64,000 nucleotides of DNA from Minisyncoccota bacterium. GTDB lineage: Bacteria > Patescibacteriota > Minisyncoccia > Phycocordibacterales > CAIZLB01. The position numbers were made by a program, and so were the translations under genes. The DNA lies in assembly GCA_021734945.1 (NCBI GenBank), contig JAIPIA010000001.1, positions 308,415 to 372,414 of the forward strand. The letters run 5' to 3'. Under the pieces are notes generated by a model that saw nothing but the letters and a program-made list of their open reading frames with translations, was not told the origin of the DNA and did no database searches. Shown piece after piece: positions 1 through 64,000 of this stretch (positions within the stretch are counted from its first letter, which is position 1; the number at the start of each line of letters is the position of its first letter).

Positions 1-1
1 G

Positions 2-850
2 CCATGTTCGAATATTTTGGTTGTATTTCTTCCTTCTCTCAATGATGTAAGTAAACTCGTTACAGAAATTGTACCCTTCAAACCAGATAGTCTCGAAACA
101 TACGATGATAAAAGTATGATTTTGGCTGTACGATTCTTCTTTGATTTCTTTAAACAACTTGGTTTTTGGGGTGCTATCAAGCTTGGATTACAGTTTATTC
201 CTGAAACATGGATGATTATGATTGGTGGAGTTCCGAAACTTATTCTCATGATTGAATTTACTGGTGAAAATGAAGCTGATGTAAAAAGAAAATTGATGGA
301 AGTAGAACAGCAGATAAAGCACTTTGGTTTCCATATGCACATTGCACATTCAAGTGCTGAGGCAAATAAGTATTGGAAAATTAGACATGAGAGTTTCAAC
401 CTTCTTCGAAAGCATGTAAAAAACAAGAGAACTGCGCCCTTTATCGATGACATTATTGTTAAGCCTGAGTATTTACCTGAATTTTTACCAAAAGTAAAAG
501 CTTTACTTGATGAATATAAACTCGACTATACAGTTCAAGGCCATCTTGGAAATGGAAACTTCCACATCATTCCACTTATGGATCTCAACTCCCCTTTCTC
601 TGCCGATATTATTCTCGAGCTTTCTGCAAAGGTATATACACTTGTAAATGAATATCACGGTTCAATAACAGCTGAGCATAATGATGGAATTATTCGAACA
701 CCATATCTCTTGCAACAATACGGTCAAAACATTGTTAATCTTTTCCAAAAAACAAAAGAGACGTTTGACCCGCAAAACATTTTCAATCCAGGTAAAAAGG
801 TTGGCGGTACGTTCCAGAATATTAAGGATGCTATAAAGAAGAAGAATTAG
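2..850 (+). CDS. FAD-linked oxidase, C-terminal domain (GlcD / D-lactate dehydrogenase family); 5' end lies before the window
   Basis: The ORF is open from the window edge. The C-terminal block (GSITAEHNDG ... FDPQNIFNPGK) is typical of the FAD-oxidase C-terminal domain. Confidence 0.55.
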   Translation, partial: PCSNILVVFLPSLNDVSKLVTEIVPFKPDSLETYDDKSMILAVRFFFDFFKQLGFWGAIKLGLQFIPETWMIMIGGVPKLILMIEFTGENEADVKRKLMEVEQQIKHFGFHMHIAHSSAEANKYWKIRHESFNLLRKHVKNKRTAPFIDDIIVKPEYLPEFLPKVKALLDEYKLDYTVQGHLGNGNFHIIPLMDLNSPFSADIILELSAKVYTLVNEYHGSITAEHNDGIIRTPYLLQQYGQNIVNLFQKTKETFDPQNIFNPGKKVGGTFQNIKDAIKKKN

Positions 851-892
851 GATTTGTACCTTTTCAAGGTAAATTTAATTTAGTGAGAACAA

Positions 893-919
893 TTGGAAGT
901 GCCAAATTGGCACTTCCAA
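893..919. terminator. Perfect 13-bp-stem hairpin (TTGGAAGTGCCAA/ATTGGCACTTCCAA) between convergent genes
   Basis: Inverted repeat read directly; it lies between the stop of the + gene at 850 and the stop of the - gene at 948. Confidence 0.6.
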
Positions 920-947
920 TACAAAACACTAGACTGTAATATTTATA

Positions 948-1475
948 TCAAACTTTAAAGCCAATCTTATTCTTTGGCTTTTTATCCTCTTTTATAAGTA
1001 AGCGAATTACTCGGAAAATTTCTCTAAAATTTGTTTCATTATTCTTTTCCATTTCCTCGACTTTTTCACGGAGCTCTTTGTAGGTATCAACCATTCTTCG
1101 TAGTTTTGTAAATATACGTATTATCTGGATATTGATTTGAATGGCACGTTGACTATTTAAGACACTTGAAAGCATTGCAATTCCCTGTTCTGTGAAAGCT
1201 AGAGGCTCAATTCTAAGCCCTAATTTTAACCTTGAATTGGAGGTCACAAATTGTGACCTCCAATTATCTAGTTCCTCCTTGGTAAATTTAAACATAAAAT
1301 CATCTGGAAATCTTTCAATATTTCTTTTAACAGACTGTTTTAACACCTTAGTAGATGTTCCATATAGGACAGCAAGATCCATATCTAACATCACCTTACC
1401 ACCTCTTATTAAGTAAATCCTTTCTTTAATCGTCTCTATATCTATTGCCGTTTCGATTTGTTTTTCTTTTTCCAT
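948..1475 (-). CDS. ORF6N-domain protein (phage antirepressor/KilA-N-like DNA-binding family)
   Basis: N-terminal segment IRGGKVMLDMDLAVLYGTSTKVLKQSVKRN..FPDDFMF..T..E matches the ORF6N domain pattern. It is the last gene of the minus-strand cluster. Confidence 0.55.
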   Translation of the reverse strand: MEKEKQIETAIDIETIKERIYLIRGGKVMLDMDLAVLYGTSTKVLKQSVKRNIERFPDDFMFKFTKEELDNWRSQFVTSNSRLKLGLRIEPLAFTEQGIAMLSSVLNSQRAIQINIQIIRIFTKLRRMVDTYKELREKVEEMEKNNETNFREIFRVIRLLIKEDKKPKNKIGFKV

Positions 1476-1552
1476 TTTCAGATACTAGCAAAAGTTCCCT
1501 TAAGGAATCTTAAAGAAATTATAAAGAACATTCCAATAATTTATTATTGCTC

Positions 1553-2197
1553 TTACATCTCATACCCTTCAAGCTCCTTAGCAACCTGCTCAACTTTTTT
1601 AATGTCAATTTCATTTAGAGAGATATTACACACTTCCTGAATCTGCTTTTCCAGCACTAGAGCAAGCTGTTTTTTCTTTTCAGTTTTTTCTACATCAGCA
1701 AGCGCGTGCTGACTACCCGCATATCTTCGAATAACCTCATCAAATCGCTCTTCCACAGATACAATTCCTGTAGGAGCAACTCTAAAATCTGAATACGAAC
1801 AAAGTTTTATATACAAATCATCTAAATCTACCGTCAGGTGAAGTCTTGAACTACCAATATTCTCTAGAATATATAGTACTTTTTCAGGAACATTCAATTC
1901 ATGAGCAATTGCCATTGTGACCGTATGTTCGTTATCTCCATATGATTTGATAAATTCCTCAACTCTTCGCAATTCCTTTCTCTCTTCTTCTGTATATAAA
2001 ACATCGTTTGCAATTGGAGACTTAATAATATTGCCCATATCATGAAGCAACATGGCTTTTGTAACTAAATCTATATCTAGTTGAATCTCATGTTTTAATG
2101 ATTGAACAAGAATTCGTGCAACTGCAGCCACGCGATACATGTGATTTCTGAGGACACTTGGTATCTGATATTTTGCGTATATTTCGGAGGTTTTCAT
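1553..2197 (-). CDS. HD-domain phosphohydrolase (YfbR-like)
   Basis: HD motif LLHDMGN with an upstream H (RNHMYRVAAVARIL). It starts 5 bp after the upstream gene stop, so it is probably operonic. Confidence 0.6.
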   Translation of the reverse strand: MKTSEIYAKYQIPSVLRNHMYRVAAVARILVQSLKHEIQLDIDLVTKAMLLHDMGNIIKSPIANDVLYTEEERKELRRVEEFIKSYGDNEHTVTMAIAHELNVPEKVLYILENIGSSRLHLTVDLDDLYIKLCSYSDFRVAPTGIVSVEERFDEVIRRYAGSQHALADVEKTEKKKQLALVLEKQIQEVCNISLNEIDIKKVEQVAKELEGYEM

Positions 2198-2202
2198 GGG
2201 TT

Positions 2203-2745
2203 TTAATTAAATTTGAAAAACTTTTTAACACTCCAGACTTCATTCTCAAATTTCATTAAAGCTATATTATCAAAAAATGATTCAAAATGTTGTAATTCTT
2301 TCGTTTGTAAATATGCAAATATTTCATCTGACTGACTCTGATTCATATGTCGAGCAATAGATATGTGAAATATCCGTTTTGCGAATTTTCTATCCTCATC
2401 AACTTCTCCCAGATCAGAAATACAGCCTTCAATAGTTTTCTCAAATATTGAGCCTCCTTCAACTTTCATGAAAATTGTCTCAAAACTGTTTTCAAAACGA
2501 TTAAAACCACTAATAATAAAAGGTGCAATACTCGTTTTTCTTAGACTAAAATCATTAACAACAGATTGAATTTTTGACTCAATTTCCATAGTATCATCAA
2601 CTTCAAAGGGATACTTTAAAGTAATATGAGCAGGAACTCTTTTTGATAAATTGGAAATACCAAACTGAGCACTCAATTCTTCTGTTAGTTTTTGGAAATA
2701 TTTTTGAACTTCCTCGTTTGCTATATAGGCGATACAGTGTCTCAT
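2203..2745 (-). CDS. 2H phosphoesterase superfamily protein (LigT / 2'-5' RNA ligase / cyclic phosphodiesterase-like)
   Basis: Two H-x-T/S motifs (AHITLKYPF and HISIARH) at the spacing typical of 2H enzymes. Confidence 0.6.
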   Translation of the reverse strand: MRHCIAYIANEEVQKYFQKLTEELSAQFGISNLSKRVPAHITLKYPFEVDDTMEIESKIQSVVNDFSLRKTSIAPFIISGFNRFENSFETIFMKVEGGSIFEKTIEGCISDLGEVDEDRKFAKRIFHISIARHMNQSQSDEIFAYLQTKELQHFESFFDNIALMKFENEVWSVKKFFKFN

Positions 2746-2754
2746 ATTGCTGGA

Positions 2755-3324
2755 CTAATTATACAAATTAATCTTCCTCAACATCAACTCTGGCTTCCCT
2801 GCATTCTGTTCTTCACCTAGGCTAATACCGAGAGTTTTAATAAAGTTTCTAATTCCCTCTTTTACTTCGAGCACTTTATCATCTGATACTTGTTCGAGTT
2901 TTTCTACTTCTAAAAATAATCCAAGGTCTTTAACATCTTCGAGAACTATTTCATATACATCAGTGAGGTACGTGTATTTTGTATTATCAATTCTAACCAG
3001 CTCTTCAAAGCCTAAATGTTGTTGAATTTGCAAAGCGGTGTCGAAGTTATCTATTCCTGTTTCGTATTCGTCTGAGTATGTCCAATTCATTGAGTCATCG
3101 AAGTGATCTACTTTGTAAGCAACTGTGGCTTTGCCGTCTTTAAGTCTGAATCGATAGCAGTTGGTTAGGCGACCGCTTTCGTCAGGTCGAAGTTCTGTTC
3201 GAAGCGGATTATTAAAATATACATCGAGTGTCTCTTTGGCACCCTTGAATTCAAATTGACCAAGGAGTTTTAAGGCTTCTTCTTTAGTGTTTTTTACTTC
3301 AATGAGGATTTCAATTTCTTTCAT
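2755..3324 (-). CDS. CYTH-domain protein (triphosphate tunnel metalloenzyme / class IV adenylyl cyclase-like)
   Basis: N-terminal EIEILIEV (the ExExK-like motif) and an acidic LEVE/EVEKLE C-terminal motif. Size ~190 aa is typical of CyaB/CYTH. Confidence 0.55.
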   Translation of the reverse strand: MKEIEILIEVKNTKEEALKLLGQFEFKGAKETLDVYFNNPLRTELRPDESGRLTNCYRFRLKDGKATVAYKVDHFDDSMNWTYSDEYETGIDNFDTALQIQQHLGFEELVRIDNTKYTYLTDVYEIVLEDVKDLGLFLEVEKLEQVSDDKVLEVKEGIRNFIKTLGISLGEEQNAGKPELMLRKINLYN

Positions 3325-3365
3325 TGGAATATTTTATATCTTATCATCTAAAAGTCTTTACACAG

Positions 3366-4751
3366 CTAATCTTTTAAAAAATAATTATTTATTTCATTAA
3401 AAATTTCTATAATTCTCGCTTCATATTTCGTTTTTATATTTTTACCACTGGTATCAATTAATCCACTGACACCGTCTCTATGTTTAACTTCAGGTTTATC
3501 TCTAATATCGTTAGTGGGGATACATACAAAATTATATTTAGGAAATTCCTTACTGAGCGAACATGCTAAACTAGACATATTATTATCTAGTATGGATGTA
3601 ATTTTTTTAAAACCTAAATCTTCAAGCATTTTAATTACTTTTCGTGTATTTGGGGCACCTCCAACGCCCCACCCATAAAATACTCCATTAGTCTGAATTT
3701 GTTTTATTTCAAGAATCTTATTTAAAAAGACAACGTCTTCTTGTCCTTCTGTTAAGATTATATTATCTTCAAGAAAGAAAATTTCACTAGCATCCAAACC
3801 GAGAATATGTGGATTATTTAAGTTATCTAAAAAAGGAGTAATATCATTAGTGGTTTTTTCTTCTAATTGATAAATTTTTGTTCCAGAAGTCTCTTTAACT
3901 GTTCTTGCAATTCGTCCACCGTTTAAAATTGAAGGCCAACTGACAAAAAAAGGAGAATGAGTAGAGATTATGATTTGTCTATCTTTTGAATATTCTAAAA
4001 GTAATTTTAATAATTTTCTTTGGAGTGACGGATGTAACGACAACTCTGGCTCGTCAATAAATATTAAGTCTTCAGATCGACTATCATACAAAGCATCAAC
4101 AATTGTAAAAACACTCAATAATCCTTCTCCGGCCCCGTCGCTATTATGAGAAGAATTATCATTAATAAACTTTAAATAATAATTTCCATTATCTGCCTGA
4201 TCAATGTTCCAGTTCGGAGAGTATCCTAAAACTTTACTCAATTCCGAATTAAAAGTTGTTGGATCTTTTTGGATTTGGAAAAGTCTATGTGAAAAATTAT
4301 CAAACTGTGAACCTCTAACTGCTTGTAGATTTGAAGTGCTAATATATTGGTTACGATCATAAATACTTTTACCAAAAAATGGGCTGAATGTTCTTCTTGA
4401 TGGTAAAGTTAAGAATTTTACTTTCTCTTTTTCAAGTTTATTTGAAATATACTCTGTTTCGCTTCCTCCATTAGATGTTGTTTTAAGAGTTAAGCTATTA
4501 TCGTCTATGTCGAAAATTGATATTTCAATTTTATCACCAGCTATTTTATTTCTTTTACCTTCCGTAAAGCTCGGGGTTTGATTTTGGGATATAGCTCTGA
4601 ATGCCTCATAAATTGTTGATTTACCGGAGTTATTAGGGCCAACAATAACTGTCAATCCACTACCATTATTTCCATTTTTTGGTACAGCAATATTTAACGT
4701 TTGCTTTTCATTAAAACCTCTTAAGCCTAAAATTTCTATTTTTTTGTACAT
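3366..4751 (-). CDS. OLD-family ATP-dependent endonuclease-like protein (N-terminal ABC-type ATPase + C-terminal Toprim-like region; GajA/OLD-like)
   Basis: Walker A GPNNSGKST, Walker B/D-loop LIFIDEPELSLHP, H-loop ISTHSP, then an acidic ILTEGQEDVVFL Toprim-like segment. The likely start is MYKKIEIL (4751); the longest ORF reaches 4787. Confidence 0.6.
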   Translation of the reverse strand: MYKKIEILGLRGFNEKQTLNIAVPKNGNNGSGLTVIVGPNNSGKSTIYEAFRAISQNQTPSFTEGKRNKIAGDKIEISIFDIDDNSLTLKTTSNGGSETEYISNKLEKEKVKFLTLPSRRTFSPFFGKSIYDRNQYISTSNLQAVRGSQFDNFSHRLFQIQKDPTTFNSELSKVLGYSPNWNIDQADNGNYYLKFINDNSSHNSDGAGEGLLSVFTIVDALYDSRSEDLIFIDEPELSLHPSLQRKLLKLLLEYSKDRQIIISTHSPFFVSWPSILNGGRIARTVKETSGTKIYQLEEKTTNDITPFLDNLNNPHILGLDASEIFFLEDNIILTEGQEDVVFLNKILEIKQIQTNGVFYGWGVGGAPNTRKVIKMLEDLGFKKITSILDNNMSSLACSLSKEFPKYNFVCIPTNDIRDKPEVKHRDGVSGLIDTSGKNIKTKYEARIIEIFNEINNYFLKD

Positions 4752-4803
4752 AGCGTATACAACGAGCGTACGAGTCCTATGTAGCATTCGTACTAGCTCT
4801 TGT

Positions 4804-4904
4804 TGGTTGCGGAGATGGGATTTGAACCCATATCTTTTCCTTTCGAAAAGCTCTAAATAAAAGCTCTTTGAAAGAGAAAGGTGCTACCATTACACCACTC
4901 CGCA
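4804..4904 (-). tRNA. Atypical 101-nt tRNA-like gene (canonical acceptor, D and T arms, encoded CCA; best register gives anticodon UUC with ~31 nt where the variable arm belongs)
   Basis: Acceptor TGCGGAG/CTCCGCA, T-arm ATGGG-TTCAAAT-CCCAT, D-arm GTGT..GCAC. The anticodon arm TTTCT-CTTTCAA-AGAGC closes with only about 4 pairs. There is an internal 9-nt direct duplication AGAGCTTTT. Confidence 0.45.
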
Positions 4905-5186
4905 ATATATATGTTATACCTCAACAGCTCCTCTCAGTCCATCGATATAAAACTAGCTGGCGGGCCCACTCGTCCTCGGTCGTTACACGACCAGTATAGC
5001 TTTTGGATATTCTGTTCGTCTCGCTGGCTGCCCTATTTTCAATACCCGCAGTATACACCCGAAAGTGCCTCAACTCCAGAATATATTCAAAAGCTTTTCT
5101 CCTCCTCGCCGAAAGCGCCCCACGCTTTCTTGGTCCATTTCTGGAGCTAAAAAACCACCCAATAAATTGGATGGTTTTTTGCTCTG

Positions 5187-5258
5187 CGGGCCCACGAGGA
5201 CTCGAACCTCGAACTGCGCGTTTGGAGTGCGATGTTTTACCATTGAAACTATGGACCC
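5187..5258 (-). tRNA. tRNA-Trp (anticodon CCA) with an imperfect anticodon stem
   Basis: Acceptor GGGTCCA/TGGGCCC, D-stem GTTT/AAAC, T-arm CGAGG-TTCGAGT-CCTCG, anticodon loop CTCCAAA. The anticodon stem has 3 central pairs plus 2 terminal mismatches. An intrinsic terminator follows at 5150-5186. Confidence 0.55.
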
Positions 5259-5379
5259 GTGCTAGCTATACTAATCTAAAACGGCTTAAAACTCAATCTC
5301 CCTCGGGAAGTGCGAGCTTTAAATACCCTACTTCGTTCTATACCCACCTCCCCTCAAAATCTGCTAATATAGAGAAATT

Positions 5380-6534
5380 ATGAAAATCACAAAAATAGAC
5401 AAAAGTAGATTACCAGAAGTAGACCTCAACAACCTCCCATTTGGAAAGGTTATGAGTGACCACATGGCAATTTGTTATTACAAAGATGGTGCATGGCAGG
5501 AACCTGAAATCGTCCCTTATGCAAACCTATCTCTATCTCCTTCTACTTCTGCTCTCCATTATGGTCAGGCTGTTTTTGAAGGAATGTCCGCGTATCGAGA
5601 TACATCGTCCTCAAGCGCCACGAATGGCACAAATGATTCGACTGCAAACGCCGCAAACAGTACAGGCGACTCAAACGAAGCAACAAACGAACCTACCGCT
5701 GTACTCTTTCGTATTCGTGACAATGCCACACGAATTTCAAAATCTCTCAAGCGACTCATGATGCCAGAAATACCAGTTGAGCTTTTTGAAAATTGTCTCA
5801 TCGAACTTATTAAGCTTGATAAGAAATGGATTCCTGAAAAGCCCGGTTCATATCTCTACATTCGTCCTTTTGTGTTTGCGACTGACGAATATGTTGGTGT
5901 AAAACCATCTTCAGAATATACATTTATAATTTTCTCTGCACCTACTGGCCCTTATTACTCAAAGAAACTCAAAGTAAAAGTTGAACAAACATATACACGA
6001 GCCGCTCCTGGTGGAGTTGGTGCTGCAAAAGCGGCTGGAAACTACGCAGCTGCAATGCTCGCAACTGCTGAGGCTCAGAAAGAAGGCTTTGATCAAATCG
6101 TATGGACTGATTCACAGACACATGAATATATCGAAGAATCTGGAACAATGAATATCTTTTGTGTTATTGATGGCGTTGTTATTACTCCAAAAACTACAGA
6201 CACTATTCTCGCTGGTATTACTCGAGATTCAGTATGTACAGTTTGCAAAGAACTCAACATCCCTATCGAAGAGCGAAAGATTTCTGTAGCTGAACTCAAG
6301 AGTGCAATGGAAAAAGGAACTCTACAGGGTATGTTTGGAACTGGTACAGCCGTAACACTCATAGAAATCGAATCTGTGACTATTGGCGACCTAACATACA
6401 CACTCCCTGACCTAACAAAAACTCCTGACGGTAAAGGTGGTTTTATTGGTGAATTCTACAAACCCGCACTCGACAAGCTTCGAGCTATCAAAGCTGGTGC
6501 TGACAACAAGTATGGATGGACTACGAAGGTTTAG
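5380..6534 (+). CDS. ilvE: Branched-chain amino acid aminotransferase
   Basis: Conserved class-IV aminotransferase blocks (HYGQAVFEG, YLYIRPF, AAKAAGNYAAAM, GITRD, GTGTA). It carries a ~35-aa S/T/N-rich low-complexity insertion. Confidence 0.8.
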   Translation: MKITKIDKSRLPEVDLNNLPFGKVMSDHMAICYYKDGAWQEPEIVPYANLSLSPSTSALHYGQAVFEGMSAYRDTSSSSATNGTNDSTANAANSTGDSNEATNEPTAVLFRIRDNATRISKSLKRLMMPEIPVELFENCLIELIKLDKKWIPEKPGSYLYIRPFVFATDEYVGVKPSSEYTFIIFSAPTGPYYSKKLKVKVEQTYTRAAPGGVGAAKAAGNYAAAMLATAEAQKEGFDQIVWTDSQTHEYIEESGTMNIFCVIDGVVITPKTTDTILAGITRDSVCTVCKELNIPIEERKISVAELKSAMEKGTLQGMFGTGTAVTLIEIESVTIGDLTYTLPDLTKTPDGKGGFIGEFYKPALDKLRAIKAGADNKYGWTTKV

Positions 6535-6553
6535 TAATACGCGAACAAAGATT

Positions 6554-6592
6554 AAAACCCCACTACTCCTTTTACAGAATAGTGGGGTTTTT
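6554..6592 (+). terminator. Intrinsic terminator after ilvE (CCCCACTA..TAGTGGGG + T-run)
   Basis: GC-rich hairpin followed by TTTTT, directly after the stop codon. Confidence 0.6.
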
Positions 6593-6643
6593 GGTGCACC
6601 AAATTTTAGTACGTTTGATTTCGGTGCGTTGGTTTTTAACAAC

Positions 6644-7477
6644 CTACACCAAATCAAGCACCTGCGGGTTTTTCAACCTTATTAGTGCTGGCAATTCAGT
6701 CAGTTCTTCTCCAGGTGGCTGCCAGAGATTGAACTTAGCGAATCTTTGATTTGAACCGACGTCGATTTGAAGCGTATGGGCGCCATATTTTTCACGAAGA
6801 AAATGACCAGCGGATAGATATGCAGGGCCGTCCTCGTCGTAAAAAAGACGTCTGTGTGCAGTATCATCATCAGTATGCATCACCTTAGCAAAGAATGGTT
6901 TAAGGACTTTAAACAATTCATCAGGATCGTTGAATGGCAAATCCGAGCGACCTTTAAAATCCTCACTCTTGAGTAAACAACGACCTGTTTCGATCATGCG
7001 TTGCCACTTCTGAATCAACTCAGCACCGACCAGCTTTTCAGCTTTAAAGTTTGGAGGTAAATCAGGATTCCTGGTAAATACTCTCTGAATTTCGCATACT
7101 GACTGACTCATGCACGCTTGTGCTTTCTCAAGCGGAATATCCAGGAACCCAACGCTCTCTTGGTCAAAGAGCAAAGACCTGAAGTGGACTTTTGAGTGGT
7201 AACGAATATTTTTGCGAAGAAACTTTTTAAGCATCACAAACAGATTAATAGAGCGCTGCGCTGTTAAGCTCACGCCCGACAAAAGCTGTTTACAATCCTC
7301 ACTGTACTGAGGACAGACAATGACGGCGACAGAAAATTCTCCCGTCGCATCGTAGTGAGATACTGCACGCCAGAGTATTTCGATGATATATTCATTGTCT
7401 TCGTGTGTTGCAACGATTTGTGTAAAGAACTTATGGAGCATGCTCCCGAGTGGATGTTCGAGCAATTTACTTTTCAT
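6644..7477 (-). CDS. Hypothetical protein with no family recognised; noticeably higher GC than its neighbours
   Basis: Long ORF whose composition departs from the surrounding genes. Confidence 0.45.
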   Translation of the reverse strand: MKSKLLEHPLGSMLHKFFTQIVATHEDNEYIIEILWRAVSHYDATGEFSVAVIVCPQYSEDCKQLLSGVSLTAQRSINLFVMLKKFLRKNIRYHSKVHFRSLLFDQESVGFLDIPLEKAQACMSQSVCEIQRVFTRNPDLPPNFKAEKLVGAELIQKWQRMIETGRCLLKSEDFKGRSDLPFNDPDELFKVLKPFFAKVMHTDDDTAHRRLFYDEDGPAYLSAGHFLREKYGAHTLQIDVGSNQRFAKFNLWQPPGEELTELPALIRLKNPQVLDLV

Positions 7478-7576
7478 GTATTGGCCTTTCTGTTTTTTGT
7501 TTGGTTTGTTTTTTTACTGTCTATTTCGCATTTGTATTCACATTACACTTTGTAGTTTTACTTGTGTACTCCATTA

Positions 7577-7615
7577 ACACCAAAGCCCCTCCGTTATCGA
7601 GAGGGGCTTTGGTGT
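7577..7615 (-). terminator. Intrinsic terminator downstream of the peptidase gene (ACACCAAAGCCCCTC ... GAGGGGCTTTGGTGT)
   Basis: 15-bp perfect inverted repeat. Confidence 0.6.
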
Positions 7616-7648
7616 TACGTGCATTTTGAATACAAGTCTCTCGATAGT

Positions 7649-9142
7649 TTAAGTCGTTAGATTGTTCCAAAATCGATTTGTAAAATTGAGCGCTTTAACT
7701 ACATGTTTTTCTGTAAAATTCTCATTCACACCGTGCATATTACAGTCATCATTACAGAGTGAAACCATCGCCATGGGCACCTTGAATATACTCTGAAAAT
7801 CAGCCACTACAGGTATAGATGCACCAATGGATTTGCATATAACTTCCCTTCCATATACGTCAGTAAGCAATGTTTTAACACTACTCAAAGCCTCGTGATC
7901 AGTATCAAGTCTAATAGCCTCACCGTGATCTTCAAATTCTACAGAAACATCTACGTGTGAAGGAGTATTTAGTCGCACAAAATTGGAAATAGATTTGATT
8001 ACCTCACTCGTTTTCTGTGGGTGCACAGTTCTAACATTGAGTCTTACTTCAGCTTTTCCTGGAATAATATTTTTAAATCCTTGCCCTACATATCCACCAG
8101 AAAATCCTGACACCTCGATCGTCGGATATAGCCCTATTTGCTCGTGAGCAGAAAGATTTTTCATAGTGGTAAGTGTTTTAACATCTGCGAGCTTTTGCAC
8201 ATTTTGAACATTAGAAATCTTCTGGTGTTGAGTTCTAGCTTCTTCAGACGGTTCAATCATTCCAGTATAAAATTCTCCAAAACTAATTGCATTTTCAGAT
8301 TTAATTTTAGATACAAGTGTCGCAAGTTCAAGCACTGCGTTTGGAATAGCACCACCATATAGACCTGAGTGTCTGTCGTTGCTAGATGTTGTATATGTCA
8401 CCTTCATATTTCCTCCACCTCTGTATGACATATCGAGAGTTGGATGTTCACCTACTATTTCACCATCGGATATGATAATAAAATCAGGTGCAAGTTCTTT
8501 TTTATTTTCCTTAAGAAGTTTAGCCAAATCCTCATTTCCAGACTCTTCATTTCCTTCAATAACAAAAGTTACGTTCGTAGTAAGTGCCCCGTTTTTAATA
8601 GCATTAAACACACCAACCATATGAGCTAGTATCTGCCCCTTATTATCAACCACACCTCTCGCTACAAGTCTGTCGCCTTTCTTTGTGAGTACAAATGGGT
8701 CAGTACTCCATCCATCAGATTTCTGCGCAGGTTGAACATCGTAGTGGCCGTAGACAAGAATATTTTTTGGTGACGCTGAAGTTTTTGCGGATGCGGCAGT
8801 TTTTGTGGAATTTACACTCGCATTTTTTTCAGCATTATTCTTTGTACTTTTAAGAGCGTTTTTAAGAGCATACTGGGCGACAACGACAGGATTAGTACTT
8901 TTACCTTTGAGAAGTTTCACTTTGAAACCATTTTCTTTAAAAATTTGAGTCAACCAATTCACAGCCTTTTTCATTTCATCTTTGTAAGTAAGGTCTGTTG
9001 AAACAGTCTTAAAAGCCACAAATTCTTTTAAAAGATTCATGTATTCTTTTTGTAAATTCTGTACCGCCAAAATTTGAGACTTACCCTGCGCAGTTTTTTG
9101 ATTTGAATCTCCCCCTTTTGATATGTTTGCTATTTTTTTCAT
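7649..9142 (-). CDS. M20-family metallopeptidase (dipeptidase/ArgE/DapE-like)
   Basis: Motifs YGHYDVQP, GWSTDPF and RGVVDNKG; size ~500 aa. It carries an N/S/T/K-rich low-complexity insert. Confidence 0.7.
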   Translation of the reverse strand: MKKIANISKGGDSNQKTAQGKSQILAVQNLQKEYMNLLKEFVAFKTVSTDLTYKDEMKKAVNWLTQIFKENGFKVKLLKGKSTNPVVVAQYALKNALKSTKNNAEKNASVNSTKTAASAKTSASPKNILVYGHYDVQPAQKSDGWSTDPFVLTKKGDRLVARGVVDNKGQILAHMVGVFNAIKNGALTTNVTFVIEGNEESGNEDLAKLLKENKKELAPDFIIISDGEIVGEHPTLDMSYRGGGNMKVTYTTSSNDRHSGLYGGAIPNAVLELATLVSKIKSENAISFGEFYTGMIEPSEEARTQHQKISNVQNVQKLADVKTLTTMKNLSAHEQIGLYPTIEVSGFSGGYVGQGFKNIIPGKAEVRLNVRTVHPQKTSEVIKSISNFVRLNTPSHVDVSVEFEDHGEAIRLDTDHEALSSVKTLLTDVYGREVICKSIGASIPVVADFQSIFKVPMAMVSLCNDDCNMHGVNENFTEKHVVKALNFTNRFWNNLTT

Positions 9143-9324
9143 TGTAATAAATTATAACTTACTTTTAGTAACCCTAACGTTTGATTGATTAAGTGCGAAT
9201 CAAGACGTTGTATTAAAAGGCTTATGAGAGGATTGAACTCTGCGATAAACCACCTGCGTGTGCAACAGTTTGTCTGAACAAACATTACATGTGCAGGATT
9301 TTTTCCTTCGACTCATGACGCACC

Positions 9325-9525
9325 TTACAGCGTGCAATGACCACCGCAACCTGGACCAGGTATTGGTAGCATATTTTTACGCTTCAGGTTTACTCTCATC
9401 GCTTCTTCTTTTGCCATTTGGTGCTTCGCCTCAGTACTTGAAATACTTTTTGGCTGTGCGACCATATGTGGTGAAATCGAACCGATGCTTCCATTCTGAC
9501 CTAACGATGCACTTGCGTTTTTCAT
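9325..9525 (-). CDS. Small hypothetical ORF (66 aa, ends CGGHC); higher local GC
   Basis: ORF only; no recognisable family. Confidence 0.2.
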   Translation of the reverse strand: MKNASASLGQNGSIGSISPHMVAQPKSISSTEAKHQMAKEEAMRVNLKRKNMLPIPGPGCGGHCTL

Positions 9526-9864
9526 AGTGTGTTTGGATAGTTTATTGTGAATGATACGAACCGAAAAAAGAACAAAGCCAGCTCATCGAGAGCTGGCTTG
9601 TATTATTCACTAGCATTTGCACCAGTATGAGTGCGAAGCTATTTTGTGAATTGGGTATTGAGTGAATCAACACAAGTCAGATCTCGAGAATATGAAAAAG
9701 GAAGCAGGTGCCAAAACCGCTTTGAAATATTCTTATGTCGATAACTTGTGCTGAAAAATTTCTGCATGAGTGCAATACTATGCTAGGTTAAAAATTCTGT
9801 CAAATATGGGTGTGTATAAGAAAAGAAAAACACCCACCTTTCGATGGATGTTTTTCTTTAAGAA

Positions 9865-10020
9865 TTACTTCTTGATTTCTTTGAAGATTTCTCTCTTTCG
9901 AGTCTTCTTACTAAACTTTTTGAATTCGAGTTTTCGCTCTACACCTTTCTTGTTTTTTGTAGTGTAAATAACCTCTCCTGTCTTCTTATTTGCTAGTTTT
10001 ATTAGTCGATCTTGTGCCAT
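9865..10020 (-). CDS. rpmG: 50S ribosomal protein L33
   Basis: Manual translation gives MAQDRLIKLANKKTGEVIYTTKNKKGVERKLEFKKFSKKTRKREIFKEIKK (51 aa), a clear L33 pattern. It is below the 60-aa cut-off of the ORF track. Confidence 0.8.
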   Translation of the reverse strand: MAQDRLIKLANKKTGEVIYTTKNKKGVERKLEFKKFSKKTRKREIFKEIKK

Positions 10021-10115
10021 TTGTTTTAAATATTATTTATTTAAGATTAGCATAAATTCCCAATAAATCAAGGACTCTTTAAAGCCTTGTCCCTGGAATA
10101 TATCTCTAGCAATCT

Positions 10116-10202
10116 TGGTGCGCAGGGAAGGATTTGAACCTTCGAAGCCCATTGGGCGACAGATTTACAGTCTGTTGCGATTGACCACTCCGCCACCTGC
10201 GC
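10116..10202 (-). tRNA. tRNA-Tyr (GTA) with long variable arm, CCA encoded
   Basis: Anticodon arm CAGA-CTGTAAA-TCTG, T-arm GAAGG-TTCAAAT-CCTTC, acceptor GCGCAGG. Confidence 0.8.
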
Positions 10203-10268
10203 ATGAGTGCCATAGTAGCATTTTATTTGAGTGGTTTCAACCCTAAACTTTTATATACATGTACCAAG

Positions 10269-10340
10269 TATCCTTTGTATATCCCTTATGTATCCCTTAT
10301 GTATCCGTTGTGTATCCTTTAGATACTTGATACATGTAGA
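10269..10340. repeat. Five tandem 11-bp units (TATCCNTTNTG; TATCC at 10269/10280/10291/10302/10313) ending in GATACTTGATACATGTA
   Basis: Exact 11-bp phasing read from the sequence. The same terminal 18-mer recurs at 24045-24062. Confidence 0.7.
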
Positions 10341-10384
10341 CCATTATTTCATGAGAGTCACTCACAAAAACTACTACAATATGC

Positions 10385-13126
10385 CTACACACCCGTAGCA
10401 ACCAAACTCTCTCGCACCAAACTGCTTTTCTCTGCTTTTTTCCCCTTCTTCACATCAAGTGTAAATTCACCACTTGCAACACCAAGTGAATTCTTCTCCC
10501 CTTTCTTTGGATCGAAATCAACTTTTACTGTTCCACCACGAACAACATCTTGTTCGATGATAAGAGATGCAACGGAGTTGAGAATCTTGTTTTGAATAAG
10601 TCGCTTGAGCGGACGAGCACCATACTGTGGGTTGTACCCTTCTTTAGCCAAATATTCGACTACAGCAGGAGTAAACTCAAGTTTGATGTCTTTGTCAGTA
10701 AGTCGCTCTTTAACCTTTTGGAGCTCAATAGACACAATGTTTTTAATTGCATCAGGACTTAGAATATCGAAGAGAATAATTTCATCGAGACGGTTCAAAA
10801 ACTCTGGTCGGAAATGTTCTTTGAGTGCTTCATTAACTTTTTCTTTTGTATCTTGATAATTCTCAGCGTCGTTCTTGCTCGCTGTAAATCCAATCTTTTG
10901 CATCTTATCGATATACTGAGCACCAATGTTTGATGTCATGATAATGATTGTATTTTTGAAGTTAATCAGACGGCCTTTTGAATCTGTAAGTCGCCCATTA
11001 TCAAGAACCTGAAGTAATACGTTGAAAATTTCAGGGTGAGCTTTTTCTATTTCATCAAAAAGAATAACTGAATACGGTCGATGCTTAACAATTTCAGTAA
11101 GAGAACCAGCATCTTCGTGTCCAACATATCCTGGTGGCGCGCCAATGATTTTTGATACCGCGTGCTTCTCCATGTATTCAGACATATCTACTCGGATGAG
11201 AGATTTTTCATCATCAAACATAAACTTTGCAAGAGCTTTTGTGAGCTCTGTCTTTCCTACTCCAGTTGGACCAAGGAAAATAAATGAACCAATAGGTCTC
11301 TGTGGATCGTTGATACCAGCACGTGAACGCTTGATAGTTTCAGCAATTTTCTTTACTGCCTCATCTTGTCCAACAACCTGTTTCTTGAGTTCCTCTTCCA
11401 TACGAGTAAGTTTCTTTGCTTCTTCTTCCATCATTCGAGCAACAGGAATACCAGTCCACTTTGCGACTACAGCAGCAATATCACTTTCTGTTATTTCTTC
11501 TTTAAGAATTTTTCGGAAAACTTGAAGTTTCTTGAGTCGTTTTGATTTTGCTTCGAGGTCTTTTTCGAGCATTGGAAGTCGCCCATATCTAATCTCTGCA
11601 ATTTTAGAAAGTTCTGATTTTTGCTCAGCGCGCTCTGCTTCTTGTCTTGCGGTTTCTATTTGCTTCTTGATGTTTTTTATATCAGAAATAGTCTCTTTTT
11701 CATTTATCCATTTTGCTTCAATCTCAGATGTTTGTGATCTGTAATCAGCAATTTCTTTTTCAATTTGTTTGAGTCTATCTTTTGTCTTTGTACTTGTATT
11801 TGAACTACCATCAATTTCTTTTGAGAGAGCTTCCTTTTCAATCTCTAATCGCATAATCTTTCGATGTGCGTCTTCAAGTTCTGCTGGCTTATTTTCAAGT
11901 GAAATCTTGAGAGCTGAAGCAGCTTCATCTATGAGGTCAACAGCTTTGTCAGGTAAAAATCTATCACTAATATATCTTGAAGAAAGATTTACAGCTGCGA
12001 TAATAGAGTCGTCAGTAATACGCACTCCGTGATAGAGCTCATATTTTTCTTTGAGTCCACGCATGATAGAGATAGCATCTTCAATAGATGGTTCTTGTAC
12101 ATATATAGGCTGAAAACGTCTCTGCAATGCTGGATCTTTTTCGATATGTTTCTGGTATTCCTTGAGAGTAGTCGCACCAATAGCTCGAAGTTCTCCTCGC
12201 GCAAGTGCGGGTTTGAGCATATTTGAAGCATCCATAGATCCTTCTGCTGCACCAGCACCTACAATAGTATGGATTTCATCAACAAAAAGAATGATTTTAC
12301 CTTCAGATTTTTCAATTTCTTTGAGAATATTTTTAAGTCGCTCTTCAAACTCACCACGGTATTTTGTACCTGCAATAAGAATGCCCAAATCTAGCGATAC
12401 AAGCTCTTTGTCTTTGAGAGATTCTGGAACATCTCCTGCTGCTATACGACTTGCTAGACCCTCTGCGATAGCTGTTTTTCCTACACCGGCTTCACCAATA
12501 AGAATAGGATTATTTTTTGTACGTCGTGAAAGAATTTGAATAACACGCATTACTTCTGGATCTCGCCCAATCATAGGATCGAGCTTATGCTCACGAGCCA
12601 TAGTCGTAAGGTTACGAGTATATTTTTGAATTGCTTTTTGTTTTTTATTTGAACCGGTATCTCCATGACCTGCTACTTTATTCTGTTTAAATTCTTGAAG
12701 GGCTTTTACAACTGCGTCACGTTCGATCTTGAATCGTGCGAGCATTTCTTTAGCAGGATTACTATTATCAAATATAGAAAGGAAAAGATGTTCTACAGAT
12801 ACAAACTCATCTTTCATAGAGGCTGCAACTTTTGCTGAGTTCTCAATAATCTGTGCCAACTCAGGAGTGAGGTATAGCTGATATGAAGGTGCAATAGTAG
12901 ATGCAGATTCACCACTCTCAATAGCTTCGAGAACATTGTCAGTCAAAAGGAGTGTGTCCACCTCAAGTCGCTCAAGCACAGAAAAAACAATACTGTCCTC
13001 TTGGACAAGCAAAGACGTAAGCAAGTGAATAGGACTCACATGGTTTTGTGCACGCTCTATAGCCAGCTCATGAGCCTTCTTAATCGCTTCTTTTGCTTTT
13101 GTTGTGAAGTGGTTGAATGGTGGCAT
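10385..13126 (-). CDS. clpB: ATP-dependent chaperone ClpB (two AAA+ modules plus middle coiled-coil)
   Basis: 913 aa. Has two Walker A sites ([15 protein letters not shown] and [10 protein letters not shown]), a Clp N-domain and a long coiled-coil M-domain. Confidence 0.9.
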
Positions 13127-13178
13127 ATTGTTGGTTGATTATGTATCTTTTTTCTATAGCTGATTCCTATTCTAACTT

Positions 13179-13260
13179 GGAATACCTGAAATTTCTATGA
13201 AGAAAATCTAAAGTATTACCACATAGCGTCCAGAGTGACTGAAATGACCTCTGGAATGAC
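13179..13260. promoter_or_regulatory. Candidate operator upstream of clpB: repeated GGAAT(A/G)ACC(T/G)GAAAT motifs and the inverted repeat CCAGAG-N13-CTCTGG
   Basis: Motifs at 13179-13192, 13230-13242 and 13244-13257, all 50-130 bp upstream of the clpB start. Confidence 0.3.
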
Positions 13261-13419
13261 CGAAATACCTATCTAGATAGCCATTATAGCATACGAGTCA
13301 AGTATAAACATATCTGAGATATAAGGTGGAAAATCATAGTATTAATGTAGTTTATTTTAAAAAAGAAAAACTCACCGAGGAAGGGTAAGTTCCCCTTTGG
13401 TGAGTTGATTCATGTCAGC

Positions 13420-13899
13420 TTAAATGAGCTGTAACTGCTTTGCTTTCGGCTCTTCAAAGTCTGGTTCCCAACTGTAATTTCCAGTCCCTGGAATTACCCA
13501 GCTTGACCCCAATGGAATCCCGAGACTTCGAAGTGTACTACGCAAAGTCCTGACTCTCGCATATCCCATACCAGAATATTTCCTTACATGTTCTCCGCCA
13601 CTTTCGAGCACCTCACCAATTGTAGTCAAACCATAGCGCAAAAGCGCGCTGCGGATATTATTCCCATCCTCCATCTGAAGGGACTCGAGTGTTCTGATGC
13701 GGAGTTTGGCAAGTTCTGCTTTCTTCAGTTTACGTGGCGGTTTTGAACCTGGTTCAAACTGTTCACCGACAGCACCTACATGAATCGTAACTTTGAGAGA
13801 AACGGTAGCATCGGCCGCCACTATGTTTTGGGCCCGCAACCACACCAACACCATTGCGTTGAATGCCTTTGACTGTTCTTCGTCTAATTTTATTTTCAT
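13420..13899 (-). CDS. Hypothetical protein with a C-terminal RNA polymerase alpha-CTD-like helix-hairpin-helix region; GC-rich ORF
   Basis: IGEVLESGG..RKYSGMGYARVRTLRSTLRSLGIPLG resembles the alpha-CTD fold pattern. GC is clearly above the neighbours. Confidence 0.4.
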   Translation of the reverse strand: MKIKLDEEQSKAFNAMVLVWLRAQNIVAADATVSLKVTIHVGAVGEQFEPGSKPPRKLKKAELAKLRIRTLESLQMEDGNNIRSALLRYGLTTIGEVLESGGEHVRKYSGMGYARVRTLRSTLRSLGIPLGSSWVIPGTGNYSWEPDFEEPKAKQLQLI

Positions 13900-14103
13900 A
13901 GATCTCTTGTGTGTTCTGTGTTTTTTGACGTTTGATTTTTATTCTTACATTCTAATTTAAGTCTAAAAATTATATGAATTTTACCCGCACACTTTATAAC
14001 ACAAAAGATATTTCTTGTACATACTTTCCTCTTTTTTTAAGACCTAAGCGACTGCAATTGAATATATTCCAAATATTGGCAAATATGAAAAATATGAGCA
14101 ATT

Positions 14104-15546
14104 TTATTTTCCAATAACCTCAACAAGAGTCTTTAAAAGACTTCTAACATCCCCCATCGTTGTAAATCTTCCAAGTGTGATTCGCAGAGAACTTTTTCCA
14201 CAATTTTTAGAACTATTATTTGTGTCCTCGCCTCCATTATTACTTGCTTCATCATTTTTCTTTACACCAGTACTCAAAGCCTCAACAACATATGAAGTTG
14301 AATCTTCATTTTTAGATCGACAACTTGTTACCGAAGAAACACATACTCCACGAACATCAAGACGCAGTACCGCGTATTCTGCATCCATTCCCTCCACACA
14401 CATATTTAAATTATTTGGAACACGCAATGCATTTCCATAATGATCATTTTCATAAGTACCATTAAAAATTATTTTTGGAATTTTTTCAGCACTTTCGGCC
14501 TTTTTTATTTCATCAACCAAAAAATCTCGCATCTTACCCAGTCGAGCAGATTCTTTATCTTTTTCAGCAATCGCCAAATCCATGGCATACGCAAATCCTG
14601 AAATACCTGCAACATTCTCAGTTCCCGCTCGAAGATCATTTTCCTGACTACCCCCTATTTGTATAGACGAAATAGACTTTGATTGAATAACACTTCTCTT
14701 TATATATAGAGCACCAACACTTCTCGGACCATAAAACTTTGCACTATCAAGCGTCATCATATCCACGCCAAGTGTAGGAATACGAAGTGAACAAAAAAGT
14801 ACTGCCTGACATGCGTCTGTATGAACGAGCGGATAAATTGAAGAATACGTCATTGGTTTCTCGTTTTTTTCAACAACTAATTCTAGTTTTGCTTTTTTGT
14901 AATGCCGTACAATTTTAGAAATTTCAGAAATTGGCTGAATTGTTCCAATCTCATTATTCACATACATAATAGAAACCAAAATAGTTTCTGGACGAAGTGC
15001 TTTTTTCAATTCTTTTAAATCCACAATTCCATCCGAACCGACTGGAATAAAAGTAACATCACACTCACCTGATTCTTGATATTGGAGCAAAAGCTCTCGC
15101 ACAGCCGGATGCTCTATAACAGACGAGATAATATGAGGCCTTATTTGAGAACTTAGAGACCCAACACTCATCTTGTTTGTGTCATCTCCCTTTTCTACCT
15201 TATCTACCTTTTGTAAATTTGCTCTATAAGCTTTCAAAACACCTTGTATTGCAAGATTATTTGACTCTGTACCTCCTGATGTAAAGACTATCTCATCAGC
15301 ATGAGATTCAAGATGTTTAGCAACCTTAGCCCGAGCCTGTTCGAGCTGCTTAAAAGATTCAACTCCCTCTCTATATAGTGAGCTTGGGTTTGCCGGATAT
15401 TCTTTAGAAATTTTTGATACAAATTTTATAACCCGCTCATCTACTGGCGTCATTGAGGTGTAATCAAGATATATTCTCATTTGATTGTTTTTTAGACTCA
15501 AATTTTGACTTAATTTCTGGCCGAACTTAGAAAAGAAACTGTTCAT
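14104..15546 (-). CDS. Cysteine desulfurase (class V aminotransferase, IscS/NifS family) with insertions
   Basis: Blocks YLDYTSMTP, FTSGGTESNNLAI, HTDACQA and SAKFYGP (PLP lysine); 480 aa. Confidence 0.7.
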   Translation of the reverse strand: MNSFFSKFGQKLSQNLSLKNNQMRIYLDYTSMTPVDERVIKFVSKISKEYPANPSSLYREGVESFKQLEQARAKVAKHLESHADEIVFTSGGTESNNLAIQGVLKAYRANLQKVDKVEKGDDTNKMSVGSLSSQIRPHIISSVIEHPAVRELLLQYQESGECDVTFIPVGSDGIVDLKELKKALRPETILVSIMYVNNEIGTIQPISEISKIVRHYKKAKLELVVEKNEKPMTYSSIYPLVHTDACQAVLFCSLRIPTLGVDMMTLDSAKFYGPRSVGALYIKRSVIQSKSISSIQIGGSQENDLRAGTENVAGISGFAYAMDLAIAEKDKESARLGKMRDFLVDEIKKAESAEKIPKIIFNGTYENDHYGNALRVPNNLNMCVEGMDAEYAVLRLDVRGVCVSSVTSCRSKNEDSTSYVVEALSTGVKKNDEASNNGGEDTNNSSKNCGKSSLRITLGRFTTMGDVRSLLKTLVEVIGK

Positions 15547-15590
15547 AATTTAACTATACAAAAAAGTATTGACTCTGTATACTTTTACAC

Positions 15591-16100
15591 ATGAATTTAG
15601 CATCTGTTGTACAAATCCCTGGACTTGGTCAAACATCTCTCGAATTACTTATTATTATATTACTAGTCCTCATTTGCTTAATACTATTTGGTCTTGTTAT
15701 CCAAGCCCACCGCCGAATCACAAAAATGCTTCGTGGAAATAACACAATGACTATAGAGGAATCTATCATTGAGCTTGCAAAAGAACTTGATACTCTCACT
15801 GACTTCAAGGAAAAAGCTGAGGTATATCACAAGCTTGTAGAACAGCGTCTCCGAAAGTCTGTACAGTCTATTGAAACAAAACGATTCAATCCATTCAAAG
15901 GTTCAGGTGCTGGAGGAAACCAAAGTTTCGCATCTGCTTTTATAAATGAAAATGGTGATGGTCTTATTCTCTCAAGTCTCTACTCTAGTGATCGAATGAG
16001 TGTTTTTGCAAAGCCAGTACAAGGATTTGCTTCATCTTTTGAACTTACAGAGGAAGAAGCATCTGCACTTGAAGACGCACAGAAGAGGGTTATTCTTTAG
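15591..16100 (+). CDS. Membrane-anchored hypothetical protein (DUF4446-like)
   Basis: N-terminal TM helix, then a coiled region and a G-rich FNPFKGSGAGGNQSF block. Confidence 0.35.
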   Translation: MNLASVVQIPGLGQTSLELLIIILLVLICLILFGLVIQAHRRITKMLRGNNTMTIEESIIELAKELDTLTDFKEKAEVYHKLVEQRLRKSVQSIETKRFNPFKGSGAGGNQSFASAFINENGDGLILSSLYSSDRMSVFAKPVQGFASSFELTEEEASALEDAQKRVIL

Positions 16101-16259
16101 GTTTTGCAGTATCAATTTTATAGCAGATGGATTTTATAGGTAGTTTTTGTGTATCCCAAAATTTCAAAAAAGAAAAAACACCGACTTTCGACGGGTTTTC
16201 TCCGTTGAAGCGGTGCTTAGATTTGAGTTGATAGTCATAACAGTTAGTCACGACATTTA

Positions 16260-16784
16260 TCACTCTGCGGCAGGTGGATCTGGAACTTGGTCCTCGAGTT
16301 CACGAATACGTCCCGTGATAATGTCTAGGATGTGTGGCCAGCTCAACGCAGCCTCAGTATAGCTCGACAAAGAATAACTTTTAGCCCAGTCACACTGCTC
16401 TGCATCTCCATCCCATACAAAATGTGTGACACTGAATGCTCTTTTCCCAAAGCAAAAGAAGTATGAGTTTCCTATATTAAAGTCTGAGAACATACTTCCT
16501 GGAGGCGCAATGTTTATCATGACAACAAAAGCGATTTCTTCTGGTTTTGGCCAGTCGAGAATTTTATAGTCATCTTCCAACATTTTCTCTACTCGCAATT
16601 TTTCCGCAGCATTCCTGTAGAACTGACCAAAAGCATCATCTCTGGGACGGATAAGATAGACCCTTTCAGACAACCCATTAAAAAAGGCAATCCATCTCTC
16701 CATTTTTTTCAAGTCTACACTCGGAATGACAATCTGCACCGACGGTGGTTCCGGAACAAGCTCCTTATCATTTTTTTGTGACAT
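16260..16784 (-). CDS. Hypothetical protein; GC-rich ORF
   Basis: ORF only; composition is atypical. Confidence 0.4.
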   Translation of the reverse strand: MSQKNDKELVPEPPSVQIVIPSVDLKKMERWIAFFNGLSERVYLIRPRDDAFGQFYRNAAEKLRVEKMLEDDYKILDWPKPEEIAFVVMINIAPPGSMFSDFNIGNSYFFCFGKRAFSVTHFVWDGDAEQCDWAKSYSLSSYTEAALSWPHILDIITGRIRELEDQVPDPPAAE

Positions 16785-16943
16785 TTGTTTAGGTCTTTCA
16801 ATTTTTGGTTTTTGTGGTTTTTTATGAATTTAAGTCAAACAACGATTTGAGCATCATAGTATTCTTAAGTATAGAAATGTAAAGAAAACCACACTGTATG
16901 GACTCCATGCAACAGTTAACGTCACGGAGAAACTACCTAAAAC

Positions 16944-17043
16944 AAAAGACCCCCTTCGGGGCCTTTTTGCGCATTATTTTAATGAATTTGACTGTTATTT
17001 CTTTGCTGGTTTAGCTTTCTTGGCAACCTTAGCTTTCTTTACC
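16944..17043. repeat. Ghost copy of the rpmF 3' end plus terminator (direct repeat of 17907-17984)
   Basis: A 47-bp identical core, ATTTCTTTGCTGGTTTAGCTTTCTTGGCAACCTTAGCTTTCTTTAC, plus a shared hairpin AAGACCCCTTCGGGGCCTTTT. Confidence 0.7.
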
Positions 17044-17140
17044 TTTTATAGTTTCCACCTTTAAATACATAATCAGCATAAATATTTTAATACAGGTAGC
17101 AATCTTAAGCCCCTGGCAGTATTGCGTCTGCTACCAAATA

Positions 17141-17803
17141 ATGGTAAAAATCTCCTGGAACCCAAACAAAAAGCTTAGTATGACACACGCATCAAACACG
17201 GTACTTAATCCCAAAGAGAATGTTGATGCTGTTGAAGCATTGACGCAGCGGTTTATTGATGGCGATGTAGAAGCCTTTACTGAACTGTATCAAAAAGTTA
17301 GGGGTATCCTGATTTCACATATCAGGCAGATCTTTCGCGGAGCATATGAAGAAGACATCTTTTCTGAAGCAATGGATGCTGCATGGAGGAAAAGACATAC
17401 CTACAATCAGAGAAAAGGCAAACTAGTTTTTTGGCTGACATCAATTGCCAGAAAAAAAGCCATCGATTTCCTGCGAAGGGTCGACGCGAGAGAAAGAATG
17501 TTAGACAGGTACAAAACAGCGTTAAGTTCAGATCCATCAAACAGGATCCATCACGAGGATACTGGAATTCGTCACCTCTTCCAAGAGGAGGAAGGGCAAA
17601 GAATCTTGGAAATCATGAAGAGACACCTTACTGAGGTCCAGGTCCAGGTGATGACTCTTCATTGGATTGCAAGAAAGTCGCAGAGGACAATCTCGGACGA
17701 ACAGAATATTCCACTCGGAACGGTGAAAGATCGCCTAAAATCAGGACTTGGTAATCTGATTCGACACGTCCAAAGGGAACCCTTCTACAAAGACCGCAGC
17801 TGA
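17141..17803 (+). CDS. ECF-type RNA polymerase sigma factor (sigma-70 regions 2 and 4)
   Basis: Region 2 (FTELYQK..DIFSEAMDAAWRKRHTY..FWLTSIARKKAIDFLRR) and region 4 HTH (LTEVQVQVMTLHWIARKSQRTISDEQNIPLGTVKDRLKSG). The true start may be downstream (MTHAS at ~17180). Confidence 0.7.
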   Translation: MVKISWNPNKKLSMTHASNTVLNPKENVDAVEALTQRFIDGDVEAFTELYQKVRGILISHIRQIFRGAYEEDIFSEAMDAAWRKRHTYNQRKGKLVFWLTSIARKKAIDFLRRVDARERMLDRYKTALSSDPSNRIHHEDTGIRHLFQEEEGQRILEIMKRHLTEVQVQVMTLHWIARKSQRTISDEQNIPLGTVKDRLKSGLGNLIRHVQREPFYKDRS

Positions 17804-17937
17804 AGCCATAAGGCAGAGGAAAACCTCTTGCCGGCTCACAGCAGGCGGTTTTTCTTTTGTCTAATTTTATACAAAAATCAAAGGCTATAAACATATGCAA
17901 GTAATGAAAAAGACCCCTTTCGGGGCCTTTTAATTGA

Positions 17938-18198
17938 CTATTTCTTTGCTGGTTTAGCTTTCTTGGCAACCTTAGCTTTCTTTACTTTAGCTTTTGGTTC
18001 CTTCTTAGCAGTTTTGGGTAGTTTCTCTTTTTTAGCAAGAGCGTTCTTACCTTTGTAGAGTCCACATGCAGAACATGCAATGTGCTTTAGTTTAGGCTGT
18101 CCGCAGTTTACGCAAAGAATGAAACCAACACCCTTAAGAGCGTGGTGGCTTCGTCGGTTTCGAGTGTGACCTCGAGTATGTCGCATGTGATTTACCAT
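17938..18198 (-). CDS. rpmF: 50S ribosomal protein L32 with a Lys/Ala-rich C-terminal tail
   Basis: HTRGHTRNRRSHHALK ... C.NCG.PKL.H..C.ACG; C-terminal tail AKKEKLPKTAKKEPKAKVKKAKVAKKAKPAKK. Confidence 0.8.
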   Translation of the reverse strand: MVNHMRHTRGHTRNRRSHHALKGVGFILCVNCGQPKLKHIACSACGLYKGKNALAKKEKLPKTAKKEPKAKVKKAKVAKKAKPAKK

Positions 18199-18409
18199 AG
18201 TTCCTAAAGTATACTTATTTTTCTAATTTTGGCAAACGTCATATATCCACTTTGGTCATTTTGGCCGTCTAGTCTCTTTAAATTACCTGAAGTTTTTATA
18301 AAAATATTTACTAAGATTATGTATGAAAATTGAAAACCGCCTTGGTGGTGGCGGTCTCCTGAGTGGATCAGGTGTATAGTATATATGGTTGATGCACATA
18401 TTTAAACCA

Positions 18410-18703
18410 CTAACGTTTGAAAACATGATTAAGTCTCAGACTAAGCCAGACTTTCAAAAATTTGAGGGATTTAGGCATCCAAAAATTGGCCTCGACATTC
18501 CTAACTTGAATACCTTTGATATCTTGCCGTTGAAGCTCTTGATACTCAGCCAAAACTGCAGCTGAAACATCATTACGGAGGAGACTCATGCCTGTAAAGT
18601 ACTCAGGGTGTTCCATACGATATGTATACACTCTCTCCCCCTCACCAGGACTCCGCTCGTACCAAACAGCAGGTCTCCGATTAGACACAGACAAAATTTT
18701 CAT
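18410..18703 (-). CDS. Hypothetical protein (97 aa) followed by a hairpin terminator
   Basis: ORF plus downstream hairpin ACCGCCACCACCAAGGCGGTTTTC. Confidence 0.35.
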   Translation of the reverse strand: MKILSVSNRRPAVWYERSPGEGERVYTYRMEHPEYFTGMSLLRNDVSAAVLAEYQELQRQDIKGIQVRNVEANFWMPKSLKFLKVWLSLRLNHVFKR

Positions 18704-18841
18704 GATTTAAAATTCTTAAAAGGTTCCAAAATCTTGATCATCCTGGAAACAGCACGGGTTTCAGGCAAGATTAATCTTATGTTATATGAACCTATTATTT
18801 AGTCAATTTTGTATAATTTAGATTTTATTTTTATCTTAATT

Positions 18842-19681
18842 TTACTTACTATTTAAAATATTTTTACAGAAACTTCTTCTATGTTCATCCGACAAACCAA
18901 ACTTTTTCAATGCAAGCCTATGTTTAAGAGTTCCATACCCTTTGTGCACATCAAATTCATATACTGAATATTTAGTATTTTTTGATAACTTTTTCATACG
19001 AGCATCTCGATTAACTTTGGCATAGACTGAGGCAAGTGATATTACGAGCTCTTTTTCATCACCTTTTATAATAGTTTTTTGTGAACCTACAGGAAGTTCA
19101 GTTTTTAATCCCCCATCGAGTAAAACATTCAATTGTTCGAAAGATACTCTCAGCGCCGATAAAGACTCTTCTGAAGATACCTGTTCCACTTGTTTAGAAA
19201 TTTTTGATATTTTCTTTAAGTTTTTATTTACCAGGTCTTTTATACAAACAGCAATTCCCTTTTTATCAATTTCTTCTGCCGACGCACTACTTGTACATGC
19301 ATACAAAAATACTTCATTCACAAGTTTTTGAACTACTTTATACCAAAATTCTCGATCAGATTCTTTCATCTTTTTTGAATCAACTCCGATTGGGTATTCT
19401 TTTTTTACTCCTCCATTTAGCTCACCTGAAGTTCCCATCAATTTTTCTCGAAGATTTGCATAAGTTCGAGCAACACTACCATCAATTAAAAATGCAACAG
19501 CTCCCACAGTTACAGGCCCAGCAAGTGGACCACGACCAACTTCATCTATTCCAACCAACCATTTTTTGCATTCCATAAAATCTGCAGATTTTATGGAATT
19601 TACTACGCTTCCATCGGACTTTGAGAGCGTCTTGGATTTATCCCCAGTTTTGTGATTTTTGGTTTTTTTCATAAAAGTCAT
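18842..19681 (-). CDS. rnhB: Ribonuclease HII with N-terminal extension and internal insertion
   Basis: GIDEVGRGPLAGPVTVGAV, DSKK, SLASVYAKVNRD, HKGYGT..H. Likely start MKKTKNHK (~19672). Confidence 0.75.
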   Translation of the reverse strand: MTFMKKTKNHKTGDKSKTLSKSDGSVVNSIKSADFMECKKWLVGIDEVGRGPLAGPVTVGAVAFLIDGSVARTYANLREKLMGTSGELNGGVKKEYPIGVDSKKMKESDREFWYKVVQKLVNEVFLYACTSSASAEEIDKKGIAVCIKDLVNKNLKKISKISKQVEQVSSEESLSALRVSFEQLNVLLDGGLKTELPVGSQKTIIKGDEKELVISLASVYAKVNRDARMKKLSKNTKYSVYEFDVHKGYGTLKHRLALKKFGLSDEHRRSFCKNILNSK

Positions 19682-19702
19682 AAAAAATGTATACTTAAGT
19701 AT

Positions 19703-22700
19703 ATGGCTTCACCTGATGCATCACAAGCGACCAAACCTGAATCTTACGGCCGATTCGTACACTTACACACACATAGTCACTATAGTCTTCTGCAAGCATT
19801 ACCTAAGACGAAAGCACTCGTAAAAGCTACTATTGAACGTGGTATGCCAGCACTTGCTCTAACAGATGCTGGAAACATGTATGGAACTATTGAGTTCTAC
19901 AAAGAGTGTCAGAAGCAAGGTATCAAACCTATTATCGGAGTGGATTTTTATGTTGCTGTTCGAACTCGTTTTGATAGAGAACCACGTATCGACAACAAAA
20001 GAAGTCGCCTTGTGATGCTAGCTAAAAATTCAGAAGGCTACAGAAACCTAATTAAACTAGTTACAGCATCAAGTATCGAAGGTTTTTACTATAAACCACG
20101 TATTGATAAGGAGCTTATCGAAAAGCACAAAGAAGGTCTTGTTGTGATTAGCCCATCTTTTAGTGGAGATATTGCATATGCACTCAAAGGAAACAATATT
20201 GAACATGCAAAAGAAATTGCTGCATTTTATAAAACACATTTTGGTGATGATTTTTATCTTGAAGTAACACATCATCCTGAGGTTGAAGATCATCAAGAAG
20301 CAATGATTAAAGTCGTGGAGTTTGCAAAAAATGAAGGTATAAAACTCGTTGCTGCTCATGACACGTACTATATTAAACCAACAGACAAAAAGGCACGCGA
20401 GACACTTGTTTCTGTACAAGACCAATTCGGGGCAAAGAGTCGTGAAGATAATGCTGACTTTTCTTTTATCACACAAGAGCAAGCTGAAGAATATTTCAAA
20501 AACTTTCCTATTAATTCTCAAAAAACAAATGATGGTGGACTACAAGGTTCTGGAGCTGAGATGAATCTTGAAGACGATGGATTCGATGACGGTGAAGACG
20601 ATAACTTTGATCCATTTACAGGAGAAGTTATTAACTCTGAAAAAGAAGTTGGTGGCGCTAAAAAGTTTAAAGAAGATCAAAAAGCAGCTGATGCACAAAA
20701 AATCATAGACGCACGAGGAGAAACTATAAACATTGAGTATGCGTTAGATTCATGTAAAGAGATTGTTGATAAATGTAATCTTGAAATCGCACTTGGTAAG
20801 TGGCTCTTCCCTGAATTTACAGTAGAGAGTGGACGTACTGCAGACGATGAACTCCGTGTACTTACATATGCAGGTCTTGAGCGACGAAAAGTAGAACTAA
20901 CAGATGAAGTAAAAACACGTATCGATTACGAACTTGATGTTATTAAAACAAAAGGTTATTCACCATACTTTCTTGTGGTAGCCGATCTTCTACACTACGC
21001 ACACAATAACGGTATTCTCACAAACATTCGAGGATCTGTAGCGGGCTCTATGGTTACGTATCTTACTGGTATTACAAACGTAAACGCTATTGATTATAAA
21101 CTCCCCTTCGAACGATTCTTGAACCCTGAGCGACCCTCTGCTCCCGATATCGATATGGACTTTGCCGATAACCGTCGAGATCAGATGATTCAATATTCTC
21201 GAGAAAAATACGGCGCTGACAAAGTGGCCCAGATTGGAACCTTCGGAACAATGATGGCCAAAGGTTCTATTCGTGACGTGGCACGAGCCATGGGTTTTCC
21301 ATATACACTTGGTGATCAAATTTCTAAACTTATTCCTATGGGCCAACAAGGTTTTGCAATGACAATCGAGCGTGCAATGAATGAAACTCCAGAATTTAAG
21401 GAATTATACGACACTAATCCAGACGTTCGAACGATAGTGGATATGGCAAAACAAATTGAAGGTTGTGCAAGACACATCTCTGTGCATGCCGCAGGTGTAG
21501 TAATTTCTCCAATTCCACTTACTGATATCGTGCCTCTCCAGCTCGATCCAAAAGCAACAGATGGTAACAATACAGGAAGAATTATTACCCAGTACGACAT
21601 GCGTTCTGTAGATGAAAACAACGCTGGACTTTTGAAATTCGACTTCTTGGGAATTAAAAACCTTTCTCAGCTTTCTGATGCTATAAATCTTGTAAAAATA
21701 ATTGAAGGCATCACGATTGACCTAGATGAAATTTCTCTTGAAGATAAAAAGACATTCGAAATGCTTGCACGTGGTGAGACTGAAGGTTTGTTCCAATTGA
21801 ACGGTTCTGGTATGACTCGTTTCTTGAAAGAATTGAAACCAACAACTATTCATGACATCAACGCCATGGTGGCTTTGTATCGACCTGGACCAATGGAAAC
21901 TATTCCAGAATATATTCGTCGAAAAAATGATGCATCGCTCATCAAATACGAAGATCCACGAATGGAAAAATATCTTAAGGAATCATACGGACTCATCGTA
22001 TATCAAGATGACTTGCTCTTTTCTGCTATTGAACTCGCTGGATATTCATGGCTTGAAGCCGACAAGTTCCGAAAAGCTGTAGGTAAAAAGAACCGAGAAG
22101 AAATGGCAGCACAGCGCGAAAAACTTACTGAGGGTATTATCAAAAAAGGCCAGACAAAGGCTTTTGCGGATAGACTTTGGAAGCTTTTCGAACCATTCCA
22201 AGCATACGGATTCAACAAAGCTCATGCCGCAAGTTATGGAAACTTGGCGTACAAGACTTCTTATATGAAGGCTAACTTCCCTGCTATATATATGGCGGCA
22301 GTCCTTACAGGTGCACATGGCGACACAGAAGAAATTTCTATTTACATCAATGAATGTAAGCGACTTGGTATTCCTGTACTTGCTCCAAACATTAATGAAA
22401 GTTTTGGTGACTTCACAGTTATTAAAGGTGAAAAAACTGGTGGAGGTATGGATGCTCAAGGTAATTTTATTCCAGAAGTTCAGCACGACAAGATTCGTTT
22501 CGGACTGTATAGTATTAAAAACTTTGGTGAAGGTATTGGTGATGCAATTATCGCGGAGCGAAAAAATAATGGACCATTCACAACTCTTGAAAATTTCCTC
22601 GATCGAGTGAAAGATAAAAATCTCAACAAAAAATCTCTTGAAGCACTCGTAAAAGCTGGAGCGATGGATGATTTTGGCAATCGATCAGTAATGCTCGCCA

Positions 22701-23626
22701 ACCTTCCTGATTTACTTGAATATAATAAAGAGCAACAGAAGCGACCTGATAACCAAACTTCCCTTTTTGGAATGTTTGATACGGCTCCAGCGGCAAGTGC
22801 TGGTGCAGATAGTGGCAGTAACGGTGGCAATAATAGCGGAAATAATGACGCTGGCAACAATGGAAGCAACGGCACAAATTCAAAAGCAGTGAAAATTGGT
22901 GGATATGGTGAACATCTCAAACTTCGTACTGACAATATTGAAGGAGGGCTAGCTACACAATCACAAATGCTTGCGTGGGAAAAAGAATTACTCGGTCTCT
23001 ACATCACCGGTCACCCACTCGATAAGTATCGGGAAATTCTGGATAAACGAGATATTAATATTGAAAAATTGAAAAAAGTTATTGAAGCTGATGCAGAAGA
23101 ATTTGCTGCAAAGGTTGCCAAAGAAGCAGACGCAAAATCTGCGCTAGAATCAATGGACCGTCAGAAACGTGAATTTGAAGAAGCAAATGGTATTGTAAGT
23201 GATATTGTGAGTGGTTTGGATGGTTCTACTGATGGTGGCGACAAGAAGGACGTCAAAGATGAGAAAAAAGATACTAAGAATACAAAATCAGGAGGAGGCA
23301 ATTCTGGAGAACCTAAAAAACGTTTCAATAAAGAGGAATGGAAAAAGCAGATGCAAGCAAATCAACCAAAGGAACGCCAAGTTGTAGTTGCTGGTATTAT
23401 CGAGGAAGCTAAAGAAATTGCCACAAAGAAAGATCCTACTATCCGTATGATGTTTTTGAGACTTGCAGACTTTACAGGTTCTATTGAGGTCGTAGTATTT
23501 CCAAAAACCTATGAACAATTCAAATCAGTCCTAGTTCCTGAAGCATGCGTCGCAATCAAAGCAAAGACTTCAAGTCGAAATGGTACGCCGAGTTTGATTA
23601 TAGATACCGTGAAGGTGTTGAATTAA
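19703..23626 (+). CDS. dnaE: DNA polymerase III alpha subunit
   Basis: PHP domain FVHLHTHSHYSLLQALP, polymerase core and OB fold; 1300+ aa with N/G-rich and K/E-rich inserts. The ORF opens at 19652; the likely start is MASPD (19703). Confidence 0.9.
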   Translation: MASPDASQATKPESYGRFVHLHTHSHYSLLQALPKTKALVKATIERGMPALALTDAGNMYGTIEFYKECQKQGIKPIIGVDFYVAVRTRFDREPRIDNKRSRLVMLAKNSEGYRNLIKLVTASSIEGFYYKPRIDKELIEKHKEGLVVISPSFSGDIAYALKGNNIEHAKEIAAFYKTHFGDDFYLEVTHHPEVEDHQEAMIKVVEFAKNEGIKLVAAHDTYYIKPTDKKARETLVSVQDQFGAKSREDNADFSFITQEQAEEYFKNFPINSQKTNDGGLQGSGAEMNLEDDGFDDGEDDNFDPFTGEVINSEKEVGGAKKFKEDQKAADAQKIIDARGETINIEYALDSCKEIVDKCNLEIALGKWLFPEFTVESGRTADDELRVLTYAGLERRKVELTDEVKTRIDYELDVIKTKGYSPYFLVVADLLHYAHNNGILTNIRGSVAGSMVTYLTGITNVNAIDYKLPFERFLNPERPSAPDIDMDFADNRRDQMIQYSREKYGADKVAQIGTFGTMMAKGSIRDVARAMGFPYTLGDQISKLIPMGQQGFAMTIERAMNETPEFKELYDTNPDVRTIVDMAKQIEGCARHISVHAAGVVISPIPLTDIVPLQLDPKATDGNNTGRIITQYDMRSVDENNAGLLKFDFLGIKNLSQLSDAINLVKIIEGITIDLDEISLEDKKTFEMLARGETEGLFQLNGSGMTRFLKELKPTTIHDINAMVALYRPGPMETIPEYIRRKNDASLIKYEDPRMEKYLKESYGLIVYQDDLLFSAIELAGYSWLEADKFRKAVGKKNREEMAAQREKLTEGIIKKGQTKAFADRLWKLFEPFQAYGFNKAHAASYGNLAYKTSYMKANFPAIYMAAVLTGAHGDTEEISIYINECKRLGIPVLAPNINESFGDFTVIKGEKTGGGMDAQGNFIPEVQHDKIRFGLYSIKNFGEGIGDAIIAERKNNGPFTTLENFLDRVKDKNLNKKSLEALVKAGAMDDFGNRSVMLANLPDLLEYNKEQQKRPDNQTSLFGMFDTAPAASAGADSGSNGGNNSGNNDAGNNGSNGTNSKAVKIGGYGEHLKLRTDNIEGGLATQSQMLAWEKELLGLYITGHPLDKYREILDKRDINIEKLKKVIEADAEEFAAKVAKEADAKSALESMDRQKREFEEANGIVSDIVSGLDGSTDGGDKKDVKDEKKDTKNTKSGGGNSGEPKKRFNKEEWKKQMQANQPKERQVVVAGIIEEAKEIATKKDPTIRMMFLRLADFTGSIEVVVFPKTYEQFKSVLVPEACVAIKAKTSSRNGTPSLIIDTVKVLN

Positions 23627-23651
23627 GATCAGCCTTAAACTGAAAATTTAA

Positions 23652-23894
23652 TTAATCGAGAATATCTTCAAGCGGCATTGCTTTAAATTTGTATTTATTA
23701 ATGTCTTTTCTAGACCGGCTAATCACTTCTTCAAGATAAGGGTTCATATCGTCGTCAGCCGTGAACTTCACCTCACGTGTCCGTATGAGCTGCCTTAGAA
23801 AAGCATTGATAACACCACTCAATGTTAATCCCATATTATCTATAATCATCTGAGCTTCCCTTTTGACTCTTGCGTCAGCCTTAATGTGAATCAT
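23652..23894 (-). CDS. RelB/DinJ-family antitoxin-like ribbon-helix-helix protein (orphan; no toxin gene adjacent)
   Basis: MIHIKADARVKREAQMIIDNMGLTLSGVINAFLRQLIRTREVKF matches the DinJ pattern. The longest ORF reaches 23918. Confidence 0.55.
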   Translation of the reverse strand: MIHIKADARVKREAQMIIDNMGLTLSGVINAFLRQLIRTREVKFTADDDMNPYLEEVISRSRKDINKYKFKAMPLEDILD

Positions 23895-23992
23895 TGTTGT
23901 CTTTATAGTTGGTCTCATATTTAATATTTAGTCTTGAAGTTAGTTTTAAATTTGATTAAATATGTTTTTAAATATCTTTTGCATATATCAAA

Positions 23993-24120
23993 TATCCAAC
24001 GTGTATCCCTTTTATACTGTTTATGTATCCATAGTGTATCTATTGGATACTTGATACATATACATCAATACTCATTACCTTGATACACATAACTTGATAC
24101 ACACAACTTGATACACCCGC
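23993..24120. repeat. Second TGTATCC repeat array: 11-bp-phased units at 23993/24004/24026/24037, the 18-mer GGATACTTGATACATATA, then three tandem AACTTGATACAC units
   Basis: Read directly. It shares the terminal 18-mer with array 10269-10340 and is flanked by AT-rich DNA (23920-23990 and 24120-24300). Confidence 0.7.
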
Positions 24121-24299
24121 ATCAATTTAATTTTATTTCCATTTTCAGCCAAATATAGTCAATCAAATACGACTCATTCACTCCTAGCCACAACTATAGA
24201 AACATACCAGATCAACATGAAATAGACATAAATTAAATATAAAAAACCTAGCCAATTCATACGCACAAATCTCAAAATATGTGCTAAAATGCCCGTATT

Positions 24300-26138
24300 A
24301 TGAAAAAAGAAACAGACGCGTCTAACGACGCCGTGCACGCTTCAAATAGCGCACAATCAATAGAACATATCAGACACTCGCTAGCTCATCTTCTTGCAAC
24401 CGCAACGGTGAGTTTATATCCTGATACGCTTCTTACGATTGGACCAGCTGTTGAAAACGGTTTCTACTATGACATGGACTTTACTGCCCCACTCAAGGAT
24501 GCAGACCTTCCAGTTATCGAACAGAAAATGCGAGATATTCTCAAAGATTGGACTATTTCAAGTAAAAAAGGCGTAGCACCTGATGCTTGTCATTTCTTAC
24601 ACAAAGAGGTTTCAGTAGACGAAGCACGAGCTTTGTTTGCAAACAACCCATACAAACTTGAACTTATCGAGGAAATTAATGCTAAAGGTGAAAAGATAAC
24701 ACTCTATACAGTAGGTTCTGGAACAGAGTATGAGTTCACAGATCTTTGCCGTGGTGGACATGCTGATGATATGAGTACAATTGATCAAAATTCATTTGCA
24801 CTCACTCGTCTTGCAGGTGCTTATTGGCGAGGTGACGAAAAAAACAAAATGCTCACACGAGTATATGGACTTGCTTTCCAGACTAAAGATGAACTCAAAG
24901 CGTATCAAACGCTCATGGAAGAAGCACGAAAGCGTGATCACCGAATTCTTGGAGAAAAACTCAATCTATTTTGCTTTGATGAATCAATAGGTAAAGGACT
25001 TCCATTATGGCTACCTAAAGGAAATATTGTCAAGGAACAACTAGAAGAATGGGCAAAAGATACTGAAAAGAAATGGGGCTACCAGAGAGTTACAACTCCT
25101 ATTATTACAAAGGAAAACTTATTCTATACATCTGGGCACTTACCTCTTTATAAAGAAAGTATGTATGCTCCTATTCAGATAGAGGATGAGAATTACTACA
25201 TTAAGCCGATGAACTGTCCGTTCCATCACAAGATTTTCTCCGCAAGAATGCGAAGTTACAAAGAGCTTCCTCTCCGTGTTGCTGAATACGGTTGGTGTCA
25301 TAGATATGAAGATTCAGGTAGTCTTTTTGGACTTATGCGAGTGCGAGGAATGCAAATGAACGATGCACATATATATGTTCAGAAAGAAAAGGCTGTTGAA
25401 GAATTTGTTCAAGTCATCAAACTTCATGAGTATTATTATAAAACTCTTGGTATCAAAAACTATGAAATGGAACTCGCTCTCCGCGACCCAAGCAAGATGG
25501 ATAAGTATCATGGAAACGAGGAAGACTGGAAAGACGCTGAACGAATGACAATAGAAGCTATGGAGCAATCCGGGGTGCCTTACAAAGTAGTCCAAGAAGG
25601 AGCTGCTTTTTATGGACCAAAAATGGATTTCCAGATTTTCTCTTCAATAGGACGAGCATTTACAGCATCTACAAACCAACTTGACCTCTACATGGGTAAA
25701 GCATTCGAACTTGAATATGTAGATAATGATGGTGTAAAAAAGACTCCAGCAGTTATTCACAGAGCCCCTCTTGGTACACACGAGCGATTCATTGGTTTTC
25801 TTATTGAGCACTTTGGTGGAGCTTTCCCAGTATGGCTCTCACCTGTTCAGGTAAAGATTGTACCTATCGGCGAACGTCAAATGGAATATGCAACAATTCT
25901 AAACCAAACTCTCCTCGATGCAGACATTCGTGTGGAACTCGATTCATCAAATGATGGATTAGGTAAAAAAATCAGAAGTGCAAAACAGGAAATGATTCCT
26001 TACGTTCTAGTTATTGGAGATAAAGAAATTGAAACAAACACAGTTACTGTTGAAAGCCGAACTGGAAATGAAGGTGCTGTAACTATTGAAGATTTCATAG
26101 GGCGAATTACGTCTGAAATAAAAAACCGAAGTTTGTAA
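24300..26138 (+). CDS. thrS: Threonyl-tRNA synthetase
   Basis: Class II core with HRILGEKLNLF, the zinc-site motif CPFHH and a C-terminal anticodon-binding domain; 612 aa. Confidence 0.85.
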   Translation: MKKETDASNDAVHASNSAQSIEHIRHSLAHLLATATVSLYPDTLLTIGPAVENGFYYDMDFTAPLKDADLPVIEQKMRDILKDWTISSKKGVAPDACHFLHKEVSVDEARALFANNPYKLELIEEINAKGEKITLYTVGSGTEYEFTDLCRGGHADDMSTIDQNSFALTRLAGAYWRGDEKNKMLTRVYGLAFQTKDELKAYQTLMEEARKRDHRILGEKLNLFCFDESIGKGLPLWLPKGNIVKEQLEEWAKDTEKKWGYQRVTTPIITKENLFYTSGHLPLYKESMYAPIQIEDENYYIKPMNCPFHHKIFSARMRSYKELPLRVAEYGWCHRYEDSGSLFGLMRVRGMQMNDAHIYVQKEKAVEEFVQVIKLHEYYYKTLGIKNYEMELALRDPSKMDKYHGNEEDWKDAERMTIEAMEQSGVPYKVVQEGAAFYGPKMDFQIFSSIGRAFTASTNQLDLYMGKAFELEYVDNDGVKKTPAVIHRAPLGTHERFIGFLIEHFGGAFPVWLSPVQVKIVPIGERQMEYATILNQTLLDADIRVELDSSNDGLGKKIRSAKQEMIPYVLVIGDKEIETNTVTVESRTGNEGAVTIEDFIGRITSEIKNRSL

Positions 26139-26154
26139 TTTAAACAAAAGAAGG

Positions 26155-26188
26155 GCCCAGCTGCGCACATTGCGCAGCTGGGCTTTTT
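26155..26188 (+). terminator. Strong intrinsic terminator after thrS (GCCCAGCTGCGCA..TGCGCAGCTGGGC + T-run)
   Basis: 13-bp stem with T-run. Confidence 0.65.
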
Positions 26189-26217
26189 CGATCTTTTTTT
26201 TACCAGTTTCAACTACG

Positions 26218-26754
26218 TCAGAACCTACTGTCCGGGTCATATTGATCAAAAGCCCTGATTGACACGCGATGACGGAGGCATTCTGCCCGCCACCTCCAGA
26301 ACTTATCCGGAGGGAGTTTTGTCAAATTCCCAGCCGTGTCAACGACCCAGAATAGGCCATTAGGATGCTCTGCAGTACGCCGAGTATCCAACCTGGCGTT
26401 ATAGCCCTCGCGAGGTATTGGCGGCGTCACATGTTTTGACTGAGACCTAATAGGTCTCTGGCTAACTTGCGGTGCATTGACCGTTGCCAAAGATGTTCTC
26501 GGCTTCGGCTGAACACTCCTTTGAACCTGAGGCTGCTGGGCTGCAACTGGTTGCGGGTAGCTGTACGTAGGCGCTGGATTGGGCGCCGGGTACTGGTTGT
26601 AGTACAAGATCTCTGGAGGAACCCTATATAGACGTCCATCAAGACCTTTGTAAACACCGACCTGACATGACGTCAAGCAAAGAGCAAGCGCGCACATGAT
26701 AAGGGTTGTACGACCCGCCAGAAATGATGGCGCATTGGAAGCTGTGTGCTTCAT
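26218..26754 (-). CDS. Pro/Gln-rich predicted lipoprotein; markedly GC-rich ORF (visual estimate ~50%+)
   Basis: Signal peptide with lipobox LTSCQ and a proline-rich repeat region. Its composition is very different from the flanking genes. Confidence 0.5.
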   Translation of the reverse strand: MKHTASNAPSFLAGRTTLIMCALALCLTSCQVGVYKGLDGRLYRVPPEILYYNQYPAPNPAPTYSYPQPVAAQQPQVQRSVQPKPRTSLATVNAPQVSQRPIRSQSKHVTPPIPREGYNARLDTRRTAEHPNGLFWVVDTAGNLTKLPPDKFWRWRAECLRHRVSIRAFDQYDPDSRF

Positions 26755-27044
26755 AACTTTCTATCCTCCTAATATACTGCGTGGTTTTACATCAGGGGCG
26801 ATCAGCCCTAGCGACAATTACAATCAACTGTTTTGCTCATCTGTTAGGACGAACTCATTTGAAAGGTGGCTCTACTAACGTTTTTGGAATGCAGTTAATT
26901 CCGAGCTGATTATGTACTATACGGTAAGTATTGTCAATATTGATATTATATTGTACAGTTTAAAAACGCGAATGGAACAAGCCTTGCTTTGGAAAAAGGT
27001 TGAAAACGTTTCTACTCGCAAACCTGTACACTTACTTAGAACAA

Positions 27045-27170
27045 ATGAAAAAAGCACCTACACAGACTTGGATTAACGCCAAGCGATACCGAGGATTGAT
27101 GGTACTTTTTGGAGCAGGAGTAATCCTATGGCTTCAAAATGTCTATGATTTCCTTGGGTGGATTTGGTAA
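27045..27170 (+). CDS. Possible 41-aa hydrophobic small protein (MKKAPTQTWINAKRYRGLMVLFGAGVILWLQNVYDFLGWIW)
   Basis: Manual translation; one TM-like segment; no further support. Confidence 0.15.
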   Translation: MKKAPTQTWINAKRYRGLMVLFGAGVILWLQNVYDFLGWIW

Positions 27171-27453
27171 CCAATCCCCACCCTGACGCAACCACGTTGG
27201 CACACAAGACAATCTTTCTTGCTTCAAAATCAAACTTGAGCAAAAAAGACCTTATGTGCCAGCTTTTTTATTTAAAAGGCTCTCAAAACTTTATATCGCG
27301 CGTAGATATAAAATCTTTGCCAAAAGGGCTAAAATGTTGTATCTTATGGATAAGCGCCTTCAAATCTCGCTTTATTTTTATCTTTTTTGATAGAATCTTG
27401 AACTCCTAGATTTTCTACACAAATTTTCTATACAAAACTCACAATCCCCAACT

Positions 27454-29064
27454 ATGTCAAAAAACCCATCAAAATCACATACAGAAGAAAAAGCATCAAA
27501 AGTGACAAACGAGTCACGGCCTCCTGTTGTGGTTGTGATGGGACATGTTGACCACGGAAAATCGACTCTCCTTGATTATGTTCGAAAAACAAACATTGTA
27601 GACCGAGAAGTAGGAGGCATTACTCAAAGAATGTCTGCCTACGAAGTTATTCACAAAGCAACAAATTCAGACGGTAAAAAAGAAGATAAACACATTACTT
27701 TTCTTGATACTCCAGGACATGAGTCTTTTACAGCTATTCGTTCACGAGGAGCAAATGCAGCTGATATAGCAATCCTTATTGTATCTGCCGAAGACGGTGT
27801 TAAACCACAGACACTTGATGCATACAAAGAGATTAAAGCAGCAGCTCTCCCATATTTAGTTGGTATTAGTAAAGTCGATAAACCAAATGCAAACATAGAT
27901 CGAGTTAAACTCAGTCTGGCTGAAAATGAAATCTACGTAGAAGGTTATGGTGGAACTATTCCATTTGTACCTTTTTCTGGAAAAACTGGTCAGGGTATCG
28001 ACGACCTTCTCGACATGATTCTTCTTACAGCAGAAGTTGAAGATTTCAGTGCTCAAAAAAATGTGCCAGCAGAGTGCCTTGTAATTGAATCAAATAGAGA
28101 CAAAGTGCGAGGGACTACCGCTACACTTATAGTTAAAAACGGTACACTCAAGTCTGGTTCATTCCTAGTAGCAGGAAAAGCTATGTCCCCTGTTCGAATT
28201 ATGGAAAATTTTGCAGGAAAGGCCATCAAAGAAGCAATTCCATCAATGCCAGTACGAATCGTCGGTTGGGATTCTGAACCAGAAGTTGGTGGTATGTGTT
28301 TCTCATTTTCATCCAAAAAAGAAGCCGAAAAATACATTGAGGAAGAAAATGAAAAAGCTTCCAACCAAAAAGATAAGTCTAATCTACCAAGTGGACACTC
28401 AGCATCATTTGGACAAAATATCGGCGTAGGAATGAATGCTGCTACAAGTGAGAGTGAGACAAGCACTGTTCCACTCATTATTAAAGCAGATACGTCTGGA
28501 TCAATTGAAGCCATCAAGTATGAAATTTCAAAATTAAAAATCGACCGAGTCAATCTTCGAATAGTTCAATCTGGAATCGGTGACATAGGTGAACACGAGA
28601 TCAAATCAGCCATTGGTATTCCTGGGACAATTATTATAGGTTTCACTGTAAAAGTAGATGGAGCCACAAAACGATTTGCAGATCAAAACAAGATAATAAT
28701 TCATACGTTCGATATTATTTACAAAATGACGGAATGGCTTGAAGCAGAAGCAAAAGAACGTGCTCCAAAGATTGAAATCGAGGAGCAAAAAGGTGTTGCT
28801 AAGATTCTCAAATTCTTTAGTTCTGTGCGTGACAAACAAGTGATTGGCGCTCGAGTAGAATCTGGTGTAATTTCATTTAATGATGAAATTCGAATCATGA
28901 GACGAGAAAACGAAATCGCACGAGGTCGAGTGCGTGAACTTCAGCAGATGAAGTCTAAAGTGGGCTCTGTCGATGAAGGAAAGGAATTTGGAGCATTACT
29001 CGAATCAAAGATAGAAATCGCTCCTGGTGACAAAATAGAGGCATTTCACACGGTTATAAAGTAG
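27454..29064 (+). CDS. infB: Translation initiation factor IF-2 (short form: G domain plus C-terminal domains)
   Basis: GHVDHGKSTLLD, DTPGH, KVDK and the C-terminal beta-barrel domains; 536 aa. Confidence 0.85.
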   Translation: MSKNPSKSHTEEKASKVTNESRPPVVVVMGHVDHGKSTLLDYVRKTNIVDREVGGITQRMSAYEVIHKATNSDGKKEDKHITFLDTPGHESFTAIRSRGANAADIAILIVSAEDGVKPQTLDAYKEIKAAALPYLVGISKVDKPNANIDRVKLSLAENEIYVEGYGGTIPFVPFSGKTGQGIDDLLDMILLTAEVEDFSAQKNVPAECLVIESNRDKVRGTTATLIVKNGTLKSGSFLVAGKAMSPVRIMENFAGKAIKEAIPSMPVRIVGWDSEPEVGGMCFSFSSKKEAEKYIEEENEKASNQKDKSNLPSGHSASFGQNIGVGMNAATSESETSTVPLIIKADTSGSIEAIKYEISKLKIDRVNLRIVQSGIGDIGEHEIKSAIGIPGTIIIGFTVKVDGATKRFADQNKIIIHTFDIIYKMTEWLEAEAKERAPKIEIEEQKGVAKILKFFSSVRDKQVIGARVESGVISFNDEIRIMRRENEIARGRVRELQQMKSKVGSVDEGKEFGALLESKIEIAPGDKIEAFHTVIK

Positions 29065-29125
29065 AAAACAAAGAATAAGTATCGCACCATAGAAAACGGT
29101 CACGCGATGCGATTTCGCAAATCAA

Positions 29126-29461
29126 ATGGCAACAACAGCACGTACAAACCCATATCGAGACCAACGAACTGAAGACCTCATCAAAGAGATGGCTGGCAAG
29201 TTTTTATCTATCGAATCAAACCGTACTTCCCTCGTAACGGTTACAAATATTAACCTTTACAATAGAGGAAAAAACGTCACTATCTTTTTTACCGTTCTCC
29301 CTGAGGATAAAGAAAAGGCTGTGGCAGATTTTACAAAGCGAAAACGAGGAGATTTTCGAGAATACATGAAAGGTCACTCACGACTCCCTATTATCCCCTT
29401 TGTAGATTTCGAACTCGACTTTGGTGAAAAAAATCGACAAAACGTAGACAGATTGATATAG
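29126..29461 (+). CDS. rbfA: Ribosome-binding factor A
   Basis: ~110 aa, directly downstream of infB in the conserved gene order; KH-like fold pattern. Confidence 0.6.
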   Translation: MATTARTNPYRDQRTEDLIKEMAGKFLSIESNRTSLVTVTNINLYNRGKNVTIFFTVLPEDKEKAVADFTKRKRGDFREYMKGHSRLPIIPFVDFELDFGEKNRQNVDRLI

Positions 29462-29530
29462 TACTAGGACTAGTTATTGACCGTAAATAACTAGGTGAAC
29501 CAAAAACAAAGCAATAGAAGATAGAGACAA

Positions 29531-29604
29531 GACGCAGTGGCGAAGCTGGTCAACGCGACAGTCTGCAAAACTGTTATGCGCCGGTTCGAGCCCGGCCTGC
29601 GTCT
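29531..29604 (+). tRNA. tRNA-Cys (GCA)
   Basis: Acceptor GACGCAG/CTGCGTC, anticodon arm ACAGT-CTGCAAA-ACTGT, T-arm GCCGG-TTCGAGC-CCGGC. Confidence 0.8.
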
Positions 29605-29893
29605 CAAAAATAAGCTAATTTAGTGAGATAAATTTTGTTGGTTAATTTGACGGGCAAATTTGATGGATGAATTAATGAGGGGCGTTTAATATATCTGAGG
29701 CGCGGAACTTATACACAAGTTTCTTATTTGGAACAGAATTATGCACGGTTATAATTCGGGAAAATAACCGCACAAGTCCTATTGAGAAGTATCTACTACA
29801 CCAATTGTCTTTGCTTGGGAAGAAAGAAAGTAATCGCTATTTCATGTTTACTAGACACCAAGAAAATGGTAAATTACAGTTCTGTTAGATAAT

Positions 29894-29977
29894 GCTCGGG
29901 TGGAGAAATGGTAGACTCGGGGGACTTAAAATCCCCTGGCCTCAACAGCCGTGTGGGTTCGAGTCCCACCCCGAGCA
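29894..29977 (+). tRNA. tRNA-Leu (TAA) with long variable arm
   Basis: Anticodon arm GGGGA-CTTAAAA-TCCCC, T-arm TGGGTTCGAGTCCCA, acceptor GCTCGGG. Confidence 0.8.
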
Positions 29978-30134
29978 CAAAGTAAGAAGCTAAAAAGTAT
30001 CAGTCGCAGTGTACAAAATTCAGTCAATTTTCCCTGACTTTATACAAGCGTTTTACCTTGCGAAATAAGCATTTTTTTGTTACTATTTTTTTCTGTATAG
30101 ATTAGCTCACTTTCGTGACTGAACTAATACAAAT

Positions 30135-30207
30135 GCATCCGTAACTCAGTTGGTAGAGTAGCTCCCTCTTAAGGAGACGGTCGTAGGTTCGAATCCTACC
30201 GGGTGCA
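30135..30207 (+). tRNA. tRNA-Lys (CTT)
   Basis: Anticodon loop CTCTTAA on stem CTCC/GGAG, T-arm GTAGG-TTCGAAT-CCTAC, acceptor GCATCCG/CGGGTGC. Confidence 0.7.
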
Positions 30208-30276
30208 CAAGTAAGTTAGAAACTCTGCAAAAGTCAGTCTGCATGCAATTTCCAACTTATGATTTGACCAAAATAT

Positions 30277-30358
30277 GGGCGAGTGGCGGAATTGGTATAC
30301 GCGCTAGTCTTAGGAACTAGTCCCGCAAGGGTTGGAGGTTCGAGTCCTCTCTCGCCCA
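30277..30358 (+). tRNA. tRNA-Leu (TAG) with long variable arm
   Basis: Anticodon arm CTAGT-CTTAGGA-ACTAG, T-arm GGAGG-TTCGAGT-CCTCT, acceptor GGGCGAG. Confidence 0.8.
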
Positions 30359-30512
30359 CAGAAATAAAATAAAAAGTTTATCTTCGGATAGGCTTTTTAT
30401 TTTTATAAATAATGGTTAAATTTACTAAAATTGACTTATATATGAATCTATGTTAATATATATACAGACGATCTTTATTAGATCGTCACCTCACCCACAA
30501 TCCCACTACTCA

Positions 30513-30794
30513 GACATCATGAACTTCAAAATTCTCACCACGTTCACGTCCCTCGTCGTTGCACTGGTTTACCTTTGCTTCGTCACGCCAGAGGTCCTCA
30601 GCCAGCTTTTCAAGATGCAAGAAAAACATCAAGAATGGACGACCATGCAAGATTGGATCAACCCTACTGCGTACTACACAATTAGTACCTTGTACTGGAT
30701 CTTTGCACTAGCACCGGTCGTTGGGCTCGGCATTTACGGACTGCACGACTTGTTCAAGTCCAAACGGTCTAAGTTCGCCCTCCCAAAGGTGTAA
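30513..30794 (+). CDS. Small two-TM membrane protein; GC-rich ORF followed by a terminator
   Basis: ORF from MNFKIL with hydrophobic segments and terminator ACCCGCGCAACACAACGGCGGGTTTTT. The longest ORF starts at 30450. Confidence 0.4.
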   Translation, partial: DIMNFKILTTFTSLVVALVYLCFVTPEVLSQLFKMQEKHQEWTTMQDWINPTAYYTISTLYWIFALAPVVGLGIYGLHDLFKSKRSKFALPKV

Positions 30795-30927
30795 CCAATC
30801 CACCTGTCACAATTCAAAAAGTCATCCTTACGGATGCAACCCGCGCAACACAACGGCGGGTTTTTACATTTAAAAAATTGAGACAAATAAAACACCTTTT
30901 CTTCTAGTTAATAAAAAGCGAGAAAAA

Positions 30928-30970
30928 GAAAACCACATGTATGGATGTAATCCCGGATACATGTGGTTTT
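30928..30970. repeat. Conserved hairpin element, copy 1 (stem CCACATGTAT/ATACATGTGG, loop GGATGTAATCCCGG)
   Basis: Related copies at 42244-42270 and 50548-50586 share the 22-mer TGTATCC(G/A)GGATT(A/G)CATCCAT. Confidence 0.6.
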
Positions 30971-30992
30971 CTGCTTTCGAGCGTTTTTATTT

Positions 30993-31277
30993 CTACTGAC
31001 CAAATATCTGCGTAACGCCAGTATCAGATGGAGATACACCAATAGTGTTCATGATGAGGTTCATTATTCCGAATACTGAGATCATAATGAACATACCAAA
31101 AATTCCGTACATTATGTGCTTACTACCTGTAGCACGCCCATCTTCACTATCAGAATCTTTTATATACATAAAAACGCCATACAAAAAAACCAGTACCGCA
31201 ACAGCAAAGAGCAACATTATTATCGGGTTAATGATAACTTGGTTAATTTTGTGAATAAATGCGAGTGCTGGCTTCAT
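30993..31277 (-). CDS. Small two-TM membrane protein, paralogue 1 of a six-gene tandem family (VirB2/TrbC pilin-like)
   Basis: Shared architecture: TM helix, a charged G/D/E..AR loop, then a second TM helix; some members also have an N-terminal signal peptide. Confidence 0.4.
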   Translation of the reverse strand: MKPALAFIHKINQVIINPIIMLLFAVAVLVFLYGVFMYIKDSDSEDGRATGSKHIMYGIFGMFIMISVFGIMNLIMNTIGVSPSDTGVTQIFGQ

Positions 31278-31303
31278 GTGTTGAATTTATATGTATCGTG
31301 AAC

Positions 31304-31678
31304 CTATCTCTGCTGGAAGTACCCAGCTGCGTTTGGAAGCTGAGGAGCTGCAGGAGCTGTGTTGTCCAAGTTCACACTTCTAACCAAAATATTTACCAAT
31401 CCCCATACAGATACCATTACGAAGAGTGCAACAACACCCCAAATAATATATCCCTGTGCTTCTTTTCGAGCTTCACCATCACCACCAGCAATAACAAATT
31501 TGAAAATACCCCAAAGGAAGATCAATACTGTAAGAGCAATGATGAATGGGATAAGTCTGTTGATGAGGTCGTTTGCCTGAGCCAAAAGTCCGAGTAAACC
31601 TCCAATAGTCTGTGCTCCAGCAATAGCAGGAGTTATGAGTACCAAAAGTGCAGAAAGTTTTAGAAATGTCTTTTTCAT
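31304..31678 (-). CDS. Paralogue 2: signal peptide plus two TM helices with conserved C-terminal block WGVVALFVMVSVWGLVNIL
   Basis: Near-identical nucleotide stretch CCAATCCCCATACAGATACCATTACGAAGAG shared with paralogues 3 and 4. Confidence 0.5.
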   Translation of the reverse strand: MKKTFLKLSALLVLITPAIAGAQTIGGLLGLLAQANDLINRLIPFIIALTVLIFLWGIFKFVIAGGDGEARKEAQGYIIWGVVALFVMVSVWGLVNILVRSVNLDNTAPAAPQLPNAAGYFQQR

Positions 31679-31783
31679 CTTTTAATAACGAATTATAATT
31701 TTATTAAGAGACTTCTTTTTAAAAAGTCGTACTCTAATTATACTTTGTTTTAGCGTTTGAAGATAGCAGGCTGTGGATTGCTT

Positions 31784-32074
31784 CTATCGAACTGGTATCA
31801 ATTGTTCAAGATTTTGAGGAGTTGAGTTGTTCAAATGTAACGATGTTACCAAAATATTTACTAATCCCCATACTGAGACCATTACGAAGAGTGCAACGAT
31901 ACCCCATGTAATATACCCTCGAGCCTCCTCTCTTGCTGCACCATCTGAGCTTGTAACCATTCTAAAAATTCCCCAAATGAACACGAGAACTGTCATAGCA
32001 ATGATAAGAGGCATCACCACGTTTATAAGTTCTTTTATCATCTGTATTATTGCGAATATTCCTGTAGCTCCCAT
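31784..32074 (-). CDS. Paralogue 3 (WGIVALFVMVSVWGLVNIL)
   Basis: Same motif and nucleotide-level conservation as paralogue 2. Confidence 0.5.
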   Translation of the reverse strand: MGATGIFAIIQMIKELINVVMPLIIAMTVLVFIWGIFRMVTSSDGAAREEARGYITWGIVALFVMVSVWGLVNILVTSLHLNNSTPQNLEQLIPVR

Positions 32075-32092
32075 ATATTTATATTATTTAAA

Positions 32093-32449
32093 TTATCTTA
32101 ATTGCGGAATAACTAAGCCTCCTCCGAAAAAAGTGGATGTAAGTATACTTACCAATCCCCATACAGATACCATTACGAAGAGAGAGACGACACCGTACGT
32201 AATAACACCAATCGCCTCTTTTCGGGCATCTTCACTATTACTTCGTACAAGCTGAAAAATTCCCCAGATAAAATAAAGCAGGGTAAGGCCGACGATGAGA
32301 GGTACAAGGGTTTTAATCATACCTATAAATAGTCCCACCAATGAACCAAAGTCATACGCTACCTGACCATAAGCCTGCGTCTGCAAGGGAAAAGTAATAA
32401 GAAGCAGAGCCGCTGCGCTTATAATTTTTTTAGATGATGAAAATTTCAT
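32093..32449 (-). CDS. Paralogue 4 (signal peptide; YGVVSLFVMVSVWGLVSIL)
   Basis: Same family. Confidence 0.5.
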   Translation of the reverse strand: MKFSSSKKIISAAALLLITFPLQTQAYGQVAYDFGSLVGLFIGMIKTLVPLIVGLTLLYFIWGIFQLVRSNSEDARKEAIGVITYGVVSLFVMVSVWGLVSILTSTFFGGGLVIPQLR

Positions 32450-32469
32450 ATGTGTATTTATGTTTTCTA

Positions 32470-32811
32470 TTATATACCTAATTCGTTAACTGTTGCTTGT
32501 ATTGCCGTTGCAATAACTCGAGCTCCCAATACAATAGCTCCTCCAACAATAGTCCATGTCAACGTCTGGTGAGCTGAACTAATCTGCTTTTCGTCCCCTC
32601 TTGCAGTAACATATTTGAAACCAGCAAGAATAAGGAAAAATACAACAACAATAGCACCTAGCAAAATAACAACATCAAGTACTTGAAGCAGGAAGCCATC
32701 TAACGTGCTTGCCTGAATAGGGTTAGTGAAATACTGCTGAGCACTAAGTAAGGTTGGAAGGAGCGTAAAACCAGATGCTAGAAACGTAGTAGTAATTTTT
32801 TTAATATTCAT
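32470..32811 (-). CDS. Paralogue 5 (signal peptide, two TM helices, ARGDEKQ loop)
   Basis: Same architecture. The start is set at MNIKKITTTF; the longest ORF would overlap paralogue 6. Confidence 0.4.
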   Translation of the reverse strand: MNIKKITTTFLASGFTLLPTLLSAQQYFTNPIQASTLDGFLLQVLDVVILLGAIVVVFFLILAGFKYVTARGDEKQISSAHQTLTWTIVGGAIVLGARVIATAIQATVNELGI

Positions 32812-32876
32812 AGCTGTAATTATATAATAGATTTTAATCTTCACAAACTTTTCACTAGTAGCCAAAAGATGAATTC

Positions 32877-33308
32877 CTAGCGCAGCAGACTGTATGCATT
32901 GTCTACTCCCAAAAACTTCAACATGGTTGCCACGAGCAACCAAGCTGCCATAGTGAAAAATATACCTTTTATCACATTACCAAAGATGCCGTTTGCAGTT
33001 TTACGTGCCCCAGTATCATCTCCAGACGTCATATAGAGATACCCTGCATATACCATTGAAACAACAGCCGCCATTGCAGCAAGGTAAATAGCATTTTGGA
33101 GGATATTTTGACCCATTTTCATCAACTGTGGCCATCCACATGCTACTGTCACTTGACCATTAGCACCTTGTACAGGCTTTCCATAACATTCATCTGGGAC
33201 AAACGATACCAACCCAGCAGCGTCAACTACAACCGGTGAAATAAAAGCACTTAATACTGTAAGTATTGTAAAGACTTGCAGTATGAGTAATTTAATTGTT
33301 TTTTTCAT
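32877..33308 (-). CDS. Paralogue 6 (signal peptide, Cys-containing ectodomain, two TM helices, SGDDTGARK loop)
   Basis: Same architecture. Confidence 0.4.
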   Translation of the reverse strand: MKKTIKLLILQVFTILTVLSAFISPVVVDAAGLVSFVPDECYGKPVQGANGQVTVACGWPQLMKMGQNILQNAIYLAAMAAVVSMVYAGYLYMTSGDDTGARKTANGIFGNVIKGIFFTMAAWLLVATMLKFLGVDNAYSLLR

Positions 33309-33313
33309 TTTTA

Positions 33314-34621
33314 TTATTTTACTTTTAGTAATCTATCCAGTTTAAGTTTTGCATCACCAACAGCATTACTTAGCTTATCTTTTCCAGATGTTATCGATTC
33401 AATCATGTCTTTAAATACCAAGTCACTTCCCGCTGGATTTGGATCATGCCATGATTTTGATTGGATAGCCGATCTGTAAAATACAGTCATATATGCGTCC
33501 TTTGCGGGTTCAGCAAGCAAATCACGCCGTACAGGGGGCAAATTATATAAATCTCTCCAGATAACAATAGAATCTTTGTCCGTAAGTTTAGAAATAACAC
33601 CCAACGCCCCCGCAAAGTTTTTAGTATTTTTTACAATTGCAAAAGCAGACATCTTTCCGTACACATTAGGTACACCACCAGCCTCTTGAGGAATCTGAGC
33701 AACATCAAAATTGAGGTTTGGATTTTTATCTTGCAAATGTTGCAGTTCACTTGCGTATCCAAAATAGAAAGCAAGATTTCCACCAAGGAAAGCATCTTGT
33801 GAATTTGGAAGAGATCTATTCCATGTATATAGAGGCTTCGAAGGATTTGCAAAAGATGTATAAAAATCAAGAACTGAAGCAATAGGAGAACTTTCATCAA
33901 GACTTTTTTCGAGGTCTTTATCAATCACTGAATACACTTCATCATTCTGTGGATTTTTCTCAGTAATATTGTTTCCAGATTGGAAGAAAAGTGACGCCAA
34001 AATTTCTTTTGCATTTTTGACATTTGAATATTCACCAAACGGTACTAGTGCTTGCGTTATATTGGAAGTATCAGTTCTTTGAATGATAGAGGGTGCAATT
34101 TGATTCATTTCTTTCCAGGTCTGTGGAGGTCGAGAAATAGCACTCCGAGCAAGTATATTTTTGTTGTAATACATCACCATAGGATCAACAGAAAATGGAA
34201 CTCCCATAATACCGTCTCGAGCAATAAAAATACTTGCTCCATCAATGAAAGTATTGAGGTAATCCCTCTCTGCAAATGTTGTAAAAGGTATTGACTGTAA
34301 CTTATTTTTTTGAGAATACAACATGTCGTCATCCAAGAGTACAGCGTCAGGTCCGTTACCTTCTGCGAGAGCGTTTACAAAGTCAGCTTGAAACGTCTCA
34401 GGGTCTTTCTCAACGTACGTAACATCAATAACCGTAGATCTGATATTGATGTTACGTACCATCTCACTTATATAGTACCCAGGTAGCGTTCCCCAAATTG
34501 TTGCCTTTGGCACTGCGGCACGACTAGAACCTCCAAATCCTGCAAAAACTGCAATACCAACAACAGCAATAAGTATAAAGATTGCGAGAAAAGCTAATTG
34601 AAATGTACTTACGTTCTTCAT
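33314..34621 (-). CDS. Extracellular solute-binding-protein-like protein (ABC-transporter SBP family 1 fold) with an N-terminal TM anchor
   Basis: N-terminal TM helix and ~400-aa periplasmic-binding-protein-like body. No permease or ATPase gene is adjacent. Confidence 0.4.
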   Translation of the reverse strand: MKNVSTFQLAFLAIFILIAVVGIAVFAGFGGSSRAAVPKATIWGTLPGYYISEMVRNINIRSTVIDVTYVEKDPETFQADFVNALAEGNGPDAVLLDDDMLYSQKNKLQSIPFTTFAERDYLNTFIDGASIFIARDGIMGVPFSVDPMVMYYNKNILARSAISRPPQTWKEMNQIAPSIIQRTDTSNITQALVPFGEYSNVKNAKEILASLFFQSGNNITEKNPQNDEVYSVIDKDLEKSLDESSPIASVLDFYTSFANPSKPLYTWNRSLPNSQDAFLGGNLAFYFGYASELQHLQDKNPNLNFDVAQIPQEAGGVPNVYGKMSAFAIVKNTKNFAGALGVISKLTDKDSIVIWRDLYNLPPVRRDLLAEPAKDAYMTVFYRSAIQSKSWHDPNPAGSDLVFKDMIESITSGKDKLSNAVGDAKLKLDRLLKVK

Positions 34622-34662
34622 TGTTTTATATATTTTTTATTTTTGCTTAATTTTTACACAAT

Positions 34663-35325
34663 TTACTCTAAATGCCCTGGATGTTTTGATGCAAAACTCG
34701 TTTCTTCTTCCTGAACATTATACCCTACATTAGTGAGTTCCCCAGGAGTTGGTGTGTGGGTAAGTACATACAACATTCCATAGTGATGCGAACCTGCATC
34801 AATAAAACTCTCAAGATGAAACCCCTCCTTTTCAAAAATTTCTCTCGCCTCATCTTTTGTAACTACATGATCAGGATGTGGACCTATTTGGCCATATGAC
34901 TCATTCCAATCAATAACTACGACTTTTCCATCATGTTTAAGCACTCTTTTAGTTTCAGAAACAATCTCGTCCAAATTTTCGAGTGAAAAAAGTGTATTTG
35001 CAATAACAATCCTATCTACAGATGCAGTCACTAAGCCAGACCCTTTTTTTGACTCCAAATCTCCTTGAATAACCTCCACATTTTGAAGACCGGTACGGAC
35101 AGCCTCATTTTTGATTCTTTTTAAAAAATCAGGATGTGAGTCTATAGCAAATACCCTACCGTATGGACCCACTTTTTTGGCAAGTGCAAGAGTATAGAAT
35201 CCAGCCCCAGAACCAAAATCAGCCACTGTCATACCCTCAGCTACAAATAACTCAGAAATAACTTTGTTAGGATCGGAAAACATGTGCATATATTTTAGCA
35301 TAGTTTTTACCCAAGCAAACAACAT
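34663..35325 (-). CDS. Class I SAM-dependent methyltransferase
   Basis: Motif I VADFGSGAGFYTLALA and an acidic motif II; ~220 aa. Confidence 0.6.
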   Translation of the reverse strand: MLFAWVKTMLKYMHMFSDPNKVISELFVAEGMTVADFGSGAGFYTLALAKKVGPYGRVFAIDSHPDFLKRIKNEAVRTGLQNVEVIQGDLESKKGSGLVTASVDRIVIANTLFSLENLDEIVSETKRVLKHDGKVVVIDWNESYGQIGPHPDHVVTKDEAREIFEKEGFHLESFIDAGSHHYGMLYVLTHTPTPGELTNVGYNVQEEETSFASKHPGHLE

Positions 35326-35340
35326 GTTACAATTTTAAAA

Positions 35341-35976
35341 ATGAATTCTAAAATACCTGCAGAAAACAAGAAACCAAAACTCCGGAAATATGTACTCACA
35401 GGAGGAACTTCTGTTGGAAAAACTACTATTATAGATTTACTAGCAAAACTCGAGCATCCCACTTTTCCAGAATTTTCTAGAATTATTATAAATCGCGAGC
35501 TTAAAAAAGAAGATGGCGTCTTACCTTGGACCAAACCAGATATTTTTCAAGATATGTATGCAAAGGAACAAGTTCGTGAAGAAATGGATATTGAAAAATA
35601 TTTAGGTAATACACGTGAAGAAAAAGACTATATTTTTATGGACAGATGTATTGTCGACGGTATAGCTTTTTGTCAACACGCAGGAGTTGTTGTTCCTCAT
35701 GAAATAGACAATCATATACAGAAATTACGTAAAAATGGCCAAGATTATAACCTTATCTTCATTCTCGGACCGTTGGAAACTTATCATTTTGATGAAGGCC
35801 GTATTTTAAAACCTGAAGAAAGCCTCTCAATACAGGCAATGCTTGAAAAAGCTTATGTAGAGCGTGGATACAAACTTATTCCTGTACCTTTTATGACGCC
35901 CCAAGAGCGTGTGGATTTTATCTTTGCAAAAATTAAAGAGTACGAAGAAAATTTATCTAAACCAAAAAGTAACTAA
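35341..35976 (+). CDS. P-loop NTPase (AAA_28/NadR-kinase-like)
   Basis: Walker A GGTSVGKTT near the N-terminus; ~210 aa. Confidence 0.45.
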   Translation: MNSKIPAENKKPKLRKYVLTGGTSVGKTTIIDLLAKLEHPTFPEFSRIIINRELKKEDGVLPWTKPDIFQDMYAKEQVREEMDIEKYLGNTREEKDYIFMDRCIVDGIAFCQHAGVVVPHEIDNHIQKLRKNGQDYNLIFILGPLETYHFDEGRILKPEESLSIQAMLEKAYVERGYKLIPVPFMTPQERVDFIFAKIKEYEENLSKPKSN

Positions 35977-36951
35977 ATAGACGACATAAGCAAAAGTTAG
36001 GAACATGCCTTGCCACTTCTCAATGGTGTATTTTTTACCAACCAAAAGCACAACAAACAGTAAGACACTAGAAAATATAAGAAAAATAAAATCAATATCA
36101 GAGCCTTTATCTATTGGTAATGGATTTATAACAGAAGTTATACCCAAAATCCAAAAGATATTAAAAATATTAGAACCTACTATATTTCCAATTGCGATGT
36201 CTGACTGTTTCTTGAATGCAGCAACAATTGAAGTCGCCAATTCAGGTAGCGATGTGCCGATAGCAACAATTGTTAGGCCTATCATTGATTCCGAGATTCC
36301 GAACAATGTCGCAATTGAAACTGCCCCGTCAACTATCCATTTTCCACCTACGATAAGGCCAGCCAGCCCGAGCACTATATATATTATACTTTTGGAAATA
36401 GACATCGGAGAACCAACAGACTGGATAGATTCTTTAGAATTATTAATTTGTTCACTCAAATCAGGTGACTCAGGCGATTTGATTTTAGCAATTTTAAATG
36501 TGTATATAAGGAACAAAACAAAAAAGAAAATAAGTACCAATCCATCCAACCTAGAAAGGATATCTATATTACTAGCACCAAAAATACTATCCTTTGAGAG
36601 AATAACGAGTAAAAGAGTTGCACCTATAGCAAACGGTATTTCTCGAAATGCAGTATTTTTATGGACTATTAAAGGAAAAATAAGAGAGCTAACACCTAAA
36701 ATCAAGAGCACATTTGCAATGTTACTTCCAATGATATTTCCAACCGCAAGATCTACGTTTCCTGAAAAAGCAGACATCAGGTTAACTACGAGTTCTGGAG
36801 CAGACGTACCAAATGCCACTATTGTAAGACCTATTACAATACTAGATATACCATATCTCTCAGCGATTGAAACAGACCCGTCAACCAACATATCAGCACC
36901 TTTTACTAACAGCGCGAAACCGACAATAAACAGAAGAATTGTAAGAAACAT
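35953..36951 (-). CDS. Ca2+/cation antiporter (CaCA family, YrbG-like)
   Basis: Duplicated alpha-repeat motifs GTSAPELV and GTSLPELA; ~10 TM segments. Confidence 0.75.
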   Translation of the reverse strand: MFLTILLFIVGFALLVKGADMLVDGSVSIAERYGISSIVIGLTIVAFGTSAPELVVNLMSAFSGNVDLAVGNIIGSNIANVLLILGVSSLIFPLIVHKNTAFREIPFAIGATLLLVILSKDSIFGASNIDILSRLDGLVLIFFFVLFLIYTFKIAKIKSPESPDLSEQINNSKESIQSVGSPMSISKSIIYIVLGLAGLIVGGKWIVDGAVSIATLFGISESMIGLTIVAIGTSLPELATSIVAAFKKQSDIAIGNIVGSNIFNIFWILGITSVINPLPIDKGSDIDFIFLIFSSVLLFVVLLVGKKYTIEKWQGMFLTFAYVVYLVTFWFR

Positions 36952-37031
36952 TATTTTAGGATATTAATTTAAATTAACTACAAGGGAATACTACTACCCT
37001 TTTTTCTTTACTAAACACCGCCGTCAAATCC

Positions 37032-39521
37032 CTACAAGCAGATAACTGACGCCAAACTGTCCCCTTCTCGCAATTTCATGATTCGTACACCCTGTGTATC
37101 TCGTCCAAGAGTTGGGATTTCACTGAGACTACATCGAATAACCTGACTTTTCTTTGAGATAGCAACAGCTTCTTCAAACTCACTATTTACAATACTTGCA
37201 GAGATAAGATCGCCTGTCTTCTCAGTTACTTTTATAGTCTTAATTCCAGAACCACCTCGTCCTTGTACTTTGTATTCTTCGAGTTCTGTTTTCTTTCCAT
37301 AACCGTTCGCAGAAACTACAAAGATAGCACCATCATTTGAACCCTTCTTTATTGCATCAGCACCCACAACTGAAACTTTTTTATCAAGTTTCATTACTCG
37401 TACACCTCCAGCTGCTCGTCCCATTTCTCGTACTTCGTCCTGATCAAATCGGATAGACTGACCGTCTGAAGATACAACCATTACGTTATCGCCTTTTTCT
37501 ACAAATGAAGCTGATACAAGTTCGTCACCAGCATCAAGTCGGATAGCAATGATTCCACTTCGTCGTACATCATGGAAACTTTCTGCAGATACTTTCTTTC
37601 CAGTTCCTTGCTTTGTTACGAGGAATAATGAAAGCTCACTTCCCTTCTTTATTTCTTTTGGCATTGGTAAAATAGAAGTAACCTTTTCTGTACCCTCGAG
37701 TGAAAGGAAATTCATAATAGACTTACCTCGAGTAGCTCGCTTACCTTCTGGAATATCATACATCTTGATCTTGTATGCCTTGCCTTTGTCTGTGAAGAAT
37801 AGAAGTTCACTGTGGTTTGTAGTCGTGATGAGGTGCGTAATAAAATCCTCCTCTTTTGTATTAAGATCAACAACTCCCACTCCACCTCGTTTCTGTTTTC
37901 GGTATTCGTCTGGATCAGTTCGCTTCACATAACCACCTGAAGTGAGTACAAGTACAGATTCTTCATCTGGGATAACGTCTTCTATAGAGAAATTCTTGGC
38001 ACCGTGCTTTATAACTTTTGTTCGTCGGTCATCACCAAATCGCTCTCGAACATCAACAAGTTCATCTTGAATGATTCGCACAACTCGCTTTGGATTCTTG
38101 AGAATATCCTGACACTCTTTGATAAATGCTTGCACGGCAAACAATTGATCCTCAATTTTCTTTCGCTCAAGACCCGCAAGCTTCTGGAGTCGCATTTCAA
38201 GAATTGCAGTAGCCTGTCGTTCTGAGAACTTGAATTCCTTCATCAAATTTGCATGAGCTGTTGGAGTGTCCTTTGAAGCCTTGATGAGCTTGATGATTTG
38301 ATCAATATGATCGAGTGCCTTTTTGAGACCAAGCAAGATATGCTCTTCATCAAGTGCTTTAGCTAGATCGTACTCAGTTCGCCGTCGGATAACCTCTTTT
38401 CGGTGTTTGAGGAATTCTTCAAGACATGTCTTGAGAGAAACAGTTTGTGGCACACCGTCAACGAGTGCAACCATGTTGAAGTGGAACGTTGTTTCAAGCT
38501 GTGTATGTTTGTATAAAAAGTTTAGAACATTTTGTGGGTAACTTCCGTTTTTGAGTTCAATAACAATACGAATATCAGATGTTGATTCATCTCGAAGGTC
38601 CTTGATGCCTTCAAGTTTTTTGTCACGCACAAGATCAGCAATCGACTCAATAAGACTAGACTTATTTACTCGGAAAGGAATAGACGTAATCATAATCTTT
38701 GATTGTCCTGCTTTCTCCTCTATGATTTCAGCTTCACCTCGACACACAACACCTCCTCGTCCGTGAGTATATGCATGAGTAATATCTGATGAACCATAAA
38801 TCACACCTCCCATTGGGAAGTCTGGACCTTTTATAAACTGTAGAAGGTCTTCTGTCGTAGCATCTTCATTTTCAAGTAAATGAGCAGAAGCATCTACAAG
38901 CTCTCGCAAGTTGTGCGGAGGGAAGTTTGTCGCCATACCTACTGCAATACCAAGAATACCGTTGAGTAGTAGGTTTGGAACAGTTGTAGGAAGAACTGAT
39001 GGTTCTTGCTTTGTACTATCATAGTTTGGCACCATGTTTACAGTCTGCTTGTTGATGTCTCGAAGAAGTTCACTCGCAAGCTTTGACATCTTTGCTTCTG
39101 TATATCGAGGGGCAGCTGGGTTGTCGCCGTCTACTGATCCAAAGTTTCCCTGTCCTGCAATAAGTGGATATCGGAGTGTGAAGTCCTGCGCCATACCTGC
39201 AAGAGATGAATAAATAGCAGCATCGCCGTGTGGGTGATAATTACCCATCACTTCTCCCACCACAAAGGCTGACTTACGAAACTTAGCAGAGTATGTAAGA
39301 TTGTTTTGATTCATCGCATACAGAATACGTCGATGTACAGGTTTCAACCCATCACGAATATCTGGAAGAGCACGATCTGTAATAACTGACATGGCATAGT
39401 CAATATAAGACTCTCGCATTTCATTTGTGAGACTTCGTGATTCTATTCGCTCAACGAGCATATTCGCAGCATGATTCGCAGCTTTCTCAGATTCAGATCG
39501 TTCTTCGTATTTTTTTGCCAT
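37032..39521 (-). CDS. gyrA: DNA gyrase subunit A
   Basis: [21 protein letters not shown] (active-site Tyr region), QRDD-like region, C-terminal beta-pinwheel with GyrA-box-like QKRGGVG. Confidence 0.85.
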
Positions 39522-39597
39522 ATTGATTTACAGTGTTTTGTAAAATTCTTAATAAAATAAAATGTCCGCAAAGATTTGCGTATAGCTTTAGTTGCGA

Positions 39598-40065
39598 CTA
39601 TTGTACCAAAACTTCACTCGAAGTGGTAGCTTTATTCTCTTGATTAACCTGCTTTTTTGTATTCAAAATGTCATTTAAGCTCTTTGAGGAGTTGTTTGAA
39701 GAATTATTTGACTCAACATCAACATTATTGTCCTCAGCTACAACATCAGTCGTAAAAACATCTTCACTAGTAGAAGCATTTTCATTTTGAATATTCATAT
39801 CTCCTTCCACAAAACTAGTCCCAGCACCAATTTTCGTTCGAACGTTTGCGTAGCTTTCACCAATAAGAGTGCTCATTTTACTCAAAAAACTTGTTGGACT
39901 TTCAATTTTTGGTTTAGCTGTCAAAATTTGATTTGAATAATTTAAAAAAGAAATAAACCAAAAAAATGCAATTATAGTTGTAATACCCAAACTAACACTA
40001 AGAGTTATTCCCTTTCTTACAGATTCAGGTTTTGAACGAATGTTTTTAATAATTTTTTGAAGCAT
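39598..40065 (-). CDS. Hypothetical membrane-anchored protein with N/S-rich C-terminus
   Basis: ORF plus TM segment. Confidence 0.4.
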   Translation of the reverse strand: MLQKIIKNIRSKPESVRKGITLSVSLGITTIIAFFWFISFLNYSNQILTAKPKIESPTSFLSKMSTLIGESYANVRTKIGAGTSFVEGDMNIQNENASTSEDVFTTDVVAEDNNVDVESNNSSNNSSKSLNDILNTKKQVNQENKATTSSEVLVQ

Positions 40066-40152
40066 TTTTTAAAGTAAGTTTACATCTGAAGTATAGCAGA
40101 TTTTCTAAATATCTTAATTTAAGTCAAATAACTTCTAGTTGCGAAACTATTA

Positions 40153-40812
40153 CTAAACCTGTGGTGCAAGCAACACAATCTCACCTTCCTTGTTTTCCAA
40201 ATCTTTTCGCTTAACTGTAAGTTTATCGATAGCACCAACAGTAGAACCTGCTTCTTTGAGAAAGGCTTTTACGCAATCATCTTTTTCACTTTTGAAATGC
40301 ATTGGGATGACCATCTTTGCTTCGACGTTCATTGCAATCTTGTAGGCTTCTTTCGCGTCATACACCCCACTTCCACCAATAGGTACAAAGAGTAAATCAA
40401 CTACATCAATAGCAGCAGAAAGTGTACTTGGTAGAGCTCCACTTTGTGCACCCAAAAAAAGCATGTTTATACCATCAACACTGAGTGAATAAATAGTATT
40501 TACTCTTTTACCACCTGCACCATTTTCATTATTAATAGTTTTAGGATCATATTCTGAAACTCCGGCAATACCGTGTACAAAGATGCCGTTAGTCTCATAT
40601 TCACCAGGACCTGAAATAACAAACGGAACTGTGTCACCATATGACATATCTTTTCCTCCATTCATGTCAGCGTGTTCGAGAGTTTGTAATACAACATCAG
40701 CACCAAATTTACTTGATTTAAAATCAGAGTCTTTTGATGGTGGATTAATAGCAATAGTAAGGTCTCCGTACTGTAATTTAAAACATTCGTGTCCAAGGTA
40801 TGTAACAATCAT
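40153..40812 (-). CDS. MBL-fold metal-dependent hydrolase (UPF0173-like)
   Basis: MIVTYLGHECFKL N-terminus typical of this family; ~220 aa. Confidence 0.5.
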   Translation of the reverse strand: MIVTYLGHECFKLQYGDLTIAINPPSKDSDFKSSKFGADVVLQTLEHADMNGGKDMSYGDTVPFVISGPGEYETNGIFVHGIAGVSEYDPKTINNENGAGGKRVNTIYSLSVDGINMLFLGAQSGALPSTLSAAIDVVDLLFVPIGGSGVYDAKEAYKIAMNVEAKMVIPMHFKSEKDDCVKAFLKEAGSTVGAIDKLTVKRKDLENKEGEIVLLAPQV

Positions 40813-41094
40813 GCGAGTATTTTAACCTAACTTAGAAAATAAGCAAAAACTTATTAAAAAACTATGCGAAATATAGCCATATATATAGTATATGTCAATA
40901 CAAACACACTCTTCCAAATAGTCTCCTAATGCGATATACTCTCCAAGCTCTTTATTAACCCGAAGTAGATGTAAACCCTGCTGTGTCCCCGCTCACTTGG
41001 TCTGCAAGTCGCAAAGCCTAACCGCTCACGATTCGCAACCAAGCTAGTGCATCCAGTCCACCCAAGCAGAAGCGTCTATTTCACAAACCTAAAA

Positions 41095-42222
41095 ATGACA
41101 AAAACAAAAGATGCAGCGATTCCAGAAGTCTCAAACGACGAACTAGAACTCGCACCAAAAAATGATAGTTACATGGGGAAACTACTCATTGATACAGCTA
41201 ATCCCCCAAGTGTTGGTGACCTTGTTGAAGGTTCTGTTATCGCTATTGATAAGAAAGGTGTATTCATCGATCTTAAACCATACGGAACAGGTATCATCTT
41301 CGGACGAGAGTATGTTAACGCTCGAGATATTATTCGAAAGGTAAATGTTGGAGACAGTATTGCAGCGAAAGTTGTTGATATGAACAATGAAGACGGTTAC
41401 GTCGAATTGTCACTCAAAGAAGCTAAGCAAGCTCTCACATGGAGTGAAGCTGAAGCAGCTATCAAAGCTAAAACTGTATTTGATATCCCAGTACTTGAAG
41501 CAAACAAAGGAGGTCTTCTCCTTACATGGAACGGTATTCACGGATTCCTTCCTGCTTCACAGCTCAAGGCTGATCACTACCCACGTGTAGCTGATGGTGA
41601 CAAGGATCGAATTCTCGAAGAGCTTAAGAAGTTCGTAGGAACAAAGCTTTCTGTAACTATCATCGGAGCTTCTCCAAAAGAAGGTAAGCTTATCTTCTCT
41701 GAAAAGAACCCTGAAACTAAGGACAAAGAGCGAATCATCGGTAAGTACGCTATCAACGATGAAGCTGAAGGAACAGTTACTGGAGTTGTAGACTTCGGTG
41801 TGTTCATCAAGCTCGAAGAAGGTCTCGAAGGACTCGTTCACATCTCAGAAATCAACTGGGCACTCGTTGAAGATCCACGAGCTCTCTACAAAGTTGGAGA
41901 CAAAGTTAAGGTTAAAGTTATCGAAATCAAAGACGGAAAAATCTCTCTTTCTATCAAAGCTCTCCAGCCAAACCCTTGGAAAGAAGCTGAGAAGAAGTAC
42001 AAGAAAGATGACATCGTTTCAGGTGTTGTTATCAAATTCAACAAACACGGTGCGCTTGCTTCAATCGAAGAAGGTGTTGCTGGACTCGTTCACGTTTCTG
42101 AATTCGGTAGTGATATCAAGCTCAAAGAAAAACTAGAGCTCGGTAAAATCTACACATTCAAGATCAATCTCTTTGACGCTAAGGAGCAGAAGATGGCTTT
42201 GAGTTTTGTGGATAAGAAGTAA
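41095..42222 (+). CDS. rpsA: 30S ribosomal protein S1 (four S1 domains)
   Basis: Repeated S1 motifs (GDLVEGSV..., GTVTGVVDFGVFIKL, GLVHISE). The likely start is MTKTKD; the ORF opens at 41047. Confidence 0.8.
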   Translation: MTKTKDAAIPEVSNDELELAPKNDSYMGKLLIDTANPPSVGDLVEGSVIAIDKKGVFIDLKPYGTGIIFGREYVNARDIIRKVNVGDSIAAKVVDMNNEDGYVELSLKEAKQALTWSEAEAAIKAKTVFDIPVLEANKGGLLLTWNGIHGFLPASQLKADHYPRVADGDKDRILEELKKFVGTKLSVTIIGASPKEGKLIFSEKNPETKDKERIIGKYAINDEAEGTVTGVVDFGVFIKLEEGLEGLVHISEINWALVEDPRALYKVGDKVKVKVIEIKDGKISLSIKALQPNPWKEAEKKYKKDDIVSGVVIKFNKHGALASIEEGVAGLVHVSEFGSDIKLKEKLELGKIYTFKINLFDAKEQKMALSFVDKK

Positions 42223-42243
42223 ATAAGTAAAACCTAAAAATAG

Positions 42244-42316
42244 CCCTGTATCCGGGATTACATCCATGCGATTTCGCGAAATCGTGCCGCGCCACCGTCC
42301 TTACGGCGCGGCCTTT
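42244..42316 (+). terminator. Hairpin-family copy 2 (TGTATCCGGGATTACATCCATGCG) plus rho-independent terminator GCCGCGCCACCGTCCTTACGGCGCGGC + T-run after rpsA
   Basis: Read directly. Confidence 0.6.
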
Positions 42317-42513
42317 TTTGTTTTTAATTTGCTCGCTCCTTAATGTTAGAGACATTTATCTGACTGTTTTTAAGGGTTAATTATGAAGAAAATAAATGCC
42401 AAAATAGCCTTAAATATAGGCGTTTTGGTGGTATAGCTTGACATACCTAGGTATAGTGGTAAAATTGTATTCGTAGAGTTCTTTATAGAGTAGTGACGGG
42501 ATTAGTAAGACTT

Positions 42514-42570
42514 GTTGAAGTGAACACAAAGTGGTTCATATTATATGGACCTTTCTGTGTTCACTTCAAC
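42514..42570. promoter_or_regulatory. Perfect 15-bp inverted repeat GTTGAAGTGAACACA-N27-TGTGTTCACTTCAAC
   Basis: Read directly. It lies upstream of the small GC-rich ORFs. Confidence 0.5.
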
Positions 42571-42635
42571 TCGTCTGACGAGTGTGTAAGTGGCGAAACA
42601 ACAACGCAACTAACAACATACAGAGGATAATCACC

Positions 42636-42779
42636 ATGTCACGCAACGCACCCAGTCCAAGCCAGGACAGCACCACAGACGTTCCTCGCGATCCACATCG
42701 CATTGAACCAGCAGATCGCAAATACGATCCTCGCCCACTCACCGACCGTGCTGGTCCATGGGATGAGAATGATGGCTAG
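42636..42779 (+). CDS. Small acidic, Pro/Asp-rich ORF (47 aa from MSRNAP); GC-rich
   Basis: ORF only; composition is atypical. Confidence 0.25.
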   Translation: MSRNAPSPSQDSTTDVPRDPHRIEPADRKYDPRPLTDRAGPWDENDG

Positions 42780-42964
42780 GCCCGCCCTCAAAGCCCCGCC
42801 CCCTCCGACTCCGCAAGATATTTATCCAAAATCTTGCAGGGTCCGGAGAGGGGCTTTTGTTTTGGAAAAAAAGTGATATATTAAAAATCCTTGCGTTTAG
42901 CAATGTGTAATTAATTTAGAATTATTTTAATTATAGACTGCTAAACACAACAATTAGATCTTTT

Positions 42965-43162
42965 ATGTCAAACACAATAAACACAGTTCACCCTGCGGAT
43001 GGAGATTTTATGATGACTTTTGAGCAAGCTCAAAGCATGGCGTTCGACGGGATTCCGAACAGCGATGACGATCAAGACTTCTATCGCAGTGGAGACTCGT
43101 ACGAAAACCCAGCAAACTACGGCGATTCGTTCAAATCGCGGCGTCCTACAGTGAAGGATTAA
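42965..43162 (+). CDS. Small acidic ORF (65 aa, D/E/Y-rich)
   Basis: ORF only, followed by hairpin GTCGACCGG..CCGGTCGAC. Confidence 0.25.
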   Translation: MSNTINTVHPADGDFMMTFEQAQSMAFDGIPNSDDDQDFYRSGDSYENPANYGDSFKSRRPTVKD

Positions 43163-43170
43163 ATTCACCA

Positions 43171-43208
43171 CGTCGACCGGCCCCAATCTTGGGTGTCCGG
43201 TCGACTTT
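43171..43208. terminator. Bidirectional terminator (GTCGACCGGCCCCAATCTTGGGTGTCCGGTCGAC + T-run)
   Basis: Read directly. Confidence 0.55.
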
Positions 43209-43210
43209 TT

Positions 43211-43846
43211 TTATGAATTAAATTGACTCATCGCCTTCTCCCTTCCCTCCTTTATCAGGACATACAAAGCCTCAGCGCCACTTTTTATTACATCTTTTAT
43301 TTCATCCATCTCAGCAGGCTTAAACGGTCCCACAATAAAATCGAGCAACTTATCACCTGTTGGTTTTTTCGGTTTACCTGTTGGAGTTGTTGGACACACA
43401 CCAACTTTGAGACGTGTGAATGCTTCTGTCTTGATTGTTCTTACGATTGATTCTAGACCTTTATGCCCTCCTGAACCACGATTAAAAAGAATCTTTCCGC
43501 GACCGATAGAGAGATCGAGATCGTCATGAACAACGATAAGTTTTTCTGCTTTTTTTACACTTGTTACAAGAGTCTCAAGTGACTTCCCAGACTTATTCAT
43601 AAAAGTATCAGGTAATAGAAGCATTACTTTTTCGCCATTTACTTCACCTGTAACATATTGAGAGTTGTATTTTTTATTAAATGAAAATTCATCAAAGCCA
43701 GTTTGTTTTGCTGCTTTTTTTGTATCTCGCTTTTCAGCTATTTTTTCTGCATTTTTTGCAAAATATTCAACAAGCATTCGCCCCACATTGTGACGAGTGT
43801 TCTTATATTCTTCACCAGGGTTTCCGAGTCCGACGATTATGTACAT
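43211..43846 (-). CDS. pth: Peptidyl-tRNA hydrolase with C-terminal extension
   Basis: N-terminus MYIIVGLGNPGEEYKNTRHNVG; core ~190 aa. Confidence 0.85.
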   Translation of the reverse strand: MYIIVGLGNPGEEYKNTRHNVGRMLVEYFAKNAEKIAEKRDTKKAAKQTGFDEFSFNKKYNSQYVTGEVNGEKVMLLLPDTFMNKSGKSLETLVTSVKKAEKLIVVHDDLDLSIGRGKILFNRGSGGHKGLESIVRTIKTEAFTRLKVGVCPTTPTGKPKKPTGDKLLDFIVGPFKPAEMDEIKDVIKSGAEALYVLIKEGREKAMSQFNS

Positions 43847-43914
43847 AGTGAAATAATATTAGCATTATTAATTATTTTGGAATAGTCGCACATTTATAGT
43901 ATTATATTCGAATC

Positions 43915-44643
43915 ATGAATGATGAAAATAATTCTTTGGGACAGGTTTCTGGACAACCTTCAATGCAAGACAACCTTAATGACACTATTTTAGAGGCAAG
44001 TGAAGTACCAACAGGGACACCTCTTACATTGGAAAAATACGAAACTGAAATATATGACGTCGATGGAGAGCTTAATCCAGTAGCGCCACAGAATACTCAA
44101 AACCATCACAAAGATGGTATCTCTTGGAAATTTATTTTTTTCATTATCATTATTCTTCTACCCATTCGGCTTTTCGTAGCTGAACCATTTTTAGTATATG
44201 GCAGTTCAATGGAACCAAACTTTGATACAGGAGACTATCTTATTGTTGATGAACTTTCATACAGAGTCTCAAATCCAAAACGTGGTGATGTTGTTGTCCT
44301 ACGCCCACCGACAGACGAAACTAAGCATTTCATCAAAAGAATAGTCGGTCTACCAAATGAGACGATTGATGTTAAAGGAGATCAAGTAACTATCTACAAT
44401 GCAGCGAACCCAAATGGTCTACTTTTAAAAGAGCCATATCTTAAGTTTCACAGCGACAAAGAGGCTCACTTTGATCTCAAAGACAACGAGTATTTTGTTA
44501 TGGGTGACAACAGAACAGTGAGTTACGACTCTCGAAGTTGGGGTCCATTGACAAGAGACCACATTACTGGCAAAGCTTTCTTACGTTTGTATCCTTTCAA
44601 TTCTATTAGTATACTTCCCGGCGACAGTTCAAAATTCAAGTAG
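43915..44643 (+). CDS. lepB: Signal peptidase I
   Basis: SSMEPNF (catalytic Ser), KRGDVVV, GDNRTVSYDSRSWGP boxes; N-terminal TM helix. Confidence 0.8.
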   Translation: MNDENNSLGQVSGQPSMQDNLNDTILEASEVPTGTPLTLEKYETEIYDVDGELNPVAPQNTQNHHKDGISWKFIFFIIIILLPIRLFVAEPFLVYGSSMEPNFDTGDYLIVDELSYRVSNPKRGDVVVLRPPTDETKHFIKRIVGLPNETIDVKGDQVTIYNAANPNGLLLKEPYLKFHSDKEAHFDLKDNEYFVMGDNRTVSYDSRSWGPLTRDHITGKAFLRLYPFNSISILPGDSSKFK

Positions 44644-44740
44644 ACCCCTCCTACACAACTTAGGCAAATTTAGAGGATAAAAGTACATAAAACTGAGGCA
44701 AAACAGAAAAATACGTTGCAAAATAACAATTAAACAACAC

Positions 44741-46015
44741 ATGAAAGAAGCAAAGAAAATACAACCTGTCCACATTCACAAAGGTCACATAAAGGCAGAA
44801 TCTACAGCAAAACACTATGGATTTAACCATTTTGGACAGATAAAGGTAGAAAGACAGGATATCGCTAAGGCTAAAAATTTCAAAGATAGTAAGAAGAACT
44901 CTTTCAACGACAAGGACTCTATTTTGAGTTTTGACAATCTTCTTGAGGAAAAAATCGCCCTTGTTCGTGCGTATTTGGATAAACAGATGAATGACATGAG
45001 TCAGCCGCCTATGGTGTACTTTAGTGGACCACTTGAAGGTAATCCTCACACTCATGAAGGTGACAAAAAAGGTGAAAAAACTAAACTTAAGACATTCAAT
45101 TTTGATATCTTAGGAAATTCAAAAAGTATTGCTGATGCTATCGTTATTGAAACAGCTTTTATTATTCTCAAAGAACATCTTGATGACAAAGATGCTGAAC
45201 TCTCGATTGAAATTAACTCTATAGGCGACAAAGATTCATTTGCACGATTCAACAAAGAATTTAGTGGATTTTGTAAAAAGAGATTAACAGAACTTCCAAC
45301 TGAATGGAAAAATGCTTTTAAGAAAGATCCTCTGTCTCTTTTCAAATGTACAGATGAAGCATGTAGTATTCTTCTTGATGAGGCTCCAAAACCTATGAGT
45401 TATCTTTCAGAACAGAGTAGAGACCATTTTCGTGAAGTACTTGAGTACATCGAATCCCTTTCGCTTCCCTACACCATCAATCATTCTTTGATCGGTAGTA
45501 AACACTATTCTTCTGGAACAATTTTCCAAATTGTAAAAATTACTTGCGAAACAACAAAACTCGGCAAGAAGATAGAAAAGCGAGAAGTTTTGGCTATAGG
45601 AGAAAGATATAATACGGTTTCAAAAAAGGCTTGGGGCAAAAAGGAAATTCCTGCAATAGGTGCAACTCTTTTAGTTAATGAAAAAGCTCTCAAAAATATG
45701 AAGGAGTCAGCTAAGCATCCTAAACAGCAAGAAGCTCGATTCTACTTTATTCAACTTGGATATGATGCAAAACTCAAGAGTCTCACAATCATCGAGATGC
45801 TACGTATTGCCAACATTCCTGTCCACCAATCACTCTCGCGTGACAAGATCACGAGTCAGCTAGCCGCTGCAGAAAAGATGGGTGTGCCTTACATTCTAAT
45901 TCTCGGGCAAAAAGAAGCTATCGAAGGAAGTGTGACTATTCGTCACATGCATACACGCGTACAGGAAACAGTACTCGTACATCAGTTGGTTGAGTATCTT
46001 AAAAAACTCAAGTAA
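44741..46015 (+). CDS. Divergent class IIa histidyl-tRNA synthetase-like protein (HisRS or HisZ-like paralogue)
   Basis: FDILGNSK..ADAIVIETAFIIL (HisRS motif-2 region), GERYNTV and a C-terminal anticodon-binding domain (ILILGQKEAIEGSVTIRHM). Motif 1 is not evident. Confidence 0.5.
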   Translation: MKEAKKIQPVHIHKGHIKAESTAKHYGFNHFGQIKVERQDIAKAKNFKDSKKNSFNDKDSILSFDNLLEEKIALVRAYLDKQMNDMSQPPMVYFSGPLEGNPHTHEGDKKGEKTKLKTFNFDILGNSKSIADAIVIETAFIILKEHLDDKDAELSIEINSIGDKDSFARFNKEFSGFCKKRLTELPTEWKNAFKKDPLSLFKCTDEACSILLDEAPKPMSYLSEQSRDHFREVLEYIESLSLPYTINHSLIGSKHYSSGTIFQIVKITCETTKLGKKIEKREVLAIGERYNTVSKKAWGKKEIPAIGATLLVNEKALKNMKESAKHPKQQEARFYFIQLGYDAKLKSLTIIEMLRIANIPVHQSLSRDKITSQLAAAEKMGVPYILILGQKEAIEGSVTIRHMHTRVQETVLVHQLVEYLKKLK

Positions 46016-46140
46016 AGAGATCACTCAGATTTAAAGTATGTTTTGAAATATTTAAAAAGACGAAAACCTCGTGCGCCTGAGTACAAATGAGTACAGAGAG
46101 CGGACGAGGTTTTTGAGTTTTGATACTTGTCACAGAAATA

Positions 46141-46788
46141 TCAAAACCAAGGTGATTGAGGAAAGTGGACACTTGCCATACGAGACCGGAGGATCAGAGT
46201 TCTGCCGACTGGAATATGAGTGATGTTTTCATCCTTTTTATCCAGCATAACAATCCACTTTCCGTTTCCAACACTCGGCGACGAAGCAAGACAACGACCG
46301 AGACAACCGTCATTACGCATGACAGGAATCACGTTTTCACCACCCAACAGAGCAAAAGGTTGATTTGTGTCCCTTTTGATAGGATTCAACCTACTCAAAA
46401 GAGCAATGAGAACGTGCCGAGGAAGAGCATTCTCGTGACTAACACAGTCATTGAAAACACTGATTGGAATCGGCTTATTCACAAGCCTCTTCTTGATAAT
46501 CAACTGATCAAGCACCCGCTCAGGACGTTGATGAGAAAAAGCATCAATGGCGATTTTTGACAAAGTAGAATTGCCAATGGATTCGCTCATCTTCTGCGTA
46601 GCAAGCCCGTCGTCCATGGAGAAAAACATCGGATCTTCGCTGAGATAGGAACCTGCTGGGAGCAAGCCCTCTTCACAGAGAAGCTCAAATGGATTCAACA
46701 TGAAAGTCTGAGTGACGATTGTTGGATGAAGGAAACGCTCAAGTTCTGAGAAACTTCCTCTGTTGTTGTGTAAAAGTTCAATTGGCAT
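46141..46788 (-). CDS. Hypothetical protein; GC-rich ORF
   Basis: ORF only. Confidence 0.4.
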   Translation of the reverse strand: MPIELLHNNRGSFSELERFLHPTIVTQTFMLNPFELLCEEGLLPAGSYLSEDPMFFSMDDGLATQKMSESIGNSTLSKIAIDAFSHQRPERVLDQLIIKKRLVNKPIPISVFNDCVSHENALPRHVLIALLSRLNPIKRDTNQPFALLGGENVIPVMRNDGCLGRCLASSPSVGNGKWIVMLDKKDENITHIPVGRTLILRSRMASVHFPQSPWF

Positions 46789-46978
46789 GGGTATTAATAA
46801 GGGTAACTGAGGTTATCTGAATTTGAATTCGATTTGTACACACCAGAAGTGATATGCAGGAATCGAATCCATGCGGGATTGCGGGGTTTGACAGAGAGAC
46901 GGAACGCCTTTCTAATGTAGAACGGTATCACAAAACACCGTTGCACTCAATGACTCTGCATGATATAGTGGTGCGCAT

Positions 46979-47218
46979 ATGATAAATGTCAATATAGAGA
47001 AAAACGCAACTGAAAGCGCAGCTTCAGTTCTCCGACGATTCACAAAAAAGGTTCAGGAATCAGGTGTTCTTAACCGAGTACGATCTATCAAGTACTCAGC
47101 AAGAAACCTCTCAGATTACAAGAAAAAGAAGGGTGCACTCGAAAAGCTCCGACGAGGAAAGGAACGAGAAACACTTCTCAAACTCGGTAAACTTGTAGAA
47201 ACAAAGAAGCGACGATAA
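46979..47218 (+). CDS. rpsU: 30S ribosomal protein S21
   Basis: ESAASVLRRFTKKVQESGVL..VR..KYSARNLSDYKKK pattern; basic, 79 aa. Confidence 0.75.
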   Translation: MINVNIEKNATESAASVLRRFTKKVQESGVLNRVRSIKYSARNLSDYKKKKGALEKLRRGKERETLLKLGKLVETKKRR

Positions 47219-47305
47219 TCTACAGTTAACCCAGCTTCGGTTCCCTTCCAAAGATTTCCGAGGCTAAAACTTCACTAAAACATACTACGTGGCACACATA
47301 TATAC

Positions 47306-47695
47306 ATGACAAACACATTCTATATATCATCCACAACGAAGACAGCACCGCGTGTAAACGAGGTGCTTTTTCGTCGCATAAAGGATGAGGTACTTGGATC
47401 CAACTACGAACTTGATTTGATGTTTATCGGGCGAACTCGCGCAAAAACTCTCAATTTTAAATTTCGGCAAAAAGATTATGCAACTGATATTTTGAGTTTT
47501 CCTATTGATAAAAGTATGGGAGAAATTTATATGTATCCTGCAAAAGTAAAATCAAAAGCGAAAGAATTTGAAAGAACATACGAAAATTATTTAGTGTTTT
47601 TACTTATCCACGGGTTGTTCCATTTGAAAGGATTCGATCATGGTAGTAGAATGGAGAGTGAAGAAGCACGAGTTCGCGCTTTATTCAAAATTTAA
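47306..47695 (+). CDS. ybeY: Endoribonuclease YbeY (rRNA maturation factor)
   Basis: Metal-binding motif HGLFHLKGFDH. Confidence 0.8.
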   Translation: MTNTFYISSTTKTAPRVNEVLFRRIKDEVLGSNYELDLMFIGRTRAKTLNFKFRQKDYATDILSFPIDKSMGEIYMYPAKVKSKAKEFERTYENYLVFLLIHGLFHLKGFDHGSRMESEEARVRALFKI

Positions 47696-47771
47696 TAATT
47701 AATAATAGAAAAAAGTCGCGCCAACCGGTCGTGTCCAAGAGGACTCGACACGACATGATTCGCAGAATCAG

Positions 47772-49010
47772 TTGCGCGACATGATTTCGCAAAATCAAAT
47801 GGCAAAAGGTCGGAATATCGCAGTCGGCATTGACGTAGGAACACATCAGGTTAAAGTCATTGTCGCTGAAAAGGATTCACAAAAAAGTCCCGAGTTTGAG
47901 AGAGATTCTCTTCCTCGTATTATTGGTAGCGGGATTTCTGAATCAAGAGGTATTCGACACGGTTTTGTTACAAATTTGAATGACGCAGCAAAGAGCATCA
48001 GGTACGCAGTAAGTATTGCGGAAAAATCAGCTGGTATTTCTATAAAGAAAGCTTACATATCTATTGGCGGTGTCGGACTCAGTGCTATTATCTCTGTTGG
48101 TACAGTAGTAGTTACAAAAGCAGACAATGAGATTACAGATCTCGATGTTAAACGTGCCATCGAAGAAAGTGAAAAAGAACTTCCAAACGCGTACATTCAA
48201 AATAGAAAGATTATTCATACTATTCCACTTGAGTACCGTATTGACGGCAAACGCGTACTTGGACGTCCACAAGGACTCAAAGGTGTAAAGCTCGAAGCTC
48301 GAGTGCTCTATATCACATCACTCGCCCACCATTTAAGTGACATTATGCTCGCTCTCGAAGAAGCTGACATTGAAATTATCGATGTTACTGCTTCACCTAT
48401 GGCGGCCAGTCTTGTTACTCTCACAAAGACTCAAAAGATTGCAGGTTGTGTGCTTGCAAATATTGGTGCAGAGACAACATCTATCATGGTGTTTGAAAAT
48501 AATATTCCAGTGTCAATGGAAATTTTCCAAATTGGTTCAAATGATATTACAAATGACCTCGCACTCGGTCTAAAAGTTTCTATAGAAGACGCTGAGCTTA
48601 TTAAACTTGGACAAGGTAAACATGGAGAATTTTCCAAAAGAAAAATAGAAGAAATTGTTGTTGCTCGTCTTTCAGATATTTTTGATTTAATAGAAGATCA
48701 CTTGCGAAAAATTGATCGAAGCGGATTACTTCCTGCAGGTATTATTTTAACTGGTGGTGGATCTGGTATCCCAAATATTGAAGAGTTGTCTCGAATTGCA
48801 CTTCGACTTCCATCAAAACAATCTAGATTGAAGCTTGAAGGAAATACAAAAACAATGTTCCGTGATTTTGAATGGTCAGTCGCCTACGGCCTTGTTATTC
48901 TTGGACTTACAAATGATGATGACGATAGTATCGACATGGGTCTTGGACGCCGATGGCTCAATAAAACTCGGCAAAGCCTCTGGACTTGGATAAAACAGTT
49001 CTTACCTTAA
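47772..49010 (+). CDS. ftsA: Cell division protein FtsA
   Basis: Actin-like ATPase with GIDVGTHQVKVIV and the conserved FtsA-FtsZ gene order. Confidence 0.85.
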   Translation: MRDMISQNQMAKGRNIAVGIDVGTHQVKVIVAEKDSQKSPEFERDSLPRIIGSGISESRGIRHGFVTNLNDAAKSIRYAVSIAEKSAGISIKKAYISIGGVGLSAIISVGTVVVTKADNEITDLDVKRAIEESEKELPNAYIQNRKIIHTIPLEYRIDGKRVLGRPQGLKGVKLEARVLYITSLAHHLSDIMLALEEADIEIIDVTASPMAASLVTLTKTQKIAGCVLANIGAETTSIMVFENNIPVSMEIFQIGSNDITNDLALGLKVSIEDAELIKLGQGKHGEFSKRKIEEIVVARLSDIFDLIEDHLRKIDRSGLLPAGIILTGGGSGIPNIEELSRIALRLPSKQSRLKLEGNTKTMFRDFEWSVAYGLVILGLTNDDDDSIDMGLGRRWLNKTRQSLWTWIKQFLP

Positions 49011-49207
49011 TTTATCCTTTATATACGCCATAATTTAGATATCCTGTCGCCTGTTCTATTTTCTCATTTGTGATATTATTACTCCATATTAACCGGGGAC
49101 TTGTGTTCAGGGTTCTGTAAATTATTGTTCGTGTGTAAATACGAACAAACTTACACAATCATGCTTCACACTCTTTAGAATATTTTTATATAAAATTTAC
49201 CAATACC

Positions 49208-50524
49208 ATGCCTCAAGTAAAATCAGACGTAGAAACATTTGCACGAATAAAAGTAGTTGGTGTGGGAGGTTCAGGAAAGAACGCCACTAACCACATGATC
49301 AACGCTAAAGTAAAGAGCGTAGATTTTCTCGTCGTAAACACAGACGCACAGGACCTTCACAACTCTCTCTCAAAAAAGAAAATCCATATTGGAAAAAACC
49401 TCACAAAAGGTCTCGGTGCTGGAATGAATCCAGAAGTTGGAAAGCGAGCAGCTGAAGAAACAAAAGAAGAAATTCAGGAAGCTCTCAAAAACTCTGACAT
49501 GGTATTCGTAGCTGGAGGACTTGGAGGTGGTACATGTACTGGAGCAGGACCTGTTGTCGCAAAGATTGCCCGAGAAATGGGTTCTCTTACAATTGGTGTA
49601 GTTACAAAACCTTTCTCATTCGAAGGACAAAACCGAATGCGACTTGCTGAACAAGGTCTCGATGACTTGAGTAATGCTGTAGATGCACTCGTAGTCATTC
49701 CAAATGACAAACTACTTGCAGCTGTTGGAAAAGATACTACAGCTAAGCAAGCCTTTGCTATGTGTGATGAAGTACTTCGACAAGCAGTAGAAGGTATCTC
49801 AGACCTTATTACAATGCCAGGTACTGTTGGTAACATTGACTTCGCTGACATCCGAGCAGTTCTCGAAGATGCTGGTTCTGCACTTATGGGTATTGGTACA
49901 GCTTCTGGTGAAAAGCGAGCTGAGGAAGCTGCAAAAGCAGCTATTAGTTCTCCACTTATCGATATCTCTATTCATGGAGCAAAAGGAGTTCTTTTCTCTA
50001 TTGCTGCAGGTGATGATCTTACTATGTGGGAAATTCAGGAAGCTGCAAAAATCATTACAGACTCTGTTGATCCAAATGCCAAGATTATCTTCGGTACAGT
50101 AAAAGACGAGAAGCTCAAGAAGAACGAAATCAAGATTACAGTTATTGCAGCAAACTTCCCTGACTCACACAATGTTCGAAAAATGTTTTTCAATAGTGAT
50201 AATGCAAACGGACCACGGTCTACTTCAAACTCACAGTCTGGAGGGCAATCACAAACAGGCTCAAATTCTCAAAACCTAAATGGTGGTAATTCAGACGATG
50301 ATCGAGAAGAAGTACAGATTTCAGAACCAAAGAAAGGTATTTTCAATTCATTCGGAGGTGGAACACCTGCTCCTGCTCAACCAGCAGTATCTACACAAGC
50401 AGCTCCTACACCGATTGCACCAGTGCAAGAAAAGAAGATAGAGGCTACACCTATCCAGACAACTAACGATGACGATGATTGGGGTGCAGTTCCTGCGTTT
50501 TTACGACGATCAAAACTCAAGTAA
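49208..50524 (+). CDS. ftsZ: Cell division protein FtsZ
   Basis: Tubulin signature GGLGGGTCTGAGPV, IKVVGVGGSGKNA and a low-complexity C-terminal linker. Confidence 0.9.
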   Translation: MPQVKSDVETFARIKVVGVGGSGKNATNHMINAKVKSVDFLVVNTDAQDLHNSLSKKKIHIGKNLTKGLGAGMNPEVGKRAAEETKEEIQEALKNSDMVFVAGGLGGGTCTGAGPVVAKIAREMGSLTIGVVTKPFSFEGQNRMRLAEQGLDDLSNAVDALVVIPNDKLLAAVGKDTTAKQAFAMCDEVLRQAVEGISDLITMPGTVGNIDFADIRAVLEDAGSALMGIGTASGEKRAEEAAKAAISSPLIDISIHGAKGVLFSIAAGDDLTMWEIQEAAKIITDSVDPNAKIIFGTVKDEKLKKNEIKITVIAANFPDSHNVRKMFFNSDNANGPRSTSNSQSGGQSQTGSNSQNLNGGNSDDDREEVQISEPKKGIFNSFGGGTPAPAQPAVSTQAAPTPIAPVQEKKIEATPIQTTNDDDDWGAVPAFLRRSKLK

Positions 50525-50547
50525 AAATTCACTCAAAACAAACAAAA

Positions 50548-50586
50548 CACCTTGTATCCAGGATTGCATCCATACAGGGTGTTTTG
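50548..50586 (+). terminator. Hairpin-family copy 3 (CACCTTGTAT-CCAGGATTGCATCC-ATACAGGGTG + T-run) after ftsZ; second terminator at 50623-50655
   Basis: Read directly. Confidence 0.6.
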
Positions 50587-50698
50587 TTTTTCTTTGTTCA
50601 CTAAAAAATAAAAAACTCAGCCCCGACGCGTTCAACGCATCGGGGCTGTTTTATTGTTGAAGATTCTGTTTGAAGATATCACCTTACTTGTTGGTCGA

Positions 50699-51181
50699 TT
50701 ACCGGAAAATTCGCTGGCCAACTTTGACTGCGAAATTGGCCAGCTTAATGACGATCAAGTAAGAGACTGCAAACGAAAAAATCGTATTGACCCATGGTAA
50801 CAACGTTGTTGTACGCCCAATGACAATGTCATTGATCTTGAGGTTGCTAAGCACCCCCTCGAGAGCTTGGTAAATCTGAGGTTCATAGCTGTTCAGGACG
50901 ACGTTGAGGCCGATGGACATATGGAACCAGAGAAACCCGACGACAATCAGGAGAAGTACGGTACGGATAATATTGACCATCATCTCCGCGAGAAGATTCA
51001 ATTTCACCATGAACCAGCGGAACTTCCGGTATGCACTGCCAAACAATGCATTGAGGAACTCCCAATTAAGGAGGTTATGGCCACTCTTGGTGGTTTCGAC
51101 GGGTGTTTCGGTAACAGTAGGATTAGCGGATTCAGATTGCATAGCAGTGATTGACTGATTGTTGAACTGTTTTGGTTTCAC
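50699..51181 (-). CDS. Hypothetical membrane protein; GC-rich ORF
   Basis: ORF plus TM segments. Confidence 0.4.
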   Translation of the reverse strand: MKPKQFNNQSITAMQSESANPTVTETPVETTKSGHNLLNWEFLNALFGSAYRKFRWFMVKLNLLAEMMVNIIRTVLLLIVVGFLWFHMSIGLNVVLNSYEPQIYQALEGVLSNLKINDIVIGRTTTLLPWVNTIFSFAVSYLIVIKLANFAVKVGQRIFR

Positions 51182-51323
51182 TAGACTTCAAAGAACTAGA
51201 CTTTCGCCCAGAACCCTTGAAGAGATTACTAGGTGAATTGTGTATATAATAGCACAATATTAGGTATTAGTCAATATTTATTAAATGGTGGTATTTCTAC
51301 ATTTTCATATATAATAACCCCAT

Positions 51324-52292
51324 ATGAATACATACGACTTACTTATTATTGGTGGTGGACCAGCGGGTGTTGCAGCAGGTGTTTATGCATCACGAAAACA
51401 ATTAAAAACTCTTTTTGTAACAGAATCTTTTGAAGGACAAAGTGCCGTTTCAGAAGGTATAGAAAACTGGATTGGAACAATCAAGATTAGTGGAGCAGAT
51501 CTCGCAAAGTCTCTTGAAAACCATCTTAAGGCATATGCAGCTGACATTGTAGATATCAAGATTCACTGTCGAGTTACATCTATTTCAAAACACTCTGACT
51601 ATACAGACCTCGCTCCCCTTTTTAGTATTAAAGTTACCGACTCATTCAGTGGAGAAGTTACAGAGTCAGTCGTAAAAAGTATTCTTATTTCAACAGGAAG
51701 TACGCGACGAAAGCTTGAAGCTAAAAATGCAGATATATACGAACACAAAGGACTCACGTATTGTGCAACATGTGATGGACCAGTATTTTCTGGACAGGAT
51801 GTTGCAGTACTTGGTGGTGGAAATGCAGCATTTGAAAGTGCAGCTCAACTTGCAGCATATTGCAAAACTGTGACTATCATTAACAGAAGCGAAACATTTA
51901 GAGCTGATCCTGTAACAGTTGAAAAAGTTTGTGCAAAGGAAAATGTAAAAGTTATAAAGGGTGTAAAAGTCGATGAAATTTTTGGAGAAAAATTTGTAAA
52001 AGGTCTTATTTACTCAAGTTCAAGTATTGAAAATGGAGCACCTCAAACACTCGCAGTTGGCGGTATCTTTGTAGAAATTGGTCTTATTCCGAACACTGCT
52101 TTTGTGAAAGAAGTTGTGGAACTGGACTCATATGGAAAAATTCTCACAGACGCACGGACACAGCGAACAAAAACAGCCGGTATTTGGGCTGCTGGTGACT
52201 GTACAGACGGTTTGTATCATCAAAACAACATTGCAGCAGGTGACGCTGTAAAAGCGCTTGAGGACATCTATATCGCGGTTAGCAAGAGATAG
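51324..52292 (+). CDS. trxB: Thioredoxin-disulfide reductase
   Basis: FAD site LIIGGGPAG, redox-active CATCDG, NADPH site GGGNAA. Confidence 0.85.
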   Translation: MNTYDLLIIGGGPAGVAAGVYASRKQLKTLFVTESFEGQSAVSEGIENWIGTIKISGADLAKSLENHLKAYAADIVDIKIHCRVTSISKHSDYTDLAPLFSIKVTDSFSGEVTESVVKSILISTGSTRRKLEAKNADIYEHKGLTYCATCDGPVFSGQDVAVLGGGNAAFESAAQLAAYCKTVTIINRSETFRADPVTVEKVCAKENVKVIKGVKVDEIFGEKFVKGLIYSSSSIENGAPQTLAVGGIFVEIGLIPNTAFVKEVVELDSYGKILTDARTQRTKTAGIWAAGDCTDGLYHQNNIAAGDAVKALEDIYIAVSKR

Positions 52293-52302
52293 TAAAAGTC
52301 AC

Positions 52303-53679
52303 CTATTCTGCTACATCCAGTTTCCGAGCAATCATTTGAGTAAGTGGCGGCTGGATTACGAGAGTCATCATAATAACCCACATACCGATTGAGATAAGCA
52401 TATTTGCTTCGGCTGTTGATCCTACAGCATTGAGCCCACTGTATGCAGTCTGAACGAGAAGCACAGCCGGAATAACTCCTGTCTCACGGACCCAAGACAT
52501 AAACAAAAGCTCCTTTATACTAAAGGCAATTTTTGGAAATGCTTTCAAGCCCCCAAGAGAAATAAACACTGCAACTGGACGAATTACGAAGATAAAAAGT
52601 AAACCAGCAATTATTCCAAAAAGTGAATGCTCTAGAAGTGTCTGAATATTTACTAATGCTCCGAGTATTATAAATACCGTCGGTTTAGCAATACCCTCTA
52701 CTAATTGATTGAAGAAAGTCTCAGTCTTATTAACTCGTTCATTGAGGACTACAAGTAGACCTGTAATAAAACTCGCGAGATAACCACTTCCTCCAAATAA
52801 TGAAGCAAATGCGTATGACATAATTGGTATAGCAATAAAGAAACCTATATCAGCATGGCATTCTGTCCGAAGCATTCTTTGTCGTACGAAAAATCGAATT
52901 GCATAGAAGCCAATTACTCCAACAATACAGCCAATAACAATCTCCTTTATCAAAAAACCAAGTGAACTTAATGACGCAAGTGCATTAAATCCACTAGAAA
53001 TACTTGTAAATTCTCCCCCACTTCCAAGAAAAGCAATAAAAGCAACAGTCACAAGTGTGCCTGTCACGTCAGTGAGTGCACTCTCAGAAACAACAATATC
53101 TTTAATTCTTTCTTTCTTAAATTTTAATTCTTTTAATACAGGGATAATTGCCGCAGGATCAGTAGATGCAAGTATGGCACCTAAAAGTAATGCAATCGAT
53201 ATACTCATTCCAAAGCCAAATGTACTACTTATAAAAGCCAAACTTCCAGCGAAAAAGAATGTAGACACAGCAAGACCAACAGTCGAAAGAAGTAATGTCG
53301 GCAAAACAATCTTTTTAAAACTAGTAAATGAGATCTCAAGCCCTCCACCAAACAAAATATAGACTGCCGCAATAGTTACAATTAAATTTAATATATGACT
53401 GTTCTCAACCAATGGTTGCAGTAAATCATGCATACTTAGACCAAGAAAAAGAGCAACGAGAAATGATGGGAATATAGTTCCCCTTGATAACGAATAACAA
53501 ATTGTCCCAAGCAAGAATAATCCACCAATAAAAAATAGAGGTTCTATAACCTCTATTTCATGACCAATATGTACCAAAAGGGACGAATACTGTACAAAAA
53601 CAGTATTAAAAATTGCAAAGATAATTACGCTTACCGCCAGAAGATAAAATGAAGAATGATGTCTGAGGTGATGAATCAT
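52303..53679 (-). CDS. Cation:proton antiporter (CPA1/NhaP-type Na+/H+ exchanger)
   Basis: ~12 TM segments and a TDPAA motif. Confidence 0.7.
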   Translation of the reverse strand: MIHHLRHHSSFYLLAVSVIIFAIFNTVFVQYSSLLVHIGHEIEVIEPLFFIGGLFLLGTICYSLSRGTIFPSFLVALFLGLSMHDLLQPLVENSHILNLIVTIAAVYILFGGGLEISFTSFKKIVLPTLLLSTVGLAVSTFFFAGSLAFISSTFGFGMSISIALLLGAILASTDPAAIIPVLKELKFKKERIKDIVVSESALTDVTGTLVTVAFIAFLGSGGEFTSISSGFNALASLSSLGFLIKEIVIGCIVGVIGFYAIRFFVRQRMLRTECHADIGFFIAIPIMSYAFASLFGGSGYLASFITGLLVVLNERVNKTETFFNQLVEGIAKPTVFIILGALVNIQTLLEHSLFGIIAGLLFIFVIRPVAVFISLGGLKAFPKIAFSIKELLFMSWVRETGVIPAVLLVQTAYSGLNAVGSTAEANMLISIGMWVIMMTLVIQPPLTQMIARKLDVAE

Positions 53680-53810
53680 ACTAAAATGCGCCTAGGCACA
53701 AAAAATTAACAATAAGATTCTACTATAGTACAGACTGTCCTATTTGTGAATAGGAGTTGTTCAAAGATAAAAAATAGGCACAAGTAACCGGCACCTATTT
53801 TATGTACATG

Positions 53811-53884
53811 TGGGCGATACAGGATTCGAACCTGTGACCCTTGTCACGTCAAGACAATGCTCTACCAACTGAGCTAACCGCCCC
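53811..53884 (-). tRNA. tRNA-Val (GAC)
   Basis: Acceptor GGGGCGG, anticodon arm TTGTC-TTGACGT-GACAA, T-arm CACAGGTTCGAATCCTGTA. Confidence 0.8.
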
Positions 53885-53964
53885 GATTCTATTATTTTTC
53901 ACAGACTTTTTTATTTTTTCTACCGACTTTCCGTATTGTACAAACTTATAAACTAAATACAAGT

Positions 53965-54780
53965 CTATTCGAGTATGGGTTCATTGGCTTTTACGACATC
54001 TCTATACAACTCGTACATATAGACTACAAAGTAAGGAGTAATCACTAATTGATATATGAAATCAAGAAACAAGTTTAGAGATGTTGTATCAGTTACATCT
54101 GAGGCAACACTTCCCATAAATCCCTTAAATGTCGCAAGTGCAATATTTAACAAAAGTCCCAAAAGTGCAGCTACAACAAGACGAAGGAATACCTCAAACC
54201 AAATTCCCCTTACATATCGTTTACTCATTTGTAATGCTGACTTTCCTCTTTTACCTTCAAACACAAGAAAAAATGAAGCAAATACAAACCATATAGAGAA
54301 GACGACGCCAGGAACAACTAAAAGTACAAACCCTATAAGAATCAACAAACCAGTCAGTAACATTATCCAGAAATAAGGAAAAAGTAACTTTGAAGCAACA
54401 CTGTAAGCTCCAAAAAGAGTGACCTCCGTAGATTTTATATCAGTGGCGTCACCTTCGGTCTCATATTTTTCAGAATCTTTTATACTGGACTGATTCAGGA
54501 CAGTAATCTGTGCAATATAATTAAGAGACGAAACAACAACAGAAATAACCACTACACCCAAAATTAGTGCAGCGATCATAATAAAATCATACTTATCTAG
54601 GTACTTTGAGATGTCCTCAAAATCATCAATCATCGAGAAAATGGACAAACCTGTCAAAACAATTATTACAGGTAAGATGTTTAGTTTTAATAATACCTTG
54701 AAATACTTCTTGTAAGTCTCCCAGGCTATATCAAACAAAATAGTAACGTTTTGGAGCCGTAAAGCTTTTTCTTTATTCAT
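53965..54780 (-). CDS. Hypothetical polytopic membrane protein
   Basis: ORF plus multiple TM segments. Confidence 0.45.
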   Translation of the reverse strand: MNKEKALRLQNVTILFDIAWETYKKYFKVLLKLNILPVIIVLTGLSIFSMIDDFEDISKYLDKYDFIMIAALILGVVVISVVVSSLNYIAQITVLNQSSIKDSEKYETEGDATDIKSTEVTLFGAYSVASKLLFPYFWIMLLTGLLILIGFVLLVVPGVVFSIWFVFASFFLVFEGKRGKSALQMSKRYVRGIWFEVFLRLVVAALLGLLLNIALATFKGFMGSVASDVTDTTSLNLFLDFIYQLVITPYFVVYMYELYRDVVKANEPILE

Positions 54781-54940
54781 CGGACTATTCTATCATATTT
54801 TGACCATTTTTGACCTTTATTATATCAATATTTTGGTCATATTTTGCGTTTTTTTCAAAAAATGTTATATTATTCGCCATCGCTTGGACATACGCACATT
54901 TGTCCAAAATGGGCTTCTAGAGCTCAAAATACGCGATTAT

Positions 54941-55012
54941 GGCCCTATCGTCTATCGGTTAGGACATCGCCTTTTCAAGGCGAGAAGCGGAGTTCGACTC
55001 TCCGTAGGGTCA
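54941..55012 (+). tRNA. tRNA-Glu (TTC)
   Basis: Acceptor GGCCCTA/TAGGGTC, anticodon arm TCGCC-TTTTCAA-GGCGA, T-arm CGGAG-TTCGACT-CTCCG. Confidence 0.8.
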
Positions 55013-55199
55013 CAGGTCAAAATAAAGACACGTCGTAAGGCGTGTTTTTATTTTGCACCCTCGTGGAACTAAGCAAGCCAACTGCTTGGCTTGCGTCGGA
55101 GAGTCGAAAAGGTTCTCCCATATTTTCGAGAAATGAGCAAAACAATCCAATGGTGCGAATTTTGAGAAAATGGGAAACCTGCACTGGTCCTGTAAGGAC

Positions 55200-55218
55200 C
55201 GACTCTCCGTAGGGTCAC
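55200..55218 (+). repeat. 19-bp exact copy of the tRNA-Glu 3' end (CGACTCTCCGTAGGGTCAC), att-like
   Basis: Identical to 54994-55012 of the tRNA, 188 bp downstream. The intervening DNA carries the inverted repeat CGGAGAGTCG/CGACTCTCCG and hairpins. Confidence 0.65.
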
Positions 55219-55334
55219 CATTGACGGATACTATAATACATGTTAAAAATCTTAACAGATGGCGTTTAGGGTTGCTTTAAGGAAGTAACTTATTATTTCT
55301 TGCAAGCATCTTTAAACCTCAACCACATATTGAC

Positions 55335-55640
55335 ATGATCGTTTCCAAATCAATTCAAATTCAACTTGATACCTCCTCTGGAGAGCCCCTCATCAAAATG
55401 ACCGTAGGTAGCGATACTTACATACAATTAACTGTAAAATCGGGTATTCTTGCGGCAGCAATAGCGGCACAACTCGTCAATCTAGGCGCAAAAGACCCTA
55501 TTCTAGGCGTTGCCTTCGATTATGCCGCTACCGTGGCTCAAAACGCACTTGTCGTCTTCGAACCGCTGACAAAAGCACCCGTAGGGCTTTACCTTCGGGA
55601 AGAAGACTTCGTGAATTTTCACGACGCATTCAACCTCTAA
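55335..55640 (+). CDS. Hypothetical protein (101 aa), GC-rich, followed by a terminator
   Basis: ORF plus terminator CACCGACCCAGCGGTGTTTTTTT. Confidence 0.4.
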   Translation: MIVSKSIQIQLDTSSGEPLIKMTVGSDTYIQLTVKSGILAAAIAAQLVNLGAKDPILGVAFDYAATVAQNALVVFEPLTKAPVGLYLREEDFVNFHDAFNL

Positions 55641-55861
55641 TAAATTAGACCACTGGGAAGTCTTCTTAATACAACTTCAACTTAACACCGACCCAGCGGT
55701 GTTTTTTTATATGCTTAAATCCCTACCAGCCTCTGCCACCCCGTAAATTCTTCCACAATATGGTTCCAATTCCCTCTAACTTAGTTCAAATATTTCATAC
55801 CACTCCCAGAAACACACATTAAAATACAAAAGCTATTCAAAAATTTGATACAATTATCTAT

Positions 55862-56293
55862 ATGAAAAAAATAAAAGTTGAAGTGACTGTAAATGCCGAT
55901 ATTAAAAAAGTGTGGGAGCACTGGAACAATACAGAAAGTATTAAAGGTTGGGCATTTGCGAGCGACAGTTGGGAATGTCCGTACGCAGAAAACGATCTAA
56001 AAAAAGGAGGAAGATTTCTAACAAGAATGTCTGCAAAAGACGGCAGTGAGACTTTTGATTTTACTGGTATATACACTGACGTCGTGGAGTATAAAAATAT
56101 AAAATATCTAATGGACAAAGCAGACGGTGAGAATCAACACAGAGAATGTGAGATTATCTTCACTGATTTAGGTGATGGTACTACCAAGATTGAGGAAGAA
56201 TTTTATCCTGAAGAAATTAATAGTGAGGAAATGCAAAAAGGTGGATGGACAAGTATTCTAGAAAACTTCAAGAAATTTGTTTCGAATAATTAA
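55862..56293 (+). CDS. SRPBCC-superfamily protein (AHSA1/START-like)
   Basis: ~140 aa; VEVTVNADIKKVWEHWNN ... GGWTSILENFKKFV pattern. Confidence 0.55.
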   Translation: MKKIKVEVTVNADIKKVWEHWNNTESIKGWAFASDSWECPYAENDLKKGGRFLTRMSAKDGSETFDFTGIYTDVVEYKNIKYLMDKADGENQHRECEIIFTDLGDGTTKIEEEFYPEEINSEEMQKGGWTSILENFKKFVSNN

Positions 56294-56379
56294 TCTTTGA
56301 AAAGATTCACATCCTTTTGAATTTCTTGCAAACGTTTTCTATTTTTAAATTCCCTATTACAACGTACCAGGTCTTTTAT

Positions 56380-56745
56380 CTATTCCCTCTCCTGCTCTTC
56401 CAACTTCACAGCGGCTTCTGGAGTAGATACAGATTTGCCCATGAGAAATAAATTAATTATTCCAAGTGCAACAATCCAATACACAGCCATCGCTAGTAAT
56501 GTTGTCCATTCAAATATACTTCCAGCTACGATATGGCTACTCTGAAAAACTGTGAGAAATGGTGTTGCAAACACATATGTAATACCGTACACAAAACTAC
56601 TAAATCCCGCTTCAGGATTTGCTCCTAATAATTTTAAAATAAAACGAAACGCGAGCAATACTTCAATTATTCCGAGAATATAATAAACAATTTGAGTTCC
56701 ACGATAGAGGTGTTTTGTACTTGATGCGTTGTAAGATGAATTCAT
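56380..56745 (-). CDS. Small polytopic membrane protein (YggT-like?)
   Basis: ORF plus TM segments. Confidence 0.35.
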   Translation of the reverse strand: MNSSYNASSTKHLYRGTQIVYYILGIIEVLLAFRFILKLLGANPEAGFSSFVYGITYVFATPFLTVFQSSHIVAGSIFEWTTLLAMAVYWIVALGIINLFLMGKSVSTPEAAVKLEEQERE

Positions 56746-56995
56746 ATATAAAAAATTTATTTAATAAGTTTAATTGTTCAAATTACTCAATCCAAATTGT
56801 GTGAGATTTAATATTTGAACCTGCTTACTAAAGAAGCCGCTGTATTGGAGAATATATTACTTGTGCGTGTATAAAAAAGAAAAAATGATGGTCATGTTTA
56901 TTAAAAAATATATGAAAGTGAAGCCGCCACAGTCCAGAAAATCTGGGCCGGGCGGCTCTACGTAGTTTCGATGGAGTTTACTAAGACGGCACACA

Positions 56996-57853
56996 TTAAC
57001 CTTCTGGCAAGTTAAACGTCGTGCGCCAATTTGGATCGGCGTGCATATCTTTGAAAGTTGGCAACCTAGATGGGGTAACAACCTTACCTACCAGTGACGG
57101 CGGTACGGCGAATCCATTGAGAGGCACGGCACGGCAGGGCGTTTCGTCCTCTTGTTCCAATTCCATGACAACATCTTCTTGCTTAACACAGACTGACAAA
57201 ATAGTCTGAGGATCTCTCAAGGACATATAGTAAGTAAGATGCTCTTCAGCCAAACCAAAACTCATAGCCTTAATCTTCCCCTTGTCTAAGACCAACTGCC
57301 AAACTATGAAAACCCTTTTGACACTTTCGCCAACCGTCAACTTGTCTGCAAACAGGATTAGCACTTGCTTGTACTTTTTAAAGCGTTCGACAAGGTCATC
57401 TCGAAAAGCCTCTCCGCAATCTTGGTCGTTGACCAGCATAGCGAAAGATGACCAATCAAGTGGAGCGTATATTCCATCGCTCCAGACTCTGTTCATAGCT
57501 TCAAAAGCTTGTCCTACCGTAGTTGGACAACCACCTTCACTTGCGATGGTAAGTGGATTATCCAGCAGACGTGTGTGAAGCGTTGCTTTGGGGTGGATGA
57601 ATTGAAATCCATACTCCCCTTGTTTGATTCCAGCATCGGGGACTTTTATAACCCTTTTGAGTTCACTGAACAGTCGAGGTACAAGGACCGGCATACTGAA
57701 GTCGAGCAAGAAGTTATCAAGCCCTGGACCCGCAGCAGGTTCTCCTATTTCAACGAAATTGCCAGCAGGTTTTTGAGGCTTTGTTTTCCACTTCTCACAT
57801 GCCCATTCCAAAAACTCCGGATGATTTTGCAAAGAACTATCTGCGTTGCTCAT
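56996..57853 (-). CDS. Hypothetical protein; GC-rich ORF
   Basis: ORF only. Confidence 0.4.
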   Translation of the reverse strand: MSNADSSLQNHPEFLEWACEKWKTKPQKPAGNFVEIGEPAAGPGLDNFLLDFSMPVLVPRLFSELKRVIKVPDAGIKQGEYGFQFIHPKATLHTRLLDNPLTIASEGGCPTTVGQAFEAMNRVWSDGIYAPLDWSSFAMLVNDQDCGEAFRDDLVERFKKYKQVLILFADKLTVGESVKRVFIVWQLVLDKGKIKAMSFGLAEEHLTYYMSLRDPQTILSVCVKQEDVVMELEQEDETPCRAVPLNGFAVPPSLVGKVVTPSRLPTFKDMHADPNWRTTFNLPEG

Positions 57854-58069
57854 GACTTAACTCCTTTCTTGGTAAATTGTGAATGAATTCTGTAGAACGC
57901 ATATAAATCATACCCTCATTTTCTTATTTCCGTAAAATTGTGCAGGCTTAAAAAACGTGTTCTAATTTGATTTTCAAGCGTTTTCATAGTAAAGTACTTT
58001 TTTAATAAACGGAGTACTCGGTGGCACTTAACAAAGTGCTCGACAGACTCAGTTACTCAAATTATCCAC

Positions 58070-59539
58070 ATGAAAATCCTCTCTATTGAAACAAGTTGTG
58101 ATGAAACAGCAGTATCCATTATTGAAGCTAGTGGTGATTTAAATTCGCCTCGTTTTACAATTTTAGGTAACGCCCTTTATTCTCAGATAAGCACACATGC
58201 AGAGTACGGCGGAGTCTTCCCTGCTCTGGCAAAACGTGAACATACACTAAACTTGGTTCCGATGCTCAAGCTCGCGACTGAAGAAGCGTTTGAACACGCA
58301 AGTAAAGCCACACAAAATGGTGCAGAAAATAGTACAAACCAAACTACAAACAAAAAAAGTGAGAACGCCCAAGAAACTGCAAACACTGAACTCTCAGCAG
58401 AACTTCGCGCACAGATCTTAGAAATTCTCTCACGTGAAAATGATCTCGGACCAGCACTTTTAGATTTTCTAGACACGCATGAAGTTTTTGGTATTGATGC
58501 AATTGCAGTAACACAAGGACCAGGACTCGAACCGGCACTTTGGGTTGGTATTAGTTTTGCAAAAGCTTTGGCGCTAGCGCTTAATAAGCCGATTATTCCA
58601 GTGAATCACATGGAGGGTCACATAGTATCAGTACTGACAGAGTCTACTGAACTCGACCGAAATGACGATATACACAATAGTAAAACAAATCGAGCCGTTC
58701 AGTTCCCAGCTCTCGCTCTACTCATATCAGGTGGTCACACTGAACTCGTACTCTCAAAGGATTGGCACCAATATGAAGTAATTGGACAAACAGTTGACGA
58801 TGCGGTTGGTGAGGCATTTGATAAAGTGGCTCGACTCATGAATCTACCCTATCCAGGCGGACCAAAGATATCTAGACTCGCAGCCGAGAGTCGTGCTGAG
58901 AATTTAAGAGAGAAATATAAGACTGATACAACCCTTAGCTACGACGCCGGTCTTGGTGAATATCCATGGACACTTCCTCGTCCGATGCTTAAAAGTTCTG
59001 ATTTTAATTTTTCATTTTCAGGATTAAAGACAGCTGTACTTTATGCAGTGAAAGACAAGCTAAAAAATCGAACTGATATTGCTGATATTTCTGCAAATAT
59101 CTCTACCAAAGAATTACACAGTGAACATATTGCCAGCAAAGACACACCTCAATTATCAGAAATAGAAATAAAAACTCTTGCTGAGGAATTCGAAAATGCA
59201 GTCACTGATGTGCTTGTACATAAAACTCGCAAAGCAATTGAAGAAACAAATGCTCAAACACTGATCATTGGAGGTGGAGTTATTGCAAACACACATATTC
59301 GTGAAGCATTCAAAAAAGTAGCTGACCAAACCGGCGTTCAACTTTTTACACCATCAGTTTCTCTTTCAACAGATAACTCTGTGATGATAGGCGTTGCTGG
59401 ATATTTAAGGTGGATTGCTAAAGACAAAGGGATACTGATGCCAGAAAATTTGCGAAAGATAGATGGCACTTTAGATAATGGAGATTTTAGTATGGAAAAA
59501 TTAGCTGAATTTAGAGCAAATGGTAATTTAAGTTTGTAG
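58070..59539 (+). CDS. tsaD: tRNA N6-adenosine threonylcarbamoyltransferase TsaD (Kae1/YgjD family) with large insertions
   Basis: N-terminus MKILSIETSCDETAVSI, metal site HMEGH, ~490 aa versus ~340 typical. Confidence 0.75.
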   Translation: MKILSIETSCDETAVSIIEASGDLNSPRFTILGNALYSQISTHAEYGGVFPALAKREHTLNLVPMLKLATEEAFEHASKATQNGAENSTNQTTNKKSENAQETANTELSAELRAQILEILSRENDLGPALLDFLDTHEVFGIDAIAVTQGPGLEPALWVGISFAKALALALNKPIIPVNHMEGHIVSVLTESTELDRNDDIHNSKTNRAVQFPALALLISGGHTELVLSKDWHQYEVIGQTVDDAVGEAFDKVARLMNLPYPGGPKISRLAAESRAENLREKYKTDTTLSYDAGLGEYPWTLPRPMLKSSDFNFSFSGLKTAVLYAVKDKLKNRTDIADISANISTKELHSEHIASKDTPQLSEIEIKTLAEEFENAVTDVLVHKTRKAIEETNAQTLIIGGGVIANTHIREAFKKVADQTGVQLFTPSVSLSTDNSVMIGVAGYLRWIAKDKGILMPENLRKIDGTLDNGDFSMEKLAEFRANGNLSL

Positions 59540-59616
59540 TTTTAAATTACTTTAAGAAATAAATTAGATTTATTTGACATTTCTTTTGATATAAATATAA
59601 TACAGATATTAGTGGC

Positions 59617-59641
59617 TTCGGCCTCCGAGAAAACCCCGTTA
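59617..59641. terminator. Bidirectional terminator AAAACCCCGTTAAGGGGTTTTTG
   Basis: Read directly. Confidence 0.6.
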
Positions 59642-60043
59642 AGGGGTTTTTGATTTTAAAAATAATTTTATAATTGAAGAATTTATTCTAGAAAAATCTT
59701 CATTATTTAAAGTACAAATTTTTCTCAATAATCTGAGTGAGCTTACACACTTAATTTGAGTAAGTGACACCCAAGCAACAGTTGGATTTTCAATTCTAGT
59801 GTAATGAGGACTATTTGTTTTATCTTTAGTGGTGAGCGGTAATACCCAAAGCATTAAACCATTAAACTTGTTGAGAATTAAAACAGGTCTTTCAAACTTA
59901 CTGTTCTTTCCATTCGATTCAACACCAATATTGGTACCTATTGAACACCACCAAATTTCTCTCTCAGAAAAATAGAAGTCTTGGAGGATTTTCTTATCTA
60001 TCTTCTGCTTCTCTAAATTCCACAGATCAAAATCTTTCTCCAT
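59639..60043 (-). CDS. PemK/MazF-family toxin-like protein (solo; no antitoxin ORF upstream)
   Basis: ERPVLILNKFNGLMLWVLPLTTKDKT block resembles the MazF core. Confidence 0.45.
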   Translation of the reverse strand: MEKDFDLWNLEKQKIDKKILQDFYFSEREIWWCSIGTNIGVESNGKNSKFERPVLILNKFNGLMLWVLPLTTKDKTNSPHYTRIENPTVAWVSLTQIKCVSSLRLLRKICTLNNEDFSRINSSIIKLFLKSKTP

Positions 60044-60185
60044 TAGCGAACATTATCAGAAAATACATAAAATACACTTAAATAAATCTTAAAAATTACC
60101 TAAAATAAAGGCATAAACTACCTCTTCTATAGACCTCAAACAACCCTTATCCAAAGCCCCATTTTCTGCTACACTAGCAGGTATT

Positions 60186-62708
60186 ATGAATAAAAATATC
60201 AATGACAACGGAGGTGCACAAAACGCGCAAAACACGACATCTTCAGCGACAGCGAATAACGGTTCAAACCAAGCTGACACAAATAACGCATCAGCATATA
60301 AAGCACCCAACATTCCTGCTCCGCTTTTATCACCCTACAAACCTGAATCTTCAGAAGTGGTGGTCATTGATATTCATGAAAAAAGCCAGCTCTCAAATCC
60401 TGACATATGTATCAAACTTGGTCTCACGTCAGATGAAGCTGAACACTTCTCTATAATACTTCCCCCTCCAAACGTAACAGGCACACTTCACCTTGGTCAT
60501 GGACTCATGGCATCACTTTCTGATATCAGTATTCGATTTGAACGAATGCGTGGAAAGCGTGCACTTTGGATTCCAGGAACAGATCATGCTGCTATCGCGA
60601 CACAATCTAAAGTAGAAAAAGAAATTTCCAAAAACGAAGGTAAGAGTAGATACGATCTTGGGCGTGAAGAACTTCTCCGACGAGTTGAAGAGTTCGCACA
60701 AGCAAGCCATGACACTATTGTCACACAAACAAAGCGAATGGGTACATCTCTCGATTGGTCACGCGAAGCCTATACACTCGATGCAACCCGAAACCACGCA
60801 GTACGAACAATGTTCAAAAAAATGTACGATGATGGACTTATATATCAAGGTTCTCGTATTGTAAATTGGGATCCAAAGGGTCAGACTACTATTGCTGATG
60901 ACGAGATTGTATACAAAGAAGATACAAGTAAATTTTATTATTTTAAATATGGACCATTCACGATTGGTACAGCACGACCTGAGACAAAATTTGGTGACAA
61001 GTACGTTGTAATGCATCCTAAAGATGAACGGTATAAGCAATATGAGCACGGACAGAAAATTACCGTTGAATGGATTAACGGACCTATCGAAGCCACTATT
61101 ATCAAAGATGAAACTATTGATATGGAATTTGGTACTGGAGTAATGACTATTACCCCATGGCACTCAGGCGTCGATTTTCAACTTGCTGAAAAATATAAGC
61201 TCGACAAAGAACAAATTATTGACCAAAAAGGGCGACTTCTCCCGATTGCTGGGCCAGAATTTGCAGGAATGAAGATTTCAGAGGCGCGAGAAAAGATAGT
61301 TGAAAAACTTGCAAGCAAAGGTCTCGTAGAAAAAATTGAAGATAAGTATATACACAATATTGCAACTGCTGAGCGAACCGGAGGAACAATTGAACCTCAA
61401 ATTATGAAGCAGTGGTTCGTCGCTGTAAACAAACCATTTATACTTCCCTTTTCTGATATAAAAGGCATTGAAGCTGGTAAAGAAACAACTCTCAAACAAA
61501 TCATGCGAGCTGCAGTTGATGGTGGTCAAGTTGAGCTTATTCCAGAACACTACAACAAAACGTATTTTCACTGGATTGATAACCTAAATGACTGGTGTAT
61601 TTCAAGACAGATTTGGTATGGACATCGAATTCCAGTTTGGTACAAAAAAGCTGAAGATGGAACTATTGCTGAAACGTATTGTGATATCTTAAGTCCAAAA
61701 GAAGCTGACAGAGCTGACGCTGACGAATTTGTTCAAGACGAAGACACTCTCGATACATGGTTCTCATCTGGCCTTTGGACTTTCTCTACAATGGGATGGC
61801 CTGAGGCATTTGATACAAAGACTGGTGCTATTCAAGCAGGTTCAGACCTCGCCCGATTTCACCCTACAAGCATTCTCATCACAGGCCCTGATATTATTTT
61901 CTTCTGGGTTGCACGTATGATTCTCATGACAGGCTACGCGATGGGTACAGTTCCATATGAACGTGTATATTTCAACGGACTAGTAAGAGACATGCAAGGT
62001 AGAAAAATGAGTAAATCTTTTGGAAACGGCGGTGACCCTGTAGAAATTTCTGAAAAGTACGGTGCTGACGCCCTCCGAATGTTTTATGCAATGGCTACGG
62101 CTCCTGGAACTGATACCAAACTTGATGAAAACAAGATCAAGGGTTTTAAGCATTTCGCAAACAAGCTATGGAATATTACACGCTTTATTTTGACGATGGC
62201 AGAAGAACAAAAAAATAAGGACGTCTCAAGTACAGCGACATATGATGCAAACTTTTCAGCATGGTCTGCAAAAGATATCGAACTTATCGCTGAACGAGAT
62301 GAACTTATAAAAACTATTACGAAAGAACTGGAGGAACTTCGTTATCATCTTGCTTCAGACAAGATTTACCAATACACATGGTCACGTTTTGCGGACATTA
62401 TTCTTGAAGAATCAAAAATAATATTTAATGGGCGTGCAGAAAAAGTAGATGCAACAGATCCAGAAAATCCAGCAAAAAACCACACAGCACTACCTGCAGG
62501 TACTCAAGAAGAAAAAAATTCTCGAATTCAATTCCTGCTCCATACACTCAGAACGCTTCTTGTAGTTGTTCACCCATTCATGCCGCATGTAACAGAAGAA
62601 CTCTGGTCAATTATTAACACAGGAAAGAGTTTGAACGACATGAGCTCTGAAGAACGTGCTAAAATAAATGCAGCCGATCTGTTGATGGCTCACAAATGGC
62701 CGAATTAA
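60186..62708 (+). CDS. valS: Valyl-tRNA synthetase with N/T-rich N-terminal extension
   Basis: Class I motifs PPPNVTGTLHLGHG and KMSKSFGN, plus an editing domain; 840 aa. Confidence 0.85.
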   Translation: MNKNINDNGGAQNAQNTTSSATANNGSNQADTNNASAYKAPNIPAPLLSPYKPESSEVVVIDIHEKSQLSNPDICIKLGLTSDEAEHFSIILPPPNVTGTLHLGHGLMASLSDISIRFERMRGKRALWIPGTDHAAIATQSKVEKEISKNEGKSRYDLGREELLRRVEEFAQASHDTIVTQTKRMGTSLDWSREAYTLDATRNHAVRTMFKKMYDDGLIYQGSRIVNWDPKGQTTIADDEIVYKEDTSKFYYFKYGPFTIGTARPETKFGDKYVVMHPKDERYKQYEHGQKITVEWINGPIEATIIKDETIDMEFGTGVMTITPWHSGVDFQLAEKYKLDKEQIIDQKGRLLPIAGPEFAGMKISEAREKIVEKLASKGLVEKIEDKYIHNIATAERTGGTIEPQIMKQWFVAVNKPFILPFSDIKGIEAGKETTLKQIMRAAVDGGQVELIPEHYNKTYFHWIDNLNDWCISRQIWYGHRIPVWYKKAEDGTIAETYCDILSPKEADRADADEFVQDEDTLDTWFSSGLWTFSTMGWPEAFDTKTGAIQAGSDLARFHPTSILITGPDIIFFWVARMILMTGYAMGTVPYERVYFNGLVRDMQGRKMSKSFGNGGDPVEISEKYGADALRMFYAMATAPGTDTKLDENKIKGFKHFANKLWNITRFILTMAEEQKNKDVSSTATYDANFSAWSAKDIELIAERDELIKTITKELEELRYHLASDKIYQYTWSRFADIILEESKIIFNGRAEKVDATDPENPAKNHTALPAGTQEEKNSRIQFLLHTLRTLLVVVHPFMPHVTEELWSIINTGKSLNDMSSEERAKINAADLLMAHKWPN

Positions 62709-63538
62709 TTACATCTGTATTCTCATATTTAGGATTTTCAATTTCTAATATAATTATTGTAACTGCACATTTTGTGTTTGCGAGTTACGCAGGTATTGCA
62801 CAGGCATTATCAAACTCACCAACTTTTGTTTTACAATCATTTGTATATGCCTTTATAGGTGGACTTTTTCCTGCACTTATTTGGTTATGGTTTTGGATGC
62901 ACGAAAACCTAGACCATCGAGAACCAAAATACACACTCCGACTTACCTTTTTAGCAGGTATGTGTGCTGTACTACTTGTATTTCCATTTCAAAAACTCAT
63001 TGCTTGGATAATTGGTGGAGAACCAGGAACATGGACCATTATATTCTTGTGGGCAGCCCTCGAAGAATTATTTAAATACTGGGCAGCTTACTTTTTCGCT
63101 CTTCGAAACAAAAGTGAAGTTTTTGATGAACCCATAGATGCCTTTGTATATCTAATGACAGCAGCACTTGGATTTGCAGCTCTGGAAAATACTTTATTTC
63201 TCATCGGACCATTACTACAAGGAAACACGCTCTCATCAATACTTGTAGGAAATATGCGTTTTATGGGAGCAAACCTACTTCATGTTGCATCTTCAGGACT
63301 TCTTTCATTATTTATTGCCTTTGCATATTTTAAACCAGTTTGGAAACAGAGACTTTACACGATTATTGGTCTTTTTGTAGCCTTTCTTTTCCATGCTGGA
63401 TTCAACTTTCTTCTTACCATGATTGATAATGGACTTATTGGAAAAGAAAAAATATTTCTCGCTTTCTCTTTCGTATGGATTACATTGATAATTCTTATAC
63501 TCGCGCTTGAGAAAGTTAAGAAAATCAAGGAGTTTTAG
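62696..63538 (+). CDS. prsW: PrsW-family intramembrane protease
   Basis: EELFKYWAA (the EExxK motif) and FAALEN. It overlaps the valS stop by 13 bp. Confidence 0.7.
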   Translation: MAELITSVFSYLGFSISNIIIVTAHFVFASYAGIAQALSNSPTFVLQSFVYAFIGGLFPALIWLWFWMHENLDHREPKYTLRLTFLAGMCAVLLVFPFQKLIAWIIGGEPGTWTIIFLWAALEELFKYWAAYFFALRNKSEVFDEPIDAFVYLMTAALGFAALENTLFLIGPLLQGNTLSSILVGNMRFMGANLLHVASSGLLSLFIAFAYFKPVWKQRLYTIIGLFVAFLFHAGFNFLLTMIDNGLIGKEKIFLAFSFVWITLIILILALEKVKKIKEF

Positions 63539-63609
63539 CTGCTCTTTTATTTTTCATCTTATACATGTTGGTGTATAATAAAGAGCGAATTAAGTATTAA
63601 TTAAATCAT

Positions 63610-64000
63610 ATGAAAAAAAGATCTTTTTTTGAACGACTGACAGGAAGTATTAATATTGACGATGAAGAATTAGAACATGATGAAGAATCTGACATCGAAC
63701 CACAAATAGAAGTACGTGGAAACGCTCGAACTGAAACATCTCGTGAGAGCCGATTTGCTCCAAAGAGTAGAGGTATTTTTGGGCGTGAAAGAGAAGAAGA
63801 AAGACAAATAACTTCTACATGGAATGAGGAACCGTCAGGCGAAGGAGAGCTTTCTCTAGATGTATTTCAAACTCCTGATGAGATTATCGTACGAGCTATG
63901 ATTCCAGGTGTACGAAAAGATGATATGGATATTTCTATCTCAAGAGACAGTATCACCATCAAAGGCTCAAGAAAAGAAGATAAAATTATCGCTGACCAAG
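63610..64000 (+). CDS. Hsp20/alpha-crystallin family small heat-shock protein (3' end beyond the window)
   Basis: LSLDVFQTPDEIIVRAMIPGVRKDDMDISI ACD pattern; the ORF runs off the window. Confidence 0.65.
   Translation, partial: MKKRSFFERLTGSINIDDEELEHDEESDIEPQIEVRGNARTETSRESRFAPKSRGIFGREREEERQITSTWNEEPSGEGELSLDVFQTPDEIIVRAMIPGVRKDDMDISISRDSITIKGSRKEDKIIADQ

Follow-up and report, generated by a model that had tools for sequence, protein, structure and literature searches.

The window, a 64,000-nt stretch from a 383-kb contig of a tiny-genome bacterium of the Pacebacteria, contains five co-directional open reading frames on the minus strand beside two tRNA genes. From the ORF6N gene towards the OLD-family gene, the gaps between them are 77, 5, 9 and 41 bp, exactly as in an earlier sequence-only reading, which took the five genes for one nucleotide depletion-and-sensing defence module. 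Its five domain calls (OLD, CYTH, 2H, HD and ORF6N) were all upheld by profile matches. The features of the region are the following:

17..850, plus strand: FAD-linked oxidase gene, 3' part, a backbone gene convergent with the cluster (Pfam FAD-oxidase_C, 5.8e-45)
851..1552, strand not assigned: 702-bp insertion with the ORF6N gene (blastn and sequence comparison of the relative contig L090 with the window)
892..920, strand not assigned: perfect palindrome of 29 bp, ATTGGAAGTGCCAA-A-TTGGCACTTCCAAT
948..1475, minus strand: ORF6N-domain protein, 175 aa (Pfam ORF6N, PADLOC PDC-S05, PHROG anti-repressor)
1553..2197, minus strand: HD-domain phosphohydrolase (predicted), 214 aa (Pfam HD, 32 bits; cut-off 22)
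2203..2745, minus strand: 2H phosphoesterase (predicted), YjcG/LigT-like, 180 aa (PF13563, 2_5_RNA_ligase2, 2.4e-15)
2755..3324, minus strand: CYTH / triphosphate-tunnel protein, CyaB-like, 189 aa (PF01928, 3.8e-12; TIGR00318)
3366..4751, minus strand: OLD-family ABC ATPase and Toprim nuclease (predicted), 461 aa from M13 (reading frame open to 4787)
4807..4904, minus strand: tRNA-Glu(UUC)-like gene (tRNA-Glu*) with a 27-nt insertion (Rfam tRNA, 56.7 bits)
4960..5185, minus strand: conserved non-coding unit of 226 nt, inserted at the tRNA-Trp 3' end
5186..5258, minus strand: tRNA-Trp(CCA), anchor of the variable region (synteny with contigs L091 and L095)

The supposed perfect bidirectional terminator at 893-919 is indeed part of a perfect palindrome (892-920), which lies 28 nt past the ORF6N stop, but a T-run is missing and the site was not called in the terminator scan. 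A second perfect palindrome, related to the first, lies within the ORF6N gene (1235-1265). The same scan found no terminator-like hairpin within the five-gene cluster, which, together with the spacing of 5-41 bp, is compatible with co-transcription of OLD, CYTH, 2H and HD. These four genes may form a newly assembled functional operon.

The start codon of the OLD gene is most likely M13, in agreement with NCBI protein P0001 and all homologues. The motifs on which the protein had been assigned to the OLD/Toprim family (GPNNSGKST, IDEPELSLHP, THSP and EGQEDV) are present and conserved in 44 homologues, the Walker A, Walker B and H-loop motifs being invariant. Pfam AAA_21 (9e-26) and AAA_15 (8e-24) matched the protein, and OLD-like_TOPRIM scored 18.4 bits, below its cut-off of 23.2. 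An AF2 model (pLDDT 88.5) contained the anticipated Toprim fold as a four-strand beta-alpha unit at residues 331-410, and its top PDB match was the class 1 OLD 6P74 (E 1.4e-15); GajA and retron OLDs came next. E335 and D339 aligned to E377 and D381 of TsOLD. The ATPase motifs, the predicted fold and the best structural match together bore out the family assignment, and the PADLOC models AriA, GajA and ATPase-Toprim_I-B all matched as well. In 39 of the 44 family members the Toprim DxD motif reads DxN, which leaves nuclease activity unassured.

The CYTH protein scored 72 bits with TIGR00318 cyaB (cut-off 57.95), and its best PDB match was SaTTM (7ns8). At E <= 1e-5 it has 458 homologues; among the best 120 listed, identity was 55-78% and the named members were mostly CPR. 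Named relatives as a whole come from CPR, DPANN archaea, and gut Bacilli and Alphaproteobacteria. The protein is highly conserved (mean column identity 68%), and the base composition of its gene is like that of other genes of the window, unlike OLD and 2H. Its activity is predicted, and the sequence does not tell cyclase from triphosphatase. The 2H gene has a low GC content (29.7%, GC3 20%), and its H40-x-T42 and H127-x-S129 motifs are invariant in 21 homologues, with YjcG (2d4g) as the nearest PDB entry. The HD protein (Pfam HD, E 1.7e-7; nearest PDB entries 1xx7 and HDDC2) belongs to a family of 48 members, the named ones being Pacebacteria/Paceibacterota MAGs. Relatives of HD in L090-L097 adjoin the FAD oxidase or NUDIX/miaA, and neighbours of CYTH, 2H and HD relatives elsewhere include CTP synthase, a kinase-like gene, NUDIX and miaA. 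In the PADLOC and PHROG libraries no match to CYTH or 2H was found, and HD gave one marginal Cas3-HD match (E 0.0097). Judged by family, the three hydrolases look ordinary and housekeeping-type (CyaB/SaTTM-like CYTH, YjcG-like 2H and YfbR/HDDC2-like HD), which speaks against their proposed part in a defence module.

Comparison with relatives placed the cluster in a variable region. In L090, the closest relative contig (FAD oxidase 97% identical in amino acids and 94.7% in nucleotides), PPDK, CTP_transf and HD face the oxidase gene, and HD and the oxidase gene are 20 bp apart. Because HD abuts the oxidase gene there, the 702 bp carrying ORF6N in the window (851-1552), where L090 has only about 20 bp, represent an insertion. 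On the other side, homology to the window is lost 12 bp ahead of the start of HD, and PPDK and the nucleotidyltransferase gene stand in place of 2H-CYTH-OLD. The more distant L091 and L095 keep the order ClpB, tRNA-Tyr, tRNA-Trp, then either Imm26 or HAD, NTP_transf_2 and a hypothetical gene, then HD, NUDIX and miaA. Repeats of the 3' end of tRNA-Trp flank the inserts; in the window, the 226-nt unit ends in a partial direct repeat of this end (4960-4978). In L091 and L095 these repeats are followed by the motif ...AGAGCTAG..., which also follows tRNA-Glu* in the window, where the tRNA-Trp repeat itself retains only CAGCTAG of it; a similar trailer (...GTGCTAGCATGA) follows a tRNA-Gln gene upstream of OLD in L004. 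The tRNA-adjacent location noted earlier was confirmed, both tRNA genes being found by Rfam and the variable region being linked to tRNA genes: the tRNA-Trp-HD interval is an insertion hot spot for small DNA islets in this Pacebacteria lineage. OLD, CYTH and 2H all lie within this interval, and their joint arrival is possible.

The OLD gene differs from its surroundings in composition (GC 30.2%, GC3 19%, compared with a GC3 of 27-31% for most larger genes of the window), and its named homologues are mostly Bacteroidota. Clustering of neighbours in 15 full-length loci revealed no recurrent partner gene. In L001, L002, L004, L005, L009 and L262, OLD neighbours included an IS91-type transposase together with integrase, an element integrated at tRNA-Ser, and arrays of co-directional genes, TIR, HNH and SLFN among them; no CYTH, 2H, HD, helicase or RT partner stood beside OLD. 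Viral contigs also carry full-length relatives. In L004, which holds the closest relative (80% identity), homology ends 5 nt ahead of the ATG and 4 nt past the stop codon. To judge from these sequence contexts, OLD is a solo, mobile gene, and the best reading is that of a horizontally acquired, stand-alone, predicted OLD-type nuclease.

Linkage was surveyed by tblastn and profile-HMM scans in 80 CYTH loci, 80 2H metagenome loci, 90 OLD-profile loci and 8 HD loci, a comparison set with many short contigs, thin CPR sampling near this genome and one contig more than 90% identical. A 2H gene adjoined CYTH in 1/80 genomes (L063, CPR, CYTH then 2H), and an HD gene adjoined 2H in 1/80 metagenome loci (L101, where HD_3, an unrelated HD subfamily, lies directly ahead of 2H). 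None of the 90 loci with an OLD-profile match contained CYTH, 2H or HD, and none of the 8 HD loci contained other cluster members beside HD. Apart from these two adjacencies, the homologues were therefore not co-localised, an outcome which the sequence-only reading had named in advance as refuting and which L090, with HD but without 2H, CYTH, OLD or ORF6N, reinforces; with OLD solo in all 15 full-length contexts, the linkage needed for a single five-gene module is lacking. The adjacencies in L063 and L101 leave room for some functional coupling of small hydrolases.

These observations make it likely that the cluster is a mosaic of a stand-alone OLD gene, a separately inserted ORF6N gene of PDC-S05 type and housekeeping-type CYTH, 2H and HD genes, rather than one five-gene defence system. 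HD would be ancestral, always marking the inner border of the variable interval, and the interval from tRNA-Trp to HD would collect islets, so that the apparent five-gene operon was probably built in several steps. OLD would have arrived by horizontal transfer as a unit of one gene, immediately downstream of the foreign-looking tRNA-like gene, and most likely acts alone, as class 1 OLD nucleases do. By analogy with these, phage infection would trigger cleavage of DNA or tRNA anticodon stems by a two-metal Toprim nuclease under the control of an ATP-driven ABC ATPase, and the infection would thereby be aborted. ORF6N apparently entered independently, in the space that separates HD from the convergent oxidase gene; its product probably binds DNA and serves, as a single-gene system, in phage interference or regulation. 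CYTH and 2H would be small phosphohydrolases whose families occur chiefly in organisms with tiny genomes, and are probably co-transcribed with HD; the three most likely serve in nucleotide or RNA-end housekeeping, by triphosphate hydrolysis, hydrolysis of cyclic or 2',3'-phosphates and 5'-nucleotidase activity.

A possible but rather unlikely refinement of the mosaic is that CYTH, 2H and HD form a small co-transcribed housekeeping operon whose members cooperate with each other (triphosphate or cyclic-phosphate turnover, then nucleotidase) and not with OLD. The gaps of 9 and 5 bp agree with this, as does L090, where HD is preceded by another gene whose end is likewise 5 bp away, which suggests expression of HD together with any gene placed before it. 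The L063 and L101 adjacencies point the same way, as do the NUDIX gene that follows HD relatives and, at a greater distance, miaA and a His_Phos gene. However, CYTH and 2H each showed only one adjacency in 80 loci, in each case with a different subfamily, and near relatives of each hydrolase gene occur without the others; by our own estimate, about 0.2 adjacencies per 80 genomes are expected by chance.

That OLD and the three hydrolases, with or without ORF6N, constitute one abortive-infection system, in which the hydrolases deplete or process nucleotides and so switch on a nucleotide-inhibited nuclease, appears very improbable. The tight co-directional spacing without internal terminator, the common position of OLD, CYTH and 2H in the variable interval and the flanking of the hydrolases by two defence-type genes would fit such a system, but linkage was conserved in none of the 268 loci examined. 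Moreover, OLD and its relative in L004 are homologous in the coding sequence only, HD belongs to the backbone and occurs without the others, ORF6N is a separate insertion, CYTH does not share the deviating composition of OLD and 2H, and the hydrolases found no defence or phage match beyond the marginal one of HD.

The tRNA-Glu* gene was missed by default ARAGORN. Its 27-nt insertion lies in the anticodon loop and makes the anticodon arm a rod of ~18 bp (ARAGORN -i, MFE fold); the gene encodes CCA, has 41% GC, is compositionally foreign compared with other tRNAs of the window, and its 28-nt 3' end is identical to that of phage tRNA-Met genes. Its foreign composition, its location ahead of OLD (by 55 nt, in the same orientation) and the tRNA gene 27 nt upstream of OLD in L004 could be taken to indicate a two-part module. 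The rod-armed RNA would then be a decoy for a tRNA-cleaving OLD nuclease, its regulator, or a substitute resistant to it; P2 OLD is reported to cleave tRNA anticodon stems, with phage tRNAs rescuing the cells (PMC12445682). We regard this pairing as highly unlikely: the L004 gene is an ordinary tRNA-Gln, the remaining 13 full-length loci have no tRNA next to OLD, and the GCTAG-bearing trailers after both tRNAs resemble the trailer after the tRNA-Trp attachment repeats, so that tRNA-targeted integration fits better. An assembly or binning chimera joining Bacteroidota DNA (OLD) to a CPR contig, suggested by the named homologues and outlying composition of OLD, is hardly credible in view of the length of the contig, the lineage-typical sequence on both sides of OLD (the tRNA-Trp unit common to L095, and CYTH with its mostly CPR named relatives) and the 80%-identical copy, likewise preceded by a tRNA, in an independent contig of 33% GC (L004).

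Within the preferred mosaic, the CYTH protein, above the TIGR00318 cut-off, resembles CyaB-like CYTH/TTM proteins (Saci_0718 SaTTM 7ns8, PH1819 and Yersinia class IV adenylate cyclase), with profile matches to SaTTM (2.7e-13) and to class IV cyclases (about 3e-5). Near the N-terminus it has the motif K-E-I-E-I-L, whose Leu is invariant, whereas the canonical ExExK motif has Lys at this position. The 2H protein shares both intact HxT/S motifs with the YjcG/LigT type and has YjcG as its best solved relative, but forms a distant, small subfamily (best cluster representative 47% identical). Likewise, the HD protein has the HD motif of YfbR/HDDC2-type 5'-nucleotidases and is nearest to 1xx7 and HDDC2 among solved structures, but belongs to a distant subfamily of only 48 members.

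The ORF6N protein (Pfam ORF6N, 3.2e-32; PHROG anti-repressor, 2e-28) carries the ORF6N domain and matches the HMM of PDC-S05 almost end to end (E 7e-55), a PADLOC candidate of ORF6N/KilA-N-like, phage anti-repressor-like single-gene type, and its gene has the character of an insertion of one gene. According to a preprint, a member of PDC-S05 protected about 1000-fold against T7 and T5; that member was described with a Virulence_RhuM domain, whereas the copy in the window, a candidate by sequence, has an ORF6N domain.

The OLD protein is homologous in its ATPase and Toprim parts to the effectors of Gabija (GajA/GajB), PARIS (AriA/AriB) and type I-B retrons, and GajA and retron Eco8 structures are among its top fold matches, but no GajB/UvrD helicase, separate AriB, reverse transcriptase or ncRNA adjoins OLD here or in relatives, which upholds the earlier statement that partner genes of Gabija, class 2 OLD and PARIS are absent from the locus. 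It differs from class 1 OLD nucleases, which are ~520-590 aa long, in being shorter (461 aa compared with 528 in the deposited 6P74 chain), in its sequence identity of only 17% to 6P74, in its sub-threshold Pfam Toprim score and the DxN of most of its family, and in its position in a CPR genome directly ahead of three hydrolase genes. With P2 Old, Thermus scotoductus OLD (6P74, its nearest structural match), Vibrio cholerae OLD and E. coli YbjD it nevertheless shares the N-terminal ABC ATPase and C-terminal Toprim, the metal-binding Glu with an acidic residue four positions on, relatives borne on prophages and mobile elements, and the organisation as a single gene without a conserved partner.

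The five genes of the cluster were recovered as co-directional minus-strand ORFs with gaps of 77, 5, 9 and 41 bp, in exact agreement with the sequence-only reading, and its domain calls (OLD-like, CYTH, 2H, HD and ORF6N) were all borne out by Pfam, NCBIfam and PADLOC. The two tRNA genes that it had placed upstream were both found in Rfam, and default ARAGORN reported the tRNA-Trp alone. The features of the locus are as follows:

948-1475, minus strand: ORF6N gene (ORF)
1553-2197, minus strand: HD gene (ORF)
2203-2745, minus strand: 2H gene (ORF)
2755-3324, minus strand: CYTH gene (ORF)
3366-4787, minus strand: OLD-like gene (as ORF)
4807-4904, minus strand: tRNA-Glu(UUC)-like gene, here tRNA-Glu* (Rfam)
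4960-5185, minus strand: non-coding unit of 226 nt, inserted at the tRNA-Trp 3' end
5187-5258, minus strand: tRNA-Trp (Rfam, default ARAGORN)

Promoter-like matches occurred at chance level (29 found, 26 expected), and no operon boundaries were drawn from the promoter scan.

These five genes had been proposed to form a composite defence or nucleotide-depletion system. The conservation of the arrangement was surveyed in 80 genome loci of CYTH with 8-kb flanks (CPR, DPANN archaea, gut Bacilli and Alphaproteobacteria), 80 metagenome loci of 2H and eight loci of HD; the 2H relatives were gathered with an alignment from a representative-library search, a single-sequence metagenome scan having given none. 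By tblastn, none of the 80 CYTH loci contained a relative of 2H, HD, OLD or ORF6N, and none of the 80 2H loci a relative of the window's CYTH, HD, OLD or ORF6N. Since tblastn alone might miss divergent partners, profile HMMs of OLD, CYTH, 2H and HD were run on all six-frame ORFs of 268 loci. CYTH, 2H or HD accompanied the OLD profile in 0 of the 90 loci with an OLD match. The gain over tblastn consisted of three weak HD matches, 2-3 kb away in gut Bacilli/Mycoplasma-like loci, and of one CYTH-2H pair in a CPR MAG (L063, 7986-9284), where a CYTH gene (46% identical) is immediately followed, in the window's order, by a 2H gene of another subfamily. This single adjacency among 80 CYTH loci, against a chance expectation of about 0.2 per 80 genomes, hints weakly that CYTH and 2H are functionally linked. 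The closest relative of the window, contig L090, carries HD only, without the other four families. As this combination of families did not recur in the loci surveyed, a conserved OLD-CYTH-2H-HD-ORF6N defence system is not supported.

The CYTH, 2H and HD products most likely serve in house-cleaning of nucleotides or RNA ends, and the neighbours of their relatives elsewhere are housekeeping genes. The CYTH protein matched PF01928 (46.8 bits, cut-off 23.2) and TIGR00318, "class IV adenylate cyclase" (72 bits, cut-off 57.95); its nearest solved relative is the triphosphate tunnel metalloenzyme Saci_0718, class IV adenylate cyclases being more distant. The canonical CYTH N-terminal motif, ExExK, ends in a lysine. 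In the N-terminus MKEIEILIEVK of the window's protein, K2, E3, E5 and L7 are invariant among 28 homologues; thus, this lysine is replaced by leucine in the subfamily. K14, just past this stretch, is nearly invariant. Homologues numbered 458 at E <= 1e-5, the best 120 being 55-78% identical and the named ones among these mostly CPR; one relative, 77% identical, is flanked by CTP synthase and a kinase-like gene. Exact-match look-ups returned no record for the CYTH or the OLD protein of the window. The 2H protein (PF13563, 2_5_RNA_ligase2, 2.4e-15) has the motifs H40-x-T42 and H127-x-S129, invariant in 21 homologues, and B. subtilis YjcG as its nearest solved relative. Its family is sparse, with 314 matches at E < 1e-3 among 1.84 billion representatives and the best representative 47% identical. 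The HD protein (PF01966, 32 bits, cut-off 22) contains the LLHDMGN motif, and its nearest solved relatives are 1xx7 and HDDC2, which we take to be YfbR-like nucleotidases; of the 48 members of its family, those with a name come from Pacebacteria/Paceibacterota MAGs. The PADLOC and PHROG libraries gave no match for CYTH or 2H and a single marginal one for HD (Cas3-HD, E 0.0097). At one further locus (L101, 1352-2565) a YfbR-like HD_3 gene directly precedes a frameshifted 2H gene that shares 54% identity with the 2H of the window; BLASTP detected no relationship between this HD_3 and the window's HD, and the pair was for this reason not counted as a conserved linkage.

Judged from the 5- and 9-bp gaps, co-transcription of CYTH, 2H and HD is plausible. 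An alternative explanation is a housekeeping operon of CYTH and 2H, possibly with HD. The pair in the CPR MAG and the housekeeping neighbours are consistent with it; the rarity of such adjacencies, one among 80 CYTH loci and one among 80 2H loci, speaks against it. We regard such an operon as possible but somewhat unlikely; it would be compatible with a mosaic origin of the locus.

The OLD-like protein starts at M13 of the ORF and is 461 aa long (NCBI protein record). Its N-terminal part is an ABC-type ATPase (Pfam AAA_21, 9e-26; AAA_15, 8e-24), and the Walker A, Walker B/D-loop and H-loop motifs quoted in the sequence-only reading are present: G38-x4-G43-K44-S/T, D233-E234-P-E and H265 are invariant among 44 homologues. 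The Pfam OLD-like_TOPRIM profile scored 18.4 bits, below its cut-off of 23.2. An AlphaFold2 model built on the alignment of the 44 homologues (pLDDT 88.5) contained the anticipated C-terminal Toprim fold, with four alternating strand-helix units in residues 331-410. In Foldseek, the best full-length PDB match of this model was the class 1 OLD of Thermus scotoductus (6P74, E 1.4e-15), followed by SMC and Rad50 head domains and then by GajA, retron-associated OLD and PtuA proteins. The PADLOC Old model covered residues 236-394, and phmmer aligned residues 228-341 with residues 271-383 of 6P74. The two-metal set of OLD nucleases consists of a Glu and a DxD for metal A, an acidic residue at Glu+4 and an S/T-x-E/D for metal B, and a conserved Arg/Lys (PMC7049728). 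In the OLD-like alignment all 44 sequences share E335, D339, D389 and R417, and 43 of them have D415. The DxD of the Toprim domain reads D389-x-N391 in the window; DxN occurs in 39 of the 44 homologues and DxD in five. The remaining ligands and the catalytic base-like residue may be supplied by T413-x-D415 and the invariant R417, with equivalence past E335 and D339 assigned by motif order and not by superposition. The protein was classified as OLD-family, class 1 type, with an altered putative metal site.

More than 1600 homologues of the OLD-like protein were found, the best 120 being 50-80% identical and the named ones mostly from Bacteroidota; seven (nearly) full-length relatives are carried by IMG/VR viral contigs. 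The gene stands alone, by Pfam labels, in six independent neighbourhoods (L001, L002/L003, L004, L005-L008, L009 and L262). Its neighbours in these are pairs of an IS91-type transposase and an integrase, a tRNA-Ser-integrated element with RteC, ParDE and a TIR protein, and co-directional small-gene arrays including AbiTii-TIR, ORF6N, HNH and SLFN. Clustering of the neighbours within 3 kb at 15 full-length loci revealed no recurrent partner, an IS91-like transposase at three loci being the commonest. The arrays (L005 1-7625, L006-L008 and L009 1-9783) have spacers of 150-300 bp and resemble integrons in their cassette organisation; canonical attC cores were not recognised by eye in L005 and L009. 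Their spacers share recurring motifs, e.g. CGTTGCCTGC...GCAGGCAAC. Contigs of 1.55 kb holding the OLD gene alone recur across several samples. Family membership and solo context suggest that the window's OLD is most likely a stand-alone ATP-dependent Toprim nuclease. TsOLD, a class 1 OLD, was shown to nick or degrade DNA (PMC7049728), and class 1 OLDs are reported to defend Vibrio cholerae (PMC12392090). The analysis documents a compact OLD subfamily (~460 aa) whose Toprim motif reads DxN; it is common in Bacteroidota, mobile elements and prophages and was transferred into a Pacebacteria genome.

The history of the locus was reconstructed from its relatives. In L090 the order is PPDK, CTP_transf_like, HD and a convergent FAD oxidase gene; relative to the window, the oxidase is 97% identical in amino acids (94.7% in nucleotides) and HD 92.5% (90.6%). 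Homology upstream of HD ends at window position 2209, 12 bp before the HD start codon, and 2H, CYTH and OLD sit where L090 has two unrelated genes. Positions 1-71 of L090, upstream of PPDK, match window 5252-5322, just 5' of tRNA-Trp, in opposite orientation relative to HD, which implies that the two genomes, very close relatives, differ by a local inversion or rearrangement. Seven more distant loci (L091-L097, HD 81-86% identical) have in common the backbone ClpB-tRNA-Tyr-...-tRNA-Trp-(variable part)-HD-NUDIX-...-miaA. In one set an Imm26-like gene occupies the variable part; the other set has genes for HAD, a hypothetical protein, NTP_transf_2 and another hypothetical protein there.

The 226-nt unit ends in a partial direct repeat (~18 nt) of the tRNA-Trp 3' end (4960-4978 and 5186-5204). 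L091 has no copy of it and L095 has two (4560-4785 and 6146-6386), which stand in front of different cargo. Its core is ~88-89% identical between genomes, exceeding the conservation of the adjacent coding sequence. The unit had no Rfam match, and the consensus fold of its three near-identical copies offered no testable covariation; it may be an arm of a tRNA-Trp-targeting islet family, or an ncRNA. In L091 and L095 the tRNA-Trp repeats are followed by a trailer ...AGAGCTAG..., as is tRNA-Glu* in the window; the window's own tRNA-Trp repeat retains only CAGCTAG of it. In L004 a similar trailer (...GTGCTAGCATGA) comes after a tRNA-Gln fragment ahead of the OLD gene, which is 80% identical to the window's. 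With L004 the window shares nucleotide homology in the OLD coding sequence only. GC3 is 19-20% in OLD and 2H versus 27-33% in CYTH, HD and most larger genes of the window, which agrees with a piecemeal history. In the same window a 277-aa ORF without Pfam match (6644-7477, minus strand), between aminotransferase and M20 peptidase genes, has an unusually high GC (43.6%; GC3 44%). Synteny, repeats and composition thus indicate that the interval from tRNA-Trp to HD is an insertion hot spot filled piecemeal. HD belongs to the backbone, and ORF6N represents a separate event on its other side.

With only ~20 bp between HD and the FAD oxidase gene in L090, window 851-1552 (ORF6N and flanks) represents an insertion of 702 bp. 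The ORF6N protein (PF10543, 3.2e-32) matched the PADLOC model of PDC-S05 (PDLC04856, E 7e-55) with residues 8-173 on model positions 4-175 of 177 and is by sequence a PDC-S05-type, phage anti-repressor-like predicted DNA-binding protein. A PDC-S05 member gave ~1000-fold protection of E. coli against T7 and T5 (preprint). Two of the five perfect palindromes with arms >= 11 nt in the 64-kb window, 892-920 and 1235-1265, fall within this insertion and have in common outer ATTGGA...TCCAAT arms and a central CAA-A-TTG. The former, a perfect palindrome of 29 bp, had been read as a bidirectional terminator; it has no T-run and was not called by the terminator scan. One of the two, within the coding sequence, specifies NWRSQFVTSN. 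The same palindrome recurs in frame in a viral ORF6N gene (L268, 6757-6787), whose stop codon is followed by an ATTGGAG-CAA-CTCCAAT hairpin (~7210-7226). The shared palindromes may serve ORF6N proteins as an operator or recombination site.

The tRNA-Glu* gene was examined as a possible partner of OLD. It has a 27-nt insertion in the anticodon loop, at about position 37/38, and its predicted fold has a rod of ~18 bp in place of the anticodon stem-loop. Its GC content is 41% versus 54-63% for the window's other tRNAs, CCA is encoded, and an ordinary tRNA-Glu(UUC) is also present in the window (54941-55013). The bacterial tRNA introns known are of groups I and II only, none at 37/38 (PMC13011429). 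In five IMG/VR phage tRNA arrays, tRNA-Met genes carry exactly the same 3' 28 nt (acceptor and T arm), a match probably due to a common initiator-like acceptor and T arm; the 5' half of tRNA-Glu* had no exact match in viral contigs. At a permissive threshold, Rfam found no known RNA in 4700-5400 beyond the two tRNAs. A search for att-type repeats, copies of the tRNA-Glu* 3' end on either side of OLD, gave none and turned up only the tRNA-Trp 3' repeat at 4960-4978. P2 Old is reported to cleave tRNA anticodon stems (PMC12445682). If tRNA-Glu* and the OLD gene directly behind it were a functional pair, OLD would likewise attack anticodon stems. For this Toprim nuclease tRNA-Glu* would then serve as a decoy, as a sensor ligand or as a substitute that resists cleavage, and the RNA ends left behind might be processed by CYTH and 2H downstream. 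That a CPR bacterium has an OLD system regulated in this way by a tRNA mimic is considered very unlikely. It is equally improbable that OLD, CYTH, 2H and HD are a newly assembled functional operon. Tight spacing and suggestive domain names (a nuclease and three nucleotide hydrolases) do not make a system when the genes differ in distribution and history. With this, a tempting false lead is removed.

The locus is best summarised as a tRNA-linked variable region in which the gene of a class 1-type OLD nuclease stands beside one of PDC-S05 type, the latter gene seen arriving as a clean insertion. To our knowledge, few defence genes have been characterised in organisms like Pacebacteria, and the tRNA-Trp-anchored hot spot, with its 226-nt unit and odd tRNA-like gene, could be mined for mobile cargo of CPR bacteria. 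The locus differs from the multi-gene systems that contain OLD-like proteins. Neither UvrD/GajB helicase nor retron RT nor AriB was found among the Pfam-labelled neighbours of OLD relatives or in the 15-locus clusters. In retron type I-B (class 3 OLD) an RT is expected, whereas the cluster and its flanks have no RT ORF, and Rfam gave tRNAs alone and no msr/msd. Gabija requires GajB, a UvrD-like helicase; the window's OLD is instead flanked downstream by CYTH and upstream by a tRNA, and the helicase is likewise absent beside its relatives. Finally, the AriA ATPase and AriB Toprim of PARIS are separate proteins, whereas in the window's OLD both are fused in one protein of 461 aa.

What the first reader, a model, noticed from the sequence alone, without database searches (positions are those of the whole stretch)
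10269..10340. Array A: five tandem 11-bp TATCCNTTNTG units at helical-turn spacing, ending in GATACTTGATACATGTA
TATCC recurs at 10269, 10280, 10291, 10302 and 10313, an exact 11-bp period. An inverted copy (GGATAC-like) and the 18-mer (A/G)GATACTTGATACAT(G/A)TA follow. The same 18-mer terminates a second, more complex array at 23993-24120. Phasing at one helical turn is typical of iterons or multimeric regulator operators. This array sits between tRNA-Tyr and the 3' end of clpB, with no adjacent regulator gene.
Basis: seen in the sequence. Interest (0 to 1): 0.6.

Follow-up and report, generated by a model that had tools for sequence, protein, structure and literature searches.

The report
Binding-site array for an orphan antitoxin
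The 11-base repeats are real and form the amplified middle of a short palindromic DNA element found twice in this Patescibacteria window; they are most likely landing pads for a small ribbon-helix-helix repressor left over from a toxin-antitoxin pair, which is a lineage-specific variant of a known kind of operator and not a replication origin.

Summary
TATCC recurs at 10269, 10280, 10291, 10302 and 10313. No simulated sequence gave more than 3 phased copies.

It also missed that 10258-10346 aligns without gaps, at 75% identity, to 23982-24070.

Both arrays are expanded copies of a ~42-bp element found in a few related Paceibacteria MAGs: TGTATCAAGTATC-TAAAG-GATACACNTTG-GATACTTGATACA. That is two 13-nt arms plus one 11-bp unit. 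The window copies carry four such units.

One copy sits upstream of a RelB/DinJ-type ribbon-helix-helix (RHH) gene, between thrS and dnaE, in every lineage examined that has this gene type. More distant relatives keep the YafQ toxin or a longer RHH. In those, the same position holds a plain 30-bp palindrome overlapping the promoter, as in a classical antitoxin operator. Half-site changes (GATAC to GGTAC) track a change in a DNA-facing beta-strand residue (M/L to K/R).

Best reading (about 0.5): multi-dimer operator arrays for the orphan antitoxin. Array A is a lineage-specific second site just upstream of the tRNA-Tyr/rpmG promoter.

Main rival: an RHH-independent hairpin repeat. An origin, iterons and att sites are not supported.

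The parts
10322..10338 (-). Array A, distal arm. Read on the minus strand it is TACATGTATCAAGTATC, holding two half-sites 7 bp apart (TGTATC, AGTATC).
   Evidence: It pairs with 10256-10272 at 16 of 17 positions; the mismatch is G:T.
10317..10321 (-). Array A, 5-nt spacer TAAAG. It is identical to the spacer of the 42-bp elements in MAGs JAGOSK01 and JAUPUG01.
10273..10316 (-). Array A, four internal 11-bp units: GATACACAACG, GATACATAAGG, GATACATAAGG, GATATACAAAG.
10256..10272 (-). Array A, proximal arm GATACTTGGTACATGTA, holding two half-sites 7 bp apart. It ends 15 bp upstream of the -35 of the tRNA-Tyr promoter.
10212..10240 (-). Candidate sigma-70 promoter of tRNA-Tyr/rpmG: TTGAAA, 17-nt spacer, (TG)TACTAT, ending 9 nt before the mature tRNA 5' end. 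The core is conserved in relatives that lack the array.
   Evidence: Conservation.
10116..10202 (-). tRNA-Tyr(GTA), followed by rpmG (L33, 9865-10020). This is the unit downstream of array A.
23984..24058 (-). Array B core. It has the same 75-bp architecture as array A: arm TGTATCAAGTATC, spacer CAATA, units GATACACTATG / GATACATAAAC / AGTATAAAAGG / GATACACGTTG, arm GATATTTGATATA.
   Evidence: (D2). The orthologous copy is in L002.
24059..24118 (-). Array B extension. It consists of about four further tandem copies, one of them degenerate, of the 14-nt arm (GTGTATCAAGTTRT), period 14.
   Evidence: Only partly conserved in L002.
23652..23918 (-). Orphan RelB/DinJ-type ribbon-helix-helix gene (88 aa). 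Its start codon lies 65 bp from the proximal arm of array B. There is no toxin gene: 25 bp separate its stop from the dnaE stop.
   Evidence: Pfam PF04221, 31.1 bits against a cut-off of 22.4. Aligns over its full length to E. coli DinJ 4q2u/4ml0, E about 0.05. Relative L010 keeps a YafQ toxin.

Best explanation
Arrays A and B are two expanded copies of a palindromic operator-type element. The likely binding protein is the orphan RelB/DinJ-family ribbon-helix-helix (RHH) protein encoded at 23652-23918.

Inferred mechanism: one RHH dimer inserts its beta-ribbon into the major groove at each GATAC-type half-site. The two inverted 13-17-nt arms, each with two half-sites 7 bp apart, are the ancestral antitoxin operator and act as nucleation sites. 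[quoted passage not shown] This builds a protein-coated stretch of about 75 bp (A, and the core of B) or about 135 bp (B with its arm repeats).

At B this stretch lies just upstream of the RHH gene's own start, giving autoregulation. At A it ends 15 bp upstream of the -35 of the tRNA-Tyr/rpmG promoter and 46 bp downstream of the clpB stop. There it would modulate that promoter, block read-through from clpB, or both.

The units arose by slipped-strand duplication between the GATAC repeats.

Shown here: the architecture, the homology of A and B, the element family, its constant association with the RHH gene, and its descent from (or shared specificity with) a promoter-overlapping toxin-antitoxin operator.

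Inferred: binding, stoichiometry, and the sign and target of regulation.
For: 1. Element family. The same arms, spacer and unit occur as a 42-bp element in two other MAGs. In the Paceibacterota MAG JAGOSK01 the copies are L014, L066 and two in L079. In MAG JAUPUG01 they are L110 and L006. A covariance model built from 8 copies finds only A and B in the window (E 3e-4 and 8e-4; next hit E 3).

2. Constant association with the RHH gene. A copy lies upstream of the RHH gene, between thrS and dnaE, in every lineage examined that has the 80-96-aa RHH type: the window, L002, L006, L134, L135 and L144.

3. Link to a classical operator. In relatives with the 100-aa RHH type (L010 with a YafQ toxin, L136, L138), the same position holds a 30-32-bp palindrome, ATACATCYRAAGTATA|TACYTTRGATGTAT. 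It lies between TTGACA and an overlapping TATACT -10. The covariance model hits exactly these palindromes (22-28 bits).

4. Co-variation. Beta-strand residue 9 alternates with the invariant core residues I10 and I12, so it should face the DNA. It is M or L where the inner half-site is GATAC (window, L002, L006, L134), and K or R where it is GGTAC (L135, L144). Residue 11 is H in this clade and N in the plain-palindrome clade, which has TATAC/GATGT half-sites.

5. Family precedent. E. coli RelB dimers recognise four hexads [A/T]TGT[A/C]A on one DNA face (PMC2812701), and the outer half-site here is (A/G)TGTAT. ParD2 dimers fill consecutive major grooves on one face (PMC10776004). Omega and ParG coat arrays of 4-12 boxes in mixed orientation, one dimer per box (PMC9499535, PMC3130281). 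DinJ and MqsA also regulate genes at other loci.

6. The RHH protein is one of only three recognisable DNA-binding gene products in 64 kb, with a sigma-70 family gene (17141-17803) and an ORF6N-domain gene (948-1475), and the only one next to either array.
Against: - No binding data exist, and the promoter of the RHH gene in the window was not found by the consensus scan.
- Several dispersed copies are not in promoter positions. L014 and L110 lie between convergent genes, and L066 lies after a terminator.
- Within one genome (JAGOSK01), copy L079 1917-1970 has a compensated C<->G swap in both arms (GATAG/CTATC). This fits selection for pairing, or template-switch homogenisation of the arms, better than read-out by a single protein.
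- L142 has a perfect 20-bp-arm copy after rpmG but no RHH gene beside dnaE. The rest of that genome was not seen.
- The residue/half-site co-variation may rest on only one or two evolutionary events.
- Array A is absent from the closest relatives by ClpB identity (93-94%), so it is not needed for the tRNA-Tyr promoter.
- The mix of 7-bp and 11-bp spacings is unusual for a single cooperative RHH lattice.
Confidence: 0.5

Rival explanations
1. The element is an RHH-independent, hairpin-forming repeat of the REP, MITE or cassette-boundary kind. It would be a short palindrome with a conserved loop that is copied to new intergenic sites as single-stranded or cruciform DNA. The copy at the RHH gene would then be related only by descent, and the 11-bp units would be slippage products with no function.
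For: - The arms stay complementary over 13-20 bp, with compensatory double changes at 7 or more positions across 11 copies and one within a genome.
- The loop is conserved as G-K-R-Y-A-Y-A-C across lineages.
- Copies lie in intergenic DNA just after gene ends or terminators.
- Two copies bracket a 194-aa ORF in L079.
- L014 and L066 are 41/42 identical while their flanks are unrelated.
- A and B correspond unit by unit, so an already expanded array was copied to a second locus.
- A copy persists in L142, where no RHH gene is seen beside dnaE.
Against: - No transposase, RAYT or integrase gene lies in the window or the loci.
- No target-site duplication could be recognised.
- Copy number is low, 2 in 64 kb.
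- In A and B the arms are 49 nt apart, which disfavours cruciform or hairpin extrusion, yet they remain intact.
- This reading does not explain the residue/half-site co-variation or the operator-like position in the plain-palindrome relatives.
- Quasipalindrome template switching can perfect the arms without any selection (general knowledge, not tested here).
Confidence: 0.25
2. The element acts as an RNA hairpin, transcribed on the strand that reads TGTATCAAGTATC...GATACTTGATACA. It would sit in the 3' UTR of the upstream gene (clpB for array A) or the 5' UTR of the RHH mRNA, and act in mRNA stability, processing or protein binding.
For: - Arm mismatches are mostly G:U-compatible on that strand: 8-9 wobble pairs against 3 A:C.
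- Array B folds better on that strand, -24.4 against -16.6 kcal/mol.
- The five non-RHH copies whose orientation can be read (A, L014, L066, L079a, L110) run in the same direction as the gene or terminator upstream of them.
- The consensus fold has 7 covarying pairs.
Against: - Three copies lie after a T-run or terminator, so they are probably not transcribed from upstream.
- The RHH-linked copies face a divergent thrS, and the better promoter candidates lie downstream of them.
- No Rfam family matches.
- No U-run follows the hairpin, so it is not an intrinsic terminator.
- An 11-bp phased expansion of the loop has no obvious meaning for an RNA.
- The wobble bias could simply reflect a C-to-T mutational bias, and the copies are not independent.
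Confidence: 0.08
3. The arrays serve replication or segregation: iterons or DnaA-box clusters of an origin, or an RHH-type centromere like parC, parH or the omega heptads.
For: - Direct repeats phased at about one helical turn are typical of iterons and of RHH centromeres (PMC3130281, PMC9499535).
- Coding strand and AT skew change sign near 19.6 kb, between the two arrays.
Against: - The window has no dnaA, rep, parA or parM gene.
- DnaA boxes are not enriched (26 against 18.7 +/- 4.3), and none lies at the arrays.
- The strand switch falls where RNase HII and dnaE overlap, with no intergenic DNA.
- Array A is missing from relatives with 93-94% ClpB identity.
- There is no similarity to any plasmid or phage record.
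Confidence: 0.05
4. The two arrays are attL and attR of an integrated element inserted next to tRNA-Tyr, with arm-type recombinase or Xis sites.
For: There are two direct copies 13,724 bp apart, and one is next to a tRNA gene.
Against: - The interval holds core genes in conserved synteny: clpB, a class-V aminotransferase (Aminotran_5) gene, rpmF, rnhB and dnaE.
- There is no integrase.
- The array is at the 5' side of the tRNA gene, not the 3' side.
- The same gene order exists in relatives without array A.
Confidence: 0.01

Closest known systems
relO operator of E. coli relBE (RelB RHH antitoxin)
   Same: - The same Pfam family of repressor (PF04221).
- An inverted-repeat operator made of four short half-sites with a TGT(A/C) core; the outer half-site here is (A/G)TGTAT.
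- Dimers bound on one DNA face (PMC2812701).
   Different: - No toxin co-repressor gene here.
- The palindrome is split by 16-49 bp holding one to four extra 11-bp units, whereas relO tolerates no spacing between its half-sites.
- Further copies lie outside the repressor's own promoter.
DinJ-YafQ module, and DinJ/MqsA as regulators of other loci
   Same: - The best solved-structure match is DinJ.
- Relative L010 has a YafQ toxin right after the RHH gene.
- DinJ is reported to repress cspE through a palindrome elsewhere, and MqsA regulates several other genes (PMC4996492, PMC4803016).
   Different: - The sequence similarity to DinJ is weak (E 0.05).
- The toxin is lost here.
- The second site (array A) is a full multi-unit array rather than a single palindrome, and its target is unproven.
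Omega (ParB-pSM19035) heptad arrays, and ParG OF/parH tetramer-box arrays
   Same: An RHH dimer per short box, with 4-12 contiguous boxes in mixed direct and inverted orientation upstream of promoters (PMC9499535, PMC3130281). The arms here are two heptads: GATACTT GATACAT.
   Different: Those arrays double as plasmid centromeres with a ParA partner, and no such gene is present here. The spacing here mixes 7, 11 and 14 bp. There is no sequence similarity.
ParR/parC of plasmid R1
   Same: A tandem ~one-turn repeat array next to a promoter, bound by an RHH protein. That R1 parC has two sets of five 11-bp repeats is my recollection and was not checked in a paper here.
   Different: No ParM gene. 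The repeat sequence is unrelated. The setting is chromosomal. The repeats are enclosed by inverted arms.
V. cholerae ParD2 three-site GGTA operator
   Same: RHH antitoxin dimers occupy consecutive major grooves on one face, and the antitoxin self-oligomerises (PMC10776004). The GGTA(C) core occurs in the L135/L144 variants and in the outer half-sites of array A.
   Different: A different antitoxin family (ParD). It has three sites only and is regulated by the toxin ratio.
REP / MITE-type palindromic repeats
   Same: Short intergenic palindromes, often just after genes, with arms kept complementary.
   Different: Low copy number, no cognate transposase, no target duplication, and a constant link to one regulator gene.

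Membership tests
RelB/DinJ-type antitoxin operator | The adjacent gene encodes an RHH protein of the RelB/DinJ family. | tested here: met
   Met for array B: Pfam PF04221, 31.1 bits against a cut-off of 22.4, and a full-length DinJ alignment. Array A has no adjacent regulator gene.
RelB/DinJ-type antitoxin operator | Inverted-repeat half-sites in the regulator's own promoter region, conserved with the gene. | tested here: met
   The element lies upstream of the RHH gene in six lineages. In L010, L136 and L138 the palindrome overlaps the -10 of a TTGACA/TATACT promoter.
RelB/DinJ-type antitoxin operator | The operator overlaps the core promoter in this window. | tested here: inconclusive
   The scan found no consensus promoter between array B and the start codon. 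A weak TTTAAA-N18-TAAAAC, conserved in L002, starts 10 bp after the arm (my reading).
RelB/DinJ-type antitoxin operator | A cognate toxin gene follows in the same operon. | tested here: not met
   Only 25 bp separate the RHH stop (23652) from the dnaE stop (23626). A YafQ toxin is present only in relatives L010-L012.
RelB/DinJ-type antitoxin operator | The protein binds the site. | not testable with these tools
   Indirect evidence only: beta-strand residue 9 (M/L against K/R) tracks GATAC against GGTAC half-sites.
Replication origin / iterons | An initiator gene (dnaA or rep) nearby, with its boxes enriched. | tested here: not met
   No such gene. TTATCCACA with up to 1 mismatch gives 26 hits against 18.7 +/- 4.3 expected, and none lies at the arrays.
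Replication origin / iterons | Conserved position in close relatives. | tested here: not met
   Array A is absent in L138 and L142 (ClpB 93-94% identical), although the tRNA-Tyr core promoter is conserved.
RHH-type partition centromere (parC / parH / omega parS) | An array of short boxes in direct or inverted orientation next to an RHH gene. | tested here: met
   Array B carries up to about 16 half-site-like motifs over about 135 bp, ending 65 bp from the RHH start.
RHH-type partition centromere (parC / parH / omega parS) | A partner ParA or ParM NTPase gene in the locus. | tested here: not met
   None in the window or in the orthologous loci.
REP / MITE-like mobile palindrome | Terminal inverted repeats with a target-site duplication and many dispersed copies. 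| tested here: inconclusive
   Inverted arms are present. No consistent duplication appears at four compared insertion sites. There are 2 copies in 64 kb, and 4 in 24 kb of JAGOSK01, though that sample was chosen by pattern match.
REP / MITE-like mobile palindrome | A cognate transposase or RAYT in the genome. | tested here: not met
   None in the window or the fetched loci. Whole genomes were not available.
Intrinsic terminator | A G+C-rich hairpin followed by a U-run. | tested here: not met
   The terminator scan finds nothing at the arrays. The arms are A+T-rich, the loop is 49 nt, and no T-run follows.
Known RNA family (Rfam 15) | A match at the gathering score. | tested here: not met
   Only tRNAs were found in the window and in L014, L066, L079 and L110.

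The most novel reading that the evidence does not exclude
After losing its toxin, a DinJ/RelB-type antitoxin in a small clade of Paceibacteria has been domesticated as a genome-wide DNA-binding factor. Its operator has been copied to several intergenic sites and amplified by 11-bp and 14-bp slippage into multi-dimer landing pads. One of these sits on the upstream edge of a stable-RNA/ribosomal-protein promoter (tRNA-Tyr/rpmG). In effect this would be a new regulon, or a nucleoid-organising system, built from a toxin-antitoxin operator in an organism with very few regulators.

A variant of this reading is that the element is a new hairpin-type mobile repeat with a conserved loop that can bracket and move single ORFs, as in L079.
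Probability: 0.2. Interest if true: 0.6.

Novelty: new variant of a known kind. Interest (0 to 1): 0.4.

Why it matters
Patescibacteria have tiny genomes with very few transcription factors, and almost nothing is known about how they regulate genes. If the reading is right, this would be a case where one can follow, step by step across relatives, how a plain toxin-antitoxin operator changed:
- it lost its toxin;
- it was split by an extra half-site;
- it grew by helical-turn duplications;
- it was copied to a second locus, next to a tRNA/ribosomal-protein promoter.

That would give a concrete, testable candidate regulator-site pair in an uncultured lineage. It would also be an example of operator evolution by repeat expansion. 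It is not an origin of replication, and it does not challenge any established principle.

Tried and rejected
- **attL/attR of an island at tRNA-Tyr.** Rejected: the 13.7-kb interval holds core genes in conserved synteny, with no integrase.
- **oriC or iterons.** Rejected.
- **Intrinsic terminator of clpB.** Rejected: no U-run, and a 49-nt loop.
- **CsrA-type sponge RNA.** I considered this because the units of array A read A(N)GGAUA on the minus strand. Rejected because GGA is absent from the loops of L134, L135, L144, L142 and the second L079 copy.
- **Integron attC.** Only one GTTRRRY-like box per element, and no intI. Not pursued.
- **OmpR/WalR-type direct repeats** (TGTWAH-N5). Position 5 does not fit, and the inverted arms are not explained. 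Recalled from memory and not tested.
- **JGI metagenome scan** with TGTATSAARTATCYAMWRGATAYAY. It gave only two chance hits inside coding DNA. The viral contig scan gave none.
- **blastn of both arrays** against plasmids and phages. No match.
- **AlphaFold monomer of the RHH protein.** Low confidence (pLDDT 54), as expected for an obligate dimer, so no fold search was run.
- **21-nt repeat at 30941 / 42247 / 50554.** Examined as a possible third site. It is a different hairpin family.

Full report
**Observation**

The sequence shows TATCC at 10269, 10280, 10291, 10302 and 10313, followed by AGATACTTGATACATGTA at 10321-10338. The matching 18-mer GGATACTTGATACATATA lies at 24045-24062. Tandem Repeats Finder reports period 11 x 4.9 copies at 10268-10321, and period 14 x 4.8 copies at 24049-24116.

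A run of five identical 5-mers at any fixed period from 7 to 15 occurs only at 10269. In 200 first-order Markov simulations the longest such run was 3. GATAC/GTATC is not over-represented in the window as a whole, but it clusters only at these two places.

First, the array is also flanked on its left by TACATGTACCAAGTATC (10256-10272), the inverted copy of the right-hand 17-mer. Second, 10258-10346 and 23982-24070 align in register without gaps at 75% identity (D2).

**Anatomy**

Read on the minus strand, which is the direction of tRNA-Tyr and of the RHH gene, array A has these parts:
- the arm TGTATCAAGTATC;
- the spacer TAAAG;
- four 11-bp units (GATACACAACG, GATACATAAGG, GATACATAAGG, GATATACAAAG);
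- the arm GATACTTGGTACA.

The palindrome extends to 17 nt on each side.

Array B has the same 75-bp layout: spacer CAATA, and units GATACACTATG, GATACATAAAC, AGTATAAAAGG and GATACACGTTG. It also has about four more tandem copies of the 14-nt arm on its thrS side.

The half-sites therefore run two leftward, then n+2 rightward, with spacings of 7, 11 (repeated n+1 times) and 7 bp. Units 1 and 2 of A and B match at 9 of 11 positions each. This suggests that an already expanded array was copied from one locus to the other.

**Setting**

The window is an ordinary Patescibacteria (Paceibacteria-like) chromosome segment, taken from a 69-kb Logan contig of run SRR12088351.

The 13.7 kb between the arrays holds clpB, a class-V aminotransferase (Aminotran_5) gene, a sigma factor, rpmF, rnhB and dnaE. 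The arrays are therefore not the ends of an island. The window has no dnaA, rep, par, transposase or integrase gene.

Array A lies 46 bp after the clpB stop. It ends 15 bp before the -35 of a good tRNA-Tyr/rpmG promoter, TTGAAA-17-TACTAT.

Array B lies between the divergent thrS gene and an 88-aa RelB/DinJ-type ribbon-helix-helix (RHH) gene (Pfam PF04221). The best solved relative of that protein is E. coli DinJ. No toxin gene follows it.

**Relatives of the RHH locus**

The RHH protein has only ten detectable homologues, all in Patescibacteria-type contigs with the order thrS / RHH / dnaE.

Lineages with the 80-96-aa protein each carry a copy of the element upstream of the gene:
- L002 (92-94% identical) has the same four-unit array.
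- L006 has the arms plus a single unit.
- L134 has perfect 15-nt arms, with a 2-nt insertion mirrored in both arms.
- L135 and L144 have arms built on GGTAC instead of GATAC.

Lineages with the 100-aa protein (L010 with a YafQ toxin, L136/L137, L138) instead have a plain 30-32-bp palindrome. It sits between TTGACA and an overlapping TATACT -10, just before a probably leaderless start, as in a textbook antitoxin operator. A covariance model built from eight elements hits these palindromes at exactly that position (22-28 bits). The element's arms are thus homologous to, or share their specificity with, that operator.

**Dispersed copies**

A pattern scan of GTDB genomes gave mostly chance hits. 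It also recovered true 42-bp copies in MAG JAGOSK01 (L014, L066, L079) and in MAG JAUPUG01 (L110, the same genome as L006).

The covariance model added two more:
- a second copy in L079, so that the two L079 copies bracket a 194-aa ORF;
- a copy with perfect 20-bp arms 140 nt after rpmG in L142.

In the window the model finds only A and B.

The contexts vary:
- L014 and L110 lie between convergent genes.
- L066 lies after a terminator.
- L079a lies about 25 bp before a start codon.

Array A itself is absent from the two closest relatives by ClpB identity (93-94%; L138, L142), although the tRNA-Tyr core promoter is conserved there. Array A is therefore a recent, lineage-specific acquisition.

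**Which molecule reads the element?**

For the RHH protein:
- The element is constantly linked to the RHH gene.
- It descends from, or shares specificity with, a promoter-overlapping operator.
- The outer half-site (A/G)TGTAT resembles the RelB hexad [A/T]TGT[A/C]A (PMC2812701).
- There is a co-variation. Beta-strand residue 9 alternates with the invariant I10 and I12, so it should face the DNA. It is M or L with GATAC inner half-sites, and K or R with GGTAC. Residue 11 is H here, and N in the plain-palindrome clade, which has different half-sites.

RHH proteins are known to coat arrays of short boxes in mixed orientation, one dimer per box, on one DNA face: ParD2, omega and ParG. Antitoxins such as DinJ and MqsA are reported to regulate other loci. 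An 11-bp period is what places successive dimers on one face.

Against the RHH protein, or for a structural hairpin repeat:
- The arms remain complementary at nearly every position, with compensatory changes at 7 or more positions.
- One compensated swap occurs within a single genome (the second L079 copy).
- The loop is conserved (G-K-R-Y-A-Y-A-C).
- Several copies are not at promoters.
- L142 keeps a perfect copy although no RHH gene lies beside its dnaE.

Template-switch correction of quasipalindromes could keep the arms perfect without selection, but that is general knowledge and was not tested here.

An RNA role is hinted at by an excess of G:U-compatible mismatches on one strand (8-9 against 3) and by a weak orientation trend. 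However, three copies follow terminators, no Rfam family matches, and no U-run follows the hairpin.

**Verdict**

The finding is real and non-random. The most likely reading (about 0.5) is a multi-dimer operator array for the orphan DinJ/RelB-type RHH protein. Array B would be its autoregulatory site. Array A would be a second, recently copied site at the upstream edge of the tRNA-Tyr/rpmG promoter and the downstream end of clpB.

The iteron/origin suggestion is not.

The main rival (about 0.25) is a hairpin-type repeat that spreads independently of the RHH protein.

This is a new variant of a known kind: RHH operator arrays and antitoxins with extra targets are both established. What is new is the stepwise expansion and dispersal of a toxin-antitoxin operator in a Patescibacteria lineage.

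The decisive tests are a footprint or EMSA with the purified protein, and a whole-genome census of elements against RHH presence and residue 9.

Noticed in passing
window 30930-30975, 42247-42267, 50540-50590: A second, unrelated repeat, GTATCC(R)GGATT(R)CATCC, occurs three times where none is expected by chance. Two copies form the top of long terminator-like hairpins: one right after ftsZ, the other between convergent genes. The third follows the S1 protein gene. It was not found in any fetched locus (I16, 97-102).
   Followed up: partly
window 24300-26138 (thrS): The threonyl-tRNA synthetase is mosaic relative to its positional orthologues in L002 and L006. Residues 1-220 look about 95% identical, the catalytic core (about 220-520) only about 40%, and the C-terminus about 80% (my estimates from the alignments, 62% overall). 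This suggests the core was replaced by recombination.
   Followed up: no
window 16944-17045 and 17908-17988: A ~100-bp direct repeat (96-98% identical) brackets the sigma-70 family gene at 17141-17803. It consists of a hairpin, AAAAGACCCCYTTCGGGGCCTTTT, plus the 3' end of rpmF. In relative L138 a sigma gene of this kind sits elsewhere, after rpmG. The gene therefore seems to have been moved together with a duplicated target.
   Followed up: no
window 4807-4904 (minus strand): Rfam calls a 98-nt tRNA (56.7 bits) that ARAGORN does not report. It may be a tRNA with an insertion or an unusual arm.
   Followed up: no
L079 1917-2620 (MAG JAGOSK01): Two copies of the palindromic element bracket a single 194-aa ORF with no Pfam match, between cysS and dnaB. 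The downstream copy has a compensated C<->G swap in both arms (GATAG/CTATC).
   Followed up: partly
L142 14369-14422; L142 770-1566: This relative (ClpB 94% identical) lacks array A and has no RHH gene beside dnaE; two ORFs with no Pfam match lie there instead. It nevertheless carries an element with perfect 20-bp arms and loop TGTACAC, 140 nt after rpmG.
   Followed up: partly
window 42505-42579: A 37-nt inverted repeat (81% complementary, 1 nt between the arms) lies in the intergenic region downstream of the S1 gene (I2; sequence).
   Followed up: no
window 59639-60043; 31259-32943: A MazF/PemK-type toxin gene, and a cluster of T4SS-pilin/TrbC-like small genes with a 129-nt repeat in three copies (D1, 63). 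The same pilin clusters occur in relatives L140 and L141.
   Followed up: no

Follow-up and report, generated by a model that had tools for sequence, protein, structure and literature searches.

A displaced rpmF 3′ end beside a gained ECF sigma factor gene in a Patescibacteria genome

In the genome of a Minisyncoccota bacterium, a segment of about 0.94 kb bearing a single gene, for an ECF-type sigma factor, has been inserted at the 3′ end of rpmF, the gene for ribosomal protein L32, so that the end of rpmF now occurs on both sides of it. Comparison with related genomes indicates that the copy attached to no gene, called the ghost below, is the original end of rpmF left in place, and that the end now attached to rpmF was imported with the sigma segment. 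On balance, the locus is probably the scar of a 3′-end displacement: rpmF would have served as the anchor for recombination with DNA of a related lineage, in which a homologous exchange was combined with an illegitimate join. Such a scar is an ordinary trace of horizontal gene gain, a known kind of event that calls for no new mechanism. The analysis covered a stretch of 64,000 nucleotides, referred to as the 64-kb window, in which the locus is composed as follows.

16260..16784, minus strand: ORF174, ancestral downstream neighbour of rpmF, whose promoter region follows the ghost terminator
16944..16968, minus strand: ghost terminator, interpreted as the ancestral rpmF intrinsic terminator (GGCCCC-GAAG-GGGGTC plus T-run), bidirectional in form
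16969..16994, minus strand: ghost spacer of 26 nt between stop codon and terminator, interpreted as the ancestral rpmF 3′ UTR
16995..17042, minus strand: ghost rpmF 3′ end, TAA plus the last 15 codons (VKKAKVAKKAKPAKK), joined to no ORF; 16996-17042 is repeat R
17043..17179, plus strand: left end of the insert, AT-rich upstream region of the sigma gene; rpmF homology stops at the junction 17042/17043
17180..17803, plus strand: ECF-type sigma-70 family gene, 207 aa (NCBI MCF7865186.1), with Pfam and NCBIfam matches
17811..17862, plus strand: hairpin belonging to the sigma gene, with a T-run after it, probably its terminator (-24.6 kcal/mol, z = -3.15)
17907..17937, minus strand: terminator (GGCCCC-GAAA-GGGGTC plus T-run) and 6-nt spacer, interpreted as imported
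17938..18198, minus strand: rpmF, ribosomal protein L32, 86 aa, TAG stop (PF01783, 48.9 bits); 17939-17985, the final 47 nt of the gene, form the second copy of R

The duplicated part of the gene, R, is an exact repeat of 47 nt (16996-17042 = 17939-17985), which grows to 50 nt when one mismatch is allowed and comprises the last 15 codons of rpmF with two bases of the stop codon. The hairpin AAAAGACCCC(C/T)TTCGGGGCCTTTT is likewise present twice, at about 16944-16968 and 17907-17931, with 23 of 24 bases identical. With up to three mismatches, each of the two patterns has exactly two matches in the 64-kb window and none in 100 shuffled sequences. The part between stop codon and hairpin differs: TAA and a 26-nt spacer are found in the ghost, TAG and a 6-nt spacer in the real copy. 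The folding energies of the two hairpins are -16.4 kcal/mol (z = -3.05) for the ghost terminator and -16.1 kcal/mol (z = -4.31) for the imported one, which now serves rpmF and also faces the convergent sigma gene. An Rfam scan of 15500-19700 with E values up to 1 gave no RNA match. The ghost cannot be translated, since a stop codon lies in frame two codons ahead of VKK and a start codon is lacking; it is thereby ruled out as a small ORF. Scans of the whole window for direct repeats at two sensitivities found no further ghost gene end, so that a recurrent feature of the genome is ruled out for these 64 kb. Thus the earlier note, which had described the rpmF tail and its terminator as recurring in a copy without a gene, was right on this point. 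The sequence of the imported junction is AAGAAATAGTCAATTAAAAGGCCCCGAAAGGGGTCTTTTTCATTACTTGC.

The inserted unit, 943 nt of sigma gene and rpmF tail with terminator, includes a sigma unit of 0.86 kb. Its only gene has the architecture of an ECF (group 4) sigma factor: 207 aa, with matches to regions 2 and 4 alone and none to regions 1.1 or 3. Within the 220-aa ORF 17141-17803, residues 49-114 match region 2 (PF04542, 38.3 bits, cut-off 24), and the whole protein matches TIGR02937 (sigma70-ECF) with 67.2 bits against 42.9; the latter match also covers region 4, for which PF04545 alone gives 22.7 bits, slightly below its cut-off of 24.1. Promoter-like sites are predicted by a promoter scan upstream of the gene, at 17045-17073 and 17113-17142. 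A co-transcribed cognate anti-sigma factor is typical of the ECF group but not obligatory; here the sigma gene, which has the ghost on one side and the rpmF terminator on the other, is monocistronic, and there is no adjacent co-directional anti-sigma gene. ORF174 is ruled out as the partner, as the related locus L003 has ORF174 without a sigma gene. The sigma gene is richer in GC than its surroundings, as had been noted before (GC 44.2% and GC3 44.7%; the averages over ORFs are 38.6% and 31.0%), and this atypical composition counts for insertion of foreign DNA. Six other ORFs of the window that lack Pfam matches are likewise GC3-rich. The protein is a singleton in a database of 5.8e9 proteins; its best distant relative is 35% identical and lies on an unrelated contig of 2.5 kb.

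Insertion is evident from the related genomes. At about 120 related rpmF loci, no sigma ORF was found by tblastn or by profile HMM, and 17043..17179 has no DNA similarity to these loci. The site is empty in L003 (rpmF-ORF174-like-DUF4446), in L116 (rpmF-81 nt-DUF4446) and in L117-L124 (rpmF-124 nt-DUF4446), and L002 has a 52-aa ORF between rpmF and DUF4446. The order in the closest relatives is accordingly rpmF-terminator-DUF4446 or rpmF-terminator-ORF174-DUF4446. In L002, L003, L116 and L117 the rpmF terminator has the form GNCCCC-GAAA-GGGGNC, typical of the clade, which the imported hairpin fits. The orthologous position of this terminator in relatives, together with its mere two occurrences in 64 kb, excludes a dispersed terminator family. 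The earlier note had proposed that a segment of about 0.9 kb was integrated at the 3′ end of rpmF, had recommended a search for empty sites in relatives, and had named two findings that would speak against it: relatives that all carry the sigma gene without repeats, and repeats that belong to a widespread terminator family. Empty sites were found, neither of the two adverse findings was made, and integration is borne out. The repeat ends directly after the T-run of the terminator, the point where all relatives diverge, which fits a slot behind a conserved anchor with gene content varying from lineage to lineage. ORF174 belongs to this variable content. In L003 a homologue with 49% identity takes the corresponding position. 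ORF174 is present in some relatives and absent from others, matches no family and is a singleton in a search of 5.8 billion proteins; it is a fast-evolving accessory gene.

Which of the two ends is the original one? The TAA stop is shared by the ghost, L003, L116 and L117. About 19 of the 26 nucleotides of the ghost spacer are identical to the rpmF 3′ UTR of L003 (...ATTCATT.AAA.AA.GCG...; counted by hand on the alignment), and the tail of the ghost terminator, GTTTT(A/G), is that of the rpmF terminators of L116 and L117. The intergenic region between ORF174 and the ghost aligns with L003, and the flank downstream of the ghost corresponds there to the promoter region of ORF174 (TTTACATT...GTTGTTTGACTT). 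The ghost thus agrees with the rpmF 3′ regions of relatives in stop codon, spacer, tail and flank, which marks it as the original end, while nothing in relatives corresponds to the tail of the real copy (CATTAC...). One motif, AGTCAA(A)TT, is common to the imported spacer and the ghost only, and this suggests a donor closer than any sampled relative. The previous proposal that the insertion regenerated the end of rpmF therefore stands with a refinement: it is the imported copy that now completes the gene, and the ancestral end is the one left behind.

The following course of events would account for these observations. The ancestral order, which relatives retain, was rpmF, TAA, a spacer of about 26-33 nt, the terminator, ORF174 where present, and DUF4446. 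DNA would have entered the cell, most plausibly by natural transformation, from a closely related lineage with a convergent ECF sigma gene in its variable slot behind rpmF; Saccharibacteria have been shown to be naturally competent, and conservation of com genes throughout CPR is reported (PMC10633639). Two steps anchored by homology in rpmF would suffice: a homologous exchange within the 47-nt stretch or upstream of it, and an illegitimate join of the far end of the foreign DNA (17043) to the recipient rpmF, 47 nt before its stop. Either homology-facilitated illegitimate recombination (HFIR) of a linear fragment or, with the fragment circularised, a single crossover of the Campbell type would lead to the final sequence. 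The imported tail with TAG, the 6-nt spacer and the terminator would then complete rpmF. Next to them would lie the sigma unit of 0.86 kb, which has a promoter region and a hairpin of its own, and the original tail would be left stranded upstream of ORF174 together with TAA, spacer and terminator. Several features expected of HFIR are found at the locus. A conserved anchor, rpmF, with 85-89% DNA identity to L002, L003 and L116, adjoins an insert without match; an orphaned rpmF 3′ fragment lies downstream, collinear with the ancestral flank (that of L003, and in stop and tail those of L116 and L117); and the proposed illegitimate joint would map to 17042/17043 within about 3 nt.

There is precedent for HFIR that leaves orphaned 3′ ends in the arrays of T6SS and Rhs genes (PMC5361080). 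In T6SS effector-immunity arrays, Rhs and CDI systems (Kirchberger et al., 2017, PMC5361080), a conserved upstream anchor receives an incoming 3′ part with one or more downstream genes, and the old 3′ end is pushed downstream as an orphan fragment without a recombinase; displacement of C-termini by HFIR has been proposed for them (also Jackson et al., 2009, as cited in PMC5361080). The rpmF locus differs in that the displaced and incoming ends encode the same peptide (47/47 nt) and the anchor gene is not diversified, in that the cargo is an opposite-strand ECF regulator instead of a toxin tip and immunity gene, and in that a single displacement, not an array, is seen, in a host belonging to the Patescibacteria. 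Laboratory HFIR in Acinetobacter, S. pneumoniae and P. stutzeri, as reported through PMC5361080, shares the one-sided homologous anchor and the illegitimate joint; there the donors are known and microhomologies have been mapped, whereas the present case is read from the recipient sequence alone.

Several points weigh against 3′-end displacement. HFIR is rare where it has been measured (PMC5361080). The donor or closer relatives did not turn up in GTDB genomes and JGI metagenomes scanned with L32, in searches of 5.8 billion proteins with the sigma factor, ORF174 and L32, or in a full HMMER scan of 1.84 billion representatives with the sigma factor, and the sigma protein is a singleton, as is the insert DNA. 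Moreover, the copies of R are identical at 47 of 47 positions, yet the 3′ UTRs differ by three indels, so that a very close donor or later homogenisation is needed; with a donor rpmF about 95% identical, the estimated probability of no change in R is about 0.1-0.3, only about 16 sites being synonymous. Finally, a long exact repeat that restores the 3′ end of a ribosomal protein gene is also the classic signature of tyrosine-integrase elements (PMC4701971).

This last point leads to the explanation that survives best among the alternatives, although it seems rather unlikely to us: site-specific integration at the 3′ end of rpmF of a small integrative element, or of a decayed CIME-like remnant, by a tyrosine or serine recombinase that has since been lost or whose gene lies elsewhere, with an attP that carried the replacement rpmF tail and terminator. 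The exact 47-nt direct repeat that restores rpmF, the compositionally foreign insert and the empty attB in L003, L116, L117-L124 and L002 speak for such integration. ICEs, IMEs and islands that insert into the 3′ ends of rpmG, rpsI and rplL (Ambroset et al., 2016, PMC4701971), or into tRNA and tmRNA genes, are similarly flanked by direct repeats (2-60 bp for the ribosomal protein targets of ICEs and IMEs; PMC4701971), keep their target intact by an element-borne 3′ end and have empty sites in related genomes. However, the insert encodes the sigma factor alone, lacking integrase, excisionase and transfer or mobilisation genes, and its 0.94 kb is far below the size of a self-sufficient integrative element (5-500 kb for ICEs, IMEs and islands). 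No integrase or transposase Pfam match was found in the insert, the flanking genes or any other ORF of 120 aa or more within the 64-kb window, and only one such repeat exists there. Neither a second copy nor a relative of the element was seen in protein databases, phages, plasmids or IMG/VR: tblastn of the sigma protein against phage records gave matches of 24-29% only, blastn of the 1.1-kb region against phages and plasmids gave none, and IMG/VR held no relative and no exact match to the R pattern, leaving a phage, plasmid or viral origin unsupported. The supposed attP arm, in addition, is not element-specific but resembles the rpmF UTR and terminator of a close relative, diverged homologues that look chromosomal. 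CIMEs, reportedly described by Pavlovic, Bellanger and colleagues, are said to be cis-mobilisable, att-flanked remnants of ICEs without recombination modules. They resemble the present locus as short segments bounded by att-like direct repeats and devoid of their own recombinase, but a CIME is defined by a cognate ICE using the same att site, and no such ICE or integrase was seen here. The earlier note had left open whether the route was site-specific or mediated by homology. Anchoring by homology has the better support, given the lack of a recombinase and of a second element copy and the relative-like imported UTR and terminator. The same note spoke of a cassette, which holds in the sense of an inserted segment; a dedicated mobile unit was not borne out. 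Nor does the insert resemble an integron cassette, as there is no integrase in the window and the flanking repeats are the rpmF tail and terminator, not attC.

Duplication in situ is improbable. It supposes that the sigma gene was inserted illegitimately with a target duplication of about 100 nt, or that a tandem duplication was followed by deletion, and that the UTRs diverged later. In its favour, the copies of R are identical, the UTRs resemble each other more than they do that of any relative and have AGTCAA(A)TT in common, and a single 3-nt deletion (TA[ACA]GTCAA) would turn TAA-CAG of the ghost into TAG of the real copy. Against this, four changes (three indels and one substitution) would have accumulated in about 55 nt of UTR and terminator and none in the neutral 47-nt R of the ghost, for which the probability is estimated at about 0.05, and the duplication would have to end by coincidence at the terminator T-run, where lineages diverge. 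The insert does not look like a transposon or IS: it has no transposase, no inverted repeats pair its ends, and the duplication amounts to 47-100 nt. To our knowledge, target duplications of about 100 nt are not typical of any transposition system.

We give little credence to the idea that the 943-nt unit is a mini-cassette without a recombinase, moved in trans to the rpmF 3′ end by a Paceibacteria recombinase or switching between integrated and excised states through the 47-nt repeats. If such switching did take place, the presence of the ECF sigma factor would vary within the population.

An assembly artefact or strain chimera, in which the repeat let the assembler thread a foreign sigma fragment or an excised circle into the rpmF locus, is very improbable. 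The k=31 Logan graphs do break the locus into three unitigs, and a path A-R-B with a separate S-R loop would fit them as well. However, two sequencing runs assembled independently (Logan) reproduce the structure. In one run (SRR12088350), the single contig L114 is 100% identical to 15803-17210 of the window; it runs from ORF174 through the ghost terminator and ghost R across the junction and reaches 168 nt into the insert, as far as the first part of the sigma gene. The contigs of SRR12088351 break at 17025, 17013-17968 and 17956, as expected of k=31 graphs at a 47-nt repeat. Junction k-mers (17013-17043 and 17938-17968) are present in reads, the repeat of 47-50 nt is shorter than ordinary Illumina reads, which should therefore span it, and the ghost tail is real sequence under either graph path. 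The right-hand junction, between sigma segment and rpmF body, is supported by the MAG assembly and graph-consistent breaks, without a second spanning contig. Searches for exact matches to L32 (86 aa and 82 aa) gave none, the Logan assemblies cutting the gene at the repeat. That the sigma gene is ancestral and was lost from all sampled relatives is hardly credible either, for all that the slot behind rpmF varies and ORF174 comes and goes, because loss makes no second rpmF tail and terminator, the ghost flank is collinear with the uninterrupted rpmF-ORF174 region of relatives, the gene has an atypical GC3 and no homologue above 35% identity, and at least four independent losses would be required.

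The locus, which we favour reading as a 3′-end displacement, shows at single-nucleotide resolution how the streamlined genome of an ultra-small CPR/Patescibacteria (Paceibacteria) bacterium can gain a transcription regulator. The gain took place in a variable slot directly behind a conserved ribosomal protein gene, probably with rpmF itself as the recombination anchor, and this essential gene stayed intact because a substitute 3′ end and terminator came in with the foreign DNA. A RecA-type deletion between the perfect 47-nt direct repeats would restore the ancestral locus exactly. The gained ECF sigma factor is an orphan, lacking an anti-sigma partner, and belongs to a lineage in which regulators are very few. 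Its gain agrees with the natural competence recently demonstrated for Patescibacteria. An orphaned gene tail with a duplicated terminator is a simple signature for such events in metagenome-assembled genomes.

In this window, rpmF is followed by a sigma factor gene and then by a second copy of its own 3′ end, the ghost copy. The features between and around the two copies are as follows.

18198..17938, minus strand: rpmF (ribosomal protein L32, 86 aa; PF01783)
17811-17862: hairpin and T-run of the sigma gene itself, from its hairpin fold
17180-17803, plus strand: ECF-type sigma factor gene, the sole gene between the copies, convergent with rpmF

The final 47 nt of rpmF (17939-17985), comprising 15 codons (VKKAKVAKKAKPAKK) and two bases of the stop codon, recur at 16996-17042 with zero mismatches, and the match grows to 50 nt with one mismatch. 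The G+C-rich rpmF hairpin at 17907-17931, flanked by A and T runs, has a second copy at 16944-16968 that matches it at 23 of 24 bases. On the rpmF strand both terminators fold strongly (real, -16.1 kcal/mol, z = -4.3; ghost, -16.4 kcal/mol, z = -3.1). Tail and hairpin motifs each have exactly two occurrences in the 64-kb window and none in shuffled sequence, and scanning the whole window for repeats at two sensitivity settings turned up no further comparable direct repeats. The ghost lacks a start codon, and two codons upstream its reading frame is closed by a stop; thus, it is a dead fragment. The earlier note, which described a recurring tail and terminator attached to no gene, was right on these points, and the alignment that it proposed reveals that the copies differ in the stop codon and in the length of the spacer before the hairpin (ghost, TAA and 26 nt; real copy, TAG and 6 nt).

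The product of the intervening gene exceeds the Pfam cut-off for Sigma70_r2 and scores 67 bits against TIGR02937 (cut-off 42.9), while no specific subfamily model reached its cut-off and no ECF subgroup could be assigned. Upstream, the gene has an AT-rich region of its own that contains promoter-like sites, and no anti-sigma gene adjoins it. Searches of protein databases and of phage, plasmid and viral-contig collections gave no relatives of the sigma unit, the closest sigma homologue being 35% identical; the NCBI record of the protein (MCF7865186.1) is from a 'Candidatus Pacebacteria/Paceibacterota' MAG on a 383-kb contig. As the earlier note had stated, the gene is GC-richer (GC 44.2%, GC3 44.7%) than the ORF means (38.6 and 31.0%). 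This composition is common to ORF174 (16260..16784, minus strand), the downstream neighbor of rpmF in the ancestral order, and to six other window ORFs lacking a Pfam family (6644-7477, 13420-13899, 26218-26754, 46141-46788, 50699-51181 and 56996-57853; GC3 0.44-0.58 vs. a mean of 0.31). Together the six make up a dispersed set of orphan genes with unusual composition, and by composition the sigma gene and ORF174 can be counted among them. An ORF at 62696-63538 encodes a PrsW-family intramembrane protease. The PrsW of Bacillus acts on the anti-sigma-W factor as its site-1 protease; a tie between this ORF and the orphan sigma factor would be pure speculation.

About 120 related rpmF loci were collected by an L32 scan of GTDB species representatives and JGI metagenomes and from contigs of the best protein hits. 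No sigma-like ORF came up in their fetched flanks, whether with tblastn or with an HMM profile of 60 distant ECF homologues. In the closest relatives (rpmF DNA 85-89% and DUF4446 protein 86-90% identical) the outer synteny, RNase HII - rpmF ... DUF4446 - cysteine desulfurase-like - ClpB, is kept and only the stretch from the rpmF terminator to DUF4446 differs, so that the interval behind rpmF is a variable slot.

Contents of the slot behind rpmF
L116: 778-858; empty, 81 nt
L117-L124: L117 5259-5382; empty, 124 nt
L002: 268-651; 52-aa membrane peptide
L003: 6253-7070; ORF174 homologue, 49% identical
Window: within 16101-18410; sigma gene and ORF174

By sequence comparison, L003 presents an exact 'empty site' with respect to the sigma segment, and L116 and L117-L124 have no genes between rpmF and DUF4446; integration of about 0.9 kb regenerating the rpmF end, as formerly claimed, is thus upheld. 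At the far end of the slot, L002 and L003 have a second conserved terminator (ACACCGACTCA...GGTGTTTTC), with a related one at 16179-16193 in the window. ORF97 (18410-18703), upstream of rpmF, is also fast-evolving (34% identity in L117-L124, absent from L116).

Which of the two ends is the original one can be judged from their surroundings.

The rpmF 3′ end (stop codon; spacer; sequence after the T-run)
Ghost: TAA; 26 nt; GTTTTAGG
L003: TAA; 33 nt; GTTGG
L116: TAA; 12 nt; GTTTTGAA
L117: TAA; about 14 nt by eye; GTTTTGCG
Real copy (on rpmF): TAG; 6 nt; CATTAC

The ghost spacer can be aligned with that of L003 (~19/26 identical by hand count) and its downstream flank with the ORF174 promoter region of L003 (TTTACATT ... 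GTTGTTTGACTT), while the DNA of relatives contains nothing that matches 17043-17906, the whole stretch to the left of the real terminator. The ghost is thus the original rpmF 3′ end, in its ancestral position before ORF174, and the tail now completing rpmF came in with the sigma gene. The imported hairpin is of the clade-typical rpmF terminator type (GNCCCC-GAAA-GGGGNC). The imported spacer has AGTCAA(A)TT in common with the ghost only, and TAA-CAG becomes TAG by one 3-nt deletion; this likeness to the ghost alone suggests a source rpmF locus closer to this genome than the sampled relatives. Just past the ghost terminator, the 17-mer GAGAAACTACCTAAAAC (16927-16943) matches rpmF codons EKLPKT (18011-18027) in reverse complement at 16 of 17 bases. 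Neither L003 nor L116 conserves it, and the ~43-nt stretch that contains it is missing from L003. At least one such pair was present in 12 of 200 Markov-shuffled 3-kb regions, so the pair is borderline and may reflect chance or a further rearrangement.

On the left, the duplicated block stops precisely where the terminator T-run ends; all lineages part ways at this point, since what fills the slot differs among them. On the right, it stops inside rpmF (17042/17043) at no recognizable feature. These boundaries and the missing recombinase are what would be expected if DNA of a related lineage had recombined at rpmF. A donor with the sigma gene in its slot behind rpmF would supply DNA that recombines using rpmF as homologous anchor, its far end being joined illegitimately 47 nt ahead of the recipient's stop codon, either by homology-facilitated illegitimate recombination or, equivalently, by a circularized fragment integrating via a single crossover within the 47 nt. 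An explanation along the same lines has been put forward for the orphaned 3′ ends of T6SS, Rhs and CDI arrays (PMC5361080), which the ghost rpmF end resembles. Saccharibacteria have been shown to undergo natural transformation, and conservation of com genes across CPR has been reported (PMC10633639). A tension for displacement is that the coding part is identical at 47/47 positions while the UTRs differ by three indels; since synonymous sites number only about 16 among the 47, this seems tolerable.

An element of the integrase type targeting the rpmF 3′ end, since decayed or mobilized in trans, is possible though unlikely. Exact direct repeats restoring a ribosomal protein gene are typical of such elements, which are known to target rpmG, rpsI and rplL (PMC4701971), but the other defining features tested, such as further copies, were not found: the insert, its neighbors and window ORFs of at least 120 aa gave no match to integrase, transposase or other recombinase families, and the insert has no terminal inverted repeats. 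Thus, of the site-specific and homology-mediated routes previously offered, the latter fits the boundaries and the related-type UTR. Less probable still is in situ duplication of a ~100-nt target with later divergence, which would need four changes in UTR and terminator and zero in the neutral ghost tail, and would make the block boundary a coincidence.

An assembly artifact is very improbable. Independent Logan assemblies of two runs (SRR12088350 and SRR12088351) agree with the window. Contigs L001, L113 and L115 of SRR12088351 end at 17025, 17013-17968 and 17956, the breaks forced on a k=31 de Bruijn graph by the 47-nt repeat; these ends lie exactly 30 nt into the repeat from either unique side, and such a unitig break pattern is a usable fingerprint for short exact repeats in Logan assemblies. 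A single SRR12088350 contig (L114) is 100% identical to 15803-17210. It thus runs from ORF174 through the ghost terminator and tail and across the junction to 168 nt into the insert, which contradicts an artifact and independently verifies the left junction. For the right junction the evidence is the MAG assembly together with graph consistency; misassembly there is unlikely, since the repeat is shorter than normal reads. That the sigma gene is ancestral and was lost repeatedly in relatives is equally hard to credit, as it leaves the second rpmF tail unexplained.

Elsewhere in the window, an intergenic element of 89 nt, built from short repeats that contain GTATCC (TGTATCCCTTATGTATCCC...), is present in two 75% identical copies (10258-10346, between clpB and tRNA-Tyr, and 23982-24070, between dnaE and thrS), which look like arrays of putative protein-binding sites. 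At 31304-33308, a cluster of three or four small paralogs with T4SS-pilin (PF18895/TrbC) domains accounts for a threefold 129-nt direct repeat (31352, 31817 and 32108). A defense-like or accessory cluster (948-4787) includes ORF6N, HD domain, 2′-5′ RNA ligase, CYTH and AAA_21/AbiEii-type ATPase genes, and a lone PemK/MazF-type toxin lies at 59639-60043.

The observation in the earlier note is confirmed and its interpretation supported and sharpened in polarity, the ghost being the original end. The event is a well-resolved case, in a Patescibacteria genome, of a known kind, 3′-end displacement or insertion regenerating the target end, and not a new mechanism. The L32 protein is unaltered by the insertion. 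The imported terminator, predicted to be bidirectional, would serve rpmF and back up the sigma gene's own hairpin, and the stranded ghost terminator is predicted still to insulate the ORF174 promoter. The perfect 47-nt repeats would permit a precise pop-out restoring the ancestral locus.
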